A stretch of DNA of 59,528 nt from a virus (lineage: Duplodnaviria; Caudoviricetes), in the IMG/VR virus record IMGVR_UViG_3300037780_000215, positions 1 to 59,528 of that record. The stretch is one strand, 5' to 3'. The position numbers and the translations under genes were made by a program. Positions 1-59,528 of this stretch are shown one piece after another. Numbering within the stretch: the stretch's first letter is position 1; every line of letters starts with the position of its first letter. The notes under the pieces were generated by a model. It was not told the DNA's origin. It made no database searches and saw nothing but the letters and a program-made list of their open reading frames with translations.

Positions 1-561
1 CTACGAATAAGCCCGGCGCAGCCATCCGGTCTGGAAGGCGGCGAACTTGGCATTTCCAGCGATCAGCGAGCGGTAGAAGCCCGCCGCTTCAGAGCGCAGC
101 GCAGCGCGCAAAGCGAAGGGTCCGAGATCCGCTTCGATACGCTGAACTGTGCGCACCGTGATCGGCCCGATGATGCCGTCATCCGTGATATTCTGGCTGC
201 AGGCCCTGCATGCCCGCTGAAGCAGCTTGACGGCCTGGCGCGGCCCCATGTTCACGGCAAGGTCGAATACCTTGATGGCGATGGTCTCATGGAAGCGATC
301 CCAGCCGTGCGGGTCCCAGAAGCGGGCGCGATACGCGGCGATGGCATCCTCGCGCGTCAGCGCCCGGATATCGTCCGCATCAATGTCGCCGTCGCCGTCA
401 TAGTCGTAGAGCGCTGCATCGAGACGCCCCGCCTCGATTTCCGCTTTCAAAAAACGCAATGAGACGCCGAAATTCGTGGCGCCTCCCGGATCGGACGGGT
501 GATCTACAAACCCACCCTCATGATCGAGGACGACTTCAATTGCCCGGTCGAATGCGGTCAT
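1..561 (-). CDS. Endolysin, glycoside hydrolase family 108 with C-terminal peptidoglycan-binding domain
   Basis: HEGGFVDHPSDPGGATNFGV motif, FDLAVNMG, DDGIIGPIT, C-terminal GWLRR. Confidence 0.92.
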   Translation of the reverse strand: MTAFDRAIEVVLDHEGGFVDHPSDPGGATNFGVSLRFLKAEIEAGRLDAALYDYDGDGDIDADDIRALTREDAIAAYRARFWDPHGWDRFHETIAIKVFDLAVNMGPRQAVKLLQRACRACSQNITDDGIIGPITVRTVQRIEADLGPFALRAALRSEAAGFYRSLIAGNAKFAAFQTGWLRRAYS

Positions 562-896
562 TGCGGATTCCTCCGATCCGCCCGGCGGTCCTCTCGAAGC
601 TCGCTGATGGCCTCCATGATCCGCCCCTCCATCCGGTCCATGTCGTCTCTGGTCGCGACCTGGGCACGAATAGTGGTTATGGCCTGTGTGTTGGCTTCAA
701 TCTGTCGTGTGTGCCGGGACAGCTCGTTGGCCTGGACGGCCTGATTGGCGTTGGTGTCCCAGAGAAACATGTAGGCCCCGACGATTGCGGGAACCATCAA
801 TGCGGCGATCACCCCGCCGAAAGCCGCGGTGGCGCGCGCGATAAAGATAAGCCAAGCACTGTCGGCCCATTTGCGGATTTGCTGCTCGTTTGGCAT
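558..896 (-). CDS. Putative holin/lysis membrane protein (TM segment plus coiled coil)
   Basis: Hydrophobic stretch AAFGGVIAALMVPAIVGAYMFLW; 4-bp overlap with endolysin start; GAGG RBS before ATG at 896. Confidence 0.55.
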   Translation of the reverse strand: MPNEQQIRKWADSAWLIFIARATAAFGGVIAALMVPAIVGAYMFLWDTNANQAVQANELSRHTRQIEANTQAITTIRAQVATRDDMDRMEGRIMEAISELREDRRADRRNPQ

Positions 897-923
897 TGGC
901 TTCCTCTTCGATCGGGCGGGCAC

Positions 924-946
924 AAAAAAGCCCGCCTAAGCGGGCT
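924..946 (-). terminator. Intrinsic terminator-like hairpin
   Basis: Minus strand AGCCCGC-TTAG-GCGGGCT followed by a T run. Confidence 0.6.
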
Positions 947-973
947 GGGAACACGACGATTGGGCGGTCGGGT

Positions 974-1342
974 CTATTCCGGCGGCAGTCCTGCGGCGAC
1001 GCGGTCGGCCCTCGCTTGCGTTAGCACTCCCCAGATATGGAGCGCGTAGATACCGGCCTGTGTTGCCGGATCGCTCAGTTCGATTCCTGGCGGTAAGTGG
1101 AAGTCCCGCCATGACCGCAACTGCTGACGCTGTGTCTCTGTCGCCGTACCGCCCGCAACAGCGCCACGAGCCTGCTCGACCATCTCCATCCACGTGTCCG
1201 CCTCGTCATCGGTGAGGAGGAGCCGGAACTGATATTGCGACAATGCGTCAGCCCCAACCGCCCTGGCGGTCTGGTCGATGCGCGCCTCGGCCGCAGCAAG
1301 CCGGGTAGATATGCCGGCGATCTGGTCAGTAAGAGTAGCCAT
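974..1342 (-). CDS. Hypothetical tail-fibre-associated protein
   Basis: GGAG RBS; directly downstream of the fibre genes; helical composition. Confidence 0.6.
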   Translation of the reverse strand: MATLTDQIAGISTRLAAAEARIDQTARAVGADALSQYQFRLLLTDDEADTWMEMVEQARGAVAGGTATETQRQQLRSWRDFHLPPGIELSDPATQAGIYALHIWGVLTQARADRVAAGLPPE

Positions 1343-1356
1343 GCCTTCTTGTCTCC

Positions 1357-2487
1357 TTACGGCGCGACCAATACCGAGCCCTCAGACGTACCGGTATATT
1401 GGTAAATAGTGTCGTTGGTGCTCCCGAGCGCGTACATATTCTCGCCATCACTGCCTAGCGCGAGGCCTCGCGGAACGGTCTCCTCCCCCGTCACACTGAA
1501 CGATTTTGAGGCGTAGGATGCGGTCGATGCATCGAACGGTGTGGAGAGGGTGTATTGGTAGACGGTGTCGTTGGTATTGCCGACCACGTACATAGCCGTG
1601 CCGTCTTCGCTAAGCGCTAAATCTGTCGGGCTTGGTTCCTCCCCTCCCACACCGAACGATTTTGACGCGTAGGATGCGGTCGAAACATCGAACGGTGTAG
1701 AGAGGGTGTATTGGTAGATGGTGTCGTTGGTATTGCCGACCACGTACATAGCCGTGCCGTCACGACTGAGCGCAATGCCTTGTGCAAGCGTTTCCCCCTC
1801 CCCTGTCACACTGAACGATTTTGACGCGTAGGATGCGGTCGAAACATCGAACGGTGTAGAGAGGGTGTATTGGTAGACGGTGTTGTTGTTGATACCGACT
1901 GTGTACATAGTCGTGCCGTCTTCGCTAAACACGATACATCGCGGATCGGCTTCCTCCCCCGCCACACTGAACGATTTTGACGCGTAGGATGCGGTCGAAA
2001 CATCGAACGGTGTAGAGAGGGTGTATTGGTAGACGGTGGCGTTGGCACTGCCGACCACGTACATAGTCGTGCCGTCACGACTGAGCGCAACGCCTTGTGG
2101 CGTGCCCTCCTCCCCCGCCACACTGAACGATTTTGACGCGTAGGATGCGGTCGATGCATCAATGCCAGAGCTTATGAAGTGTTTGGACAATTCAGCACTG
2201 GCAAGTCCCTGGGCCGTTAGGTACGCCGATGCATTCGTGTAGTCACGTAACGCCTCATTGCTTGCGAACGTCGTGCTGTCGGTTGCGTCATCAAACGCCA
2301 GCGTGGTGGTTTTTTTAGCGAGCTCCACGCCTTCGAGATTGAACACCAACGCATCGAACACGTTTCGGCGATCCGCCATCTTCCACGCACCCTCCGTCGA
2401 GGCCGTGCTGATCTGGTCCAGGACCATCTGCGCAGCGACAGCGTCGTAGTAGCCGCCAACTATTGACGACAGATTTATATCAGTCAT
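1357..2487 (-). CDS. Beta-propeller repeat protein (putative receptor-binding/tail accessory protein)
   Basis: Five ~52-aa repeats ASYASKSFSV.GEE..P.G.ALS.DGT.MYVVG..N.TVYQYTLSTPFD. Confidence 0.8.
   Translation of the reverse strand: MTDINLSSIVGGYYDAVAAQMVLDQISTASTEGAWKMADRRNVFDALVFNLEGVELAKKTTTLAFDDATDSTTFASNEALRDYTNASAYLTAQGLASAELSKHFISSGIDASTASYASKSFSVAGEEGTPQGVALSRDGTTMYVVGSANATVYQYTLSTPFDVSTASYASKSFSVAGEEADPRCIVFSEDGTTMYTVGINNNTVYQYTLSTPFDVSTASYASKSFSVTGEGETLAQGIALSRDGTAMYVVGNTNDTIYQYTLSTPFDVSTASYASKSFGVGGEEPSPTDLALSEDGTAMYVVGNTNDTVYQYTLSTPFDASTASYASKSFSVTGEETVPRGLALGSDGENMYALGSTNDTIYQYTGTSEGSVLVAP
1400..2160. repeat. Five near-identical 156-159 bp tandem coding repeats
   Basis: cgattttga(c/g)gcgtaggatgcggtcga recurs at ~1501, 1657, 1816, 1972, 2128. 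Confidence 0.9.
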
Positions 2488-5022
2488 TTACATAATCTCC
2501 ACTGCGGTGGTGGTGTCTGCTTGCAAGTGCGCTGTCTCGCCATTTGCTATGAGTAGATCGCCGCCAATGGGGTCGCCCTCGTATCGAATGTCGTGCGTAC
2601 CCGCCGTGATACGAACAGAGCCCCCACGGGCCTTGACTATAAAACGGTCCCCCACCGTCAGCGTGCCAGGCAGGGCGCGATCTGCCGTGCCACCTGACGC
2701 ATCGACGATGATGCTTTCGCCGGCCACCAGCGTGCCGGAGCCCGTGACGGTCTTGCCGGTGAGGCCACCGCCGATACCGTCTGGTATCTGCGCTATGGGA
2801 ATTTTCGCGCTGCCGTCGAGGGAGGCGACGCCGTTGGCTTGGCCTTTCGTGGACGCCATGACGGCCCCCGCCGCCGAGACGTTTGTGGCGTCGGTTACGT
2901 CTGCGCCCGCCTCAATTCCGGCCAGCTTCGTTTGCTCGGCATCCGTGAAGGCGTTGGTGTCGGCGTTGCTCTCGTACTTGGTTTTGATCGAGGCAGCCGT
3001 CTCGCCGTCCACCGCAACCTTGAACCAGAACCCCGTGCCGCCGGTCTGATCGTCCGGAGCAAGGTCACCGCTAACAGCGGTCGCGTTGTAGAAATAGTCT
3101 GACAGCTCGTCCTCAACATACCGACGCTCTTTATCCGTCAGATCGGCTTCGGCGATTGCCGTGAGCGCCGTAGTGTCCTGTACCGGCGGGCCGTAGTGGG
3201 CCGCATCGATAGATGCGAGCTTGGCTTTCTCGCTGTCTGTATACGCGTTTGTATCGGCGTTGTTCTCGTATGCCGTCTTGACCTCGCTATCGGTCATCCC
3301 GGCGATCGCGGCCGACTTTCCACCGACGCGGCGAATGATGAGGCGGGCTTCTCCCGCGACCCCGTAGAGTGGATCGGCGCCAGAGCCGCGCGTGACGTGG
3401 ACGGTCAGCACCTGTCCGGCCGTCGCGTCGATGGTCTCCTCCATCACGACCGAGCCTTCCCGGTGACCGTCCGCATCGATGACAGGAGTGCCGCGATAGG
3501 TCGAGGTGGCACCGACCCCACCCAGCTCGCCGTGCATGTCGAGTGAGTTGTGCTGACCGACACCCTCGGTCGAGGTGTCGACATACGGCTGCATCACACT
3601 GATGTCGTAGGCACCGGTCTCGACGAAGGTGATTTCCTCGTTGTTCGCACCGCCAACAGTGAAACCGCTGTCTTCCTTGATCGCGGTGTCCCAGCCCAGG
3701 GTAACGCCCGTCGTCAGGTCGGTCGTATCGTCGGTGGACGAGCGCTTGATATACGACATGTAGGCCAGATCGGCGGTCTCGATCTTGGCGTCGAGGGCCG
3801 TCTGCAAGCCGGTGACGGTCGAAATCGCCTGGGTGCCGGTGTGCGTGGAGCGATCCCGCAGCTGGGCGTCCGTGGCGTTCTTCGTGGCTTCCGCCTCGAT
3901 AGCCGCTAATTTGGCTTTCTCGCTGTCTGTATACGCGTTTGTATCGGCTTCCGCCTCATATGCTGCCTTGATTTCCGCGCCGGTCTGGTCTGCGGTAGCG
4001 CCGCTCTCGATACCGTCCAGCTTCGTGCCGTCTACGGACACGTCCCGGCCGTCCACATTGCCGCCGCTGATCGTGACCCCGCCAATCGTGGCGCTGGAGA
4101 GCGTTGCGACGCCGCCGGTGATGTTGACGTTGCTGGCCTCCTGAAAGGCCATGGAGCCCAACTCTTCGGCAGTCAGAGAGGTATTCAGCCAGATGGCCGC
4201 ACCAAGGCCGGCATCGACGCACACATAGCTTTCGTCCGTGGTCGTGTTCAGCCAGCGCGAGCCCTCCGAATATCCGTCACCGCTATCGTCATTCACGGTC
4301 GGATCGGAGGTCGCCGCGAAATTGTTCTTGGCCGACCGGTTCAGCTTTTCAGCGACCGACGTGGATAGCTTGTCCTCAGTCACGGCATTCGCGTCGATAT
4401 CGGCCGTAGCGACCGTATTCTTGCCTGCCATATCGCCAGAGTCAGAGACTTGGGACAGCGTGACGGTCAGAGCGGCTTCGTGCTGCGTTACATTGGCCTC
4501 GGCAATGCGGGCGTCCGCGAACGTGCCGGACGTCACTTTGCTCGCCGGGAGGTCCGGGATTTGGACCAGAGGGACCAACGTACTGGCGTCCAGCTCTGCC
4601 AGTCCGTTTGCCAGCCCCTTCAAGCTCGTTTCCAGCTTGTTCGACAGTGCCGTGACCAAGCCCGTCACCTGAGACTGAGCCAGTGTCAGGGCCGCCTCAT
4701 GCTGCGTCACATTAGTTTCGGCGATCCGCGCGTCGTCGAACGTGCCAGACGTGACATCATCTGCGGAATGAACGTGCGCGCTCGGCGTGAACGTTGACGG
4801 CTTGCCGGTGATGTTGTTCCAGCTGATCTGGATCAGTGCCGACACGAGCTCAGAAACGTCGAACCCGGCCCCGTCAGCGATGATCCGGTTTGCCGCCGCC
4901 AGCTCGTCCGCGTCCGTACTCTCGAAGCGATGAATCTGGCCGTCCTCATAGATCTCAACCGGATTCACATCGTCGTCCTCGTAAGGCGCGGACTTCGGGA
5001 TGAAGATGAAAAGGTTTGCCAT
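2488..5022 (-). CDS. Tail fibre protein
   Basis: WNNITGKPSTFTPSAHVHSADDV, KLDGIESGA and KGQANGVASLD fibre motifs; three copies of IK..YE..ADTNA(Y/F)TD.E..KL; acidic and T/A-rich. Confidence 0.85.
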   Translation of the reverse strand: MANLFIFIPKSAPYEDDDVNPVEIYEDGQIHRFESTDADELAAANRIIADGAGFDVSELVSALIQISWNNITGKPSTFTPSAHVHSADDVTSGTFDDARIAETNVTQHEAALTLAQSQVTGLVTALSNKLETSLKGLANGLAELDASTLVPLVQIPDLPASKVTSGTFADARIAEANVTQHEAALTVTLSQVSDSGDMAGKNTVATADIDANAVTEDKLSTSVAEKLNRSAKNNFAATSDPTVNDDSGDGYSEGSRWLNTTTDESYVCVDAGLGAAIWLNTSLTAEELGSMAFQEASNVNITGGVATLSSATIGGVTISGGNVDGRDVSVDGTKLDGIESGATADQTGAEIKAAYEAEADTNAYTDSEKAKLAAIEAEATKNATDAQLRDRSTHTGTQAISTVTGLQTALDAKIETADLAYMSYIKRSSTDDTTDLTTGVTLGWDTAIKEDSGFTVGGANNEEITFVETGAYDISVMQPYVDTSTEGVGQHNSLDMHGELGGVGATSTYRGTPVIDADGHREGSVVMEETIDATAGQVLTVHVTRGSGADPLYGVAGEARLIIRRVGGKSAAIAGMTDSEVKTAYENNADTNAYTDSEKAKLASIDAAHYGPPVQDTTALTAIAEADLTDKERRYVEDELSDYFYNATAVSGDLAPDDQTGGTGFWFKVAVDGETAASIKTKYESNADTNAFTDAEQTKLAGIEAGADVTDATNVSAAGAVMASTKGQANGVASLDGSAKIPIAQIPDGIGGGLTGKTVTGSGTLVAGESIIVDASGGTADRALPGTLTVGDRFIVKARGGSVRITAGTHDIRYEGDPIGGDLLIANGETAHLQADTTTAVEIM

Positions 5023-5035
5023 TCGAGCAGGTCTC

Positions 5036-8000
5036 CTACGGCATTATTGTGTTGCCTGCGTCCCAATCGATAACTGGGATAGCCCCGGCGCCATCGGTTC
5101 CGCCGCTAGTGGTCGTTGAACCGGAAACCGTTTGCTTCACGACGTTGACGAAGGGGCCGTCAATCGCCGCCTCCATGATCGCGTGAACGTCCTGAAGCGC
5201 CTGGTAGGTCTTGATTTTGGCACTGTCGATTGAGCCGAAGACGCATTGCGATCCGCTGGTCTGCGGCGAATAGGCTTCAATGATCAGGCGCAGGGCGATC
5301 TTCTTGAACGGTGAGCCGTTGTAGACCCACGGCTCACCGGTGGTTGGCAATACGAAAACAACCTCCTTTCCGTATTGATTTTCGATCTGATAGTCGTTCC
5401 CGACGCTGGGACCGCCACCGACATTCGATGTCGTCTTGTGGATATGAACCGACTCTTCCCAGGTCGTTGGCGTGTAGGTGACGACCGTATCGTCCGAGCG
5501 CGTCACGCGAAGCTGGATGCGGGACCGGAAGAACAGATATTCATAGCTATTGTACCGGCCGGACATTTCGTAACCGACTTTGGCTGTCAGCTGGGACCCG
5601 GGCTTTACCGGGATCGCCTCGGTATCCACCGTCAGCGTGTCGAAGTGTGAGGTCTGGTCTGTCGTGCTCGCCGTCGACGTACAGAAGTCGTGGTCGTCGA
5701 CATAAGCGGCCGTCCTGGTACCAAGGTGCCCGGTGTCGATAGAGTTCACCTTGACGGAATTGGCTTCCAGCGTGTCCACGACGATGTTCGGCAGGCCGAG
5801 CGTGCCGGTGCCTGTATCAAACGTGAGCCGCTGCTGCCCCTCGATAACAAAGGTGTCGAAGGCGAAGTTGACAGTCGATGTAGAGCCGTCGCTCAACGCC
5901 GTCATGCCGGATATTTTGCCATCGACATCCAGCGTCCAGCCGTATGCTGCCGCGACATTACCCTCAATATCGGATATCGCGGTGGCATTGACCGAGACGG
6001 ACGAAGATAGGCCGTCGAAATCCGCGTTCAGCGAAAGATCGAAGTTCGCGATCGCAGAATCGACCTCAGCCAGCGTCGTGAACTCCAGGCCAGCCTCGGC
6101 TTTTGTGTAGTAGTTGGTCGCAAGGTCGTCTGACAGCGACTGAAACGTCGCGTTTAGGCTGAGGTCGAACGCGGCGATCGCGCTGTCGGTCTCCACCGAC
6201 GTCATGAACAGCAGGTCAGCGGATGCTTCGGTGAGATAGCCCGCACCCTCGATGTCGGTGACGCGGCCGTCGAGCGACTGAAACGTCGCGTTTAGGCTGA
6301 GGTCGAACGCGGCGATCGCGCTGTCGACCTCGCTCTGCGTCAAATAGATGGCGGAAATTTCCGCCTCGGTCAGGTAGGTCCCCTCAACGTCGGATATCCG
6401 CGTGCTTAGACTCGTGGTCTCAGACACACGCGCGGCCTCTTCATCGATGATCGCCTGAACATTCTCGCGATAGCCGGCGCGCCCCCTGCGGGTCTCGGCC
6501 TGCAGCGAATTCTGGCGCTGAGCCATTCCAGCCAGGGTGCGCTCCACCGACGCTATACGGGCGGTGGTCTCGTTCTCCGGGTCTTCGAACGGATCGGCCG
6601 TTTCCTGTCCCGGCAGCGCATAGGCGGCCTTGGGCTGGTGAATCCGCAAGGCGCCAATGCCGGCTTCCGAGGCCGTTGGCACCATTCGGATCGTGACGTG
6701 GGCCGCGCCTTCCGGCGCCTCGACAACCCCGCCGATGCGCCCAGTATCGCCTGCGTAGATGTCCGAGGTCGAAAGCTCGTCGCCAGCGGCATCCCACCAC
6801 ACCGCCTGCAGCGTGACGCTGGACACCGTTCCCGTCACCGACACGTCAGCCGAAGCCTGAACCGCATTGAAACGCTTGACCGGCATCCGCCCAGGCCAGC
6901 GCAGGATTTTGGTATCCTGGAGCCCCGTTTCGCCGAAGGTCCACACCGCTTCCAGACCGCGCGGTGCGCCGGCCATCGGAAGGATCGAGCCCTCAACCGC
7001 GACAAAGCCTGCAGTCCCCGTGCGGAAGAGCGGGTCGTCCAGCCAGTTCCGGAGCGAGTGGTGGGCCGCCGTGGCGCCAAGCCCAGCCAGCCGGGCCGCC
7101 GCATCCGCAAGGGTCTCGTCCGTCTCTTCCAGGCGGTCATTGATCGCGTCTAGTGCGTCCTCGATCAGACCGGACGGGATCGTGGCGTCATTGGCGATGA
7201 AGTCTGTACCGGTGGTGACCGGAGACAGCCCCAGCCGTTCGCCCAGGACGCCTTTGACGTTGCGATAGCGCACGGCCACGTCGTAGGACGTGGCCGGCGC
7301 CAGGCCGCTGATGTCCACCAGGACAGACGTCGGATTTCCGCTTTCCTGCCAGCGCGTCCAGTCTTCATCGCTGGCCTTGCGGTATTCAATCAGGACGGAT
7401 CGGATGAGCGGGTCCGTTGTCCCGCCGGCGACGCGGATGACCGGGATTTTTGACGTCTGATCGTCGTTTTCGGCATAGGCGGCCGTTGCTGACCAGTCCT
7501 CGGAAACCGGAGTTTCGACCTCGGTCGGGTCATAGCGATCGACGCGCCCGAAGGACGGCATGTCCTGCGAAAAGTCGTCCATCGCGCCATACTTGGCGTC
7601 GGTCTCCGTGCGGAGCGTCAGATCGACGGTGCCGTCGGGGCGCAGCGAGCGCTCCAGCACCATCATCTTCTCGTTGACCCCGAGACGGACACTGTTGACG
7701 TTTACGGTCAGGCCCTCGCGCAGGCGAAACGCCTTGGCCTTCCACCGGGCCCGGATCGTGCGGGGCTCCCGCTTATTGGCCAGGTAAAGCCGTCCAAGAC
7801 GATGGGCGCAGTCGCCATCATTGCAGAGCGGCACCGGGTACTCGTCGTCAAGAACCTCGTCGCCGTCTTCCGTGACATAGTCAGGGTCGGAGATGTCCGA
7901 TGTCGTGTTCTGGCGCCAATCCCGGTTCGGGTCCGTGAACGATACCCGCACCGTGTTCACGGCGTCGCGCCAGGCCTGATTGCCGACATACTCGATGCCG

Positions 8001-8998
8001 CCGTCCAGATCGTCGTCTGTCAGCGTGAGCGTTGCCGTAACGGGCGCCGCGGCACGGCAGCGGATCAGGCCGCCAGACGGGTAAATCGCGCCTCCGAAGG
8101 ACGCCGCGAAGCTGTCCAGAACCTCGCGCGGATCGTCGTCGTCGCTGACCCGGCCCCCGGTCTTGAAGCGCGGCTTGCCCTCAATCTCGTATTCGCAGAC
8201 GTCAGCCGCCGCGGCGAAGCTGTCGAGGTCGATCAGATCGACCGGGACGCCGAGCCCCCAGACCCGCTTGCCGTTCTGGTAGATGCCAATCAGATAGTGA
8301 AGCGCCTGCAACGGGCCGCTGTCGGAAAACTCCCAGGTCGTCGGGTCGTCATACCGGTGATCACCGTCGCCCCCGATGGATGTGTCTTTGCGTGGATCGT
8401 AGACCAGCGCGTAGTCGCCAATGAAGAGCGGGACCGGAATGCCGCCGGAATACTTCTCCTGATCGTAGGTCAGCTCCCAGAACGCATCGGAGACGCCGCG
8501 TCCGCGATGGTCTGTCGTCCAGTACGAAGACCCGGCAGCGAGGCCGGTATAGGCCGTCTTGGCATCGGTGCCGTCCTTGAACTCCAGCGACATCACCCCG
8601 TTCCAGGGCGCCGTCGTCACCGAGGTTCCGCTGAGCGATATCTCGGTCTCGTTCATCATCACGGTGTCGACACCGGAGATCAGGCCGATGGACAGGGCGA
8701 GTACCTGACCGAGCTTCTGGTTGCTCGAATAGGTATCCGCGAAGATGCGGTCGCCCGACACCGCGGCGCGGCCATACACGCACTTGCGCGGCATGAAGGC
8801 GTCGACACCGATGCCGATGTTCCGGCCGGGGTCGGCCACGGCGCCTCTCGGCTTGCGGCCCGACGCGATGAGCCCAGACGCCAGCGATGTCGTCGTCATC
8901 AGGACGGTGCCCCAAGAGACACCGATCCCGGCAATCGTGAAGGCGGTCGAACCGAGGAATCCGGCGACGGCACCGACTGCCGCTGCAACAGGTGGCAT
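5036..8998 (-). CDS. Tail tip / host-specificity protein (lambda J-like, with FN3-like domain)
   Basis: PRKCVYGRAAVSG, YDPRKD...DDPTTWEFSD, FN3-like ISGLAPATSYDVAVRYRN, C-terminal LDVDGKISGM; TGATG coupling to the upstream gene. Confidence 0.85.
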   Translation of the reverse strand: MPPVAAAVGAVAGFLGSTAFTIAGIGVSWGTVLMTTTSLASGLIASGRKPRGAVADPGRNIGIGVDAFMPRKCVYGRAAVSGDRIFADTYSSNQKLGQVLALSIGLISGVDTVMMNETEISLSGTSVTTAPWNGVMSLEFKDGTDAKTAYTGLAAGSSYWTTDHRGRGVSDAFWELTYDQEKYSGGIPVPLFIGDYALVYDPRKDTSIGGDGDHRYDDPTTWEFSDSGPLQALHYLIGIYQNGKRVWGLGVPVDLIDLDSFAAAADVCEYEIEGKPRFKTGGRVSDDDDPREVLDSFAASFGGAIYPSGGLIRCRAAAPVTATLTLTDDDLDGGIEYVGNQAWRDAVNTVRVSFTDPNRDWRQNTTSDISDPDYVTEDGDEVLDDEYPVPLCNDGDCAHRLGRLYLANKREPRTIRARWKAKAFRLREGLTVNVNSVRLGVNEKMMVLERSLRPDGTVDLTLRTETDAKYGAMDDFSQDMPSFGRVDRYDPTEVETPVSEDWSATAAYAENDDQTSKIPVIRVAGGTTDPLIRSVLIEYRKASDEDWTRWQESGNPTSVLVDISGLAPATSYDVAVRYRNVKGVLGERLGLSPVTTGTDFIANDATIPSGLIEDALDAINDRLEETDETLADAAARLAGLGATAAHHSLRNWLDDPLFRTGTAGFVAVEGSILPMAGAPRGLEAVWTFGETGLQDTKILRWPGRMPVKRFNAVQASADVSVTGTVSSVTLQAVWWDAAGDELSTSDIYAGDTGRIGGVVEAPEGAAHVTIRMVPTASEAGIGALRIHQPKAAYALPGQETADPFEDPENETTARIASVERTLAGMAQRQNSLQAETRRGRAGYRENVQAIIDEEAARVSETTSLSTRISDVEGTYLTEAEISAIYLTQSEVDSAIAAFDLSLNATFQSLDGRVTDIEGAGYLTEASADLLFMTSVETDSAIAAFDLSLNATFQSLSDDLATNYYTKAEAGLEFTTLAEVDSAIANFDLSLNADFDGLSSSVSVNATAISDIEGNVAAAYGWTLDVDGKISGMTALSDGSTSTVNFAFDTFVIEGQQRLTFDTGTGTLGLPNIVVDTLEANSVKVNSIDTGHLGTRTAAYVDDHDFCTSTASTTDQTSHFDTLTVDTEAIPVKPGSQLTAKVGYEMSGRYNSYEYLFFRSRIQLRVTRSDDTVVTYTPTTWEESVHIHKTTSNVGGGPSVGNDYQIENQYGKEVVFVLPTTGEPWVYNGSPFKKIALRLIIEAYSPQTSGSQCVFGSIDSAKIKTYQALQDVHAIMEAAIDGPFVNVVKQTVSGSTTTSGGTDGAGAIPVIDWDAGNTIMP
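6135..6326. repeat. 54-bp exact direct repeat (6135-6188 and 6273-6326) in the tail tip gene
   Basis: agcgactgaaacgtcgcgtttaggctgaggtcgaacgcggcgatcgcgctgtcg occurs twice; encodes DSAIAAFDLSLNATFQS. Confidence 0.85.
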
Positions 8999-9396
8999 CA
9001 GACACTCCAAGCTTTCAGGGCGAAACGGCGGGGCATTTCGATGACGCCGCCGCGCGGGCCAAGGGCATGCACGCAGGCATTTCCGACGATCCCACAGGCC
9101 GGCCAGCCATCACGGCCGGAGGGCAGAATGGCCAGATCGCCGACAATGGTTTGAAGGGGCGCGACCGGCCGGAAATACCGATCCGCTAGATCAGCCATGG
9201 ACTTCGCGCCCAGCGTCTTCAGCGCGCGCTTGGCGCCGGCCAGCGTCGTCCGGCCGGGAATCGTGAGCGGGACGTCCCATCCGATCCGGGCCAGATGCGC
9301 GCACCAAAAAGCCCCGCAATCGCTTGCGGGGCCGTACTCGAAGGGTCTGGATTGAAATTCCAGCACGGTCTGTTCGACCGCTCGCCAACGCTCCAT
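8998..9396 (-). CDS. NlpC/P60-like tail assembly protein (DUF6950-like)
   Basis: RPFEYGPASDCG motif and GDLAIL; position between hub and tip genes. Confidence 0.7.
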   Translation of the reverse strand: MERWRAVEQTVLEFQSRPFEYGPASDCGAFWCAHLARIGWDVPLTIPGRTTLAGAKRALKTLGAKSMADLADRYFRPVAPLQTIVGDLAILPSGRDGWPACGIVGNACVHALGPRGGVIEMPRRFALKAWSV

Positions 9397-9405
9397 AGCA
9401 ACAGC

Positions 9406-10059
9406 CTAGTAGAGGTTGAAGTCGGGGCCGCCGGGGCGGCTGCCGCCGCCGCCGCCGCCGCCCGTATAAGCGCCGCCACCGCCACCGCGGCGCGGGTCGA
9501 TGCCGTCCTCGTCCCCCCAGGGGAAGTCGAGATATCCATCATCGGTGTACTGGCAGTAGAGGTCCCCGGACCAAACGCCCTCCTGCTGCGCAGGAATCCA
9601 GCGGCCGGTCGATTTGCGCATCGCCCACTCAAGGGCCCCGATGCACTGGACCTCAGCACCGATGGTCCCGTCCTTGTCCGAAATCCGGATCGTGGGCTGA
9701 TCGACGCGGCCGGTAAAAATGATGTCCGGGTCCGCGGCGGGCTGGCCGGTCTCCCGGTCGAGCAGGTTGAAATACGCCGTGATCTGGGAGCCGCGGACCA
9801 GATAGTCCTGCAGCTCATCCATCAGGTTCGGATCCAACCCGGTGAGCTCGCAGGTGAATTGCGGCGACACCGATTGCATCGATCCCTCGACCGTCCCGAC
9901 CGAACCAAGCTCGCCGACACCGGTCCAGGTCTGGCCGAGCATGATGATGTCTCCGACCCCGGTCCAGAACCGGGCAGTATAGCCCGGAAGGTCGATCCGC
10001 ACGGCGTTGAACGGGCAATAGACCGGTTGTTCAAGATCGTTCTGAGCAAGTGCAGCCAT
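9406..10059 (-). CDS. Minor tail / baseplate hub protein
   Basis: RFWTGVGDI...GQTWTGVGELGSV and IFTGRVD motifs; position in tail tip module. Confidence 0.7.
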   Translation of the reverse strand: MAALAQNDLEQPVYCPFNAVRIDLPGYTARFWTGVGDIIMLGQTWTGVGELGSVGTVEGSMQSVSPQFTCELTGLDPNLMDELQDYLVRGSQITAYFNLLDRETGQPAADPDIIFTGRVDQPTIRISDKDGTIGAEVQCIGALEWAMRKSTGRWIPAQQEGVWSGDLYCQYTDDGYLDFPWGDEDGIDPRRGGGGGAYTGGGGGGGSRPGGPDFNLY

Positions 10060-10682
10060 CAGCCTCTAATCCACTGGAAGCATTCGAAGGATTGACGATA
10101 GATTTGGAAGCGATTGGCGGTGATCTCGTGCCGCGGCCGCCTCATGAGCATTTCTGCCCGCGGGTTCGATGTCCGGATCACCGCGTTGTCGGCCGGGGCC
10201 CAATAGAGCGGCGGCCAGACCTCCAGTTCGGCGTCGCCGCCGGCACCCGTTACCTCGACGTCGCCGCCGACATTCTGGAGCAGCCAGGAATATCCGTTGG
10301 CCGGGACCTCGATGTAATCGCCCCACTTGATGACGAAGCCGGTCGCCCATCCATCCGTGACCAGAGCCGTGCCCTTCTGGCTCGCGCCCTTCACCTTCGG
10401 AGCGCCAGGGCTGGTTCCGGTCGCCGCCTCGTAGATCATCTGCGAGGTATGCGGCGGCGACAGGTAGAAGGCGGAGGTGATCCCCTTCGTCAGCGCACCC
10501 GCCCAGGCCATGGCGTCAGCGCGCCGCTTCGGGTGAAGCGTGATCGCGGCTTCCCAGCGCCCCCCGTAGCGGGCCTCGATCTGGGTGACACGGCTGATCG
10601 CAGACGTGTGTTCGCCGCGATTGTCGTCTGTGATGAAATTCACGCTGTCGTGGCTGGCGCAGGCCGGAAGTGCGAAGACCAT
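10059..10682 (-). CDS. Distal tail protein
   Basis: Follows the tape measure gene; GGRWEAAITL and LEVWPPL motifs typical of alphaproteobacterial phage Dit proteins. Confidence 0.65.
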   Translation of the reverse strand: MVFALPACASHDSVNFITDDNRGEHTSAISRVTQIEARYGGRWEAAITLHPKRRADAMAWAGALTKGITSAFYLSPPHTSQMIYEAATGTSPGAPKVKGASQKGTALVTDGWATGFVIKWGDYIEVPANGYSWLLQNVGGDVEVTGAGGDAELEVWPPLYWAPADNAVIRTSNPRAEMLMRRPRHEITANRFQIYRQSFECFQWIRG

Positions 10683-10685
10683 GCT

Positions 10686-13600
10686 CTATCCTCCCTGCAT
10701 ACGGATGCGGATGCCCTGGCGCTTCTCCATGGCCTGAACGGCTTGGATCGCGCCCTCTTGCGCTGCCTGATCGGCGATGTTGCGGATTGTCTCGTCGCCA
10801 TTGGCGCCGGTGAGGTCGATGGTCTGGCGGAAGTTGATGACCGACGCGCCAACTGCCGGCCGTTGCGCCGCCGCACCACCGGCGCCAAGTTTCACCGGCT
10901 CGATGCGGACACCACCATTCGGAAGGGCACGGACGCGCTCCATGCCGGTTTCTCCGACAAAGCCCCACTGGCCAGGGGCGAGACTTCCGCCCTTGTCGAA
11001 GAAGCCGCCAAAGCCGGCGATCTGCATTGCTGTCCCAATGAGCCCCCCGCCCCCGGATCCGCCGACAACGGACGCCGCGGTGATCGAAGCGGCCATAGCC
11101 GCGCCCGCCGCCGCACCTGCTGTCGTGATCGCTGCGGCCATGGTCGCTGCAGCCGTTGCGCCGGATGTCGTCACGGCAGTCGCCATGGGTGCGGCTGCGG
11201 CCGATCCTTGTGCCGCGCCCTCGGCCGAAGCCTTGGCCAGGTTCGCGGGGACGTCGAAGATTGCGTCATAGATCTGGCCGCCAAGGTTCTGGAAGGCCCG
11301 ATCGACGGCAGAGCCGAATGCGGTATCAAGCAGGTTTTTCAGATCGCCGGACAATGCCGCCCGCGCGGTGTCCGAGAAGCCCTGAGAAAACGCGGCCCGC
11401 CCCTCGCCGTACTCGCGAGCCCGATCGTGTTCGTCGGCCTCGCGCGTTGCCTGGTTTCGGGCCTGCGCCTTTTGAATGCCGAGCTCGGTGAGTTCAGCGA
11501 TCCGTTCGCGGATACGGACTTCCCGCTCCAGCGATCGCAGCTGAGTTTCATCGCCGCGCAGCTGGGCAATGGTCAGCTCGTGGCCGATCTGCGCCTCGAC
11601 AAGACGGTTCAGTCGTTCCTGCGCGTCCGCCTGCTCCTGGATCTCCTTCATGGCCTCGTGACGGTCGGCCGCGGCTGCCAGCGCGTCGGTCTGTTCGCGC
11701 AGCGAGGCCATGGCCGCGTTCAGGCGCTCGACCTCCTCGCGGTACCGCGCTTCCGTTATCAAGCCCCGCTGACGCTGAGCGTCCAGCGCCGCCAAGCTGT
11801 CGGCGGTCGCGGCCTGGGCCTCGCCGATATCGCTGAGCAACGACAGGTAGTCGTCGAACTGACCGCCGCGCATGGCGCCCTCAGCGACGCGCAATGCGCG
11901 CGCAAATTCCCGCTCGGTCTCGATCAGGTCGCGCAGGGCGTCGGCCTCTCGCCGCAAGCGCTGTTCCCGTTCGCGCCGGGCGTCGGACGCGGCCCCTGGA
12001 TTGGTTCCGTTGTTGAGCGCGTCGATATAACCCTGCAGCACCTCGATGACGCGACGATAGCGCGCCGCCTCGGTCTCAAGAGCGTCCACCTCCGCCCTGG
12101 CGTCAGAGGACAGGGTGAAGAAGCCGCCGCCGCCCGAAATCTCGTCGGTGATGCCGATCCCGGCCGACACCATTTCCGCGGCGCGCACGGCATGAATCGC
12201 GGCTTCGATCTGCTGGAGCGCGTCGACTTGCCGCTGCATCGCCGTCGTCGCGGCATCAATCGCTTCCGTGCGCTGCATCTCATTGAGCATGCGTTGCGCT
12301 TCGCCGGTATCGCCGAGGGTATCGGTCACGGACTCCAGGACGTCTTCGAGATCCTGATTTGCGCGGGCGGCCAGCTCGGCGACGTTCACCGCATCGCGTG
12401 TGCGGTCGGCGATCCGGCCTGCCTCTTCGGACAGGTCCTCAAAGCCCTCTGTCAGCATGTCGACGGATTGCCGGGAGGATTGAAGTTGCTGTTCCAGGGC
12501 CTCCATCTCACGCCGCGCTGCCGCGGCCTCTCTGGCGCCCATCTCTTCGCGCTGTTCGATCGAAAGGCCGCGAGTTCCCTCGCCAGCAGCGACGTTGGTT
12601 TCGGCCCGGCGCGCCGCATCCGCATAGGCGCGCTCAAGGCGTTCGAGCTCCCGGCGCTGTTCGATCAGTGCGCGACGAACGATTTCCAGATTGTCGAGGC
12701 GCCGCGCTTCCATAAGGGCGTGCTGGGCGGCCGCGGCGGCTTCAGTGGAAGCGCCATACTCGTCGGTCTGCTCGCCAAGGATCGCCAGAGCGCGATTGAG
12801 CCGGTCCGCGCGCGAGGCTGCATTCTGGCTTTCGATCGCGAGATAGCCGACAGCCGTGGCAATCGCGGTGATCATCAGGCCAACGGGGTTCGTCACCAGG
12901 AACATCAGGGACGCGCGCAGTGCACCGAACGCCCGTGAAGCCGCGATCGACATTGCCATGGCCCGCCCGAGCGCCCCGCTGGCACCGGTCGTCGCCGCGG
13001 CGAAGGCGATCATGGCGGGGATTGCGGCAGCGACAGCCCGGCCGGCGAGGACACCTCCAATAGCGGTCGCCGCAACGATTGCGGCCTCCGCCAATGCATC
13101 GAGGTTGCGCGACACATAGTCGATGAAGCCGGCCAAATTCTCGGACGCATTCGTGGCATCGTCGAGCTCGGCGATATACATCGCAGCCCGGGTGCGCAGG
13201 TTCTCGAGGGACTGCCCGACCGTCGCGGTCGTCGCATCGAACTGCGACTCGATGCTTTCGCCCGCGGCAAGAACGGCGCTGAGCACGATTTCGGACGTGA
13301 TCTTGCCCTCCGCACCCAGATCCCGCAGCGCACCGATGCCGACCCCCATCGCATCGGCGATCGCGCGCGCCACGAGCGGAGCGTTTTCCCGGATAGACCG
13401 CAACTCCTCACCCATCAGCTGTTCCGATGCGAGACCTTGGGCAAGCTGCAGGATTGCGGACCGACGCTCCGTCCCGGTGGCGCCGCCGGCGACGAAAGCC
13501 ATGTTCGTCAGCTCGACGAACCGCCGCAGCTCGGCCTGGCTTCGCCCCAGTTGCCGCGCGGCTCGCTCTGTACGGGCATATAGCGTCACCGTAGGTGCCA

Positions 13601-13958
13601 TGGCAGAGCGAGTATCCAGTGCGACCTGCGCGAGCTGCTGCATCGAGGAGACAGGCGCATTCACGGCCGCCGCGACGGACTTCAGCGCGTTTTCCTGTTC
13701 GGTCCAGGCATCGGCGAGGCGGCCCAGGTCGCGCACGGCGAACCCGGTTCCCAGCGCGGCGATCGCCATCCGGAACTGCCGGCCGATATTGTCTCCGGTG
13801 CGCGAGACCCGGCGCTCCATGGAGTTGAAGCGACGCTCGACCTTGTCGGCCGCCCCATAGGTGGCCCGGATGATTTTCTGCGTCTCGTTCCGGTAGCGCG
13901 TGAAATCCGCGCTGAACTGGACGATCAGCTTTGCGAGATCTTCGTCGGTGACGGCCAC
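10686..13958 (-). CDS. Tail tape measure protein
   Basis: 1090 aa, Ala-rich helical; AILQLAQGLASEQLMGEELRSIRENAP tape-measure motif; C-terminal GFFDKGG...FVGETGME. Confidence 0.95.
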   Translation of the reverse strand: MAVTDEDLAKLIVQFSADFTRYRNETQKIIRATYGAADKVERRFNSMERRVSRTGDNIGRQFRMAIAALGTGFAVRDLGRLADAWTEQENALKSVAAAVNAPVSSMQQLAQVALDTRSAMAPTVTLYARTERAARQLGRSQAELRRFVELTNMAFVAGGATGTERRSAILQLAQGLASEQLMGEELRSIRENAPLVARAIADAMGVGIGALRDLGAEGKITSEIVLSAVLAAGESIESQFDATTATVGQSLENLRTRAAMYIAELDDATNASENLAGFIDYVSRNLDALAEAAIVAATAIGGVLAGRAVAAAIPAMIAFAAATTGASGALGRAMAMSIAASRAFGALRASLMFLVTNPVGLMITAIATAVGYLAIESQNAASRADRLNRALAILGEQTDEYGASTEAAAAAQHALMEARRLDNLEIVRRALIEQRRELERLERAYADAARRAETNVAAGEGTRGLSIEQREEMGAREAAAARREMEALEQQLQSSRQSVDMLTEGFEDLSEEAGRIADRTRDAVNVAELAARANQDLEDVLESVTDTLGDTGEAQRMLNEMQRTEAIDAATTAMQRQVDALQQIEAAIHAVRAAEMVSAGIGITDEISGGGGFFTLSSDARAEVDALETEAARYRRVIEVLQGYIDALNNGTNPGAASDARREREQRLRREADALRDLIETEREFARALRVAEGAMRGGQFDDYLSLLSDIGEAQAATADSLAALDAQRQRGLITEARYREEVERLNAAMASLREQTDALAAAADRHEAMKEIQEQADAQERLNRLVEAQIGHELTIAQLRGDETQLRSLEREVRIRERIAELTELGIQKAQARNQATREADEHDRAREYGEGRAAFSQGFSDTARAALSGDLKNLLDTAFGSAVDRAFQNLGGQIYDAIFDVPANLAKASAEGAAQGSAAAAPMATAVTTSGATAAATMAAAITTAGAAAGAAMAASITAASVVGGSGGGGLIGTAMQIAGFGGFFDKGGSLAPGQWGFVGETGMERVRALPNGGVRIEPVKLGAGGAAAQRPAVGASVINFRQTIDLTGANGDETIRNIADQAAQEGAIQAVQAMEKRQGIRIRMQGG

Positions 13959-14002
13959 GAGCTACCTTTCAGACGGCAAAAAGCCCGCGCAAGGCGGGCG
14001 GC

Positions 14003-14031
14003 TTAACAGTTTCGGTTGTTCTGGCTATGCT
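14003..14031 (+). promoter_or_regulatory. Sigma70-like promoter for the antisense lipoprotein gene
   Basis: TTAACA-N17-TATGCT, followed by GGAGG and ATG at 14053. Confidence 0.5.
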
Positions 14032-14052
14032 CACACCAGCGGAGGTATGCTG

Positions 14053-14343
14053 ATGCGAAATCTATTCTGGGCGGCACCGGCAATCTGTCTGGCCGTTTCC
14101 GCATGCTCGACCACGGGGCCATACGAGCTGGCCGCCGATCTTGAACCCGGGACTTCGACGCTCGACGACGCCATCGAGCTTATGGGTGAGCCCTATTCGC
14201 ATTCCGTTCTCGCGAACGGGACGGAACTCTACCAATGGTTCGGCCGCGGACTTTTCCCGGGTGATCACGTCGCCATTCTGTTCGACCAGCATGGCGTCAT
14301 GATCCAGACCCAGATTCGAACCCGGACGATGACGCGGATTTAG
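14053..14343 (+). CDS. Small lipoprotein (moron), SmpA/OmlA-like
   Basis: Signal peptide and lipobox CLAVSA-C; LEPGTSTLDDAIELMGEP; opposite strand to the tail operon. Confidence 0.7.
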   Translation: MRNLFWAAPAICLAVSACSTTGPYELAADLEPGTSTLDDAIELMGEPYSHSVLANGTELYQWFGRGLFPGDHVAILFDQHGVMIQTQIRTRTMTRI

Positions 14344-14593
14344 CGGCCCACCTGGCCGCCGACGCTGCGACGGCCTCCTCGAACTCCTCGTCCGTAGGTG
14401 GCTCGTCCTTCGGCTTCACTCCATTGGCGTGGTTGTAGCCGTCCATGCAGGCCAGAAGCTCCCAGGGCGTCATCTCATCGACCTGGCGCGGCGAGAAACC
14501 GAACACGGCGCCTAGCCCGTAGATGTCGGCGGCTCGCATTCGTCCGCCGGGGAGAGGTTTTCTTGGGGCTCCCCCTCCCCTTGCGGTTTTCCC
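14297..14593 (-). CDS. Tail assembly chaperone C-terminal (-1 frameshift, gpGT-like) segment
   Basis: The -1 frame from the G GGA AAA slippery site is open into MRAADIYGLGAVFGFSPRQVDEMTPWEL. Confidence 0.75.
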   Translation of the reverse strand, partial: GKTARGGGAPRKPLPGGRMRAADIYGLGAVFGFSPRQVDEMTPWELLACMDGYNHANGVKPKDEPPTDEEFEEAVAASAARWAAKSASSSGFESGSGS

Positions 14594-14967
14594 ACCGGCT
14601 CATCCGGGACGCCGGCGAGGAACGCCCCGATGATCACGGTGGCCAGCCGAACATTGTTCAGCCAATCCGGGACATCCTTGACGTATCGCTGAACCAGAGC
14701 GGCAGCATCGTTCGGCTTCATGCCGCCGCCCTCGAGGCCGAGGCGGATCGTTTGGGCGACATCCTCGATCCGATAGTCACCAGCGCCGCCCAACAGCAGC
14801 GCGATGTCGTCCGGGATATCGTCATTGCCAACAGTGCCGCCCATGGACCGGAACATCAGCTCCAGGCCCTTGTTGCGCAGGCGTTCCAGCTCCAGTGCCT
14901 CGCCGTAGCGGAGCTGGAACGCCCGTTCTTCACCGCCGAAAACGCGGTAGACCTTCGATGTCGCCAT
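14512..14967 (-). CDS. Tail assembly chaperone (gpG-like)
   Basis: Between tail tube and tape measure genes; TIRLGLEGGGM motif; TAATG coupling. Confidence 0.8.
   Translation of the reverse strand: MATSKVYRVFGGEERAFQLRYGEALELERLRNKGLELMFRSMGGTVGNDDIPDDIALLLGGAGDYRIEDVAQTIRLGLEGGGMKPNDAAALVQRYVKDVPDWLNNVRLATVIIGAFLAGVPDEPVGKPQGEGEPQENLSPADECEPPTSTG
14587..14593 (-). other. Programmed -1 ribosomal frameshift site GGGAAAA
   Basis: In-frame GTG GGA AAA (X XXY YYZ), like lambda G/T GGGAAAG. Confidence 0.8.
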
Positions 14968-15425
14968 TACGAGGTCAGCGCCGCGATGTCGGTGGCCTGG
15001 AAGTTGTGCGAAGCGATCGAGATTTCGCACTCGGCGGACTGCGTCCGCTGCGCCGTGATCCGGAACCCGGTGATCACGATCTGGCAGCTGATCTCGACGG
15101 CGCCCGTGGCATCGGCAGTGCCGATCTCGATGATGGCGTTGATCGGCTGGCCAGCCGCCCAGAGGTCAAGGTACGCCTTCGCGTTGTCCTGGTGCAGCTT
15201 GCCGGAACCGGAGCCGGTGAACTGAATGGATTCGGCGTTGCGCAGAACGGACGCCGGCAGCGAGCCGTCGGAACAGTCCGGGATCATCTCGTCCGTGAAC
15301 GTGGCAGAGAATTCCAGCGCCTTTTCGCCGTTGATCAGGCAGGGCTGCGCGATGGTTTCCGGCGAGGCGCCGTCACCAATTTTCAGAAGGACCTGATTAT
15401 AGGCCACGCGAGTCGGTTGTGCCAT
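14967..15425 (-). CDS. Major tail tube protein
   Basis: VLLKIGDGASPET...PC and GSGSGKL motifs; strong RBS AAAGGA. Confidence 0.85.
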   Translation of the reverse strand: MAQPTRVAYNQVLLKIGDGASPETIAQPCLINGEKALEFSATFTDEMIPDCSDGSLPASVLRNAESIQFTGSGSGKLHQDNAKAYLDLWAAGQPINAIIEIGTADATGAVEISCQIVITGFRITAQRTQSAECEISIASHNFQATDIAALTS

Positions 15426-15495
15426 GGATGTTTCCTTTCATGCACAAAAAAGCCCGCCAGTGGCGGGGCGGGTTGGTTGATGATGGCCAGTGGCC

Positions 15496-15909
15496 CTAGC
15501 TCGTCGTCTCGATCTGGTATCGAAGCTCGACGATTCCGTGCGACTGCGCTGGATCGGGATCGTCCAGGCAGCGCGAATTCAAGAACTCGACGCCGATCAC
15601 CGTGTAGCCGGTCAGCGTGAGCGCAGTGTTGAGAACCCTGCGGATCCGGTCGTTGATCGCCCAGACCTGCTCATGGCTCGATGTCCGGGACCAGACATGC
15701 GCGGTGAGATAGACCTCGGACATCTCGGCGCAGTCATCATCGTCTCCGACGACCTGATAGAGCATGTTGATATACGGGTATTGCCGCTCGCCGGCCGGGA
15801 CCTTGTTGAACACCCGCGGCGTCGTGCCGAACAGAGCGATGAGCCCCGCATCGGCAATCAGCGCCGTCCGCGCCGCGACCTGGACCGCATATTCGATTCC
15901 GCCGCTCAT
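15496..15909 (-). CDS. Tail terminator (DUF3168-like)
   Basis: RVFNKVP...YPYI, LTAHVWSR and HGIVELR motifs. Confidence 0.8.
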   Translation of the reverse strand: MSGGIEYAVQVAARTALIADAGLIALFGTTPRVFNKVPAGERQYPYINMLYQVVGDDDDCAEMSEVYLTAHVWSRTSSHEQVWAINDRIRRVLNTALTLTGYTVIGVEFLNSRCLDDPDPAQSHGIVELRYQIETTS

Positions 15910-16277
15910 AGGTGCTTCCTCATCGCATATCGGACCATCCGAGACGTCCGGCCGCGCATCGCTCGCTTCAGGGCCCTATAGGACCCGAAGAAGAACGGAT
16001 TGGCCGACGTCGTCGATGTCCCGTGCTCATGCCAGCGCGCGTAGTAGGCCTGAAGCGAGCCGGCGGTGACTTGAACTCCGGGCCCCTTCTTGAAATCGAC
16101 CGGCTTCCACTCGATCGAGTTCATCAGATCGAGTTCTTCTTTGCCGACCAGGCGCTTTTGCATCGCGGTCAGCTGCTCGGCATTCCTTTCCATCGAACGG
16201 ACCGCCGCGTCTTCCATCGCGCGTTCGATCCGGAGCAGTTTCCGGATCATTTCTTCGGTCCCGTAGACCTTTGCCAT
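15906..16277 (-). CDS. HK97 gp10-like tail completion protein
   Basis: YYARWHEHGT...ANPFF motif. Confidence 0.85.
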   Translation of the reverse strand: MAKVYGTEEMIRKLLRIERAMEDAAVRSMERNAEQLTAMQKRLVGKEELDLMNSIEWKPVDFKKGPGVQVTAGSLQAYYARWHEHGTSTTSANPFFFGSYRALKRAMRGRTSRMVRYAMRKHL

Positions 16278-16651
16278 CAGCCCGGCGTGCCGCCTGTTTT
16301 TGCGGTGAAGGCGAGGTATCGGCCGGTTCCATCCGGATCGACCGGGGCGTGCTTGATATAGAAGGCACGCTGCTGCCCGTTGAGCTCAAGCGCACGGTCG
16401 CTGGCGACGATAACCATCGCCTCGGAGCAGTTACGCACGATGATGTCCCAGATCACCTCGCCCTCCAGACGATCGGCAATCACCTTTTCCCCGCCTCCGC
16501 GCGGCCGGACCTGGGCCCAGAGCGTCAGATCGGGATCAAGGGCCTCCCAGTCGCCCGAAACGGGGCTGCCGGCGGCGTTGAGAGTGTCCTCGCCCTTGCG
16601 CTGGATCCGCAGCTCGGTGTCGAGCGTGACGCCTTTACGCCTCGTCTTCAT
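16277..16651 (-). CDS. Head closure / head-tail adaptor
   Basis: LRIQRK...W...LWAQVRPRGGGE...IIVR pattern; position in head-tail module. Confidence 0.8.
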   Translation of the reverse strand: MKTRRKGVTLDTELRIQRKGEDTLNAAGSPVSGDWEALDPDLTLWAQVRPRGGGEKVIADRLEGEVIWDIIVRNCSEAMVIVASDRALELNGQQRAFYIKHAPVDPDGTGRYLAFTAKTGGTPG

Positions 16652-16880
16652 GGCTCGCGCCCTGGGCGTCGCCGGCTTCCGCGGCATCCGGCGCCGGAGC
16701 GGCCGGCTCTTCCACCTTGCGCGGCTTCTGCGACCGGCGCGCCGCACCCTTGGCGATTGCCCGTTCAGCGCACTCTCGCGTGACCTGTCGCGGTTCATCG
16801 CTCGGCTTGTAGACCACCGTCGCCCGGCGATCGGCATCCGGGGTGAAGTGAAACTTCTCGGTGAATACGACCCAGACCAT
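16635..16880 (-). CDS. Small hypothetical protein
   Basis: GGAGG RBS; RECAERAIAKGAA motif common in phage head modules. Confidence 0.6.
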   Translation of the reverse strand: MVWVVFTEKFHFTPDADRRATVVYKPSDEPRQVTRECAERAIAKGAARRSQKPRKVEEPAAPAPDAAEAGDAQGASHEDEA

Positions 16881-16889
16881 GGCGGCCTC

Positions 16890-17501
16890 CTATATCCAGT
16901 TGGTGCGATACGGCGCGAGCAGACGCTCGACCGCCTTGTCGATCTGCATGGCCCCGGCCGGATCCTCGGCGTCCTTGTCGTCGAAGGCCTGCTTGACCAA
17001 CAGCTTGAGCGCTTCCTTGATCGGTGTCGGCACATTCGCCGCGTGATCCTCTGGGCTCAGCCCATCGCTGGGATATCCGGCGACAAAGCGGACCGTCACA
17101 GCCTCCGGAACGTCGTATGTCGTCGGCCAGTTCTGCTCGTAGGCCGGCTGGATAGCGCCGCCCATGGAGGCCCCGACACCGAACACTTGATAGAGCGACG
17201 GATCGAGCGTCTGGCTGTCACCATTGCTGTCCAGATAGGTGATGCTCGTCACCGAGCGCAGCGGCGCCATCGGGACATCTATGCAGGCCGGGAAGAAGTC
17301 GAGCTTCATATCGAAGGTCTCTTCGACCAGACAGCGGCCCAGCCAGCCATTGATCCCGGCGATTTGCTCGCGCGCCGCACTGATCAGCGCCGCGATATAG
17401 GCATCCTGCGAGCTGTGCGTCACCTTGAGGTGCGCCTTGGCCTCGTCTGTCGTGATCGGCTCGGCCGCGGGTGCGCTGACCTGGATCAGGTGTCCATGCA
17501 T
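16890..17501 (-). CDS. Head-tail connector (gp6 / phiE125 gp8-like)
   Basis: EPITTDEAKAHLKV...LISAARE, VTVRFVAGY, VPTPIKEALKLLV, LLAPYR. Confidence 0.9.
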   Translation of the reverse strand: MHGHLIQVSAPAAEPITTDEAKAHLKVTHSSQDAYIAALISAAREQIAGINGWLGRCLVEETFDMKLDFFPACIDVPMAPLRSVTSITYLDSNGDSQTLDPSLYQVFGVGASMGGAIQPAYEQNWPTTYDVPEAVTVRFVAGYPSDGLSPEDHAANVPTPIKEALKLLVKQAFDDKDAEDPAGAMQIDKAVERLLAPYRTNWI

Positions 17502-18262
17502 GTCCTCACGACCTCCCAAGCGGTTCCATCTTCGATTTCGCCATCGCGCCACTGCGCCCAGGCCAGCCGGTTGCACCATTCCGCGCGATCTCCGGCGAAT
17601 ACCGGCTCGTCAAGCGTGTGCGACGACACCGGCCAGGCTATGGCGCCTCGGTCCATCGTGATCGTCGGCACGCCCGCCAATACCGCCTCGATGCCCGTGG
17701 TCGAATTGAAGGTGACGACGAGACCGGCGCCGGCGAGATCGGCCTCGAGGGGGCGTGTCGCGCAAACATTGGGGTGATGCCTGTATCGGCATTCAAGGCC
17801 CAGGCTCGCGATCTCGTTCTCGACCCCGGCGCGCCACCCGTTGAAGTCGACACCGTCGATCGATGCGTCCCCCGGGGTTTGCCCGATGACGAGAACGTAT
17901 CCCTGCCGGATCTGCCAGTCTTCAAGGTGCGAACCATGTTCGCGCCGGAAGCGCTCGCCACCATCCATGCAGGCCGGATACCGGCCCCGGCCGGCGAGCC
18001 CATCCCATCCCAGCGATGTCCATTCCATGCGCGGCTGGATGTGTCCTCGCTCCATCACCAGAACAGGAACGCCACGCGCCCTGCAGTCCTCGATGATGCG
18101 ATCCTGGCGCCAGCCCCAGACCACCGCGAAATCGCCGTCGCTCGGCGTGTTGAAATTGCAGGCCTGCGGCTCGATGCCGTGGCGCCGAAGACCAGAGGCC
18201 ATCAGCGCAGCATATGCCCGCTGGTGCTCGGCCTGGTTGGCGTGGATCGAAGCGCGCATCAC
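17486..18262 (-). CDS. KpsC/KpsS (Capsule_synth)-like glycosyltransferase
   Basis: VLVMERG, VLVIGQTPGDAS, YRHHP and VVTFNSTTGIEAVLAGVP match the Q..D, HP and T.NS..G.EA motifs of CMP-Kdo transferases. Confidence 0.75.
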   Translation of the reverse strand: MMRASIHANQAEHQRAYAALMASGLRRHGIEPQACNFNTPSDGDFAVVWGWRQDRIIEDCRARGVPVLVMERGHIQPRMEWTSLGWDGLAGRGRYPACMDGGERFRREHGSHLEDWQIRQGYVLVIGQTPGDASIDGVDFNGWRAGVENEIASLGLECRYRHHPNVCATRPLEADLAGAGLVVTFNSTTGIEAVLAGVPTITMDRGAIAWPVSSHTLDEPVFAGDRAEWCNRLAWAQWRDGEIEDGTAWEVVRTCMDT

Positions 18263-18843
18263 CAGGCCTCGTCTGCTGAGATAAGGCGAACGTCGGCGCG
18301 CCCAGCGAAATCGGCCAAGACGCGGCGCTCGAGGTCATAAGCATGACGCCCGGACCGCGCGCAGCCGGCGCCCTGCGCTGGTCGCGACGGGCAGGCCCGC
18401 GAATAGGGACCGATATGGCCCGTCAGGAGTCCGTCGAACCCCACGAGAACCGCCTCTCTGGCGCCCATCTTCAAGACGCCCATGACAATGGCCATCAGCC
18501 CCCGCGTCGGCTCGTAACGGCCCAGCGGGTCGAGAATGCTTTCCAGCGTCGTCCCGTATGTGCTCATAGGACGGTTTTTCAGGACCGCTGGCGGCTCCAT
18601 TCGGACCGGCCGATTGGCCAACATGTAGCAAAGCCAGCCCTTTGCCGGCACCCGCTCGATGGCCTTCGATGCACGATCCAGCCAGGGGCCGGGCAGAACG
18701 CCGAAGTCGTAGCGGGTGCCGTGATCGGCTGCCCCCTGCCAATCGCAATCATGAAGACGCACGACCGGATGGGCGTCGATCTTTCGGCCCCACCCCCGGC
18801 CGTCTGGCGAGGCCCCGTGTCCGACGATGACGATGCGGCTCAT
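18259..18843 (-). CDS. GT29 sialyltransferase-like protein
   Basis: Sialylmotif-L-like IVIVGHG...G.KIDAH.VVR.....DHGTR; motif-S-like PTRGLMAI...LVGFDG; VS-like HAYDLE. Confidence 0.65.
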   Translation of the reverse strand: MSRIVIVGHGASPDGRGWGRKIDAHPVVRLHDCDWQGAADHGTRYDFGVLPGPWLDRASKAIERVPAKGWLCYMLANRPVRMEPPAVLKNRPMSTYGTTLESILDPLGRYEPTRGLMAIVMGVLKMGAREAVLVGFDGLLTGHIGPYSRACPSRPAQGAGCARSGRHAYDLERRVLADFAGRADVRLISADEAW

Positions 18844-19466
18844 AGGACCTCCTCGAGGGAAGCGCGGCGGAAGCACTTCAGATGCGTCCGTGCCGAGCAG
18901 TTCACGACGTCGACGCCGCGTGCCTTGATCGCGGGAACCAGGGACGGAAACTTCGCGCCCATCGTGTTTTCGTAATCGACGTGCGGCTTGTAGGCGTCGT
19001 GGCCACCGTGGCAGTGGGTTTGACCGCCGGTCCCCTTCATGCAGTCGAAACCGACCAGCACGATCTTCGATGCGCCGGTCTCCAGAGCGAGATGGAGAGC
19101 CTGGTATCCACTGTTGGAGCCGTGCCGTATCCGCCCCGGATCCGGGTCAAATCCGACGTCACCCGTTGCCTTGAGCCAGCCGTCTACCCAGGCGTCCGGG
19201 ACGGTCTCGCTCAATGTCGTCCTGATGCCGGCGAAGTGCTGGACGGACTGGATGTGCCAGGTCCACCATTTCGCATCGCAGGCATGCAGCCAGTCCGCCC
19301 ACCAGCACCAGAAGACCGCGTCATTCACCGCGATCACCCGGCAACGCCCCTCCAGTCTCGCCTTCGCGATCCTGCGGACCTGCGCGAAGCTCAGCGACGG
19401 GCCGCCGGCGACGATGGCTACGGTACTCCCGGGCCATGTCGGTACGGCGCGGAAGGGCCGCGCCAT
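18840..19466 (-). CDS. Maf/DUF115-like (CstII-fold) putative nonulosonate transferase
   Basis: AIVAGGPSL, VIAVND, GSNSGYQALHLA..GASKIVLVGFD, VVNCS. Confidence 0.7.
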   Translation of the reverse strand: MARPFRAVPTWPGSTVAIVAGGPSLSFAQVRRIAKARLEGRCRVIAVNDAVFWCWWADWLHACDAKWWTWHIQSVQHFAGIRTTLSETVPDAWVDGWLKATGDVGFDPDPGRIRHGSNSGYQALHLALETGASKIVLVGFDCMKGTGGQTHCHGGHDAYKPHVDYENTMGAKFPSLVPAIKARGVDVVNCSARTHLKCFRRASLEEVL

Positions 19467-19471
19467 GGTTG

Positions 19472-19762
19472 TTACAGCGCCTCAAGGGCCTTCAGGATCG
19501 CGGCCTTCGTCCCGGGTATATTGTCGCCCAGCAGCTTGGCTGCTTCGCTCTTGAAGGTCAGGAACGGCACCCCGGACCCCTTCTGCCCCATGGCGATGAC
19601 TTCGGCGGCCGTTTTCGGCTCCGGCGTCAGTTTGAGCCCATGAACCTTCGGGGTTTCGTCCGGCTTTACAGCGGATCCGTTGGCAAGAGCCGCCTGCGCC
19701 TCGAGGACGGGAAGGTCGACGATCTGACCGGCCAAGCGGCCGACAAGCGTTCTTACGAGCAT
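19472..19762 (-). CDS. Hypothetical head-module protein
   Basis: GGAAGGAG RBS; position downstream of the decoration gene. Confidence 0.65.
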   Translation of the reverse strand: MLVRTLVGRLAGQIVDLPVLEAQAALANGSAVKPDETPKVHGLKLTPEPKTAAEVIAMGQKGSGVPFLTFKSEAAKLLGDNIPGTKAAILKALEAL

Positions 19763-19780
19763 GGGTTTCTCCTTCCATGC

Positions 19781-19809
19781 AAAAGACGCAGAGCCGAAGC
19801 TCTGCGTCT
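19781..19809 (-). terminator. Intrinsic terminator after capsid/decoration genes
   Basis: AGACGCAGAGC-TTCG-GCTCTGCGTCT then T run on the minus strand. Confidence 0.75.
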
Positions 19810-19832
19810 CTCATTGCAGAAGCCGCCTTCGC

Positions 19833-20306
19833 TTACGCGATGGCGGTGGCCGACTGGTCGCCGCTGTAGCGAGCGCCGGACAGAACGGCGACCACGGACG
19901 CAAGGACCGAATTGCCGGACGCATTCGTGATCTCGACCTCAATCCAGTCGAAGCCATCGCTCAGGGCGGAGGCGTCGATTTCGATGACGTAGAACACGTT
20001 GTCATTCGCCGTCGGCGTGACGCCCGCCGCCGACACCGCCTGCTTCGCGCCGAGAGTGTCGCCGTTCGCCGTGGTCTCGGCGAAGTAGTCGAAGCCGATC
20101 GCGTTCTTGTTGCCGTCGCTCTCGGCGTCGGCTTCGTGCACGAGGATCTTGGTCGCAGCCGCGGCACTGGCGCCGATCGCGACAATGATGCTGGCGTGAC
20201 CATGATGGTTCATCTTGAACCGATTGGCGGACACACCGCCATTGACGTCCTGGGGCGGAAGCGCCAGGACCGGATGGCCCTCCTGGGCCAGGTAGAAGCC
20301 TTTCAT
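19833..20306 (-). CDS. Head decoration/cement protein (putative)
   Basis: Immediately after the capsid gene; strong RBS; beta-rich; C-terminal VAVLSGARY. Confidence 0.65.
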   Translation of the reverse strand: MKGFYLAQEGHPVLALPPQDVNGGVSANRFKMNHHGHASIIVAIGASAAAATKILVHEADAESDGNKNAIGFDYFAETTANGDTLGAKQAVSAAGVTPTANDNVFYVIEIDASALSDGFDWIEVEITNASGNSVLASVVAVLSGARYSGDQSATAIA

Positions 20307-20377
20307 GGCTTGTTCCTTTCAGTTCTCAGGAAAACGAAGACGTGGGGCCTGAGCCCCACGTCGGATCGATCTGGGGG

Positions 20378-21742
20378 CTACCGCGCCCCGAGCGCGATGA
20401 AGGGCGATTGCGCCGCCGACCCCTTGTAGGGCGTGATCGGCGACTTCCACATCGGTTGACCGTCGACACGGTAGAGGATGCGGAAGGTCTGCTCGTCGTA
20501 GAGGAAGCGGACGTGCATCGACCAGTCTTCGCGAACCGCACCCTTGTCGATCGTGAGGTACTGATCGAGGTCGGCCAGGACCAGATCGCCGGCAGTGCCG
20601 AGAGAGGCGGCGTACTCGACCGGGATCACCGGGCGCCCCATGAGCAACCCGAACGGCGAGTTGTTGCCGTTGACGCCAGGCGGCGTGTAGAGCAGCGTAA
20701 CGGCCGTTCCCGAACCGAGGGTCAGCGGATACAACTGCGGCTCGATGTCCTGGTTGCACAGCCAGACCGCCGTCCGACGAGAGCGCATCGGCAGACGGGC
20801 CCACATCTTCAAGATGTTTTCCGTCTGGATCGTCTGCGCGGCCTGGCCGGACTCCTTCTCGATCGTAACGAGCGCCGACGAGTTCATCAGGCCAAGCAGT
20901 TTGCCGGTGCCGGTGCCGTTGTAGATGCCGTCTTCAACCTTGAAGGTCAGCTCCTCGCGGAAGGCGCGGCTGAAGTGCTGCGTCAGGATATTGGAGTCCT
21001 GAAGCATTTCTTCCGTCGCATAGCCGAGGCCGAACAGCTTGTTCAGTTTCAGCTCCATCTCGCGATACGTCGGCTTGCTCGCCGTCACCGTGGCCGCTTC
21101 ATCCGCCCAATAGCCCTGGACACCGCCCCAACGGGACCCGTTCGCGCGGCTGGTCTCGTCCACCGCAGGGATATTCATCCCGTTGGCATTCGAAGAGATG
21201 CTGTAGCGACGAACGCGGCTGGACAGTTCACCGCCCGAGAACAGCGTCTCGACAATCGGCTCGCCGATATCGGACTGCACCAGGAAGCCGCCCTCGGCGG
21301 GAGTGCCCTCGTTCGAGCCGGAGGCCGCCTGATACCCCTTGCCGGGGCGGTACAGGCTTTGAAGGCGCGGATCCCATTCGCTCTGCGGGACGTGGCCTTG
21401 GGCGGCATGGGCAACGGCCTGCAGCTGCTCGCCGAGCGAAGCAAACTTGGGCCCATCATCGGTGCGACCCGCTTGGCCAGCGGCGATAGCGGCCTGGCCA
21501 GAGCGATCCGCTTCCGCGTCATCCAGATCCAGAGCCGCTTCGGAGGTACGGCGCTCTTCGTCGATCTTCATCTGCCGATCGATCTTAGCGTTCAGGCGGG
21601 CGATGGAATCATCGCCGTCTTCGCCCATCAGTTCGTCCAGCCGGGACTGCTCGTCGTCGGTCAGGGTGTCCTTGGCGTTCAGCTCGGCAGCTTCGTCCAG
21701 AAGCTCCTTCTTGCGCTGACGCAGCGTAGCGAGGATTTTCAT
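20378..21742 (-). CDS. Major capsid protein, HK97 fold with N-terminal delta domain
   Basis: AEGGFLVQ, WADEA, IYNGTGTGKLLG, LMGRPVIPVE, FRILYRVDGQP. Confidence 0.95.
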   Translation of the reverse strand: MKILATLRQRKKELLDEAAELNAKDTLTDDEQSRLDELMGEDGDDSIARLNAKIDRQMKIDEERRTSEAALDLDDAEADRSGQAAIAAGQAGRTDDGPKFASLGEQLQAVAHAAQGHVPQSEWDPRLQSLYRPGKGYQAASGSNEGTPAEGGFLVQSDIGEPIVETLFSGGELSSRVRRYSISSNANGMNIPAVDETSRANGSRWGGVQGYWADEAATVTASKPTYREMELKLNKLFGLGYATEEMLQDSNILTQHFSRAFREELTFKVEDGIYNGTGTGKLLGLMNSSALVTIEKESGQAAQTIQTENILKMWARLPMRSRRTAVWLCNQDIEPQLYPLTLGSGTAVTLLYTPPGVNGNNSPFGLLMGRPVIPVEYAASLGTAGDLVLADLDQYLTIDKGAVREDWSMHVRFLYDEQTFRILYRVDGQPMWKSPITPYKGSAAQSPFIALGAR

Positions 21743-21875
21743 ATCCTGTTCCTTCCATGAAAAAGCCCGCCGGGTCAGGGCGGGCGTGGTCAATCGCTGC
21801 GGGCCAGCGCGGGACCGCAGGGCTATGCCGGGGTCACGGTCTCAACGGAGCCGCTACCCGGAATTCTGTGTTGGC

Positions 21876-23063
21876 CTATCCGAGCTCGAGGAGACGGAGG
21901 CGCCGGGTGTTGGCCTCAGCATTCGCGGGCCGGACGTCGGGCGTCGCGACCTCGTCCTGCGGCTCGTCATCGCCGGCGGGTTCGGCAGGCCCGGCCTCGG
22001 TCTCGGCGGGCTGATCGTCCGCGCGATCGGCCGGGTCTTCCTCGGCGTCGACTTCCGGCTCCGCTACGATCACGCCAGCCTCGAGCGCTTCGTCGACCGT
22101 CAAGACAGCCTCATCATCCGCCTCGCCGACCACTCTGGGGTCATGGGCCTCCGCGCCGCTAAGCACGAGTGCGGCGCCAGTCTGCGGCCCACTGACCGGC
22201 GCCAGCTTCAGGCGCGACAGGGCGACATCCACGGTCGCGACAACGTCGATCAGGCCCGCCTTTTTGGCGTCAGCCGCCATGAAGGTTCGGCCCATGCCGA
22301 AATTCTCCTCGACAACCGAGCGCTCGACGCCCCGGCCGCGCGCGACGGCCGCCGTGAACTGCCGGTAGATCTTGTTGACCTCGCCCTGGTAGTAGTCGCG
22401 GGTTTCATCGGACATCGGGAAGAACCAGGACCCCTCCGTCTTGTGGCCGCCCTCCGGCGCCTCGATGAACTCGGGCTTCATTCCGGTCCCGGCCCAGAAC
22501 TCGCTGTCGTCCCAATGGAGCTGATAGACACCGATCGAACCGATATCGGCTGACGGGACCGCGATGATCTCGCTGGCCTGGCTGGCGAGCCAGTAGCCGG
22601 CCGAGGCGCAGAGCGGATTGACCAGCGCCACCACCTTCTTGCGCTTCGCCGCGGCATAGATCGCGTCGGCCGCCTCGGGCGTGCCGGTGACGACCCCGCC
22701 GGGGCTGTCGATGTCCAGCACAATCATCCCTACCGCCGGATCGTTGGCGAGCGCGTTGACGCGCTGGGCCAGAAGCGCCGTCGAGAACACATAGGGCTGG
22801 AACTCGAAATCGTACATCGCGGTACCGCGGGCATAGACGATCGCGGTCGCCTTGCCGCCGCGCGGGCCCGGGATGATCTGCGGCTCGCCGATGCGGGCCT
22901 CCATTTCGATCTCGATTTCGTCGACCTCGAACGCGGCTCGCACGTCGCCATCGCTCGCCCGCGGGTTCATGGCGCGGACGATGTGCTCGGCCCGGCGTTG
23001 ATCCATTGCCCAGACCGCGGAGCAGGTCCGGGACAGTTCCTTGCGCAGCGCAGTCAGGTTCAT
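21876..23063 (-). CDS. Prohead protease, S49 (SppA/ClpP-like) family
   Basis: IVLDIDSPGGVVTG, CASAGYWLASQA, IGSIGV; ATGA overlap with portal gene. Confidence 0.92.
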   Translation of the reverse strand: MNLTALRKELSRTCSAVWAMDQRRAEHIVRAMNPRASDGDVRAAFEVDEIEIEMEARIGEPQIIPGPRGGKATAIVYARGTAMYDFEFQPYVFSTALLAQRVNALANDPAVGMIVLDIDSPGGVVTGTPEAADAIYAAAKRKKVVALVNPLCASAGYWLASQASEIIAVPSADIGSIGVYQLHWDDSEFWAGTGMKPEFIEAPEGGHKTEGSWFFPMSDETRDYYQGEVNKIYRQFTAAVARGRGVERSVVEENFGMGRTFMAADAKKAGLIDVVATVDVALSRLKLAPVSGPQTGAALVLSGAEAHDPRVVGEADDEAVLTVDEALEAGVIVAEPEVDAEEDPADRADDQPAETEAGPAEPAGDDEPQDEVATPDVRPANAEANTRRLRLLELG

Positions 23064-24613
23064 GACGCTTCCTTCCATTGCGAGATTTGCCCAGCGATTT
23101 CCGCGGGCGCGGTGTCCTCGCGGCTGGCGAGGTAGGTTTCGGTGTCGTTCGCAGTGAGCAGCTGGTCGCGCGAGAACGCGCAGTACGCGCGAGCTGCCGC
23201 CTTCGGGATATCCAGGGCGTCCATCACCGATGCGACCTGGCTGCCGTAGAAGGCCTTCGCCCATTCACGAAACGCATCGAAATCCGCTGCGTGGCGCATC
23301 AGCGCCTTGCGGATCGCGGTGTGCTCGCGCGCGATCATGCGTTCCGCGACCTGTTCGATGCTCGGCTCAGCATCGGCACGGCTCGTCGGCGCCGAGGCCG
23401 GCCCATTGGTCGGCATCACGAACTGGCCGACTTCAGGCACCGCGTTCATGCCCTCGGTGACACGAACCTCTTCGGGCGTCATCCAGGGGGCGTGACCGCC
23501 GGAGCCGAGCGCCTTGGCGTAGTATTCGGCCCGGGTCTTCTGGTCGCCGCGCTGGAGACCGTCGAGATTGAACTTCACGAAATACTTGCCGGGCACGAAG
23601 ATGAGATCGCGCCGAATGGCCTGTTCGATGCGCTTCACCCAGGGGCGCAGCGTGTATTTGACGAAGTTGAGCGATTGCTCTTCGACCGTCGACCGGTTGG
23701 TCTGATCGTCGATGCCGAGCATGTGCAGAGGAATCCGCCAATACCGGGCGATTTCGCTGATCTGCCACTTCCGGGCTTCGAGGAGCTGGGCCTCGCTGGC
23801 GTCCATCGAGGCCTGCTTGAAGTCCATACCCTCCTGCAGAAGCATCGGTCGGCCGACGTTCTGGCCGCCGGCATAGTATTTCGTCAGCGACGCGATCATG
23901 TTCTTTTGCGCCTCGATCGACAGCTTTCCTGGGTGAACCAGAAATCCACCCATGTTCAGCTTGTTGTCGAACACGCGCGAGGCGTAGTTGTCGGCGGCGA
24001 TCCCCAGCCCGATCGCGTCGGCGGCCAGATCGACGGCGCCCAGACCGGTCGCCGCATTGCGCGACATCCCCGGGATCCGAAACATCTCGTCTTGCAGAAG
24101 CCGGCGCTTCCTGTCCTGGAACCGGTCGTGGAACTCGTAGCGCAGCGTCCGGTCCCGCATCATCTCTCGCCGGATCGACGTGTCCACGATGGGTTCGAGC
24201 TCGGCGATATTGCCGGACCGGTCCGAAATGATCTCGGCGACGCCCTCACCGTCCAGGGCCGCCCACAGGATTATGGTTTCCCAGAACTCGACGCTGGTCT
24301 GCCGGCGGTTCGGCTGCCAGCGGATGACTTCCTCGAGCGGGTGCCCAGTCGCAACATGCCGGCCGGCGGCGTCCTCGTAGTAGACCCGCTTCGGCAGCGT
24401 CGCGATGGTTTCGGCCAGCACCTTGACGCAAGCCAGGACGGCCGAGGCCTTCAGCGCGATGTCCGCGGTCACGCGAACCGGCGAGCCATTGGCCCCGATC
24501 GGCTCGTACCAGAAGTCGGACCCTGGGCCCGGGTTCTTCCTCGGGCCGAGGCTCGCGACGACAGCACCGAGTGCGCGACCTACGGGCCGGGAGACAGTCT
24601 CGAAAATGCTCAT
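23060..24613 (-). CDS. Portal protein, HK97 family
   Basis: AVLACVKVLAETIATLP, PNRRQT, QLLEARKWQISEIAR, TLRPW..IEQ. Confidence 0.95.
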   Translation of the reverse strand: MSIFETVSRPVGRALGAVVASLGPRKNPGPGSDFWYEPIGANGSPVRVTADIALKASAVLACVKVLAETIATLPKRVYYEDAAGRHVATGHPLEEVIRWQPNRRQTSVEFWETIILWAALDGEGVAEIISDRSGNIAELEPIVDTSIRREMMRDRTLRYEFHDRFQDRKRRLLQDEMFRIPGMSRNAATGLGAVDLAADAIGLGIAADNYASRVFDNKLNMGGFLVHPGKLSIEAQKNMIASLTKYYAGGQNVGRPMLLQEGMDFKQASMDASEAQLLEARKWQISEIARYWRIPLHMLGIDDQTNRSTVEEQSLNFVKYTLRPWVKRIEQAIRRDLIFVPGKYFVKFNLDGLQRGDQKTRAEYYAKALGSGGHAPWMTPEEVRVTEGMNAVPEVGQFVMPTNGPASAPTSRADAEPSIEQVAERMIAREHTAIRKALMRHAADFDAFREWAKAFYGSQVASVMDALDIPKAAARAYCAFSRDQLLTANDTETYLASREDTAPAEIAGQISQWKEAS

Positions 24614-24627
24614 TCTCCATCGTCTCC

Positions 24628-26283
24628 CTAGACGTAGAATTCTTCGCTTTCATAGACCGAGGGCCCGTGCTCGGTTTCGAAGCGCTTCGCTATGCCCAGA
24701 GCCATCGCCAGCGTCACCGCACCGTCGATCCGCAGCAGGGCCGCCTTGTTGGACTTCTCTTTGTCGATCTTCAGATTGCCGGCCGGGTCGGAGACCGTGA
24801 TTGCGTTCGCGACGCAGGCGGTCAGAACCGGATTGTCGCCGTGCCGGATCCGACCAGTCAGCGCGCATTCGGCGAACTGCTCGACGGCTGGCGCCATATC
24901 CTTGAAGCCCTGGCCATAGGGTTCAAGCGGCAACTCCTCGAGCCCCATGTCGGCCAGATCGGCTTTCAGATCGTCGATCCTCCAGCGGTCGAAGCCGATG
25001 GTCTGGATATCGAACCGGCCCATCAGGTCCGCGATCGTCTTGGCCATGTAGCGATATCGGATCGTCGCGCCGGGAACCGCTTCGATGAACCCGCGGTCGA
25101 TCCACTGCTGCATCAGTTTGCGCTCGCGTTCCTTGCGGAGCTCCATCGCGCCTTCCGGCGTCCAGAAGTAAGCGAGCACGTCGTAGACCGGCTCTTCGCT
25201 ATCGTCGGGAAAGACGAGCGTCAGGCTGGTCAGGTCGTTCTTGCCCGACAGGTCGAGACCGCCGTAGCACTTCCGGCCGGCCAGATCGTCTGGATGGATC
25301 ACGTCACCCCCGCATGCCTTCCAGACCGGCTTCGTGACGATGCGAGCATCTGCGTTCGCATCGACGCGCTGGTTCAGCCTCAGATTTCGAAATGCCGGCT
25401 CGAACGCCGGCGAGCGCCGCGCCCTCTCCGCCTCCTTCAGGAGTGTGCCCAGGTCGAGAAAGTGATCGACCGCGGGATTGCAGGCCCGGATCGTCTCCTC
25501 CGCAAACGGGTCCGCATCCTCCGGCGCGGCGGAAAGATGAAGCACCATCGACTTGTCCAGCCCGAGCAGGGCGTCGTCGATCAGCTGCGAGAGCGGATGA
25601 TCGTCGGTTGCCGCCTGGGTGGAGATCACCATCCCGAGCGACCGCTTTCGCTTGCCGCGCGCCGTGATCAGGTTGTCCAGCAGCTCGCGCGACTTCGCCT
25701 GAGCGAGCTCGTCGTAGACCCAGAACGACGGCGCCAGGCCGTGGGCCCGACGAGCATCCTGCGACAGTGCCTCGTAGACCGACCCGTATCCGTCGTGCTC
25801 CGGATCCGTGACCTCGATCTTCTTGTGGAACCGCTGAATGTTCACGACGGCCGCGAACTCCGGCACCGCCAGGATTATCGCCTCCATCTCGTTGAACATG
25901 ATGCCGGCCTGCTGCCGGTCGATGCCGGCCGAGTAGCACTCGCCGCGCGGCTCACATTCCGGGCCCACCAGATGACATAGGCCCAGGCCGGCGATCAGCC
26001 CCGTCTTTCCGTTCCCGCGCGGTTCGGACTTGATGGCCAGATCGAGCCCCTGCCCGACCGCCTCGTCTCCGTAGACCTGCTCAATGAATTCCCGCTGCTC
26101 CGGCAGAAGCTTCATCTTCGTGCCGGCGATCAGCCCTTTCGTGATCGGGAGGAATTCCAGGAACGCGACGACACGTTCGACCCGGCTCAGGCCCTTTTTC
26201 TTCCACGGCATTCGCCGCTTTGACTTCTCAGCCTCAGCCCGGGCCGCCTTTGCGCGCTGGGCCCCAGGGCCGCGAAGTCCCAT
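24628..26283 (-). CDS. Terminase large subunit
   Basis: PRGNGKT Walker A, VYDE Walker B, ISTQ, GGLDLS..DLT and RIDGAV nuclease motifs. Confidence 0.95.
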   Translation of the reverse strand: MGLRGPGAQRAKAARAEAEKSKRRMPWKKKGLSRVERVVAFLEFLPITKGLIAGTKMKLLPEQREFIEQVYGDEAVGQGLDLAIKSEPRGNGKTGLIAGLGLCHLVGPECEPRGECYSAGIDRQQAGIMFNEMEAIILAVPEFAAVVNIQRFHKKIEVTDPEHDGYGSVYEALSQDARRAHGLAPSFWVYDELAQAKSRELLDNLITARGKRKRSLGMVISTQAATDDHPLSQLIDDALLGLDKSMVLHLSAAPEDADPFAEETIRACNPAVDHFLDLGTLLKEAERARRSPAFEPAFRNLRLNQRVDANADARIVTKPVWKACGGDVIHPDDLAGRKCYGGLDLSGKNDLTSLTLVFPDDSEEPVYDVLAYFWTPEGAMELRKERERKLMQQWIDRGFIEAVPGATIRYRYMAKTIADLMGRFDIQTIGFDRWRIDDLKADLADMGLEELPLEPYGQGFKDMAPAVEQFAECALTGRIRHGDNPVLTACVANAITVSDPAGNLKIDKEKSNKAALLRIDGAVTLAMALGIAKRFETEHGPSVYESEEFYV

Positions 26284-26490
26284 GCATCACCTTTTGGCTG
26301 CTGCGATTTTTGATTTTCGTTGGCCGATCAACAACTTGCTGCGGTTCGGCGAAAAATTAATTCTCTCCCACACTCCCCCGCCGGCCCCTTGGCGAACGGC
26401 GCTCGGGAATTCATGCCCCCCCATATCCAATTGAATACACGGGACATTTCGGAGCGCTGAGCGCGAGTGAGCGTTGATCGGGGCATCGGT
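26284..26490. other. Probable cos/packaging region
   Basis: Non-coding gap between HNH and terL with G runs and AT tracts, the usual cos position in HK97-like phages; exact cut site not determined. Confidence 0.4.
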
Positions 26491-26826
26491 CTAGCCCCTA
26501 TTGGCGGGGTGTGCGGGATCGATAGGCCAGCCATCGGCGCCTAGGGCGTCGTCATATCCGTGGATTTCTTGGCGCTGCTTGCGCTCGCTGTGGCACCTAG
26601 CGCAAAGCGATTGTGTGTTGTCCGGGTCGATGAATAAGGACCAATCGCCCTTGTGCGGTTCGACATGGTCGACGGTATCAGCGGGCGTGGTCTCACCTTC
26701 GTCCGCGCACATTCGGCACAGAGGCTCGATATTGAGGCGCCATAGGCGCAAGCGGGCCCAGGTCGCGCGCTTGTACCAGCGCCGATAGGCCTGGGCTTCC
26801 TCGCTTCTGGCATCGGCCCGGCTCAT
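26491..26826 (-). CDS. Packaging-associated HNH endonuclease
   Basis: EPLCRMC...VDHVEPHKGD...NTQSLCARCHS. Confidence 0.92.
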   Translation of the reverse strand: MSRADARSEEAQAYRRWYKRATWARLRLWRLNIEPLCRMCADEGETTPADTVDHVEPHKGDWSLFIDPDNTQSLCARCHSERKQRQEIHGYDDALGADGWPIDPAHPANRG

Positions 26827-26895
26827 ATCCGCCCCATATAAGGTGCATATTACGCACGATTTCGCAGTTTCGTGCGGTTTTTTCTACTTTTTCGG

Positions 26896-26923
26896 TTGAC
26901 GTGACACAGGCCTATGGTATGAA
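26896..26923 (+). promoter_or_regulatory. Sigma70-like promoter of the accessory operon
   Basis: TTGACG-N16-TATGAA with TG extension and T-rich upstream region. Confidence 0.5.
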
Positions 26924-26969
26924 GGGGCCATCGGGGCGTTATGCCCGCCACTGCAACGGATGCCTGACT

Positions 26970-27278
26970 ATGCAAGACGCTCTCATTTGGACCGATGCCT
27001 TTTCAAAGTTCGGCTTTGGAGATGGCGACGACACCATCCACACCGAGACTGTGGCTGAATATCTCACCGCGTTCGGCTTCACCGTCGATGTCTATCGCGG
27101 CGGTTGCCACAACGAATACATCACCAGCGTCCGCGGCCCGGACGGCGCCGACCTGATGGACGGCCGCAAAGCGGGATACACCGACCCGCGGTCCTTCATG
27201 CCCGCTGGCATTGTCCGGGCTCTGGATCGCAAATTCGGCGAAGTCATCCCCGAGCTGATGTGCTTCGAATACCGATAA
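26970..27278 (+). CDS. Hypothetical protein (accessory island)
   Basis: GGA RBS; phage-like codon usage. Confidence 0.65.
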   Translation: MQDALIWTDAFSKFGFGDGDDTIHTETVAEYLTAFGFTVDVYRGGCHNEYITSVRGPDGADLMDGRKAGYTDPRSFMPAGIVRALDRKFGEVIPELMCFEYR

Positions 27279-27365
27279 CACCGGATCGCGGCCGCGCCGT
27301 CGGCCGCCTTCCCGTGCGATTGGCACGACTTAGGGCTTTATGCCCGCCGAACCCGGAGAAAAGAC

Positions 27366-27761
27366 ATGACGATCAACGATCAATCGCCAGCCTTTCGCGC
27401 CGCTGAGCTCGCCGCTTTGATTTCCGCAAGCCATCGCGGGGAGGTCTCGCCTTTCCGGATTGCGCGTTTCGTCCGCAGCGTCCAAGCCCTGACGAAGCGA
27501 GCGAAGTCGCACGCCGTGCGGATGTGCAACGAAGCGGATTACGTCGAGCGCTGGCAAGATCCAGAAACGGGCGAAGACCGCAGGCAAGCGAAGTTCGACC
27601 AGAAAGCCGCGGCCCTGATTACGGATTTCTATGACCAAGCCCGGCGCCCGACTCCGATTATGTCGCTCGATATTGGCGGCGATCCGCGCGGCGCTTGCGG
27701 CACCCTCCATATCAAAGGACTTGCCGGAGACGGGTTTGGCGGCGGCTTCCCGATCTACTAG
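27366..27761 (+). CDS. Hypothetical protein (accessory island)
   Basis: GGAG RBS; C-terminal GGDPRGAC motif. Confidence 0.7.
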   Translation: MTINDQSPAFRAAELAALISASHRGEVSPFRIARFVRSVQALTKRAKSHAVRMCNEADYVERWQDPETGEDRRQAKFDQKAAALITDFYDQARRPTPIMSLDIGGDPRGACGTLHIKGLAGDGFGGGFPIY

Positions 27762-27861
27762 CCGCCCGATTAGGCGCCGTTGCACCAGCGGCGGCGCCCT
27801 TTCCGGCCGCTAGATGCCGAAACCGAGGGCTTTGTGCCCGCCATTATTGGAGAATGACGAA

Positions 27862-29001
27862 ATGACGAATGCTTCCGAAACCCTGACGATTGACGCTGTT
27901 GCCGCTCTGGATGCCGTGAAGCGCGTTCGCGCGATCATTGACCGGCGCAACACGGTCCCGCTTCTGGCCGCGGTTCTGATCGAAGCCAGCGAAACCGGCG
28001 TGGTGTTCAAGTCGACCGATTGCGATGCGGAAATCGCCGTCGATGTTGGCGCCCTGTCCGGCGCCGGTAGCTTCCGTGTTGCCACGAATGCCGAAGGCCT
28101 GGCCAAGATCCTGGCCGGATCGAAGCGCGGCGAAGAAATCGAGCTCGCCGCTTCGGGCGGTGGTGACGTGCTCCTTCAGGCTGGCGGCGTCGACTTCACC
28201 CTGCCCGGCGTTGACCCGGCGGGCTGGCCGACTATCGAGTTTGAGCCGGCGTCTTATGTCGCGTTGCCCGGCACGTTCGGCGAAACACTGGCTTTCGTGT
28301 CCCGCGGCATGTCGACCGAAGCAACCCGCTTTTATCTCAACGGTGCCTGCCTCTATGACGACGGCGTCGAATGCGGGCTGGTCGCAACAGACGGGTGCCG
28401 CATGTTCGGCGAGCGCCTGCCGTCTATCGAGCCGGGCACGCTCGCTCTTCCCGGTAGCGGCTACGGCGCGCAAGCCATCATTCCGCGCGGGGTCGTGCCG
28501 TCCATTGTTTCTGCCCTGGCCGGTGACGTCTCCGGCGTGCTCGAGAGCGCGGCCAATCGTCCGGCGGTGCGGATCAAGTGCGGCCCGGTGACGATTACGA
28601 CGAAGCTGGTCGACGGCACGTTTCCGGACTGGCGCCGCGTCCGCCCGCGCACAGATGCCAACGCTTTCGGCTTCGAAGCGACGCGCGAGGCGATCGAGGT
28701 GCCCATGAAGCGCGCCATGAAAGTCGGCTCGAACCGATTCCAGGCCATTCGCGTGACTGTCAACGGATCTGTTCGTGTCGACGTCAACGGCCACGAATGC
28801 GGCAAGGCGTCCGCCGAAATCGATGCGGCGGACAAATGGGGCGAGTCCTGCATCGGCTTCGACGGTGTCAAGGTTCTGGCGTTCATGCCGGACAAGGGCG
28901 AAGCGATCCGCATTCAGTGCAGTGAGGCAACGCAACCGGCTCTGATGCAGTATCCGGCGCACCCGGACCGCTTCGGCGTCCTGATGCCGGTGCGCGTCTA
29001 G
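27862..29001 (+). CDS. dnaN: DNA polymerase III beta sliding clamp homologue
   Basis: RRNTVPLL..VLI, STEATRFYLNG, VATDG.RM, TKLVDGTFPDWRRV, IGF and C-terminal VLMPVRV. Confidence 0.9.
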   Translation: MTNASETLTIDAVAALDAVKRVRAIIDRRNTVPLLAAVLIEASETGVVFKSTDCDAEIAVDVGALSGAGSFRVATNAEGLAKILAGSKRGEEIELAASGGGDVLLQAGGVDFTLPGVDPAGWPTIEFEPASYVALPGTFGETLAFVSRGMSTEATRFYLNGACLYDDGVECGLVATDGCRMFGERLPSIEPGTLALPGSGYGAQAIIPRGVVPSIVSALAGDVSGVLESAANRPAVRIKCGPVTITTKLVDGTFPDWRRVRPRTDANAFGFEATREAIEVPMKRAMKVGSNRFQAIRVTVNGSVRVDVNGHECGKASAEIDAADKWGESCIGFDGVKVLAFMPDKGEAIRIQCSEATQPALMQYPAHPDRFGVLMPVRV

Positions 29002-29093
29002 CGGCCCAGCCGGATCGGGCATCGCTGCGACGCGGTGCCCCTTCCCGCTGGGCTGGCCAGCGCATAGAGTGACCAGAGACAGGAGCATTGACG

Positions 29094-29345
29094 ATGGCAC
29101 GACAAACCGAATGGACCGCCACCCTACGCGATGGCACCGAAACCCGTGTATTCACCGATCCGGACGCTACGGAAGACGAGGCGCGCGCAAAGCTCGCTCG
29201 TATGATGAAGCACGGGCACCAAAATATGCTTCTCGATACTTCGCCAAGCCGCCACCCGGTGATATTGGACGAGCTCGCCACCGCGGGCGCAAAGCGTGAC
29301 TTCGGCGACGATATCGTGAGCATCAAGCGCGCGAACCCGGCATGA
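29094..29345 (+). CDS. Small hypothetical protein upstream of an HTH gene
   Basis: AGGAG RBS; ATGA coupling to the HTH gene. Confidence 0.65.
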   Translation: MARQTEWTATLRDGTETRVFTDPDATEDEARAKLARMMKHGHQNMLLDTSPSRHPVILDELATAGAKRDFGDDIVSIKRANPA

Positions 29346-29569
29346 CCGGCGAAGAATTCAAAGCGCTCCGGCGAGCTATGGGCCTCAGTATCGAGGACTT
29401 GGCCGACGCGCTGGAAATGACCGGCAACGATCCGGGCCGCACGATCCGGCGCTGGGAGTCCGGCAAGTACGATATCCCGGGCCCGACCGCCATTGCGATG
29501 CGGCACTTGGCCGAATGCGAAGGCCGTGCCTGCAGCGTGGAGCATACCGGCGTCCGGTGTAGACCTTGA
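29342..29569 (+). CDS. XRE-family HTH protein (Aca-like)
   Basis: FKALRRAMGLSIEDLADAL...TIRRWESGKYDIP. Confidence 0.85.
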   Translation: MTGEEFKALRRAMGLSIEDLADALEMTGNDPGRTIRRWESGKYDIPGPTAIAMRHLAECEGRACSVEHTGVRCRP

Positions 29570-29632
29570 ACCCTGCCGGTGGGATACTCACCGGTGTCGA
29601 AAGGGCTATATGCCCGCCTCATGGAGGACGAA

Positions 29633-29848
29633 ATGGCAAAGCAGACATTCGCCACACCAGAACCGGTTTCACCGGAGCGGCTGATTGCCTTCCGCGAAGC
29701 CCGCGGGCTCACCGTCAAGGATCTGTCGATCATGACTGGTGTCGATCGCGGCACGCTAACTCGTTACGAGAGCGGCGAGACGCCGGCACATCCGATGCTC
29801 GGCCTGGCCTTGGGCGCTATCGCCTACGGCCTCCCGCCCTACAATTGA
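29633..29848 (+). CDS. XRE-family HTH protein
   Basis: LIAFREARGLTVKDLSIMTGVDRGTLTRYESG; GGAGG RBS. Confidence 0.85.
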   Translation: MAKQTFATPEPVSPERLIAFREARGLTVKDLSIMTGVDRGTLTRYESGETPAHPMLGLALGAIAYGLPPYN

Positions 29849-30049
29849 TGGCGGCCGGAATGGGAACCTTACTGGTGTGGGTCTTTCTGGTGTCGATGAC
29901 GGTGTCGGCCGGTGTGCACCTGGCGGCCGAGCCGCCTGACGATTAACCCCCCAACCACACCCGGGCCGCCCCGCATGCACATCCCATGGCGAAGGCAGCG
30001 AGGGCCGTCATGACGAGGATGGTGGAGGCGGTGAGGTGTTCTTGGCGGG

Positions 30050-30247
30050 TCATTTGGCTTTGGCCTCAAGGGTGTCGATTCGGGATTCCTGAACGCTGCT
30101 GATCGAGGATTGGACGGACAGCCCTTCTTCCAGCGCGGCCACGTAGCTTTGGAGCTTTCGGGTGCGCCGGTCGAGACGGAACACAGCCCACAGCAGGAAC
30201 ACGACGTTCAGGGCGATCAGCATGAGGGCGATGGATGTGAGGGTCAT
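30050..30247 (-). CDS. Small membrane protein (TM plus coiled coil)
   Basis: N-terminal hydrophobic helix; GAGG RBS. Confidence 0.55.
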   Translation of the reverse strand: MTLTSIALMLIALNVVFLLWAVFRLDRRTRKLQSYVAALEEGLSVQSSISSVQESRIDTLEAKAK

Positions 30248-30296
30248 GTCAGGCCTCGCTTTCGTTCAAAAAATGCACTGATCGGGGATTTTCCCC

Positions 30297-30325
30297 TTGA
30301 CATTGTGCACCGCGCGGTGCATATT
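30297..30325 (+). promoter_or_regulatory. Sigma70 promoter with a perfect 16-bp palindromic operator
   Basis: TTGACA-N17-CATATT; TGCACCGCGCGGTGCA at 30306-30321. Confidence 0.75.
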
Positions 30326-30350
30326 ACGGTCATCAACAAAGGAGACCGAC

Positions 30351-30629
30351 ATGCAAGCCATCCAGAAGCAGCCCGCTACCGTAACCGTAGGGCGTTCCGC
30401 CGTGCCGTTCTCGAGCTACAAGGCGGCTAGTGAACTCTATTTGGACGCGATCAGGGCGACCGGGGCGACATCTGGGTGCGGCGATCCCAGTCGCGCCGCG
30501 CCACATTGCTTCTTACGGGACGAAGACGGTGCGATCTGCGGGCGCGTGACGTACAATGGTCGAGTGTGGGCGTGCACCGAAGACAGCGCGTTCAACAACG
30601 GCCTTCAGTGCCTTTATCGACCGGCATGA
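30351..30629 (+). CDS. Small hypothetical protein upstream of an HTH gene
   Basis: AAAGGAG RBS; GRVTYNGRVW motif; ATGA coupling. Confidence 0.75.
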   Translation: MQAIQKQPATVTVGRSAVPFSSYKAASELYLDAIRATGATSGCGDPSRAAPHCFLRDEDGAICGRVTYNGRVWACTEDSAFNNGLQCLYRPA

Positions 30630-30814
30630 CCCCCGCCCGCCTCATCGAATGGCGCAAACAGCGTGGCTTCTCGCAAGAGGAGGCCGCGCGCTTCATCGGC
30701 GCCGGGAACGCTCGCAACAGGTGGAGCCGCTGCGAGCGCGGCGAGGAAGAAATCCCCGAGCTTTGGCTGTGGGCCATCACCGGGCGGACACTGGCCGTCA
30801 AGCCTATCGAATAA
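30626..30814 (+). CDS. XRE-family HTH protein (Aca-like)
   Basis: MTPARLIEWRKQRGFSQEEAARFIG...WSRCERGEEEIP. Confidence 0.8.
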   Translation: MTPARLIEWRKQRGFSQEEAARFIGAGNARNRWSRCERGEEEIPELWLWAITGRTLAVKPIE

Positions 30815-30891
30815 CCCCTCGCCTATCTCGAACTGGCCTTGAAGCTTAAGGCAGTGGGAGATGGAGTAGGACAGGCTTTAGAAAGGACGAG

Positions 30892-31146
30892 ATGATGACC
30901 GCAGCGACCTGCCCGCACTGCCACAAAAAAGCGGGGCAATACGACGGGTTTCGACTTCCGACGCGCGGGCCGGTACCCTTTGAAACGGAGCACCCGTCCG
31001 TTGCAACTCCACTGGGCTACCTGCAGAGCGGTCGATGCGGCTCCTGCGGCGTGGCGCTGATCCTTAATTCGATTCACGGCGTGTATTGCCGTGAGGCGGA
31101 TCGCGCTGAGGCGTGGGCAGACATCGCATTGGAGCAGAGGCAGTAG
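30892..31146 (+). CDS. Small Cys-rich (zinc ribbon-like) protein
   Basis: CPHC and CGSC pairs; AAGGA RBS. Confidence 0.55.
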   Translation: MMTAATCPHCHKKAGQYDGFRLPTRGPVPFETEHPSVATPLGYLQSGRCGSCGVALILNSIHGVYCREADRAEAWADIALEQRQ

Positions 31147-31212
31147 CCTGCCGCTCTATCCAGGTGAGCTACGGGGCGGGACGGAACCGCTCACAGTCCC
31201 GCATTTTTCTGG

Positions 31213-31240
31213 TTGACTACGTACACGGATCGTGTACATT
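31213..31240 (+). promoter_or_regulatory. Sigma70 promoter with an inverted-repeat operator
   Basis: TTGACT-N16-TACATT; GTACACG-gat-CGTGTAC at 31221-31237. Confidence 0.7.
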
Positions 31241-31292
31241 GCTCACATCAGGCGGATGGATTAGCCAACCGCCATAGGGATGGAGCCCTGAT

Positions 31293-31625
31293 ATGATCAT
31301 CACCAAAGAAACCGCTATCCGTGCCTTCCTCGACGCCCGCGGCGACGACATGATCGACGACGCTGATATCGCGGAAGCCGTTCGTGAGATTGGCGACCCC
31401 ACCGCCAACCTGCCGGTCACCGAGACCTTGGAAACCGCAGATAACTATCGCGCTGCCGGATATTCAGACGAAGCGCGCGCTTGGGCCGATGAATACCGCG
31501 AGCAAGGCCTGACCGTCCTTTCGAAGGTCACGGGCCAGCGCAACACGAAGCGCGGCTATGTCGATATCATCCGCACCGTGATGATCGCCGACACCGGCGA
31601 CAAGCGTCTGGTGTCGGTTCAGTGA
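31293..31625 (+). CDS. Small acidic hypothetical protein upstream of an HTH gene
   Basis: GGAG RBS; GTGA coupling to the HTH gene. Confidence 0.75.
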   Translation: MIITKETAIRAFLDARGDDMIDDADIAEAVREIGDPTANLPVTETLETADNYRAAGYSDEARAWADEYREQGLTVLSKVTGQRNTKRGYVDIIRTVMIADTGDKRLVSVQ

Positions 31626-31957
31626 CCCCCTACGCTCTTCTGCTCAGGCTCTCCGGCCTCTCCCAGCGAGAGGCCGCGACCTTTCATGACGTCGCACTGG
31701 ACAGCGTGAAAAGTTGGTGCAGCAACCGCCGCCCGACGCCACCGGGCGCTATAGAGGAATTGCGCGACCTCATTGCCAAGCAGGAGCGGGCGGCGAGGGT
31801 GGCTCTGGCGAAGTACCGCGAGTTAACCGCGGATCACGGACGCCCCGAAACGGTCTCGCTGTCCATTCCCGCTGGCGATTGGCCTGCTGAAAGCGCTGGT
31901 CAGATGGCCCTTGCCAGGGTCGCCGCGGCGATCCGCTCAGAGGTAGATCTGGCATAG
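31622..31957 (+). CDS. HTH protein (Aca2-like size and layout)
   Basis: LLRLSGLSQREAATFHDVALDSVKSWCSNRRPTP plus C-terminal helical extension. Confidence 0.75.
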   Translation: MTPYALLLRLSGLSQREAATFHDVALDSVKSWCSNRRPTPPGAIEELRDLIAKQERAARVALAKYRELTADHGRPETVSLSIPAGDWPAESAGQMALARVAAAIRSEVDLA

Positions 31958-32635
31958 CGTGCGGCCCAGTCGCGACCGCCAGAACCGTCCGCGGCGCCCA
32001 ACGCAGCGACTACCTGCACAGTTGTCAGTGCCGGCGCTCGACGGACGGGTCTATTGTAATGTCGCCAGGCGGGCTCGATGGGATGCCGCTTCCGGGCTTC
32101 TACCGGCTGGTATGCTGTCAGGCCCTCGATTTCGGCGTTCGCTCAGTACCGGCCTTCAATCCACGAGGCGCTACCCCGCTTCAATCCAGCCTATCACGTC
32201 GCCGCTTTCATCCAGGCTCGGACCCGTCTTCCGTGCACAGTCCACGGGCCGGAGGGGCGCAACCACTCGATAACCGCGCGCTCTCGCGCCGCTGACAGCA
32301 ATCCCCCATCCCGGTCATCCAACTCTGTCGTGAGCCAGAGCCGTAGCGGGACAGGGAAAGGCGAAACTCTTGAGCCCTATAGCGGCGGGGGTGATATCAA
32401 GTCCCCCGCCGGGCCAGTAGGGCAATTTGATCGGGTGCCCGAGTCCGGTCTCTAAGACCACCGGGGCGCTACCCTGCCTCATGACAGGACGCTTGTCCGG
32501 CTGGTGACCTCGCTCTGCTTCGGCCTCCTCCGAGGGAATTCCCGCGCTCCACCCGACATGAAAACGCCCGGCACCATTTCTGGCCCGGGCGGATTCTTTC
32601 AACATGGGATTTGGAATCACGCCAACCGCACCCCG

Positions 32636-33463
32636 TCAACCGGTTTTTCGAAAATTTTTTCGCCTTTCGTCCCTGTGCTTATACGCCGCGACGATCTGGA
32701 CGCCTTGCATAAGCCTGTCCCAGCGAGCAAATCCGGCAACGGCGTCGAGCCCCGCGAAAATCGACTTCTTAACGGCGTTCGCCGTCCGCCCGGTGCCATT
32801 CGCGACCTGCGTCGGGGTTTTTCCGTAACCGACGACCGAATCAAGGTCCCTGAACCGGCGTTCCGTCATCCCCGGCGCATCCATGACGTTCAGCCGCTCC
32901 ATGGTGGCCTCCATACGGGCATGCATAGCCGCCTGCGGATCGCCGGACCCATCGACGCTTTCGGACATGAAGCCGGGCCCGCCGCCGATGCCATTGGCCC
33001 GGTTGAAATAACGCTCCCAGACCTGGGCGGCCCGGTACCGGCAGATCGCGACGTCCTTATCCGGTGCCAGCGATCCGCGGCGGTACATGCTGTCGATCGG
33101 GTGGCGCGTATCGAGCCGGGCCCAGACCCGCGGCCCGTTCGGCCGTTCCGGATCCGCCGGCGTCGGCACGAAATGCGACATATCGAGAAGCTGGCCGTCC
33201 CGGCCCGGCGCCATATCCGGCGGCGCATGGCTGCCGGTGGCCACGCCCCATCCGCTGATGACGCCAGCCTGGGCCAGCTCGGCGTAGAACAGGCGGCGGC
33301 GGCGCTCGATGTGCGGCGGGAAGTAGATGCCCTTCGGCGTTCCGGTGTCGCGCTCGTCTGCCGGCCGGTCCTGGCGGTGCAGCCGGCGCAAGCGGCGTTC
33401 CATCTCGCGGTCCGTGGCCTCACGCGCGTAGCGGTCGAGATCGTCTTTCGAGATTTCCGTCAT
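32636..33463 (-). CDS. Putative late-gene transcriptional regulator (DUF6456-like)
   Basis: Last gene of the cro-side operon (lambda Q position); C-terminal HTH-like GKTPTQVANGTG. Confidence 0.5.
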   Translation of the reverse strand: MTEISKDDLDRYAREATDREMERRLRRLHRQDRPADERDTGTPKGIYFPPHIERRRRLFYAELAQAGVISGWGVATGSHAPPDMAPGRDGQLLDMSHFVPTPADPERPNGPRVWARLDTRHPIDSMYRRGSLAPDKDVAICRYRAAQVWERYFNRANGIGGGPGFMSESVDGSGDPQAAMHARMEATMERLNVMDAPGMTERRFRDLDSVVGYGKTPTQVANGTGRTANAVKKSIFAGLDAVAGFARWDRLMQGVQIVAAYKHRDERRKNFRKTG

Positions 33464-34881
33464 GCGGCCCGCTCCTCTGCACAGATCGCTTCCACCATCT
33501 CGATCCGCTGGCCGATCCATTCCATGCAGGGAACGGCCATTGAGTTGCCAAGGGCCTTGTATCTGGGACCGTCCGGGCATCTGTCTGCGCTCTTCCCGCG
33601 ATACGGAATCATCGTGAAATCGTCAGGGAATCCTTGAAGGCGCTCGCATTCTCGCGGTGTCAGTCGGCGCACGGCCCAATCGGTCGCTATGTTTCGCTCT
33701 TGCGCTCGACCGCCGCCGGTGGGGGCTGTCAATAGGCGGAGTTCGGCGCAGGAGTTCTCGGCAAAAGCGACGGCCTGCGTCCCGCCATCCGTGTCAATGG
33801 GGCCGCAGTACCCATCCCAGCTATCCGGATCCTGCCGTGCATTGAAAGCTACCGCCACCTGCCCGCCCGCGTTCGCATGGCTTCCGTCATGACCCATCGC
33901 ACGAAGTGTCGCCGACACTTCGTCCTGTGCATCCGCGCCATAGTCCTTGCTGGAGAAAGCAACAGGCAGAATGGGGGCGCCATCGCCATCGCCATCGCCA
34001 TCGCTGGATGGGCCCTTGTAGTCACGGGCTTTCAAGGCTGGCGAACATTCTGGCACACCGCAGACGGCGGTCAGACCGCCGTCTAGCTCGAAGTCGGTTC
34101 CGAGTCCGCCACCGCCTTGAGTGCGCGCGCTAAGGGTGGGGGCAGGCTTTTGCCCCGCTTCTCGGCGCGGCGGAGGATTCCCCGACAGGCTTTCGCGGTC
34201 AAAAAGTACCGCTGCGGCACGGCGCCAGTCTCCAAGATATCCGACAACGAACACACGACGGCGTCGCTGAGGTACAGCTCCGGTGTGCTCGCATGTTCGC
34301 ACGTATTGAGCGTCAAGAGTCCGGTAAGCGACGCCATACCCGAGTTCTGAAAGTCCGGCGAGGAAGCACCCCAGGGCGTGCGTTTCTTGACCGTCGTGCT
34401 CGTCCTCGACCACGATCTCTTCCCCGTCTCCGGGTCCGTTTCCACCCTCCAAGTCGATGTCCGGCGGACATGGATCGGGTATGTCGTCGGTGGTGCTTGA
34501 AAAGACACCGGGGACATTCTCCCAAACGACCCAGCGGGGCTTATAGCGTTCAGCAATGGCAAGATAGACGAGGGCCAGGTTACCACGCGGATCGTCCAAT
34601 CCCTTTCGCAGTCCGGCGACGCTGAAGGGCTGGCATGGGGTTCCGCCGACAAGAAGGTCAATTGCATGGTCTGGCCACTCCTCGAATTTCGTCATGTCGC
34701 CATGGTTCGGGACCCCGTTTCCGGAATGCTCCTCGCCGGGCATGTTCGACCCGTAGTGATGCGCCAGAACGGCGCTGGGAAACTTCTCGATCTCGCTGAA
34801 GAACGCCGGCGTCCATCCGAGCGGATGCCATGCTTGGGTTGCGGCCTCGATACCGCTGCAGACTGATCCGTAGCGCATCAC
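33460..34881 (-). CDS. C5-cytosine DNA methyltransferase
   Basis: Motifs SVCSGIE (I), GGTPCQ (IV), WENV (VI), QRRRRVF (VIII), RRLTPRECERLQGFP (IX), YKALGNS (X). Confidence 0.95.
   Translation of the reverse strand: MMRYGSVCSGIEAATQAWHPLGWTPAFFSEIEKFPSAVLAHHYGSNMPGEEHSGNGVPNHGDMTKFEEWPDHAIDLLVGGTPCQPFSVAGLRKGLDDPRGNLALVYLAIAERYKPRWVVWENVPGVFSSTTDDIPDPCPPDIDLEGGNGPGDGEEIVVEDEHDGQETHALGCFLAGLSELGYGVAYRTLDAQYVRTCEHTGAVPQRRRRVFVVGYLGDWRRAAAVLFDRESLSGNPPPRREAGQKPAPTLSARTQGGGGLGTDFELDGGLTAVCGVPECSPALKARDYKGPSSDGDGDGDGAPILPVAFSSKDYGADAQDEVSATLRAMGHDGSHANAGGQVAVAFNARQDPDSWDGYCGPIDTDGGTQAVAFAENSCAELRLLTAPTGGGRAQERNIATDWAVRRLTPRECERLQGFPDDFTMIPYRGKSADRCPDGPRYKALGNSMAVPCMEWIGQRIEMVEAICAEERAA
34083..34667 (-). 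CDS. Nested alternative-frame ORF resembling the M.EcoHK31I beta polypeptide
   Basis: NSGM...TLNTCEH...CSLSDILET...RYFLT...ILRRAEKRGK.LP; GAGGAG RBS upstream of ATG. Confidence 0.55.
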   Translation of the reverse strand: MQLTFLSAEPHASPSASPDCERDWTIRVVTWPSSILPLLNAISPAGSFGRMSPVSFQAPPTTYPIHVRRTSTWRVETDPETGKRSWSRTSTTVKKRTPWGASSPDFQNSGMASLTGLLTLNTCEHASTPELYLSDAVVCSLSDILETGAVPQRYFLTAKACRGILRRAEKRGKSLPPPLARALKAVADSEPTSS

Positions 34882-35210
34882 GCCGCCCTCCCCGCGCTAT
34901 CCCGCATTGTCACGATCACGGCGACGGCAAGGTCTTGCATGTGCGCCGCGGCTTCCTCTCCGGTCAGCCGGTCACAGCCCTCCGTGGAGAGCATACGGAC
35001 CAGATTTGCGGAGGTGTCGTAGGCGTCGATCGCTGACGCCCGGTCTTCAGCTGCATGAGCGCTATTCGCCGCGGTCCTGGCGGCGTGAAGGACCAGGTTG
35101 GACAGGGCGGCCCGGACAGCGAGCCGGCGGCGTTCCGGGAAACCATGGGTCAGCTGATCGGTCAGCCCGTCGATCCGGGCCTTGATCGTGGGATTATCAA
35201 GAATGCTCAT
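34878..35210 (-). CDS. Hypothetical protein
   Basis: Overlapping start/stop coupling with both neighbours. Confidence 0.6.
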   Translation of the reverse strand: MSILDNPTIKARIDGLTDQLTHGFPERRRLAVRAALSNLVLHAARTAANSAHAAEDRASAIDAYDTSANLVRMLSTEGCDRLTGEEAAAHMQDLAVAVIVTMRDSAGRAA

Positions 35211-36136
35211 GTCCCAGCCACCAGCCGCAGCTGGCCTCCCTCTTCGCCGTATCCGAATTCCTCGAGAATGCTTTCCGGCACCAGACACCGGCCGCCCGGC
35301 ACCCCGGGTTGATCGCCCTCCGCCGGCCAACTCCCCGTCGCCTTCCAGCGCCTCATCACGACGCGCCAGGATTCATCCGACCGGCCCGCGCTCTGCCCAG
35401 CCTTGGCAACCGGCTCAAGCCTGCCCCAATCCGAAGCCGAGTTGCGGCACCACTTCCGCCACGCCGCCATCCAGTCGCGGAACCGCTTGTCCTTCGCCGT
35501 GGCGTCGTCTCGGAAATTCGCGGCCGCGCGCCGGGCCTGGCCCGGATCCTTGCCGTACTCCCGGAATATCCGTTCGCCCTCGGCGATCGCATCGGCATCC
35601 GGAAAGCCATCCGGGATCGACGTCTCAGGCCTCCGGCGTGGCGCCTTCTTCGGCTTCGCGTCAGCAACCGGGTCAGCGGGGGATATGGGGGGTATATCTG
35701 GTTCTGGTTCTGGAATAGCTAGAGCTAGACCATTGTTTTCATTGTCATCGACATTGTTTTCAGACGATTTTCGCGACGTTTTCGCGCGATTTTCAGCGCG
35801 TTTTCGCGCGGCTTTCGCGCCATTTTCGGCGTCGAAGTCCTCTTTTTCGAGCCGGTAACCGACCTCTGAAAGCGCGCGCGCCTGGCATATCACGCCATTC
35901 TCGATCGTGATTTTTCCGGCCTTCACCAACGCCGATTTCAGGGACCGCCACTTCCTCATCGACACCCGGCAACGGTGCATCATTTCCCGATCACCCTCCT
36001 CGTCATCCGGGAGTGGCGCGCGGCGTGAATTGATGGCGTTGCAGATCCGCAGGAGTGCGGCTTCCTGCTCAAGCGTCAGCTTCGACGTTCCGTCGTCCCA
36101 TTCGCGCGGAAACATCCGGTAGTAGGGATCGCTCAT
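35207..36136 (-). CDS. Replication initiator (DUF1376/YdaU N-terminus)
   Basis: YYRMFPREW..GT..LTLEQE; DWMAAWRKW C-terminal motif; next to DnaB. Confidence 0.8.
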   Translation of the reverse strand: MSDPYYRMFPREWDDGTSKLTLEQEAALLRICNAINSRRAPLPDDEEGDREMMHRCRVSMRKWRSLKSALVKAGKITIENGVICQARALSEVGYRLEKEDFDAENGAKAARKRAENRAKTSRKSSENNVDDNENNGLALAIPEPEPDIPPISPADPVADAKPKKAPRRRPETSIPDGFPDADAIAEGERIFREYGKDPGQARRAAANFRDDATAKDKRFRDWMAAWRKWCRNSASDWGRLEPVAKAGQSAGRSDESWRVVMRRWKATGSWPAEGDQPGVPGGRCLVPESILEEFGYGEEGGQLRLVAGT

Positions 36137-37623
36137 CAAACGCCTCCCGCCAAATCGGCCATACGATTGGTGACGATGTTCCTGGACACGTCGGCATAGA
36201 GCTTCACGGTTCCGGTCCGGCCGCCGCGGTGCTTTCGGATCAGGACCTCGAGCGTGCGGTCCTCGACCTCGGCCTGCCACTGCATGGCGCCCTCTTGATC
36301 CTTCGGACATTCGGTGAGCTCGGCGTAATAAGCGCCGCGATACAGCATCGCGACGATATCGGCGTCCTGCTCGATACCGCCGGACTCGCGCAGATCGGAC
36401 AGGACCGGGCGCTTGTCGTTGCGCTGCTCGACCTGCCGGCTCAGCTGCGCCAGGGCGACTACGGGAACCTTGAGCGTCCGGGCCATCTGCTTAAGGGCCG
36501 CGCTGATGTCCGTGACCTCTGCCGTCTTGCTGTCGCCGCGGCGGGTATGAGCCCTCACGAGCTGGAGATAGTCGACGAATACCGGGCCCGACTTTAGCCC
36601 CTTGCGTTCGGCGTCCCGGTAAAGCCGGCGCGCGATCGCGGTCATGTATGGGACCGTCATCCCGGTCGCGTCGATCACGGGCATCGGCATCATGGAGTCC
36701 GGCGCCAGGCGCTTCAGGGCCCGGTGCATGGCAGCGCGCTGATCCTTGTTCGGCCGCGCGATGCCGGCTCGCCATTGCGAGATGTCCTCGTAAGTTGGAT
36801 GGTCGATCGACGCGAGTTGGGTGTCCTGTGCGCAGACCATTGCCAGCGCCCGCTCTGCCATCTCTTCGGCATCCATCTCGAACTGGAAGAACGGCGAGTA
36901 ATAGCCGGCGTCGGAACAGCCCTTCTGGCACGCCAGTCCGAGAACGGTTTTCGCCATACCCGGGCGGCCGGCGATGATGATGAACTTCGACGGGCGGAGG
37001 CCACCGCCGAGCTTCTTGTCCAGATCCCCGATGCCGGTCGGGATAACCCGGGCATTGGCGCCGCTTTCCAGATCATGAACGATGGTCGCGGCGCTGTCGT
37101 GGATGGTCCCGACGGTGTCGCGGGACCGCGAACTGATCAGCGCCTCAAGCGACCGCTCGGTCTCTTCGATGATGTCCGAGGAATCCGCCTCATCATCGGC
37201 GCCGGCCGCATTGGCCAGGTCGTTGCCGATCCGGATGAGTTCGCGGCGCAGCGCGAGTTCATAGATGATCTTGGCGTATTCGACCGCGGCATTGCCGGTC
37301 ACCGCGCCTTCCATCAGCACGGCGAGATAGGTGGTGCCGCCGATCTCGCGCAGCCCGTCATCGCGGTCGAAATGGGTCTTGAGCACCACCGCATCGGCCA
37401 GCGAGCCGCGGCCGATCAGGTCGGCGGCGGTCTCGAAGATGCGGCCGTGCACCGGATCGTAGAAATGTCCGGGTTTCAGCCAGTCGGCGACCCGGTGATA
37501 CATCTCGTTGTCGTACAGCAGCGCACCCAGGAAGGCCTGTTCGGCATCCAGGTTGTGCGGTGCCGTGTCGAGTTCTTTGTCGTCTCGATCGTCTTCGATG
37601 AACGGGGCGAGTGCAGTCGTCAT
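36136..37623 (-). CDS. dnaB: Replicative DNA helicase
   Basis: PHNLDAEQAFLG, IIAGRPGMAKT, VDYLQL, LAQLSR, SDLRESGGIEQDAD. Confidence 0.95.
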   Translation of the reverse strand: MTTALAPFIEDDRDDKELDTAPHNLDAEQAFLGALLYDNEMYHRVADWLKPGHFYDPVHGRIFETAADLIGRGSLADAVVLKTHFDRDDGLREIGGTTYLAVLMEGAVTGNAAVEYAKIIYELALRRELIRIGNDLANAAGADDEADSSDIIEETERSLEALISSRSRDTVGTIHDSAATIVHDLESGANARVIPTGIGDLDKKLGGGLRPSKFIIIAGRPGMAKTVLGLACQKGCSDAGYYSPFFQFEMDAEEMAERALAMVCAQDTQLASIDHPTYEDISQWRAGIARPNKDQRAAMHRALKRLAPDSMMPMPVIDATGMTVPYMTAIARRLYRDAERKGLKSGPVFVDYLQLVRAHTRRGDSKTAEVTDISAALKQMARTLKVPVVALAQLSRQVEQRNDKRPVLSDLRESGGIEQDADIVAMLYRGAYYAELTECPKDQEGAMQWQAEVEDRTLEVLIRKHRGGRTGTVKLYADVSRNIVTNRMADLAGGV

Positions 37624-37865
37624 GCCGCGCACCTCGCTGTCTCCAGCGGTGCGCGATCGCCGCAGTATCCGGCCGGCAAGCCGTTGACGAGGTTCGAGCG
37701 AACATATTGCTCACGGAACCGGTGTGTCTGGTTCCAGGGCCCCTCTTCGACCCAAGCCTCGACCACGTATCCGCGGGCCGCCCAGTAGGCGACGATCTCT
37801 TCGGCTTCGCGCCGGGCCCATAGCTTCGCGTCTGCGGTCAACACCATTGATGTCGGTGCGCTCAT
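37620..37865 (-). CDS. Hypothetical protein
   Basis: Coupled ORF; YW..RGY...VRSNLVNGLP motif. Confidence 0.6.
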   Translation of the reverse strand: MSAPTSMVLTADAKLWARREAEEIVAYWAARGYVVEAWVEEGPWNQTHRFREQYVRSNLVNGLPAGYCGDRAPLETARCAA

Positions 37866-38323
37866 CGTGCCTCACCCCATGCGAGATATTTGCGGTTGGT
37901 GATGCGGCGGTGGGCATCGCAATAGGACCGACCCTCCTCGGTCTTCTGGCCGCACATCGGCATGTCAGCGCCCTGGCGGGGATCGCCCATCGGGAACCGG
38001 CACTGGCGATATCCGACGGTCTCCAGCGTGACCTTGCCTTTCGCAGGCGGCGCCGGCGGGACCATCACGTCGAGACGCACGGGATCCGGCTTTGCCGCAA
38101 CAGGCTTTGCGGCGGGCTTTGCAACCGGCTTCGGCGTTGCTGCTCGGCGTGGAAGCTGGGGAGATTTGCGCGGCTTGAACCCGCCTTTTTCGCCCAACCG
38201 GTGGACCTTGCCGAGCACTGCGTTGCGGCTCTTTCCGCGAAACGCAGCCGCGATCTCCGAAGCGGAATCGCCGGCATTCCACATCGCGCGCAAGGTTTCG
38301 ATTTCCTGATCGGTCCAGCTCAT
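37862..38323 (-). CDS. gcrA: GcrA-like cell-cycle regulator
   Basis: MSWTDQEIETL..MW..G.SASEIA....SRNAVLGKVHRLG; CRFPMGDP...CG....SYC..H. Confidence 0.9.
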   Translation of the reverse strand: MSWTDQEIETLRAMWNAGDSASEIAAAFRGKSRNAVLGKVHRLGEKGGFKPRKSPQLPRRAATPKPVAKPAAKPVAAKPDPVRLDVMVPPAPPAKGKVTLETVGYRQCRFPMGDPRQGADMPMCGQKTEEGRSYCDAHRRITNRKYLAWGEAR

Positions 38324-38913
38324 GCAGCGTTCCTCTCCGTCTTGTCGTTGAACTTGCCGGCTTCCATTCCCCAGGACGTCCAGCCGGGCCGATGCTCGCG
38401 GCTGAACAAGTCGGCCCGGAATGCGTGCGGCATCAGCTTTTCCGCCGCGGCATAGGCTTCGTCGGGCTTTCTGGAGTTTTCGCGCAGCTGGCCCTCGATC
38501 GCGGTGCGGACCGTCTTGGCGGTGGACGGGTTGCCAACCGAGCCGATCAGAAACGGTTCGCTCGCGGAGCGCAGCACGTAGCCAGTGCCGAAGCCCAACT
38601 TGCCCCCGACCGTCCGCTTCACCCAGACTCCGGACGTCTTGAACCGGAAGCCCCAGGCCTCCATGACGCGAAGCGCCTCTGGGAGCATCGGATGGGTGGC
38701 CCACATCCAGAGGAGGCAGTCGCGACGCGCCAGCTGGTTTACCGGCAGCGCAGCGATGACATCCGTGGGTAGGCAATCGTAATGGGTCTTCGGGTTCCGG
38801 CCTTCGCCCTTCGAAGACCAGTTCTCGAATGACCACGGCGGATCCGCCACGATCATGTCGTACCCGAACATGTTCAGGCCTTCGAACGGCCAAGAGAGCC
38901 AGCAATATGTCAC
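38320..38913 (-). CDS. MT-A70 family adenine methyltransferase
   Basis: ADPPW, LWMWAT, WGF.FKT..VWVK, GTGY, NSRKP, DLFSRE.RPGW..WG. Confidence 0.9.
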   Translation of the reverse strand: MTYCWLSWPFEGLNMFGYDMIVADPPWSFENWSSKGEGRNPKTHYDCLPTDVIAALPVNQLARRDCLLWMWATHPMLPEALRVMEAWGFRFKTSGVWVKRTVGGKLGFGTGYVLRSASEPFLIGSVGNPSTAKTVRTAIEGQLRENSRKPDEAYAAAEKLMPHAFRADLFSREHRPGWTSWGMEAGKFNDKTERNAA

Positions 38914-39464
38914 ATCGACCTCCGTTGCTTCCGGAGGTCGATGTATTGGCCGCGGATCGCGCCTGTCGCCTCTCTCTGCAGCGCCGCGCAGTTGTCGTCG
39001 CCGTAGGCGATCAGGACGCTTGGCGCGCCGGCGTTGGTGGTCGCCCGGCGTCCGTCCGGCTTGTGGAAGTGCAAACGGGCCTCGATGAAGAGGAGAGCGC
39101 CGGCATGGGGCCAGACTTCGTCGAAGAAATACTCGGTTTCTGTGCGCGCGAAGATCAGCGCGATGCCGTTGCCGTGCTGGCGAAGACGCCGCAGCCAACG
39201 GTCCACCTGCCGGCCATACGGCGGATTGCACCACACCCGGCCGACCCACGGTTGGACGAGTCCGTTGTCCTTCTTCGTGAAGTGTTGGGCCGCCATCTCC
39301 CAAGGGCGATCTTCTGGCGCGCACGGGTCAAGGTCGAACGGGCCCAGGGCTTGAAGAATGAACGGAGGCGTCAACCAAACATCCGACTCCATACGCGCGG
39401 ACTGATGCCCACCCGTGCCCAGCCGCTTCCCCGCCTGGCCGCCGAAGAGATCGGTATCGCTCAT
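38910..39464 (-). CDS. Phage N6-adenine DNA methyltransferase (phage Dam family)
   Basis: WLTPP, FDLDPCA, VWCNPPYG, ARTET. Confidence 0.9.
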   Translation of the reverse strand: MSDTDLFGGQAGKRLGTGGHQSARMESDVWLTPPFILQALGPFDLDPCAPEDRPWEMAAQHFTKKDNGLVQPWVGRVWCNPPYGRQVDRWLRRLRQHGNGIALIFARTETEYFFDEVWPHAGALLFIEARLHFHKPDGRRATTNAGAPSVLIAYGDDNCAALQREATGAIRGQYIDLRKQRRSM

Positions 39465-40258
39465 GCCGCCTCCTTCCGGGGACGGCCCCGACGGCGGGTT
39501 CGCACGGTGGACATGCCATGCAGGAGGAAAGCGATCTCTTCGTCCCGCTCCCAGCACCAGGCACAGGATCCGCAGCTGGCCTTCTCCGAAAGCTCAGCCG
39601 GGCAGACCAGAACGCCCCGGGCCGAAAACGCCCGGTCTTCGACCACGCGCGTCTCCTCGCCGCTGAAACGCATGGCGAAGCGGTCGGGGTACTGGAACCG
39701 GGTCAGGGCCAGGGCTTCGCCGATCGCGCGCTCATCATCATCGTCAGCGTCGGGGTGATAGGCGGTGTATCCCCAGACGCGCAGCGCCGGGAACCGCCCC
39801 AGCATTCTGCGCCAGAGATCGACGTATTCGACGCTGTAGAAGTCGCCGAGGACATGGAGGCGAACCACGAAGCCGTCCGGGTGCCGGTTGGCGTGCTGCA
39901 TCACCTCGACGACCAGGACGTCTTCAAGGATCGGCCCGTGCTCGTGCCGGCGGGCCAGGTGCATGCTGTTGCCGTAACAGCGCTGCCAGAAATCGCAGGA
40001 TGACGGGCATGTCGAACGCTCGGCCAGGGTCAGCGTGTAGATGGGCATCCCCTTCCAGCGCCCCTTGAGGACTTCCTTGCCGATCTTCCTGTTGTTGTGC
40101 CCGCTGACGAGCAGGCGCGGGCTCTCCTCGACCGGAGTCGTCGGGAAGAGCGGCCGGCCCTCCACGACGGCCGGGTGATCCGGTTTCAGACCGGTGACGG
40201 TCGAAGGGTTCGGGATGTGCGGGGCGAACCGGCGGTGAGCTTGATTATGGCGAGCCAT
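39461..40258 (-). CDS. Gp88-like Cys-rich (Fe-S / radical-SAM-like) protein
   Basis: TCPSSC.....CY, VRLHVLGDF, WGYT, CPA....CGSCAWCW. Confidence 0.65.
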   Translation of the reverse strand: MARHNQAHRRFAPHIPNPSTVTGLKPDHPAVVEGRPLFPTTPVEESPRLLVSGHNNRKIGKEVLKGRWKGMPIYTLTLAERSTCPSSCDFWQRCYGNSMHLARRHEHGPILEDVLVVEVMQHANRHPDGFVVRLHVLGDFYSVEYVDLWRRMLGRFPALRVWGYTAYHPDADDDDERAIGEALALTRFQYPDRFAMRFSGEETRVVEDRAFSARGVLVCPAELSEKASCGSCAWCWERDEEIAFLLHGMSTVRTRRRGRPRKEAA

Positions 40259-40389
40259 CAGCGCTTGTCCTCCGGTCTATGATCCCGGCAGGCCCAGACA
40301 CCGCCGGGGTATCCGAACGGGGCGTATCGGGTGCAGCCCTGGCGGTGGCAGGGATGGAGAAAGGGCACGAATGGGCGAGCGGGTTTCAT
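40258..40389 (-). CDS. Small Cys/His protein
   Basis: HPC...C...APFG....W.C..H; coupled on both sides. Confidence 0.5.
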   Translation of the reverse strand: MKPARPFVPFLHPCHRQGCTRYAPFGYPGGVWACRDHRPEDKR

Positions 40390-40910
40390 GGACGCCCCCA
40401 CGGGTTCACGCGCGGCGGGATCTTCTGGGTCCCCTTCGCCGGCCAGCGGTTCGCTGACTGCATGCGCTTGCCGCCCTGGATCTTTGCCCCGTCCTGCAGC
40501 TTGCGATCCTTCGGCCAAGGGTCCTGCCGGGCCGGTATGGAAGACGACGATCCGGTGCGCTCTTTTCTGCGCTCGCGCTTGATCTGCTGGCTTCCGCGGC
40601 CGCCACCGTTATGGCGGACATGGGCGATCAACCAGGCGTCGACCTCATCGGTCTTGAACCGCGCGCACGGGTCGCGCAGTAGCCCCCTATTGCGCAAATC
40701 TTCGGTTCCACCGGCCGCTCTCGGCAAAAGGTGTTCGTCAGTGATACCCTCGGCCACTGACAGCTTTCGGCCGCAGACCGGATAGTCCGCATAGACGCCG
40801 CCCAGGGCGGGCAGCTTGTAGCAGCCACATCGCCCCTCCTGTTCAAGCATCAGCTCGGCGAACTGGCGGCGGGTCAGCGGCTTGCGCGGTTGCGTCGGCT
40901 CCATCCCCAT
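40386..40910 (-). CDS. HNH endonuclease-like protein
   Basis: QEGRC...CG....DEHLLPRAAGG....N......C..FKT. Confidence 0.75.
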   Translation of the reverse strand: MGMEPTQPRKPLTRRQFAELMLEQEGRCGCYKLPALGGVYADYPVCGRKLSVAEGITDEHLLPRAAGGTEDLRNRGLLRDPCARFKTDEVDAWLIAHVRHNGGGRGSQQIKRERRKERTGSSSSIPARQDPWPKDRKLQDGAKIQGGKRMQSANRWPAKGTQKIPPRVNPWGRP

Positions 40911-41545
40911 CACCACCCCCGCTGATGGCAAGTGCGCGCCTCGCCACGCTTGTCCGGGATCGAGCCAAGCAAACGCTCTATGGCTTCGCTTTCGGATGCA
41001 GGCGGCTTTGCGGCGGCCGGGGCCGGTTTCGGAGTCTCTGCGACCGGCCGGGCCGCGCCCTTCGAGCCGACGATGCGAGCAGGCTTTGCGGCTGGCGCCG
41101 GTGGCGATGCTTTCGCCAGCTCTTCGCGCGCGGCCTGTACCGTCTCCTCGCGGCGCTTCGCGGCGGCCTTACGCTTTTCATCAGCCTCGGCCTTCTTCGC
41201 GTTCCAGCGCGCATTGTCACGCACGAAAGGCGCGACTTCAGGCAAGCCGATAGCTCTGGCCGCAGCTGCACATTCCTTGCCGCGCGGGACACCGTTGCGG
41301 CGATGCTTGAGCACGAACTGGTATGCGGACCCCTCGGTACCGGACCAGCCGAACCAGAGCGCCCAGTCCTCGGCCTCGCGCCCCCAGCTTCCGGCCAGCG
41401 CGAAACAGACGGCGCCGCGGGCCTTGCCGACCTTCCCGGCATAAATGCCGGCCTGGCGCCCCTCATAGACGTCCAGAGGCTTCGCCCCCGTCACCTTCGC
41501 CGCTTCCACGATGGCGCGGGCGATATCTTCGGATGTCGGGTTCAT
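40910..41545 (-). CDS. Hypothetical protein
   Basis: Coupled ORF in the operon; K/A-rich C-terminus. Confidence 0.6.
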   Translation of the reverse strand: MNPTSEDIARAIVEAAKVTGAKPLDVYEGRQAGIYAGKVGKARGAVCFALAGSWGREAEDWALWFGWSGTEGSAYQFVLKHRRNGVPRGKECAAAARAIGLPEVAPFVRDNARWNAKKAEADEKRKAAAKRREETVQAAREELAKASPPAPAAKPARIVGSKGAARPVAETPKPAPAAAKPPASESEAIERLLGSIPDKRGEARTCHQRGW

Positions 41546-42063
41546 AGCAGATCACCCTTCTTCTGGTCGGCCCAGGTCTTGAAGGCGTCCGGGAACCGGT
41601 GATGGACGGTGAACAGGAAGACGCCGGCCGCATCGGCCTCGTCTCCGTTGGCGGCCTCGATCCCCCAGGACCGGGCATGCGCGATCGCTTCGCGCTCTTT
41701 CGGCTTCTTGCCGCCCTTGCCGTAGATCAGCTTCTTCAGCTGGTTCGTGTCGGCTTCCATGACGGGCAGGCCATGGCGGTCGGCCACCAGCTCGATAATT
41801 CCGGCGATGCCGTAGAGGAGCCGGGCGGTATGGAGATTGAGGTAGTTGCCCGGGCGCACGGGCTGTTCGAATGCCAGATGGGTCACGCCGTCGAGAAGTT
41901 CGCAGAGCTTGCTGTCGAACTCCTGGAGGGCCCGGCCATAGTTACCGCCGCAGCGCGACAGTCCGAACGAGCCAAGGGACACCGGACCTGCCGGTGCCCC
42001 TCGAACCCATCCGGTTCGCGTGCTCGACTGATCGAGCGCGAGGATGATCGGCCCCTCGCTCAC
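41542..42063 (-). CDS. RuvC-like Holliday junction resolvase
   Basis: ILALDQSSTRTGW, AFEQP, LKK..GKG, DEADA. Confidence 0.85.
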   Translation of the reverse strand: MSEGPIILALDQSSTRTGWVRGAPAGPVSLGSFGLSRCGGNYGRALQEFDSKLCELLDGVTHLAFEQPVRPGNYLNLHTARLLYGIAGIIELVADRHGLPVMEADTNQLKKLIYGKGGKKPKEREAIAHARSWGIEAANGDEADAAGVFLFTVHHRFPDAFKTWADQKKGDLL

Positions 42064-42419
42064 GCGGCCTTGTCCAGCGCGGCAGCGCCCAGCGGGGTTT
42101 CCGCCAGATCGCCCAGGGCGAGACGCAGATTGTCGAAGTCGCCCTGGATTTCATTGTCGAGGTTGTCGCGTTCTGCAGCCGCCCTGCGCTCCAGCGCACG
42201 GACCTTCACGACGGCCTTGAGCGCGGACGCCGGAATGCCTTCGTTCTTGGCCTCCGCGATCACGTCCTTGATGTCTTCCCGGACCGCCTTGCACTTCGAC
42301 ATGTGCTCAGCCTTCAGGGTCTCCATGTCGTCATTCAGGTTTTCGATCCGCGAGACGAACGACTTCGCCTTTTCCGGATCGAAGCCGTTGTGTCCGGCCT
42401 TGGTCACATTCTCCGCCAT
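42060..42419 (-). CDS. GapR/DUF2312-like DNA-binding protein
   Basis: KSFVSRIENL...EDIKDVIAEAKNEG....LKAVVKVR. Confidence 0.75.
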   Translation of the reverse strand: MAENVTKAGHNGFDPEKAKSFVSRIENLNDDMETLKAEHMSKCKAVREDIKDVIAEAKNEGIPASALKAVVKVRALERRAAAERDNLDNEIQGDFDNLRLALGDLAETPLGAAALDKAA

Positions 42420-42483
42420 AGCGGGGCTCTCCTGTTCTGGCGGCGCGGAACATGGGCCGGCGCCGCAACGGCCCGGGGCCGGA

Positions 42484-42747
42484 CTAGCCGGCGGTCTCGG
42501 GGATCTTGGTGGGCTGGGGGTCGGCCTTGGCGCCGCCGACAATCTCCCATTCGGCGAGGTCGAGAACGGCATGCGCTCTCTCCCTGCCGCCGTCGCGAGC
42601 GATGGCGCGGATGCAAACGATCAGAAGCGCTTCGAAGAATGCGACGCCGGACACGCCGGGCGGGGCCTTGAACTGGTTCAACCTCTCACGAAGCCATTCC
42701 CGGACGGCCTTGGCGTTGTGAAAGCGGGTGCGTGCGTCGGTCATCAC
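42484..42747 (-). CDS. Hypothetical protein
   Basis: GGAGG RBS; coupled. Confidence 0.55.
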   Translation of the reverse strand: MMTDARTRFHNAKAVREWLRERLNQFKAPPGVSGVAFFEALLIVCIRAIARDGGRERAHAVLDLAEWEIVGGAKADPQPTKIPETAG

Positions 42748-43052
42748 GAAGCCCTCCGTCCGGTGCGACGCTCACGGCGGCGACGGCGGTTCTGGCGAGT
42801 GCCTGCGGACTTGGAACGAATCGCCCACCACGGGACGCCGTGCTTGCGGTATTTGAAGCCGGGGTCGCCATCTATCCGGCGGCGCACAACGGCGCGTTCG
42901 CTCTGGCTCTGCTGGCGTTCGGCGGGTTGCGGTGTCTGGGTTCTCGCCTCGACACGCTCTCCAGCGGGTCCTGCCTGCGCGGTCATCGCGCCGGGGGCGG
43001 CCATCATCCCCATTGCGGAAATAGCCGCTAGCATTCGTCCGAAATTGCGCAT
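42744..43052 (-). CDS. Hypothetical basic protein
   Basis: GGAGG RBS; coupled; Arg-rich tail. Confidence 0.45.
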   Translation of the reverse strand: MRNFGRMLAAISAMGMMAAPGAMTAQAGPAGERVEARTQTPQPAERQQSQSERAVVRRRIDGDPGFKYRKHGVPWWAIRSKSAGTRQNRRRRRERRTGRRAS

Positions 43053-43603
43053 CACGAAGCCCTCCGGTCTTGGGATTTGGTGAGAGCGACAACCCCGGCC
43101 GGACGGATGTCCGCAGAGACGCCAGCCTTGACCGTGTAGTAGCGGCGGTGGCGTTCCAGCTCGGCAATGGCTTGATCGATCTGGCGCACGATCTGCAGGC
43201 ATTCGCGCGGCGCCTCTTCTTCTCCGCGCTCGCTTTTCGGGCAGACGCTCGCGATGATCGATTGCACCACGTCATTGGTTTCAGACGACACCGCGCCGAC
43301 GCGCTCAACGGGCGTCATGTCAGGACCAGGGGCGCCGCCGATCCGCTCGGCCACGCTGGCCCTCATCGCCCAAACAAACGGGCTCGGCTTGCCAGTCTCT
43401 TGCGCATAGGCCGCGCCGAGCGTGACCATCTGGTCAAAGTTGAGCGTGGAATGATTGAGCTGGTCCGCATCCATCGCGGCATAGATGCGGCCCCTGCCAA
43501 CACCGATGATGCGGCCGACATTATCGGCATTGCCGAAGTGGCCGACGATCAGCGCGAGCGCGTCTTCATGAGTGCCGGGATCGCGGGGCTTCTGTACGGT
43601 CAT
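43052..43603 (-). CDS. Phage regulatory protein (CII-like)
   Basis: N-terminal HTH-like region; position downstream of cro. Confidence 0.55.
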   Translation of the reverse strand: MTVQKPRDPGTHEDALALIVGHFGNADNVGRIIGVGRGRIYAAMDADQLNHSTLNFDQMVTLGAAYAQETGKPSPFVWAMRASVAERIGGAPGPDMTPVERVGAVSSETNDVVQSIIASVCPKSERGEEEAPRECLQIVRQIDQAIAELERHRRYYTVKAGVSADIRPAGVVALTKSQDRRAS

Positions 43604-44448
43604 TGAACTTTGGCTCCATGCGTTGCAATGGACGGCACCCCTGCCCGCGAATACTGATATTCAGGACAGACACAGGGGCGATGACGATGAAGGGCGCAGA
43701 CCGGCACGCGCGCGGCGGAGACATGGCGACGCGGCTGCAAAAAATTGCGATAGCGGCGGATCGACGGGCAAAGAGCCTGCCCGACGGGCCGGAGCGCGCG
43801 TTTCACTCGACGCACTGCGATCTGGCCATGGTCAGGCTGGCGCGGCTGCACGCGAAACGGCAGGCGTGAAATGGGGGGCGCCGGAACCCTGATTGTGCGG
43901 AGCGAGTCCCGGCGCGCGTCCGGCCGAAGGGGAGAGGCCGGACGAAGCGGTTGGCCTGCCCGGCACAAAGACAGGGGGACCGGGCAGGCCGTCGCGCGAT
44001 GGGGAGGGATGACCCGCGCGCGAATGCAGTTGTTTCGGGATTTCGCGATGAACGTGATCTGCGTCACACCCGGCAAGGTGAACGCCACATCAACATCGCG
44101 GGATGTGGAAACCGTGGGTGCGTCGCTCTGCTTCCGTCCCGGCCGATACCAGACCGGGTTGCCCGTCGTGCGGGACAGGCCGGCTGGCGCTTGTCCGTTC
44201 AGAGATCGTACCTCGGCTGCAGCACTTCGGCGCGCGCCTTCGGGTCCTGCAGTGCACCGGCTGCGCGCAGGAGCATATCCACTTCGACGCGCCCGGTCTG
44301 ACGGACACCCCGCGTTTACCACGTCACTGAAAATTTTAGCGAAATTTGCATCAAAGGATGCGGCGCCCGCCCCGCGACCACCTGCGGTTTGTTGCGTCAC
44401 ACACGCTGACAGTTCACTCCCGCCCACGAGGGGCAAGGGAGTACCGGA

Positions 44449-44745
44449 GTGTTTGAAATCGACATGCGCGCCGATCCGGTCGGCGTCGAGTGGGCCGACG
44501 ATGGCAGCGGGGCCGAAATCCTGCTGGACATCCGCGAGCTGCGGTTCGATCTCGGCGATGGCGAGCGCAAGCGGCGAAGGCTGCGCGTCTCGCTCTCCCG
44601 CCACAGCATCAACTGGCTGTGGGGCAACCTGGACCGGGAGATCGTGCTGGAGCTTTTCCGCGTCCAGCGAGACGGGGGCACATCCCCTCGCCTTCAGGAA
44701 GTCGCGCGGGCCCTGGGCCTGGATGAGGACGGCGACGGGCACTAG
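44449..44745 (+). CDS. Hypothetical protein convergent with cro
   Basis: GGGAG RBS and GTG start; protein-like composition. Confidence 0.5.
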   Translation: MFEIDMRADPVGVEWADDGSGAEILLDIRELRFDLGDGERKRRRLRVSLSRHSINWLWGNLDREIVLELFRVQRDGGTSPRLQEVARALGLDEDGDGH

Positions 44746-44990
44746 GCGGCGTCCGCTTGGCCATCAGCCCGGCGCTCGGATTTCGCGGCGGAATACCACT
44801 CGTACATTTCCCGGTGCGTTACCGATCCGCCGGTCGCGTCCTCTATCTGGTAGCCAACCTCGGCGCCGGCCGACTTGTGCCCCTTCAGAAGGTTGTAAAT
44901 GTGGCTCGCAGAGCGGCCGATGCGATTGGCGAACGCTTCCGGCGTCTCGCCAGCATCGTCCAACCAGTTTTTCAGCGGGTGCGTTCTCAT
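44742..44990 (-). CDS. Cro-like repressor
   Basis: HTH FANRIGRSASHIYNLL; IEDATGGSVT motif; divergent from cI. Confidence 0.85.
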   Translation of the reverse strand: MRTHPLKNWLDDAGETPEAFANRIGRSASHIYNLLKGHKSAGAEVGYQIEDATGGSVTHREMYEWYSAAKSERRADGQADAA

Positions 44991-44999
44991 GACGCCGAA

Positions 45000-45050
45000 C
45001 TATTCCATACGAATAGTGGGAAGGCAAGCGCCTTCATTCCATAAGAATAG
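45000..45050. promoter_or_regulatory. OR-like operators (two copies of ATTC-N5-GAATA)
   Basis: CTATTCcatacGAATAG at 45000-45016; TCATTCcataaGAATAG at 45034-45050. Confidence 0.8.
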
Positions 45051-45084
45051 GGCGCGAGTTCCGCCGCCCCCGTATTATGGCCGG

Positions 45085-45453
45085 ATGGAACAGCAGCGGT
45101 CATTTTACCTGAAACAATGGCGTGAGAAGCGCGGCCTTACTCAGGGCCAGCTGGCGAAGCTCGCCGGCATATCGGAGTCGCACGTAGCGAACCTCGAGCG
45201 CGGCGTGAAACGCTACAACGAGGGCAACCTACAAAGCCTGGCCAGCGCGCTTGGGATCAAGGTCTGGGAGTTGGTCGGGCGAGATCCCGGAGAGGATGAT
45301 GTTTCGCTAGATCTTATCTTTCGCGACGCCTCTCCCAGATTGAAACGCCAAGCCGAGCGGGTCTTGCGGTCTCTTGTACAGGAAGACGAAAGCACGCCTG
45401 GAGGCGCCAAGCGTGACGACGATCACGATCAAAGCGGCCGAAAGGCCGGATAG
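45085..45453 (+). CDS. CI-like immunity repressor (XRE HTH, no S24 peptidase domain)
   Basis: LKQWREKRGLTQGQLAKLAGISESHVANLERG; divergent from cro. Confidence 0.85.
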   Translation: MEQQRSFYLKQWREKRGLTQGQLAKLAGISESHVANLERGVKRYNEGNLQSLASALGIKVWELVGRDPGEDDVSLDLIFRDASPRLKRQAERVLRSLVQEDESTPGGAKRDDDHDQSGRKAG

Positions 45454-45483
45454 TTTATCATCAACCTGTAGGGGGAGGTTTTC

Positions 45484-45927
45484 ATGAAACGACTGATCGG
45501 GCTTTGCGCCCTTGCTGCGCTGTGTGGGTGCTCCACGATCACGCGCGGAACAAACGATACTTGGGTGGTCGAAACCACGCCGCCGGGCGCGGAGGTTAGC
45601 ACTTCCAACGGATACCAATGCGCCAGCACTCCATGCGCGATCAAGATGCCGCGACGGTCCGAATTCGTCGCCACGATCGAGAAGGACGGCTACGAGACGG
45701 TAACCGTAAATGTGACTTACCAAGTGTCGGGGAGCGGTGGCGCGGCCATGGCTGGCAATGTCCTTGTTGGGGGCATCATTGGCGCGGCGGTTGATGCCGG
45801 CACAGGTTCTATGAATGATCTTGTTCCCAACCCGGTAGCCATTGATCTGGTGCCTGTTGCAAGCCCAGATCAGCCTGTGGCCGAACCGGCTGCAGAACTG
45901 GCCGCGGACGCGCCCGGTACGGGCTAA
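45484..45927 (+). CDS. Lipoprotein with PEGA-like domain
   Basis: Lipobox LCG-C; ETTPPGAEV, TPC, KDGY; GNVLVGGIIGAAVD glycine zipper. Confidence 0.8.
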   Translation: MKRLIGLCALAALCGCSTITRGTNDTWVVETTPPGAEVSTSNGYQCASTPCAIKMPRRSEFVATIEKDGYETVTVNVTYQVSGSGGAAMAGNVLVGGIIGAAVDAGTGSMNDLVPNPVAIDLVPVASPDQPVAEPAAELAADAPGTG

Positions 45928-45955
45928 CTCGCAAGCCACTTTTCCACGCAACTAG

Positions 45956-45980
45956 CGGCGCTCTTCGGGGCGCCGTTTTT
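45956..45980 (+). terminator. Intrinsic terminator of the cI-lipoprotein operon
   Basis: CGGCGCTC-TTCG-GGGCGCCG-TTTTT. Confidence 0.8.
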
Positions 45981-46009
45981 GTTTGCGCCAAGCCAGCGTC
46001 GGCCGTGAA

Positions 46010-46061
46010 CTATTCCAATGGAATATTTTTCGCTTGCCCCAATTATATTCGTATGGAATAG
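46010..46061. promoter_or_regulatory. OL-like operators over the early promoter
   Basis: CTATTCcaatgGAATAT at 46010-46026; ATATTCgtatgGAATAG at 46045-46061; same consensus as OR. Confidence 0.8.
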
Positions 46062-46088
46062 TCTCCCTAACAACCGGGAGACTTACCC

Positions 46089-46478
46089 ATGCCGCAGAAC
46101 AACCAGATCAGCGCCCCGACCGGCAGCTACATCCCGCGCAACGGCCGCGCGATCGAGCTGTGGTTCTCCTGCCTGACAAACGCCGAGCGCCACCCTCGCG
46201 ATGAGGACGGGTTCACCTACGGCCACACGGCCTGGAATGTCCCGCCGGCAATCGCCGCGGCGTTCGAGGATTGCGGGCTGGTCGAGGGTCGCAAGCGCGC
46301 GACTTTCCACGCCCGCGAATACCGGATCACGGACGCGGGTCGCGAGGCTCTGGCGGAGTATCAGCAATCCCTGATGATGGCACCGCGCGAGGCTGACAAC
46401 TTCCTCCGCTACCGCGCTCTGCAGCGCCTGTCGCCTGACACATCTGGGGCGGGGATCAAGCAAGGAGAAGCGGCATGA
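46089..46478 (+). CDS. Hypothetical early protein
   Basis: GGGAG RBS; first gene after the operators. Confidence 0.65.
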   Translation: MPQNNQISAPTGSYIPRNGRAIELWFSCLTNAERHPRDEDGFTYGHTAWNVPPAIAAAFEDCGLVEGRKRATFHAREYRITDAGREALAEYQQSLMMAPREADNFLRYRALQRLSPDTSGAGIKQGEAA

Positions 46479-46834
46479 ACGCGCAAGAAATCTTCGACAC
46501 CGTTGCCCAGCATTTGATTGCGCAGGGCAAGGCAGCAATAGATGAGCGCGGAGACTGCCGGTACCGCGCACCGGACGGTGGCAAGTGCGCGGTCGGCTGC
46601 CTCATCCAAGAAGGGGAATACCTCCCGGATATGGAGGGGCTAGCCGTCTTTGAGCTGGCCAAGAGACAGATGCTCCCCCCGCGCTTAGCGGTCCACGAGC
46701 GCCTTCTGGCCCTCCTTCAAGACGCACACGATGAACGGCTCACTTACAGCGAGACCCAGTGGCGGGCGTCGATGCGGGGTATCGCAAGCGAAAACGGCCT
46801 CGACCCGAGCGTTCTGGACTCCACCAATGCGTGA
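46475..46834 (+). CDS. Hypothetical phage protein
   Basis: QEIFD.V..HL..QG, C.YR, KCAVGCLI and LQ.AHD motifs seen in phage proteins. Confidence 0.7.
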   Translation: MNAQEIFDTVAQHLIAQGKAAIDERGDCRYRAPDGGKCAVGCLIQEGEYLPDMEGLAVFELAKRQMLPPRLAVHERLLALLQDAHDERLTYSETQWRASMRGIASENGLDPSVLDSTNA

Positions 46835-46912
46835 CCTCCTCTCCGATCTTCTCAAGCTGGCAGCACTCTGTGTGCTCACGGCTCCGGCAATTATTCTGAT
46901 GTGGGGGATGTG

Positions 46913-47419
46913 ATGGGTGGCTCTCCTTCGGATCGCTCCTCGGATGCGCCTGCGGGGCGGGGTGTTTACGTCGCCAGTCGCGCGAGTATCCCTGCCCGCG
47001 GCCAGATGTGGCGCGACCTGCGCGATAGCGGTGTCCGTATAACCTCGTCTTGGATTGATGAAGACGGCGAGGGGCAGACCGAAGATTTCGGCGACCTGTG
47101 GCAGCGCATCGAGAACGAAATCCGCCGCTCATCCGCACTGGTGCTCTACGTCGAGCCCAGCGACTTTCCGCTGAAAGGCGCGCTTGTTGAGGTCGGTATG
47201 GCGCTTGCCATCGGCCTACCCATCAACGTGGTCGCCCCCGGCGTCTTCCTGGAGCGCTCCATGCGCCCGATTGGGTCATGGGCGGCGCATCCCTCTGTCT
47301 GCTTTTTCGAAGATGTCCGTGCGGCGGCCGAGTTCACTACAGCGGCCCGCACGGCGGAGCCGGAGGACACGCAGCACGTCTGCGACGTGCCATCCCAACA
47401 GGAGAAATCCAATGACTAG
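46913..47419 (+). CDS. Nucleoside 2-deoxyribosyltransferase-like protein
   Basis: VYVAS, SSWID, I..S.ALV, GALVEVGMALA.G.PI.VV. Confidence 0.65.
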   Translation: MGGSPSDRSSDAPAGRGVYVASRASIPARGQMWRDLRDSGVRITSSWIDEDGEGQTEDFGDLWQRIENEIRRSSALVLYVEPSDFPLKGALVEVGMALAIGLPINVVAPGVFLERSMRPIGSWAAHPSVCFFEDVRAAAEFTTAARTAEPEDTQHVCDVPSQQEKSND

Positions 47420-47630
47420 CATCGACGACCTGACGGAAACCGAACGCCAGGCGCTCCGCGGAGAGCTTTCCGAAGACGAATACAACGTCGTTGGCATGGA
47501 TCTATTCAAGAAGGGCTTGTGCGCGATCAGATCCGCGCCGGTCGCCCTGGACCAGCCCACCCCCTACACGCTGACAGAGGAAGGCATCCGCCTGGCACGC
47601 CAGCTTCGCGAGGAGCAATCCAATGACTGA
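47412..47630 (+). CDS. Hypothetical protein (winged-helix-like)
   Basis: AGGAG RBS; L.KKGL....YTLTEEG. Confidence 0.6.
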   Translation: MTSIDDLTETERQALRGELSEDEYNVVGMDLFKKGLCAIRSAPVALDQPTPYTLTEEGIRLARQLREEQSND

Positions 47631-47949
47631 GACACGTTTCACACCGGGGCCTTGGATCGCGCTCATTGATCAACAGCGCAAGCCACACTGCTTCAAAATC
47701 GTGTCCTTTGCGGAAAACCCTTCCGTAGTGGTCTCGCTCCCCGCAGATCACAAGAACAAGGCTGACATTCCGCTGATCTCCGCAAGCCTGGAAGGGTACG
47801 AGCTGGCTGAGGCGGTGGCGGAATTCTTCACTGACCTTCGCAACGGCAAGCCCGTCTCTACCGACCAGATGAATGAAATCTGGATGCAGGCGGAAGCCTA
47901 TCTGTGCAAGGCCCGTGGCCATCAGCACGGGGAGTCCAGCCATGTCTAA
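47623..47949 (+). CDS. Hypothetical phage protein
   Basis: FTPGPW N-terminus; ADIPLISAS. Confidence 0.65.
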   Translation: MTETRFTPGPWIALIDQQRKPHCFKIVSFAENPSVVVSLPADHKNKADIPLISASLEGYELAEAVAEFFTDLRNGKPVSTDQMNEIWMQAEAYLCKARGHQHGESSHV

Positions 47950-48175
47950 GCGAGACGGTGGACCGGCTTTTCCGGGCGTAGCGCTTCCCGAGCCCCCGAA
48001 CCATCCAGTCGGCATGTCCAAGCGGGAATACTTCGCCGGTCAGATCATGGCGGGGCTGGTGTCTGATCCGGGCCTGCAGCTGTTCGACGAAACCCAGAAG
48101 GCTGGCACCGCAACGCACGCCGTGTCTCTCGCAGACGCCCTCCTCGAAGCCCTCGCACAGGGAGAGCAATCATGA
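47942..48175 (+). CDS. Hypothetical phage protein
   Basis: DGGPAFP...GMSKREYFAGQ...ADALL motif. Confidence 0.75.
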   Translation: MSKRDGGPAFPGVALPEPPNHPVGMSKREYFAGQIMAGLVSDPGLQLFDETQKAGTATHAVSLADALLEALAQGEQS

Positions 48176-48402
48176 CGCGCTATACCGAATTCACCCTTCG
48201 CTTTGCCGATGGCGATCCTGCATTCCCGATTGGTCGCGGTGGCACCATCGAGGCGAACCTGAGCCGCGGGACCGTCACGATCAATTCCGTGGATGACCCG
48301 CGGGGCCAGGTCACCATCGAGGACGAGGATTTCGAGTCCTTCCTCGACTGCCTTCTGGAAATCAAGGCCAAGCGCGAAGAGGCCGGGAAGGCTGCGGCAT
48401 GA
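48172..48402 (+). CDS. Hypothetical protein
   Basis: Coupled ORF with RBS. Confidence 0.6.
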   Translation: MTRYTEFTLRFADGDPAFPIGRGGTIEANLSRGTVTINSVDDPRGQVTIEDEDFESFLDCLLEIKAKREEAGKAAA

Positions 48403-48815
48403 GCGAGACCCGCACCATCTACTGCTGCGGCTGCGAGGCCGACGTACCGGCCCGGCTGACGGACGGGCGGGAAATCTACTCGCATCGTCCAGACCTGTAC
48501 GCGCTTCCGTTCTGGAAGTGCGACGCATGCGGAAACTTCGTCGGATGCCATCACAAGACGACGGAGCGCACGAAGCCGTTGGGTGTGATCCCGACCCCGG
48601 CGATCAAGGAAGCCCGGAAGCATATCCACGCCATTCTGGACCCGATCTGGAAGAAGAAGCGAATGCGCCGGGGCGACCTGTACCGGGCCGTCGCTGCCCG
48701 CCTCGGGATCGAGGAATACCACACGGCTGAAATCCGGACCCTTGACGAGGCTCGGGCCGCCTATCGCGCAGTGCAGGCCGTAGAGAGCGCCCTTCAAGAG
48801 CGGAGGGCGAGCTGA
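48399..48815 (+). CDS. Zinc-finger protein (DUF3268-like)
   Basis: CCGC...C..C..FVGCH, PLG, R...H...DPIW. Confidence 0.75.
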   Translation: MSETRTIYCCGCEADVPARLTDGREIYSHRPDLYALPFWKCDACGNFVGCHHKTTERTKPLGVIPTPAIKEARKHIHAILDPIWKKKRMRRGDLYRAVAARLGIEEYHTAEIRTLDEARAAYRAVQAVESALQERRAS

Positions 48816-49024
48816 TGGCCGACACCGTAGACCGCTTCTCCGCAAAGACGATGGTCGAGCTGAAAGCGAAGGCTCGAAAGGTCATGGGATGGGCTGATAG
48901 CCGGACCTGGACGCCTCTGGAACGCGCCATTTTCAAGCGCGCCTTCGACGTCAAGGTCGATTTTCGGCTCAACCTCATTGTTGCGCAGCGGCGCACCACC
49001 GAAAGGAGCCAGTCCAATGGCTGA
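48815..49024 (+). CDS. Hypothetical protein
   Basis: TGATG coupling; GGAGG RBS. Confidence 0.5.
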   Translation: MADTVDRFSAKTMVELKAKARKVMGWADSRTWTPLERAIFKRAFDVKVDFRLNLIVAQRRTTERSQSNG

Positions 49025-49310
49025 GGAACCGAATATTCTGGAGGCTGTGTTGGCTTGGCATAAAGCGCACGATCTCCCGCCCGCTAACCGCGTCGATGGC
49101 CTGCAATCCTTTCCCGTGGGCCGGTTCAAGGTCGACATCAACGGTCACGGTGAAGAGCACGACGGGCTGCCCGGATTCCACGTCCGTGTGATGCTGGAAT
49201 GTGGCGTTGTCATCGGGGTGGCGAACCCGTTAGTGAGCGCTCCGATCTTCGGCGAGTGTCGTGAGTTCTGCGAGTTCGTCGACGCCGCCACGAAAGGCGG
49301 TGAAGCATGA
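49017..49310 (+). CDS. Hypothetical protein
   Basis: AAGGAG RBS; coupled. Confidence 0.6.
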   Translation: MAEEPNILEAVLAWHKAHDLPPANRVDGLQSFPVGRFKVDINGHGEEHDGLPGFHVRVMLECGVVIGVANPLVSAPIFGECREFCEFVDAATKGGEA

Positions 49311-49522
49311 GCGGCATGCAATACACGCCGGCAGAAGAGCACCTGATCCGCCGCCGGTTTAATGCCGGCGCGAGCGATGCAGACATTGCGCATGCCCTGT
49401 CGGCCCTTGGCCGGAGCTGCGGAGCCGAAGCCGTCCGGAAAAAGCGCCGTGATTTGGGCCTGAAAAAGGTCCCCTCATATCGGCGTTGGACTTGGGTGCC
49501 AGAGGGGCAGGTGTTCGCATGA
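49307..49522 (+). CDS. Small HTH (Myb/GcrA-like) protein
   Basis: YTPAEEHLI.....G.SDADIA..L.....AV..KR..LGL. Confidence 0.6.
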   Translation: MSGMQYTPAEEHLIRRRFNAGASDADIAHALSALGRSCGAEAVRKKRRDLGLKKVPSYRRWTWVPEGQVFA

Positions 49523-49773
49523 CCCACCCCAACCGAGAGCCTGTCCGCCCCTGTTGCACGGGTCGGGAAGATGAGCCGGCCGTTCTGGCGAGCGCTCCGT
49601 CCGACTTCGATTGCCCCCAATGCGGCCTCCCGACACCGACCCTGAATGAAGGGTACTGCGAGAACTGCCGTGAGGATAACCAGCGCCGCCTCGACGGGCA
49701 CAACGCTCAAACCGACTGGTGGCAATCCCTGTCCCCGGCCGAGAGGGCCGCAGCGATACGGAGGGCTGAGTGA
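49519..49773 (+). CDS. Small Cys-rich protein
   Basis: CPQC...YCENC. Confidence 0.55.
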   Translation: MTHPNREPVRPCCTGREDEPAVLASAPSDFDCPQCGLPTPTLNEGYCENCREDNQRRLDGHNAQTDWWQSLSPAERAAAIRRAE

Positions 49774-50276
49774 TGGCGGTTTATTCCACCTGCATTGGCT
49801 GTGCTGTTGATCATTCCGGTTGCCAGCGCCGGTCTGAGGTCCGCGACCAAATAGCTGGTCTAGGAGTGACGGAACTGAAATTCCGCTGCCCGGCTCGCAC
49901 GCCCCATTTCCAAGTCGGAGAGCGCGTCATCTGGTCCCCGATCATTTGGGATGAGGATGAGGCGGACTACGAGGCGGAATTCAACGCCACGATACTTCGA
50001 GAGTTCAAACGTGGCCGCTATCTGATCAAAGCCGATGCCGGCCTAGACCGGACGGAGGAGGTCGAAGCGCCCGGCTGCCTTCGGAGCGGCAGCCTCTACG
50101 CGACAGCGCCGATCCACAAGCTCCGCAAGAACCCTGACGACATCGCTCCGCGCCCGGTCTGCCCGATCTGCCAAGGCACCGATGACGTCGCGGAGCAGTG
50201 CCACAAGAGGGGATACGCACCGCTGAAGGGCTGCCTCCGCGACACCACCCCTCAATCCAATGGAGAGACAGGATGA
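49770..50276 (+). CDS. Hypothetical Cys-containing protein
   Basis: Coupled ORF; CIGC and CPIC. Confidence 0.6.
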   Translation: MMAVYSTCIGCAVDHSGCQRRSEVRDQIAGLGVTELKFRCPARTPHFQVGERVIWSPIIWDEDEADYEAEFNATILREFKRGRYLIKADAGLDRTEEVEAPGCLRSGSLYATAPIHKLRKNPDDIAPRPVCPICQGTDDVAEQCHKRGYAPLKGCLRDTTPQSNGETG

Positions 50277-50506
50277 GCACTCAAGTCTACGTCGTTCGCC
50301 ACCAAGGCATTCTGGTCGGGGTCTACGACAGCGAGGCCAAGGCCGAGCGGGTCGTCTCATATCGCGGAGGCATGTTCGGCGAGCCGAAGGCCACCGTCCG
50401 CAAGTCCACCCTCGATGCGCTGAACCTGAAGGCCGCAGATCGCGAGCTACGCAAGCGGCAGTGGCAGGCCCGTCAGCGCGAAATGGCGCCGGCCCAAGCC
50501 GCCTAG
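50273..50506 (+). CDS. Hypothetical protein
   Basis: VYVV.....LVGVYDSE.KA; ATGA coupling. Confidence 0.6.
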   Translation: MSTQVYVVRHQGILVGVYDSEAKAERVVSYRGGMFGEPKATVRKSTLDALNLKAADRELRKRQWQARQREMAPAQAA

Positions 50507-50529
50507 CCCCACCGACAAGGAGGAAGCCC

Positions 50530-50871
50530 ATGTCTTACCTTGAGCACGTCGTGAAGGCCCTCAGCGCCATCAAGATGACGTCGGACACGCGTGACGGTGC
50601 TCTTGAGCAGCTTTCCGCCGCGCAAACCGCCTTCGTGACGAACGGTTCTGGTGCCCGCGTCCAACTGGAGGGCGCCGCTCGCGAGCTGGACCGGCTCATC
50701 GAGTGGGCCAAGAGATCCAAGGCCCAGGTCGACGAAGCCCTGAAAAATGTCCCGCCGGTCACGCGCGGACACCTGACGGCCCTCGACGGCGGCAGGCCTG
50801 CACGGCGGATCGCCAACACGCTGCCCGGCGCGCTGGATCACACGCCGACCGACGGACCGGGGGCCGCCTGA
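50530..50871 (+). CDS. Hypothetical protein
   Basis: AAGGAGG RBS. Confidence 0.65.
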   Translation: MSYLEHVVKALSAIKMTSDTRDGALEQLSAAQTAFVTNGSGARVQLEGAARELDRLIEWAKRSKAQVDEALKNVPPVTRGHLTALDGGRPARRIANTLPGALDHTPTDGPGAA

Positions 50872-51035
50872 CATGGCCCTCTCGCAGAAGAACCGCATCC
50901 GCCTCCGCGCCGCATGGGCGCAATGGGGCGCCGCCGGAATTGCCGGGCTCGCCGCCGCGGCATCCATCCTCACCCTCGTCCTGATCCTCGGACAGGCGAG
51001 CAACTGAACCCATCCCAGCAACGAAAGGAAACGCT

Positions 51036-51401
51036 ATGGGACTTGCAGAACTTCTTGCCGCCGCCGAGCAGGATGACCGTGAAGACGGGCCGAAGATTGC
51101 CCCGTCGGTCGCGGCCAGCCGGCTCAAGGATCATCTGGCCGACCTGATGGTCAGGCACGAATTCAAGGTCGGCGATCTGGTCGAGTGGAAGCCCGGCCTG
51201 GTCAACAAGAATGGTGACGGACCGTTCATCGTGTCGCGTGTCCTCGACGAGCCGGTCATGAACGAGGGATCGGGCGCCGGAACTCCGTACTTCCGGGAGC
51301 CCTTGGACATCGTGCTGATGGAAATCAACTCCGGCGGGAACGCCTACGAATTCCACTACGACAGCCGCCGGTTCCGTCCCTACACGGGCGATGTCGGCTA
51401 G
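51036..51401 (+). CDS. Hypothetical protein
   Basis: AAAGGA RBS; FKVGDLVEWKPGL.N...DSRRF motif. Confidence 0.7.
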   Translation: MGLAELLAAAEQDDREDGPKIAPSVAASRLKDHLADLMVRHEFKVGDLVEWKPGLVNKNGDGPFIVSRVLDEPVMNEGSGAGTPYFREPLDIVLMEINSGGNAYEFHYDSRRFRPYTGDVG

Positions 51402-51465
51402 TCGGCCCCCCCTTCCTCCCCACTCCGGAGCGCGAATGCTCCAGGCCTTTTTGGAGACCAAGACA

Positions 51466-52491
51466 ATGGCTGAAGCCGTACAGATTGCCGAAGACACCGC
51501 CACCGACATCGTCGCCCTGGTCGAACAGGATCCATCCCCGTTCCTTGTCGACAAGGACGCACGCCGCGCCTTCATGGACCAGGTTCGCGACATCGCCCTG
51601 ACCGCCGGCGATGACGTGACGACCGCGAAGTCCCGCGCCGCCATCGTCGCGATGGCCGCCAAGGTCACGAAGTGCAAGACCACCATCGACAACGCCGGCA
51701 AGGCGATGACCGAGGAATGGCGGAAGAAAACCGCCGAGGTCAACGAAGCCCGCCGCGAAGTCCGGGACGATTTCACCCAGCTCGCCGCCGATGTGCGCCG
51801 CCCCGTGACGGAATGGGAAGAAGCCGAGAAGGCGCGGCAGGAGCGGGCCGACTCTACCCTGCGCGAACTCCAGGCCTTGATCCAGAGCCCGGCCCCGATG
51901 GGGGCCTCGGTGGAAACGGTCGAGGAGCGGCTTGCCGAGGTGAAGCAGATCGAGATCGACGCGACGACCTTCGGCGACGATGCCGGCTTCGCTGAAAAGC
52001 TGAGGGCCGAAGCCATCGAGGCGGTTTCCGGCGCGCTGGAATCCCTCAAGAAAGCCGAGGCCGAGCGCGCCGAGCTGGAAGCCTTGCGCCGCGAGAAGGA
52101 AGAACGCGAGGCCCGGGAACAGGCCGAGCGTGAGGCCGCTGAGGTGAAGGCTCGCGAAGAGGCCGAGGCCAAGGCCCGCGCCGAGCGCGAAGCCGAGGAG
52201 GCCAAGCGCCGAGAGGCCGAAGCCCAGCGCCGGGCCGAAGGGGCCGCCGAGCGCGCACGCCAGGAAGAGCGCGAGCGCATCGAGGCTGAACGCCGCGCCG
52301 AGGAGGAGGCGCGCGCCAAAGCCGCAGCCGAAGCGGAGCGCAAGGCCCAGAACAAGCGCCACCGCGCCCGCATCCTCGCCGAAGTCGCCGAGGCCCTGGA
52401 AACCCAGTTCAGCCTCAGTGGCGGGCAATCCCAGCTGATCGCCGACGCCATCGCCAGCGGTCACATCCCCCACACGTCCGTCCAGTTCTAG
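51466..52491 (+). CDS. Coiled-coil phage protein (E/A/R-rich)
   Basis: DVTTAKSRAAI...A.KV, VRRPVTEWE, C-terminal IA.G.IPH...F; typically upstream of recombination genes. Confidence 0.75.
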   Translation: MAEAVQIAEDTATDIVALVEQDPSPFLVDKDARRAFMDQVRDIALTAGDDVTTAKSRAAIVAMAAKVTKCKTTIDNAGKAMTEEWRKKTAEVNEARREVRDDFTQLAADVRRPVTEWEEAEKARQERADSTLRELQALIQSPAPMGASVETVEERLAEVKQIEIDATTFGDDAGFAEKLRAEAIEAVSGALESLKKAEAERAELEALRREKEEREAREQAEREAAEVKAREEAEAKARAEREAEEAKRREAEAQRRAEGAAERARQEERERIEAERRAEEEARAKAAAEAERKAQNKRHRARILAEVAEALETQFSLSGGQSQLIADAIASGHIPHTSVQF

Positions 52492-52500
52492 GAGGCCCTA

Positions 52501-53412
52501 ATGGTTGCCGAAACCGAAACCGTCGAAACCGTGGAAGCTGAAACCGTCGAGGATGACGCGCCGGCTTCTACATCGACCAGCATCGCGACGCGCCAGGAGC
52601 GCCGTTCTGTCGCCCAGCCGTCGCAAGACACATCCCTGCTCGGGATCATTGAGCGGGTTGCCTGCAATCCAGACGCCGACATGGAGCGCATGCAGGCGCT
52701 TCTGAACATGCGGGCCGAGGAAGAGGAGCGCCAGCGCCGGATCGCGCGGGAGGATCGGGAGGACGCCGCGCGCCGCGCCTGGCTCAGTGCGTTCGCGGAG
52801 GTGCAGGCGGAAATCGGGCCGATCTTCCGCAGCCGGAAGAACGAACACACCCGGTCGACCTATGCCACGCTTGAAGACATCGAGCGCGTCGTCACGCCCA
52901 TCCTGTCAAAGCACGGGTTCTCGACGACCTCGATCCCGGTAGCCTGCGAAGTCGCGGGGTGCATTCGCATGCGCCTGACGATCGGACACGCAGAAGGCCA
53001 TGAGCGGCACTACGAGGACGACTTCCCCCTCGACGGAGCCGGCGCCCAGGGCAAGGTCAACAAGACCGACATCCAGGCGAAGGGCAGTACGCAGACCTAC
53101 GCGCGCCGCTATCTCAAGGCCAGCGCGCTCGACCTGTCGTTCACCGACGACCGGGACGGAAATCGCCCGCAGCAGCGTTCCGAAGACGCCGAGCCCATCA
53201 GCGAAGACCGGGTGAAGCATATCCGGGCCGAGCTTGAGCAGCTGGGCGCCGACGAGGCTGCCTTCTGCGAATACCTGAAGGTCCCGAACCTCATGGAGAT
53301 GCCGGCTGGCAAGTTCGGCGATGCCTGCGCGGCGCTCGATAAAAAGCGCCGCATCGCCGCCAAAGAGGCCGAGGCCAAGGATGAGCCGAAGTTTCCGGGA
53401 GACGAGCAATGA
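52501..53412 (+). CDS. erf: ERF-family single-strand annealing protein
   Basis: YATLEDI, PILSKHGF, Q..GSTQTYARRY, DDRDG. Confidence 0.9.
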   Translation: MVAETETVETVEAETVEDDAPASTSTSIATRQERRSVAQPSQDTSLLGIIERVACNPDADMERMQALLNMRAEEEERQRRIAREDREDAARRAWLSAFAEVQAEIGPIFRSRKNEHTRSTYATLEDIERVVTPILSKHGFSTTSIPVACEVAGCIRMRLTIGHAEGHERHYEDDFPLDGAGAQGKVNKTDIQAKGSTQTYARRYLKASALDLSFTDDRDGNRPQQRSEDAEPISEDRVKHIRAELEQLGADEAAFCEYLKVPNLMEMPAGKFGDACAALDKKRRIAAKEAEAKDEPKFPGDEQ

Positions 53413-54029
53413 TCGCTCAGGGCTCACCGGAATGGTTCGCACAGAGACTCGGCCGCGTGACCGGCTCCAAGATCCACTGTCTCATCGCTGGCGGATCCGG
53501 CGCGGGCCGGAAAGCCTACCTCGCCCAGCTCGTCCTGGAACGGCTGACGGGGCAGGTGGGCGATGGCTTCAAATCCGCCGCCATGGAGCGCGGGATCGAG
53601 ATGGAACCGGACGCCGTGCGTGCCTACCAGTTCTATCATGAGGCCGCGGTCGAGGAGGTCGGGTTCATCGGGCACCCCGCCATCGAGATGGCCGGCGCAA
53701 GCCCTGACCGGCTCGTCGGAGATCGCGGCGTGTTGGAGGTCAAATGCCCCCTGCCGCCGGCCCACCTGGACACGCTCAACGGCGGCGGCATCAAGGCTGA
53801 ATATCGCTCCCAGATGCAATGGGAAATGGCCTGCACCGGTCGCGAGTGGTGCGACTTTGTGTCGTTCAATCCCGACTTCCCGGAGGCGATGCGTCTCCAC
53901 GTGACGCGGATCGAGCGCGACGACGCGATGATCGCGAAGATGGAAGAGGCCACCCGCCGCTTCCTGGCCGACGTGGATCTCGAAGTCGCGAAGCTCCGCC
54001 ATCGCTACGGCGAGGCAGCAGCGGCATGA
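53409..54029 (+). CDS. YqaJ/lambda-type exonuclease
   Basis: QGSPEWF..RLG.VTGS, GASPD.LV, LEVKCP, QMQW.M. Confidence 0.92.
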   Translation: MIAQGSPEWFAQRLGRVTGSKIHCLIAGGSGAGRKAYLAQLVLERLTGQVGDGFKSAAMERGIEMEPDAVRAYQFYHEAAVEEVGFIGHPAIEMAGASPDRLVGDRGVLEVKCPLPPAHLDTLNGGGIKAEYRSQMQWEMACTGREWCDFVSFNPDFPEAMRLHVTRIERDDAMIAKMEEATRRFLADVDLEVAKLRHRYGEAAAA

Positions 54030-54460
54030 GCAAGGATCGCCACACCATTCGGCTGCGCAATGCCGAGGCCATCGAGAAGGCCATCGACGGGGTCCGCTGG
54101 GTCCAGCGCCAGAACCAGTTCGACAAGGGCTGGATGCTGATCCTGACGCGGAAGCGGACGGACCGGCAGAACGCGCGGATGTGGGCGATCCTGAACACCA
54201 TCGTCAAGGCGCGCCCGAAGCATCACGGCCGGGCCATGGACGAGGACGATTGGAAAATCCTCTTCGTCCATGCGCTGCGCAAGGAGGCCCGGTTCATCCC
54301 GGACCTGGAAGGCGAAGGCGTGATCCCGGTCGCCTATTCATCGAGCGACCTGACCGTTTCCGACTTCAACGACCTCTTCGAAATCATTGAGGCTTGGTGT
54401 GCGCGAGAAGGCATCGACATCAGCCACCATGCCGAACCTGCGGAAAGGAGCACATCATGA
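54026..54460 (+). CDS. ninB: NinB/Orf-family recombination mediator
   Basis: KRTDRQNARMWA, DDWK.LF, IP.LEG, SS.L....F..L.E.I.A. Confidence 0.85.
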   Translation: MSKDRHTIRLRNAEAIEKAIDGVRWVQRQNQFDKGWMLILTRKRTDRQNARMWAILNTIVKARPKHHGRAMDEDDWKILFVHALRKEARFIPDLEGEGVIPVAYSSSDLTVSDFNDLFEIIEAWCAREGIDISHHAEPAERSTS

Positions 54461-54915
54461 CCCCCAGTCCCCGCACCCCCAACGCGATCGACATCCACGT
54501 CGGCGCTCGCATCCGTCTCCGCCGGTCCCAGCTGACCATGAGCCAGTCCGATCTGGCGAATGAACTCGGCGTCACCTTCCAGCAGGTCCAGAAGTACGAG
54601 CGCGGGACGAACCGCGTCGGGGCCTCCCGACTCTTCTCACTCGCGAAGACGCTGGGTGTCCCGGTCTCGTATTTCTACGACGGACTGGACGAAGACGGCT
54701 CGACCACGATGCCCGCCGCCGACAACGACACCCTCTACGATTTCATCGCCAGCCCGGACGGAATCGACCTGGCGCGGGCTTTCACCGCCATCGAGGACGT
54801 CAAGGTCCGCCGGCGGATGATCGACCTCTGCCGCGCGCTGGGCCCGGGCGAACTGTCTGATGCCGAAGCGGCGAAGCTCTATCGCCGGCAGCAGAAGATG
54901 GACGCCGCGGCATGA
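54457..54915 (+). CDS. XRE-family regulator of the host PraR/PhrR type
   Basis: PNAIDIHVGARIRLRR...GVTFQQVQKYERGTNRVGASRL...YFYDGL. Confidence 0.9.
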   Translation: MTPSPRTPNAIDIHVGARIRLRRSQLTMSQSDLANELGVTFQQVQKYERGTNRVGASRLFSLAKTLGVPVSYFYDGLDEDGSTTMPAADNDTLYDFIASPDGIDLARAFTAIEDVKVRRRMIDLCRALGPGELSDAEAAKLYRRQQKMDAAA

Positions 54916-56492
54916 GCCACCCCATCCCAGACGCCGCTCTTGAGCGCGCCGTCGGCATCGTCGGCACGACCGGCGCCGGCAAGACCTACGTGGCGAAGGG
55001 CTGCGTCGAACGGCTCCTGGATCAGGGCCGCCGGACCTGCATCGTGGATCCGACCGGGGTCTGGTACGGGCTGCGCGCCCGGGCCGACGCCGAGCCCGGT
55101 TATCCGGTTGCGATCTTCGGCGGCGACCACGCCGATATCCCGATCACCGAGGACTCCGCACTGGCGCTGGCCGAGCTGATCGGCGGGGGAGACCATGCCG
55201 CCATCGTCGATGTTTCGGAAATGTCGATGGGCGGCCGGGTCCGGTTTCTCACCGAGTTCCTGACCGCGCTCTATACCGAGAACCGCCGGGCCCTTCACCT
55301 CGTGCTCGACGAAGCCGACGAGATGGCGCCGCAGTCGCCGATGCCTGAGACGCGCCGGCTTCTGCACGCCGTCGATCGCATCGTCCGTCGTGGCCGGGTC
55401 CGCGGCTTCCGGCCCATGATGATCACGCAGCGGCCGGCAGTGATCCACAAGAACGTCCTCAGCCAGATCGGCACCCTGATCGCGCTCAAGCTGACGAGCC
55501 CGCAGGATCGCAAGGCGGTCGAGGATTGGGTGAAGGGCAATGCCGACGCCAGTCAGGCTCGCGAGGTCGTGGACAGCCTGCCGACGCTTGATACCGGCGA
55601 AGGCTGGGTCTGGTCGCCGGCCGATGATGTGCTGGTGCGCACACAATTTCCGGCTATCCAGACGCTCGACACCAGCGCGACCCCGGATGCCGATAGCGAC
55701 GCGGCGGGCGCGGCGACGCTCGCCCCTATCGACATAGACGCGATCAGCGCAGCGTTCGCGGAGGCCGGAGCGTCGGAGGCGGCGCTGGATGAGGCAGCGC
55801 AAGGCGTGGACCGGAAGGTCGTCGAGAAGGCCGAAAAAGCGGCCTATGAGCGCGGTTTCGCCGATGGGCGGCACAGGGGCGCGGAAGACGAGCGAGGACG
55901 CTGGGCGGCCGCTGTGCGCGAGCTGGCGGTGAAAATGGGCGGGGCCGCACCGGACGAGCCGACTTCCACCAGCGCGGCGCCGCCAGCACCGAAGCCGGTC
56001 AAGGCCAAACCGCGCCCCGCGTCCGATGGCGCCCTCCCCGCTTCCGCGATGCCGTGGCTGGAAGTCATGGCCCGCGTCGAGCCTATGACCCTGACCTGGG
56101 CGAGCCTCGCGATCATGATCGGCAAGAAGGCGCGCGGCGGACACTTCAACACCGTGCGGCGCGCCATCCTGGAGGGAGGATATGCAAGAGACTCAGGCTC
56201 CGGCGTGTCCCTCACCGAGAATGGCTGGGCTGAGGTCGGCGGGAAGCAACACGACGACCGAGGCCTCATGGAACGCCTCATTGATGCCCTGCCCACCCTG
56301 CCGGCCGACATCGTGCGCACACTGCGCGACAGCGCCTACCCCATGACGACTGAGCAGATCGCGGAAGTCTTGGGTAAGGCCCCGCGCGGCGGCTACTGGA
56401 ACACCGGCATGCGCATCCTGCGAGACGGCGGGATCATCGCGGAGACCGGCCCCTACGAGCTGCCAGCCTGGCTGAAGGATAGCAACCAATGA
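54912..56492 (+). CDS. HerA/FtsK-like P-loop ATPase with C-terminal winged-helix-like repeats
   Basis: GTTGAGKT, IVDPTG, LVLDEA, RRGR.RG, ITQRPA. Confidence 0.85.
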   Translation: MSHPIPDAALERAVGIVGTTGAGKTYVAKGCVERLLDQGRRTCIVDPTGVWYGLRARADAEPGYPVAIFGGDHADIPITEDSALALAELIGGGDHAAIVDVSEMSMGGRVRFLTEFLTALYTENRRALHLVLDEADEMAPQSPMPETRRLLHAVDRIVRRGRVRGFRPMMITQRPAVIHKNVLSQIGTLIALKLTSPQDRKAVEDWVKGNADASQAREVVDSLPTLDTGEGWVWSPADDVLVRTQFPAIQTLDTSATPDADSDAAGAATLAPIDIDAISAAFAEAGASEAALDEAAQGVDRKVVEKAEKAAYERGFADGRHRGAEDERGRWAAAVRELAVKMGGAAPDEPTSTSAAPPAPKPVKAKPRPASDGALPASAMPWLEVMARVEPMTLTWASLAIMIGKKARGGHFNTVRRAILEGGYARDSGSGVSLTENGWAEVGGKQHDDRGLMERLIDALPTLPADIVRTLRDSAYPMTTEQIAEVLGKAPRGGYWNTGMRILRDGGIIAETGPYELPAWLKDSNQ

Positions 56493-56665
56493 CCGCCCTC
56501 CTGATCCCCTTCGCGCTGGGCTTTGTGGCCGCGCTTTACATCAAGGGCCGTTCGGCCTGGGAGCGCGATCAGATCCGAGCCGGCCGCGAGATCACCCCGA
56601 AATGGTTCGACCCGAACAGGCCGGAGCCCCGCAAGCGGGTTCGGCGCCGGGCACATGGAGACTGA
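56489..56665 (+). CDS. Small membrane protein (58 aa)
   Basis: MTALLIPFALGFVAALYIKG; ATGA coupling; not in the supplied ORF track. Confidence 0.5.
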   Translation: MTALLIPFALGFVAALYIKGRSAWERDQIRAGREITPKWFDPNRPEPRKRVRRRAHGD

Positions 56666-56666
56666 T

Positions 56667-56966
56667 ATGGAAGAGAAGACGACGACCACTTGGTACTGCA
56701 TCACAAGCTATCGCTCAGACATCCGCCCGGTCGAGGTGGTCAAAGAGACCGAGAAGACGGTGACTCTGCAGGAGACAGATTGGCGCGGCCTACCTCGGGA
56801 GCGGCGGGCCAGAAAGGACGGCTATGATCGGTTCTTTCCGACATGGGAGGAAGCGCACTCAGTGATGCTGGAGCGTTCCGAGCGCAAGCTGACATCCGCC
56901 AAGGAGGCGGTTCAAGCTGCTGAGGCGAGGCTGAAAGAGGTCAAGGCCCTGACCAAACCGCAGTGA
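56667..56966 (+). CDS. Hypothetical protein
   Basis: GGAG RBS; VEVVKETEKTV...FFPTWEEA motif. Confidence 0.65.
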   Translation: MEEKTTTTWYCITSYRSDIRPVEVVKETEKTVTLQETDWRGLPRERRARKDGYDRFFPTWEEAHSVMLERSERKLTSAKEAVQAAEARLKEVKALTKPQ

Positions 56967-56991
56967 GCCCAACCCCCTACAGGAGACTGAT

Positions 56992-57840
56992 ATGGAAGAG
57001 AAGATTCAGGCGGCGATTGACGCTTGGCAGAATGATCCTGACGCCAATCCGCATTTCCCGGAAGACGGGGAGCAGACGCTTGCCCAAGCTATCGCCCAAG
57101 CCCTCTCTGACCCCGGTGTATGCGTGGGGGCGGACGCAACTGAAATTGGAATAGCGGTCCGCACTGCCGCTGAGAGCGATGAAGGCCTCGCGCTTGTACA
57201 CGGCTCCGATGAAGACCGTTACCTACTGATCGGAAACGCCGCCATCTCCTGTCTCAAGACACGGACAGTGGAGGAGGTACGCCGGGAATACCTGGAGGAG
57301 CTTGTTTCTGACAGCGGAGAGTTCAATGCCGCCCTAGCCGAAGCCCGTGCAGAAGGAGCGCGTGCGGGCCGGGAGCTGGTGGGGGCTGCAGCAGCTCTGT
57401 TCAGAGACATGGTTATCCGGGCACGAATGAACGCATGGATGAACGACGGGGAGGTCATTGTCGAGGCTGGCCGCGGCGTTTGGGAGCGTTTCTGCGATGC
57501 TCTTGGGGAAGAAGTAACCACCTCCGCCCTCGCCAATACCCCGGAAGAGCCTGATGACGACCTGACCACCGCTTATCTGCTCGGCGTGCATGACTCCAAA
57601 CGGGCCAATACCCCGGATGGGTGGCGGGACCCCGAAACGATTTCCAGCGCGGATGATCTGGCGGACGGCCGCCTTCTGCCTGCGGTGGTCGACGGAGAAA
57701 TCCGTGCGGTTCGATACGGCAAGACCTCGCATGTCCCACTCTATGGCTGGTGCCTTGCGGATCAGGGTGCAGAAGAGTTCGACCTGTGCAGGCCCAGCCT
57801 AATCTATGCCCTCCCCCAGCCACCGGAGGTGAAGGAATGA
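56992..57840 (+). CDS. Hypothetical mosaic protein
   Basis: AGGAG RBS; C-terminal LPQPPE. Confidence 0.65.
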   Translation: MEEKIQAAIDAWQNDPDANPHFPEDGEQTLAQAIAQALSDPGVCVGADATEIGIAVRTAAESDEGLALVHGSDEDRYLLIGNAAISCLKTRTVEEVRREYLEELVSDSGEFNAALAEARAEGARAGRELVGAAAALFRDMVIRARMNAWMNDGEVIVEAGRGVWERFCDALGEEVTTSALANTPEEPDDDLTTAYLLGVHDSKRANTPDGWRDPETISSADDLADGRLLPAVVDGEIRAVRYGKTSHVPLYGWCLADQGAEEFDLCRPSLIYALPQPPEVKE

Positions 57841-58211
57841 CGGACGAAGCGGATATGTATTGCGAGCATGCCGACTCGATAGACGAGAATGGCTACTGCC
57901 CGATTTGCGATGCCGAGTGGGGTCCCGATGAAGCGGCCCGCAGCGAAGAGCGCCGGGATCGCGACAACCTCATAGCCGTCGCTCAAAAGGCAATCAACGA
58001 TATCCAAGCAGAACGCCGCCGGGCCGCTGGTATCTGTGTAGCTGAGGCTAGGGCGTGCAATCGCGTTATCGTGTCGGAAGGCATCGCCGCTGCGCTAGCC
58101 CTCCAGCAGGGCAAGGCGTGGGCCGCTACGGCCAGCGTGGAGCAAATGAGCCTCCACCGCGGACGCCGTGACGCCCTCATCTCCGCAGCCCGCAAGATCA
58201 TGGGGAAGTAG
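57837..58211 (+). CDS. Hypothetical protein
   Basis: Coupled; CEH...CPIC. Confidence 0.6.
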   Translation: MTDEADMYCEHADSIDENGYCPICDAEWGPDEAARSEERRDRDNLIAVAQKAINDIQAERRRAAGICVAEARACNRVIVSEGIAAALALQQGKAWAATASVEQMSLHRGRRDALISAARKIMGK

Positions 58212-58212
58212 T

Positions 58213-58557
58213 ATGGGCGCCGCTCGGAAGATCGACACTGATGCCCCGCCGCCGGTCGCCCCGCGCTGGCGCGATGACGTCGTGGCCGAAGAGCTGGGCG
58301 TGACCGTCGTTTGGCTCCGGCGCGAAATTCTGGATAAGGTGAAGGGCACCTGCCTGAAGACCGGGCGGTCGCGGTACCTCACAGAGCGTCACATCAAGAA
58401 GGTCGAGGCCATCATGGAAGCCATGGCCTCCGAGAAAGCAGAGGAGCGCGAATGTCGCTCAACCTCTACCGCCGCCCGTCCGGCATCTGGTACATCCGTG
58501 GGACGTTCAAAGGCGTCCGGGTGGATCAAAGCGCTCGAACTCGCTCAAAGAAAATAG
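58213..58557 (+). CDS. Excisionase-like HTH protein
   Basis: VAEELGVTVVWLRR...KTGRSRYLTE; overlaps the integrase 5' end. Confidence 0.6.
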   Translation: MGAARKIDTDAPPPVAPRWRDDVVAEELGVTVVWLRREILDKVKGTCLKTGRSRYLTERHIKKVEAIMEAMASEKAEERECRSTSTAARPASGTSVGRSKASGWIKALELAQRK

Positions 58558-59528
58558 CCGATGAAGAGCGCCAGGCGCTCGAGGCCCAGATACAGACCGA
58601 GTCGATCCACGGGCGAGCCGCCGTCATAGGCTTCGCCGACGCCGCAATCCTCTACATGCAGGACATCGGCAAAAAGCGGTTCCTCGCCCCGCTGATCACC
58701 TATTTCAAAGACAAGCCCATTTCGAAGATCGGGCCGGCCGATCTGGAAGAAGCGGCGAGGCAGCTCTATCCAAACGCAAAGCCTGCGACACGTCGGCGGC
58801 AAGCGATCACACCAGCGAAGGCGGTGATCAGCCATGCAAAGGGCGAGCGGCCGAAGCGACGTTCCGGCGAGGAGCCGCGGCCGCGCTGGCTCCGCGTCGA
58901 AGAGGCTGACGCACTGATCCACAATGCCGGTCGCATGGCGCCCCTCATCACGTTCCTGCTGAACACGGGTGTTCGCGTCGGCCAAGCGCTGCAGCTTGAA
59001 TGGGACGATGTGGATCTGGACGACTGCCGCGCCTGGGTTCAGAAGTCCAAGCAGTCGCCGGCGCGCTGGGTCTATTTCGGGCGGAGATGCCGGGCGGCGC
59101 TGGCCTCGCTGAACGATCGCGAAGGCGCGGTCTTTCGCACGCCGAAGGGCAATGCCTATCGTCTCGGGGATGGGGAAAGCGGCGGGAACCCGATCAAACG
59201 CGGGTTCGACAAAGCCAAGGCGGCCGCAGGCCTTGGGGGGGACGTAACGCCGCACATTCTCCGCCACACATGGGCGACATGGGCGTATGCTGTCCGCAGC
59301 GATCCGTATCGGATCGGAGAGATTGGAGGCTGGTCGGGTGGGCAGATGCCGCGCTACTACGTCAAGCTGGCGCCTATCGGATATGGCGAGAAGGTGCTTG
59401 CCGCAGGCTGGGAGTTGTTCCCGCCAGAACGCGGCGAGAACGAATCTCCCACATATCTCCCAACCGCTTCCCACGATTCACGCGATGTTCCGCAATCTCA
59501 CGACAAAACGGAACGCAGCTCAAAATGA
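58452..59528 (+). CDS. int: Tyrosine integrase
   Basis: TGVRVGQAL.L.W, HILRHTWAT, GGW....RYY; N-terminal arm-binding WYIRGT. Confidence 0.92.
   Translation: MSLNLYRRPSGIWYIRGTFKGVRVDQSARTRSKKIADEERQALEAQIQTESIHGRAAVIGFADAAILYMQDIGKKRFLAPLITYFKDKPISKIGPADLEEAARQLYPNAKPATRRRQAITPAKAVISHAKGERPKRRSGEEPRPRWLRVEEADALIHNAGRMAPLITFLLNTGVRVGQALQLEWDDVDLDDCRAWVQKSKQSPARWVYFGRRCRAALASLNDREGAVFRTPKGNAYRLGDGESGGNPIKRGFDKAKAAAGLGGDVTPHILRHTWATWAYAVRSDPYRIGEIGGWSGGQMPRYYVKLAPIGYGEKVLAAGWELFPPERGENESPTYLPTASHDSRDVPQSHDKTERSSK

Follow-up and report, generated by a model that had tools for sequence, protein, structure and literature searches.

A prophage island of small-ORF/HTH cassettes with acr-aca-like wiring and plausible anti-defence cargo

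The acrIF8-aca2 operon of the temperate Pectobacterium phage ZF40 is driven by a strong sigma70 promoter with an inverted repeat (IR1) between or over its -35 and -10 elements and has another repeat (IR2) in the 5' UTR; its small cargo gene is coupled to a downstream gene for an HTH autorepressor (PMC6765145, PMC8434428). The loci described by Feussner et al. 2026 (PMC13551039) show Aca proteins controlling several neighbouring operons, with RNA motifs between the genes of one operon and with LPD29 polyvalent-protein domains present in aca4 operons. Iyer et al. 2017 (PMC5512222) described LPD domains that occur both on their own and within giant phage proteins.

The window, that is, the whole 59,528-nt stretch of viral DNA analyzed here, contains a + strand block of about 5 kb (26.9-32.0 kb), in which sets of small genes are each tied to a small DNA-binding regulator, as judged from the sequence and the ORF list (Table 1). 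The three coupled small-ORF/HTH pairs reported in the first-pass annotation were all present, and the coupled cassettes are preceded by Shine-Dalgarno sites. The same annotation had proposed an acr-aca-like layout of promoter, spacer operator, small ORF and coupled HTH. This matches the acr-aca operons described in PMC6765145, and such a wiring of the cassettes is supported by the sequence. Shared with acrIF8-aca2 are the promoter with its repeat, a second repeat in the 5' UTR, short 4-nt half-sites with a 5-8 nt spacer, and a small cargo gene followed by a coupled, predicted autorepressor in a temperate phage. However, the HTHs here are single-domain XRE proteins of 62-75 aa lacking the C-terminal dimerization domain of Aca2, the predicted operators are TGCAC/GTGCA, TACAC/GTGTA and GGGC/GCCC versus TTCG-N6/N8 in ZF40, and no cargo is similar to AcrIF8.

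Table 1. Features of the island, with positions numbered from the first letter of the window.
Feature	Description	Coordinates	Strand	Basis
P1	Promoter-like site, TTGACG-N16-TATGAA, heads unit 1	26896..26923	+	sequence reading
Motif copy 1	16-nt motif, 20 nt before o26970 ATG	26934..26949	+	
o26970	102 aa, acidic, pI 4.6	26970..27278	+	ORF list
Hairpin after o26970	GC-rich	27283..27312	+	fold of 27279-27371, z -2.30; inverted repeat I1
Motif copy 2	16-nt motif, 6 nt before o27366 GGAG	27333..27348	+	
o27366	131 aa	27366..27761	+	ORF list
Hairpin after o27366	GC-rich	27764..27807	+	fold of 27762-27867, z -2.30; inverted repeat I2
Motif copy 3	16-nt motif, 6 nt before clamp-gene GGAG	27827..27842	+	
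Clamp	Divergent DnaN-like sliding clamp, 379 aa	27862..29001	+	Pfam DNA_pol3_beta
Hairpin after clamp gene	Very stable	29002..29055	+	fold of 29002-29100, -53.2 kcal/mol, z -4.45
o29094	83 aa	29094..29345	+	ORF list
HTH29342	75 aa XRE-type HTH, ATGA-coupled to o29094	29342..29569	+	Pfam HTH_3 26.4 bits
Hairpin after HTH29342	CCGGTG-N7-CACCGG	29576..29594	+	fold; unique in genome
Motif copy 4	16-nt motif, 4 nt before HTH29633 GGAGG	29603..29618	+	
HTH29633 ("solo" HTH)	71 aa, XRE-type	29633..29848	+	Pfam HTH_31 32.9, HTH_3 29.5 bits
32-codon ORF	Hydrophobic, putative gene, overlaps HTH29633 stop (TGATG)	29848..29946	+	translation
Small membrane-type ORFs	65 aa (30050-30247) and 36 aa (29943-30053), overlapping	29943..30247	-	ORF list
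P2	Promoter, TTGACA-N17-CATATT, perfect palindrome TGCACCGCGCGGTGCA at 30306-30321	30297..30325	+	promoter scan
o30351	92 aa, uncharacterized family	30351..30629	+	ORF list; family searches
HTH30626	62 aa, ATGA-coupled to o30351	30626..30814	+	sub-threshold Pfam HTH_31
o30892	84 aa, CxxC...CxxC, third gene of unit 2	30892..31146	+	ORF list
Terminator-like hairpin	7-bp GC stem then ATTTTTCT, ends unit 2	31176..31210	+	fold
P3	Promoter, TTGACT-N16-TACATT, palindrome GTACACG-N3-CGTGTAC at 31221-31237	31213..31240	+	promoter scan
o31293	110 aa, acidic, pI 4.5	31293..31625	+	ORF list
HTH31622	111 aa, GTGA-coupled, C-terminal extension	31622..31957	+	hhalign to profile A4

The block is bordered by an HNH gene (26491-26826) and by a block of genes starting at 32636, both on the - strand, so that the island runs opposite to its neighbors. 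In L007, the closest relative by TerL (77% identity), 111 nt separate HNH from the homolog of o32636, and both genes are on one strand. A tblastn search of 80 TerL-related loci with the searched island proteins gave a single match, that of HTH29342 at one locus. Genes upstream of HNH were co-oriented with it in the seven relatives inspected, the exception being one ORF in L002. Judged from this genomic context, the block represents an accessory insertion of the moron type in a temperate siphovirus-like prophage, with a predicted insertion point that has the end of the early/replication operon on one side and the HNH-terminase genes on the other. All four CI-type operators map outside the island, at 45.0 and 46.0 kb; the island units would thus be independent of prophage CI control.

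We favor, with somewhat less than even confidence, a reading of the block as three self-regulated accessory units, each with its own small XRE-type HTH and with cargo likely to serve host takeover or counter-defense. Unit 1 would comprise P1, o26970, o27366, the DnaN-like clamp, the o29094-HTH29342 pair and HTH29633; unit 2 would comprise P2, o30351, HTH30626, o30892 and the terminator; and unit 3 would comprise P3, o31293 and HTH31622. A promoter scan of positions 26000-33000 returned exactly two sites, P2 and P3, and the spacer of each encloses a perfect, genome-unique palindrome, in agreement with the two sigma70-like promoters first described. The number of promoters was not above chance (2 sites versus 1.4 +/- 1.2 in shuffles), nor were such palindromes enriched genome-wide (29 found versus 30 in simulations); the non-random aspect is the occurrence of a palindrome in both promoters, for which we estimate a chance of roughly 5e-5. 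P1 is missing from the scan list because its second hexamer has no T at position 6, and the terminator-like hairpin of unit 2 went unlisted because its loop exceeds 8 nt.

The candidate ORFs o26970 and o27366 lie in the same operon as the DnaN-like clamp and do not form a cassette that ends in its own HTH. The clamp matched the N-terminal and central domains of Pfam DNA_pol3_beta above their cut-offs and the C-terminal domain below, and scored 108.7 bits over its full length against TIGR00663, under the cut-off of 137.65. In each of five genomes, of which three are named as Alphaproteobacteria, the first-listed match was a DnaN-like ORF with 29-31% identity to the clamp; this ORF is presumably the chromosomal dnaN. 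A clamp is a replication-type protein and atypical as anti-defense cargo. No Pfam, PHROG, NCBIfam or PADLOC match, usable Atlas or PDB match, or close viral relative was found for o26970, and the best match of o27366 was a sub-threshold one to DUF5902 (E 0.02), with no usable match in the other searches. A single word-index search of 5.8 billion proteins with o29094 returned nothing but itself, and no Pfam, PHROG, NCBIfam, PADLOC or PDB match was obtained. The solo HTH is present as described, but it is overlapped downstream by the 32-codon ORF; the 65-aa membrane-type ORF on the opposite strand had no Pfam match.

The clamp within unit 1, together with the adjoining replication module (DnaB, Dam and a C5 methyltransferase), is in keeping with ordinary early regulatory or replication-accessory genes having no defense role. 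The clamp and the two ORFs upstream of it would then assist replication of the phage, the small ORFs would count among the uncharacterized early genes that phages usually carry, and the HTHs would be Cro/Ner/C-protein-like controllers. We consider this explanation somewhat unlikely. The nearest relative does without the island, whose orientation is opposite to that of both neighbors, so that the core life cycle does not require it; every unit carries a promoter and a putative operator of its own, outside the early operons; and the o30351 domain is found in polyvalent proteins, which have been proposed as conflict effectors (PMC5512222).

The accessory-unit reading draws further on the elements punctuating unit 1. 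The stability of the clamp-gene hairpin was matched by 0 of 200 shuffles. The CCGGTG-N7-CACCGG repeat, previously noted as preceding the solo HTH, is present and unique but resembles one of four post-gene hairpins, and its placement (stop codon, hairpin, motif copy) is that of the hairpins after o26970 and o27366; the clamp hairpin, unlike these three, has no motif copy downstream. The conserved element preceding the solo HTH is a different, 16-nt motif, GGGC-N5-GCCCGCC, overlooked in the first-pass annotation. Four exact copies were found versus 0.01 expected (100 shuffles), all on the + strand, preceding o26970, o27366, the clamp and HTH29633 at 4-8 nt from the ribosome-binding site and ending 14-20 nt before the start codon. 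Since its core is similar to an AT-rich -10, the motif might alternatively be a promoter-like element. However, the copies differ only within the 5-nt core and agree fully in the flanks, which fits two half-sites or a stem and not a -10 hexamer.

As a cross-check, 27 metagenome stretches were chosen solely by motif, GGAG and ATG. One of these, L176, has the motif directly behind a TTGACA-N16-TACAAC promoter, followed by an 80-aa ORF overlapped by a homolog of HTH29342. Conversely, L132, chosen solely by its HTH, carries GGGC-N5-GCCC twice versus 0.10 expected, with a cargo ORF from the operon of that HTH following each copy. Since the palindrome precedes cargo in two unrelated loci encoding relatives of HTH29342, the motif is probably the operator of the HTH29342 family. 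The arrangement resembles the multi-operon loci of PMC13551039 in having one regulator family, motif copies before several neighboring genes or operons and between adjacent genes of one operon, mostly unannotated cargo, and polyvalent-protein-associated domains among the regulated genes. It differs in that a DnaN-like clamp is among the putatively regulated genes and in that the motifs of those loci are those of Aca1, Aca2, Aca10, Aca12 and Aca14.

The XRE-HTH identity is firm for HTH29342 and HTH29633, which were above Pfam cut-offs, and is less secure for the other two. HTH30626 scored 25.6 bits against HTH_31 (cut-off 27, E 1.5e-5) and is 35% identical to HTH29633 over 40 aa (BLAST, E 1e-4); HTH29633 is in turn 46% identical to HTH29342 over 39 aa. 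Residues 8-53 of HTH31622 are a probable divergent HTH, aligned by hhalign to HTH profile A4 with 72.9% probability (E 3.1e-5); no Pfam match was better than E 0.038, and the AF2 model was unusable (pLDDT 57.7). The annotated start of HTH29342 is supported by conservation of the N-terminus among its homologs. Its Pfam match to Aca2_YdiL (23.8 bits) covers the HTH part only and sits exactly at the cut-off, and its single-sequence PDB matches were led by Aca3 and Aca2 (E 0.029-0.12). Against PDB, the family profile placed a designed protein, MBF, Aca3, CylR2, C.BclI, P22 C2 and HigA2 at similar levels, and many generic XRE proteins ranked ahead of Aca2 (E 3e-4). The HTHs are thus generic XRE proteins and not members of Aca2, and the profile fits C.BclI, a restriction-modification controller, and phage repressors as well as it does Aca proteins, which also suits ordinary early genes.

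These comparisons bear on the first-pass view that the upstream ORFs are true anti-CRISPRs and the HTHs strict Aca proteins, which we regard as very improbable. The acrIF8-aca2-like layout, the Aca2_YdiL score, the leading Aca3 and Aca2 matches, and the small acidic o31293 and o26970 speak for it. Nonetheless, HTH29342 has 75 aa and is without the C-terminal dimerization domain that defines Aca2 (116 aa; PMC8434428), the family profile demotes Aca2, and the sole functional lead, o30351, concerns DNA methylation and restriction and not CRISPR. Nor does the cargo resemble solved Acrs: searches of Pfam, PHROG, NCBIfam, PADLOC and PDB sequences (solved Acrs included) gave no match, whether to a known Acr, toxin or defense protein. 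What stands of the proposal that these ORFs are anti-CRISPR or anti-defense candidates is the operon layout, the accessory block and the family context of o30351.

Guilt by association was applied to the HTH family at 48 viral loci, where the upstream ORFs fell into 30 unrelated clusters. The upstream ORF overlapped the HTH by 4 nt in 27 of the 48, a count inflated because an M-T start (ATGAC) automatically makes a +1-frame TGA and because one cluster supplies 11 of the 48 ORFs. Since no cargo ORF of the island and none of ten from related HTH loci matched a known family, the association never reaches a validated anti-defense gene. Members of the family are also found by themselves behind prophage portal genes and directly after methyltransferases (L138, L140), with methyltransferase homologs in 9 of 46 HTH loci; the latter placements again agree with ordinary early genes.

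A small first gene overlapping an XRE-type HTH gene, behind a palindrome-bearing promoter predicted to be autoregulated, is also reminiscent of type II toxin-antitoxin systems; in HigBA and MqsRA the toxin gene is first and the HTH gene second. The cassettes might accordingly be morons that are expressed from the prophage and benefit the lysogen, either toxin-antitoxin-like or acting in superinfection exclusion or abortive infection. The effector would be the upstream ORF and the HTH its antitoxin or repressor, which would make them defense and not anti-defense. Lacking a CI operator, the island promoters may be switched on in the lysogen. The best PDB sequence matches of HTH30626 were HipB, an Xre regulator, MqsA and HigA (E 0.16-0.81 only), HTH29342 and HTH29633 had sub-threshold NCBIfam matches to the HTH part of MqsA, and small membrane-type ORFs adjoin HTHs here and also occur in L176. 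We judge this explanation unlikely nevertheless. The cargo has no toxin domain, no toxin or defense family match in Pfam, NCBIfam or PADLOC, and an acidic to neutral pI (4.5-7.6), whereas RelE/HigB-type RNases are basic. Moreover, tblastn found no adjacent homolog of any window HTH at 34 of 34 loci of the o30351 family, and 0 of 10 scanned downstream ORFs was an HTH; this counts against a toxin role because loss of the antitoxin would not be expected for an obligate toxin.

The remaining cargo of units 2 and 3 gave one lead. No family match was found for o30892 (Pfam, PHROG, NCBIfam), and o31293 returned nothing but itself in one word-index protein search and had no Pfam, PHROG, NCBIfam, PADLOC or PDB match. 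By contrast with these, o30351 has 23 small relatives sharing a conserved motif. A methyltransferase homolog lies within 936 nt at 12 of 34 family loci, and at six of them (L091, L092, L103, L107, L111 and L114) the start of a methyltransferase ORF on the same strand is no more than 27 nt away from the tblastn match. The family is thus placed directly upstream of phage DNA methyltransferases, and is also a domain inside giant polyvalent proteins carrying InPase, N6_Mtase/Eco57I or Strawberry-notch-type helicase domains. The methyltransferase queries were drawn from these very loci and the TerL control loci cover structural regions for the most part, and the link may come partly from shared early-region residence. 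In its stand-alone form (roughly 90 aa, in phages), and as a domain of giant phage proteins that carry InPase, methylase and SWI2/SNF2-type helicase domains, the family resembles the solo LPDs of PMC5512222; it differs in that 0 of 24 members matched Pfam, LPD models included, and no PDB fold match was found.

Under the favored accessory-unit reading, the near-consensus promoters of units 2 and 3 would be active once DNA is available, the co-translated HTH would build up, and its dimer would bind the palindrome between -35 and -10 and silence its own operon, so that the cargo protein would be made as a pulse. In unit 1, hairpins and the four motif copies punctuate the genes, the motif being the putative operator of the HTH29342/HTH29633 family; at the P1 transcription start it would work as DNA, throttling the unit 1 genes, and before each gene it may act as an RNA stem-loop throttling that gene. 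An anti-CRISPR role specifically is unsupported, while an anti-defense role of the small genes is plausible, and their products are most likely early host-takeover or counter-defense proteins. The family context of o30351 is the sole evidence pointing to counter-defense. This protein would be the solo form of a domain that elsewhere is built into polyvalent proteins or coupled with cytosine methyltransferases of phages, and we infer that it is the best case for counter-defense cargo in the island, one that points to counter-restriction over anti-CRISPR.

The proviral record is a single contig of 59,528 bp with ends cut at gene ends, and the placing of a lysin at one end and an integrase at the other indicates that the provirus was excised from a longer contig. 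The longest contig listed for window proteins in the protein searches was 528,903 bp. The sequencing-run search listed the DNA in pond-metagenome runs only, with no RNA run among them, and the host is probably an alphaproteobacterium, an uncultured pond bacterium of a poorly sampled group. An HNH gene adjoins TerL, an arrangement that is a mark of cos phages. The immunity switch is a divergent pair of Cro-like and CI-like genes, and the lipoprotein-type ORF next to it stands in a position typical for a lysogen-expressed exclusion or conversion gene. At gathering thresholds, Rfam gave no matches in the window.

Features of the provirus, with the three transcription units of the island; small ORFs (o) and XRE-type helix-turn-helix genes (HTH) are named by their start positions, and P2 and P3 are the promoter sites heading units 2 and 3
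Feature	Position	Strand	Content
GH108 lysin	1-561	-	
Late genes	1 to 26826	-	the last ones are portal, TerL and HNH
TerL	24628-26283	-	
HNH	26491-26826	-	
Island block	26.9-32.0 kb	+	
Unit 1	from TTGACG-N16-TATGAA at 26896-26923	+	o26970, o27366, putative divergent DnaN-like clamp, o29094-HTH29342, HTH29633
Unit 2			P2, o30351, HTH30626, o30892, terminator-like hairpin with T-run at 31176-31210, just before P3
Unit 3			P3, o31293, HTH31622
P2	30297-30325		
P3	31213-31240		
Gap between HTH31622 and o32636	31958-32635		~680 bp without convincing ORF; its start folds strongly (z -2.17)
Direct repeats	32147-32218		three, imperfect, ~17 nt each, 25-26 nt apart
o32636	32636-33580	-	314 aa, basic, without Pfam or PHROG family
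Early/replication block	32636 to ~45 kb	-	with C5 methyltransferase, DnaB, Dam
Cro-like/CI-like divergent pair	44.7-45.5 kb		
Cro-like HTH	44742-44990	-	
CI-like XRE gene	about 45086-45453	+	
CI-type operators, first pair	45001-45049		
CI-type operators, second pair	46011-46060		heads the rightward recombination operon
Lipoprotein-type ORF	45484-45927	+	147 aa, signal peptide ending in Cys, directly 3' of the CI-like gene
Recombination block		+	with ERF, YqaJ exonuclease, HerA-like ATPase, integrase
Tyrosine integrase	58452-59528	+	

Comparison with related phages revealed that the island is an accessory insertion. TerL relatives in viral contigs numbered 83, and 80 were kept as loci L001-L080. 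Seventeen window proteins were searched against these loci by tblastn, with the DnaB and C5 methyltransferase rows left out of the tally. HNH itself was found in 27 of the 80 loci. The only island protein with a match was HTH29342, in a single locus (L057), and the only further match among the tallied rows was a homolog of o32636, the gene flanking the island on the right, in the closest TerL relative (L007, 77% identity). That relative has HNH at 9490-9825 and, separated from it by 111 nt on the same strand, the o32636 homolog at 8725-9378; both flanks of the island are adjacent there. The genes upstream of HNH were co-oriented with it in the seven relatives inspected, save one opposite-strand ORF in L002. 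By blastn, the island had no match among 50,697 phage records.

The o32636 homolog of L007 stands directly upstream of HNH-TerL, and o32636 may encode a late regulator or the small subunit of the terminase; in that case the island splits the packaging module. Metagenome reads matching the window gave identical fragments at low depth. One 240x contig of run X4, at >=85% likeness, matched only short patches of window 29950-35210, with joints at gene boundaries that skip the membrane gene, o30351 and HTH30626 (30054 to 30816), o30892 (30890 to 31151), and o31293 and HTH31622 (31179 to 32367). The pattern hints that a related element keeps the intergenic pieces and has different cargo, or none, between them, a hint too weak to count with matching sides as short as 26-75 nt.

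The first-pass annotation had described three translationally coupled pairs of a small ORF and an HTH gene, a solo HTH, and two promoters each enclosing a palindrome, in the manner of anti-CRISPR operons. The pairs could be read directly in the sequence, with 4-nt overlaps of ATGA at 29342, ATGA at 30626 and GTGA at 31622; in each, the HTH gene lies directly 3' of a co-oriented small gene within one operon, as in acr-aca loci. The solo HTH29633 was likewise present, its end overlapped by a 32-codon hydrophobic ORF. A promoter scan of 26000-33000 returned two sigma70-like sites, P2 and P3, where 1.4 +/- 1.2 were expected, and both enclose a perfect palindrome found nowhere else in the genome. 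The density of perfect palindromes whose arms measure at least 7 nt is that of chance (29 in the genome against a mean of 30 in 30 simulations), and the meaningful point is the palindrome in both promoter matches, not the number of palindromes or promoters. An inverted repeat in the -35/-10 region is present for two of the three pairs, and the o29094/HTH29342 pair has no promoter of its own.

A further inverted repeat, placed by the first-pass annotation before the solo HTH, exists and looks like the last of four GC-rich hairpins, seen in the sequence and its folds, that follow unit 1 genes, namely o26970, o27366, the clamp and HTH29342. The clamp hairpin had a z of -4.45, with none of 200 shuffles as stable. 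At 29848-30247, tiny membrane-type ORFs of 32 aa (+) and of 36 aa and 65 aa (-) converge, with stop codons overlapping at 29943-29946. The two on the - strand overlap each other and are divergent from P2.

The operators of the CI type (TATTCC-N3-GGAATA) number four, with 8 strand-matches against 0.78 expected, and all lie in the two pairs beside the immunity switch and at the recombination operon. None is in the island, and its promoters thus look independent of the immunity repressor. Taken as a whole, the wiring is that of self-limited cargo operons of acr-aca type, as first proposed and of a known kind, with regulator-operator assignments that we infer.

The resemblance to acr-aca operons did not extend to membership of the HTH proteins in Aca2. 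Pfam confirmed the XRE-type HTH of HTH29342 and HTH29633; HTH30626 was just below the cut-off, and HTH31622 matched only at E 0.038 or weaker. Residues 8-53 of HTH31622 aligned to a profile built from 37 proteins of the HTH29342 type (probability 72.9%, E 3.1e-5), making it a probable divergent HTH. AF2 without an alignment gave an unusable model of this protein (pLDDT 57.7), which has a C-terminal extension, and a complex prediction with o31293 scored 0.00, which is no verdict and counts neither way. The Aca comparison was made with Pfam Aca2_YdiL (PF08965) and the PDB chains of Aca2 and Aca3. HTH29342 reached exactly the Aca2_YdiL cut-off (23.8 bits against 23.8), over profile positions 1-55 of 118, the HTH part only; HTH30626 (E 0.019) and HTH31622 (E 0.038) were weaker. 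Aca2 is a two-domain protein of 116 aa with a C-terminal dimerisation domain (PMC8434428), whereas HTH29342 (75 aa), HTH29633 (71 aa) and HTH30626 (62 aa) lack that domain. Aca3 and Aca2 led the PDB matches of the single HTH29342 sequence (E 0.029-0.12). With the 37-sequence profile, generic XRE proteins came first, and the matches included a designed binder, MBF, Aca3 (7e-6), CylR2, C.BclI, P22 C2 and HigA2, with Aca2 at E 3e-4 and 41 PDB sequences at E <=0.01. Judged by these comparisons, the HTHs are not Aca2 members, and the HTH29342 family appears to have a generic XRE affinity. PADLOC gave only generic HTH-part matches (RmrA, CapH) for two of the HTHs.

Apart from its own cluster (P0035, 100% identical), HTH29342 found only two relatives in a word-index search, both at 82% identity. 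In 48 viral loci with a homolog, the ORF upstream of the HTH fell into 30 unrelated clusters, none common to the window. A 4-nt overlap with the HTH was present in 27 of these 48 loci, a count that overstates coupling, since an M-T start makes TGA automatically and one cluster contributes 11 loci. Upstream neighbors included C5 methyltransferases (L138, L140), and genome G305 carries two HTH copies 3' of prophage portal genes with no small ORF between. Occurrence of the family behind such varied genes describes a mobile phage regulator, which fits the Aca idea and is not specific to it. Among the loci chosen only for an HTH29342-like gene (L115-L160), 9 of 46 had cytosine-methyltransferase homologs, and L140 has a close relative of the window's C5 methyltransferase, the end of which is overlapped by the HTH; this co-occurrence suggests that the loci draw on a common pool of early-region genes, or that some members act in a controller-like way.

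Examination of unit 1 revealed a 16-nt motif, GGGC-N5-GCCCGCC, that the first-pass annotation had overlooked. There are exactly four copies (26934, 27333, 27827 and 29603) against 0.01 in dinucleotide-preserving shuffles, all on the + strand, ending 14-20 nt before the starts of o26970, o27366, the clamp and HTH29633 and lying 4-8 nt 5' of their Shine-Dalgarno sequences. The four G/C positions on each side are invariant and the 5-nt core is variable, a pattern that better fits two half-sites or a 4-bp stem than a -10 hexamer. A sigma70 promoter was rejected, with no conserved -35 found 16-18 nt upstream in the four copies, as was a CI operator, which is another palindrome. A GGGC-N5-GCCC copy at 45499 lies inside the signal-peptide coding region of the lipoprotein ORF and was taken as chance.

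Two loci elsewhere tie the motif to the HTH29342 family. A metagenome scan for the motif followed by GGAG and ATG gave 27 single matches, about chance level, and one of these, L176, encodes an HTH29342 homolog. Within 877-1536 of that locus is a TTGACA-N16-TACAAC promoter with a GGAAAT-A-ATTTCC palindrome in the spacer and GGGC-N5-GCCCGCC just after. Next come an unrelated ORF of 80 aa, the HTH29342-like gene that overlaps it, and a membrane ORF of 53 aa coupled through ATGA. Locus L132, from the same contig as L057, was selected by its HTH alone and has GGGC-N5-GCCC twice against 0.10 expected, a count of 2 being reached in 1 of 200 shuffles. At 2000-2660 this TerL relative has, in the interval from TerL to portal, two small acidic ORFs whose ribosome-binding contexts are identical. 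GGGC-N5-GCCC stands before each of them, and after them come a coupled gene of the HTH29342 type and another small ORF. The other HTH loci had no motif copy near the HTH. Because L176 and L132 link motif and family, we infer that the palindrome is the operator of the closest HTH29342-family members; of the regulator-operator assignments in the island, this is the one cross-validated in other loci. For Aca1 and Aca2, Feussner et al. 2026 (PMC13551039) describe regulators that each serve several operons, with RNA motifs lying between genes, and the placing of motif copies before several genes of the island resembles those loci.

The five small cargo ORFs (o26970, o27366, o29094, o30351 and o31293), put forward in the first-pass annotation as anti-CRISPR or anti-defence candidates, matched no Pfam, PHROG, NCBIfam or PADLOC family and no PDB sequence, and no homology to a validated anti-CRISPR or anti-defence protein was found among Pfam, PHROGs, NCBIfam and PDB sequences. 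None of 10 cargo ORFs from the related HTH loci had a Pfam family. In a word-index search of 5.8 billion proteins, run outside the "longer" and "shorter" length classes, o31293 (pI 4.5) and o29094 found only themselves; ESM Atlas gave nothing usable for o26970 and o27366. Single-protein scans of viral contigs with o31293, o30351, the clamp, o27366 and o26970 gave no relative, nor did a metagenome scan with the clamp. The clamp exceeded Pfam cut-offs for its N-terminal (50.7 bits) and central (35.7 bits) domains and was below for the C-terminal one (17.4 bits); it aligned with TIGR00663 over 15-378 at 108.7 bits, below the cut-off of 137.65. By these matches it is classed as a divergent DnaN-like protein.

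The cassettes could possibly be toxin-antitoxin or exclusion modules, in keeping with the lack of a CI operator in the island, the small membrane ORFs nearby and the antitoxins that make up the weak PDB matches of HTH30626 (E 0.16-0.81). Their cargo, however, is acidic to neutral, Pfam, PADLOC and NCBIfam returned no toxin family for o29094, o30351 or o31293, and for o30351 a toxin-antitoxin pairing is not kept in relatives, as none of 34 o30351-family loci has an adjacent homolog of a window HTH. Plain early-regulation or replication genes fit in part: such genes would account for the DnaN-like clamp and the controller-like HTH matches, but would leave the dispensable, inverted and self-promoted state of the block unexplained. 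Of these readings, we favour self-limited cargo operons.

The cargo protein o30351 has a family of its own. Against 1.84 billion representatives, a full HMMER search retrieved 32 proteins with E <=1e-3, self included, 23 of which are 84-141-aa proteins with a clear common motif. Of 8 longer matches, four (SRCR, galaxin, Big_5 and Big_13 repeat proteins) were judged spurious, being multi-stretch matches to Cys-rich or repeat proteins. The Pfam scan covered the longer matches other than P0005 and P0012: P0024, a polyvalent-type protein of 2358 aa, has InPase, N6_Mtase and Eco57I, and P0026 has no Pfam family. An alignment-based scan with o30351 found 9 genome loci, mostly of Alphaproteobacteria, and 25 viral loci, and in 5 of these 34 the domain is embedded in a longer ORF, the lengths ranging from 352 to more than 3105 aa. 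In L102 the ORF has at least 2644 aa and carries InPase; in L110 it has at least 3105 aa and carries AAA_34 and Helicase_C_4, a Strawberry-notch-type helicase, with ART-PolyVal sub-threshold; no family was found in the long ORFs of L112, L090 and L083. The o30351 family thus recurs in giant proteins with hallmark polyvalent domains, as LPD-type domains do.

The family is also found beside DNA methyltransferases. Six loci have a DNA methyltransferase ORF that runs on the same strand as the o30351-family tblastn match and starts no more than 27 nt from it, identified as a Pfam C5 methylase (L092), as phrog_757 (L091, L103, L114), by similarity (L107), or weakly, at 19.7 bits and below the cut-off of 22 (L111). 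A methyltransferase homolog lay within 936 nt in 12 of 34 o30351 loci versus 1 of 80 TerL loci and 9 of 46 HTH loci, a control that is biased because the queries came from o30351-family loci and the TerL loci consist mostly of structural regions. The neighboring methyltransferase of L099 and L100 is 46% identical to the C5 methyltransferase of the window, in a tblastn tally that left out the HNH and DnaB rows and the C5 methyltransferase rows for L001-L080. None of 24 family members matched Pfam, LPD models included, apart from two weak CBM_5_12 matches. The AF2 model of o30351 was fairly confident (pLDDT 80.3), and Foldseek found no fold match in the PDB (best E 0.47, TM <0.35); the best match in BFVD was an uncharacterised phage protein of 1176 aa (E 0.024, TMq 0.60).

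Iyer et al. 2017 (PMC5512222) discuss unassigned domains in polyvalent proteins, often with solo forms as well, that probably act in early invasion and counter-restriction, and the o30351 family is like these in being both solo and embedded. Feussner et al. (PMC13551039) also note LPD29 genes in aca4 operons. An anti-defence function of o30351 is plausible on these grounds; the context of o30351 is the only evidence for counter-defence, and it points to restriction-modification, not CRISPR.

A joint reading can be put forward, which we regard as rather unlikely to hold in full: that the motif serves as operator, in both DNA and RNA, for a new family of short XRE proteins comprising HTH29342, HTH29633 and their relatives in L176 and L132, and that the o30351 family is a new counter-restriction domain. 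One island regulator would then act through the motif to set translation gene by gene in an operon of several genes, one of them for a phage sliding clamp, and the o30351 domain would travel with phage cytosine methyltransferases and inside polyvalent proteins. As one possibility, o30351 might inhibit modification-dependent (type IV) restriction that would otherwise attack the methylated DNA of the phage itself.

As a layout, the arrangement is familiar. If the wiring is as proposed, it would offer three pairs of operator and regulator, and a screen against bacterial defence systems could draw on five or six cargo proteins that lack annotation. Among the leads, the o30351 family is the most useful one; it is compact, confidently modelled and without known fold match; its presence beside phage DNA methyltransferases and in polyvalent proteins makes it a testable counter-restriction candidate. 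The motif, cross-validated in two unrelated loci, makes its regulator-operator assignment directly testable, and, if it were the dual operator of the joint reading, would extend Aca2-type RNA control past the known Aca families and past anti-CRISPR cargo.
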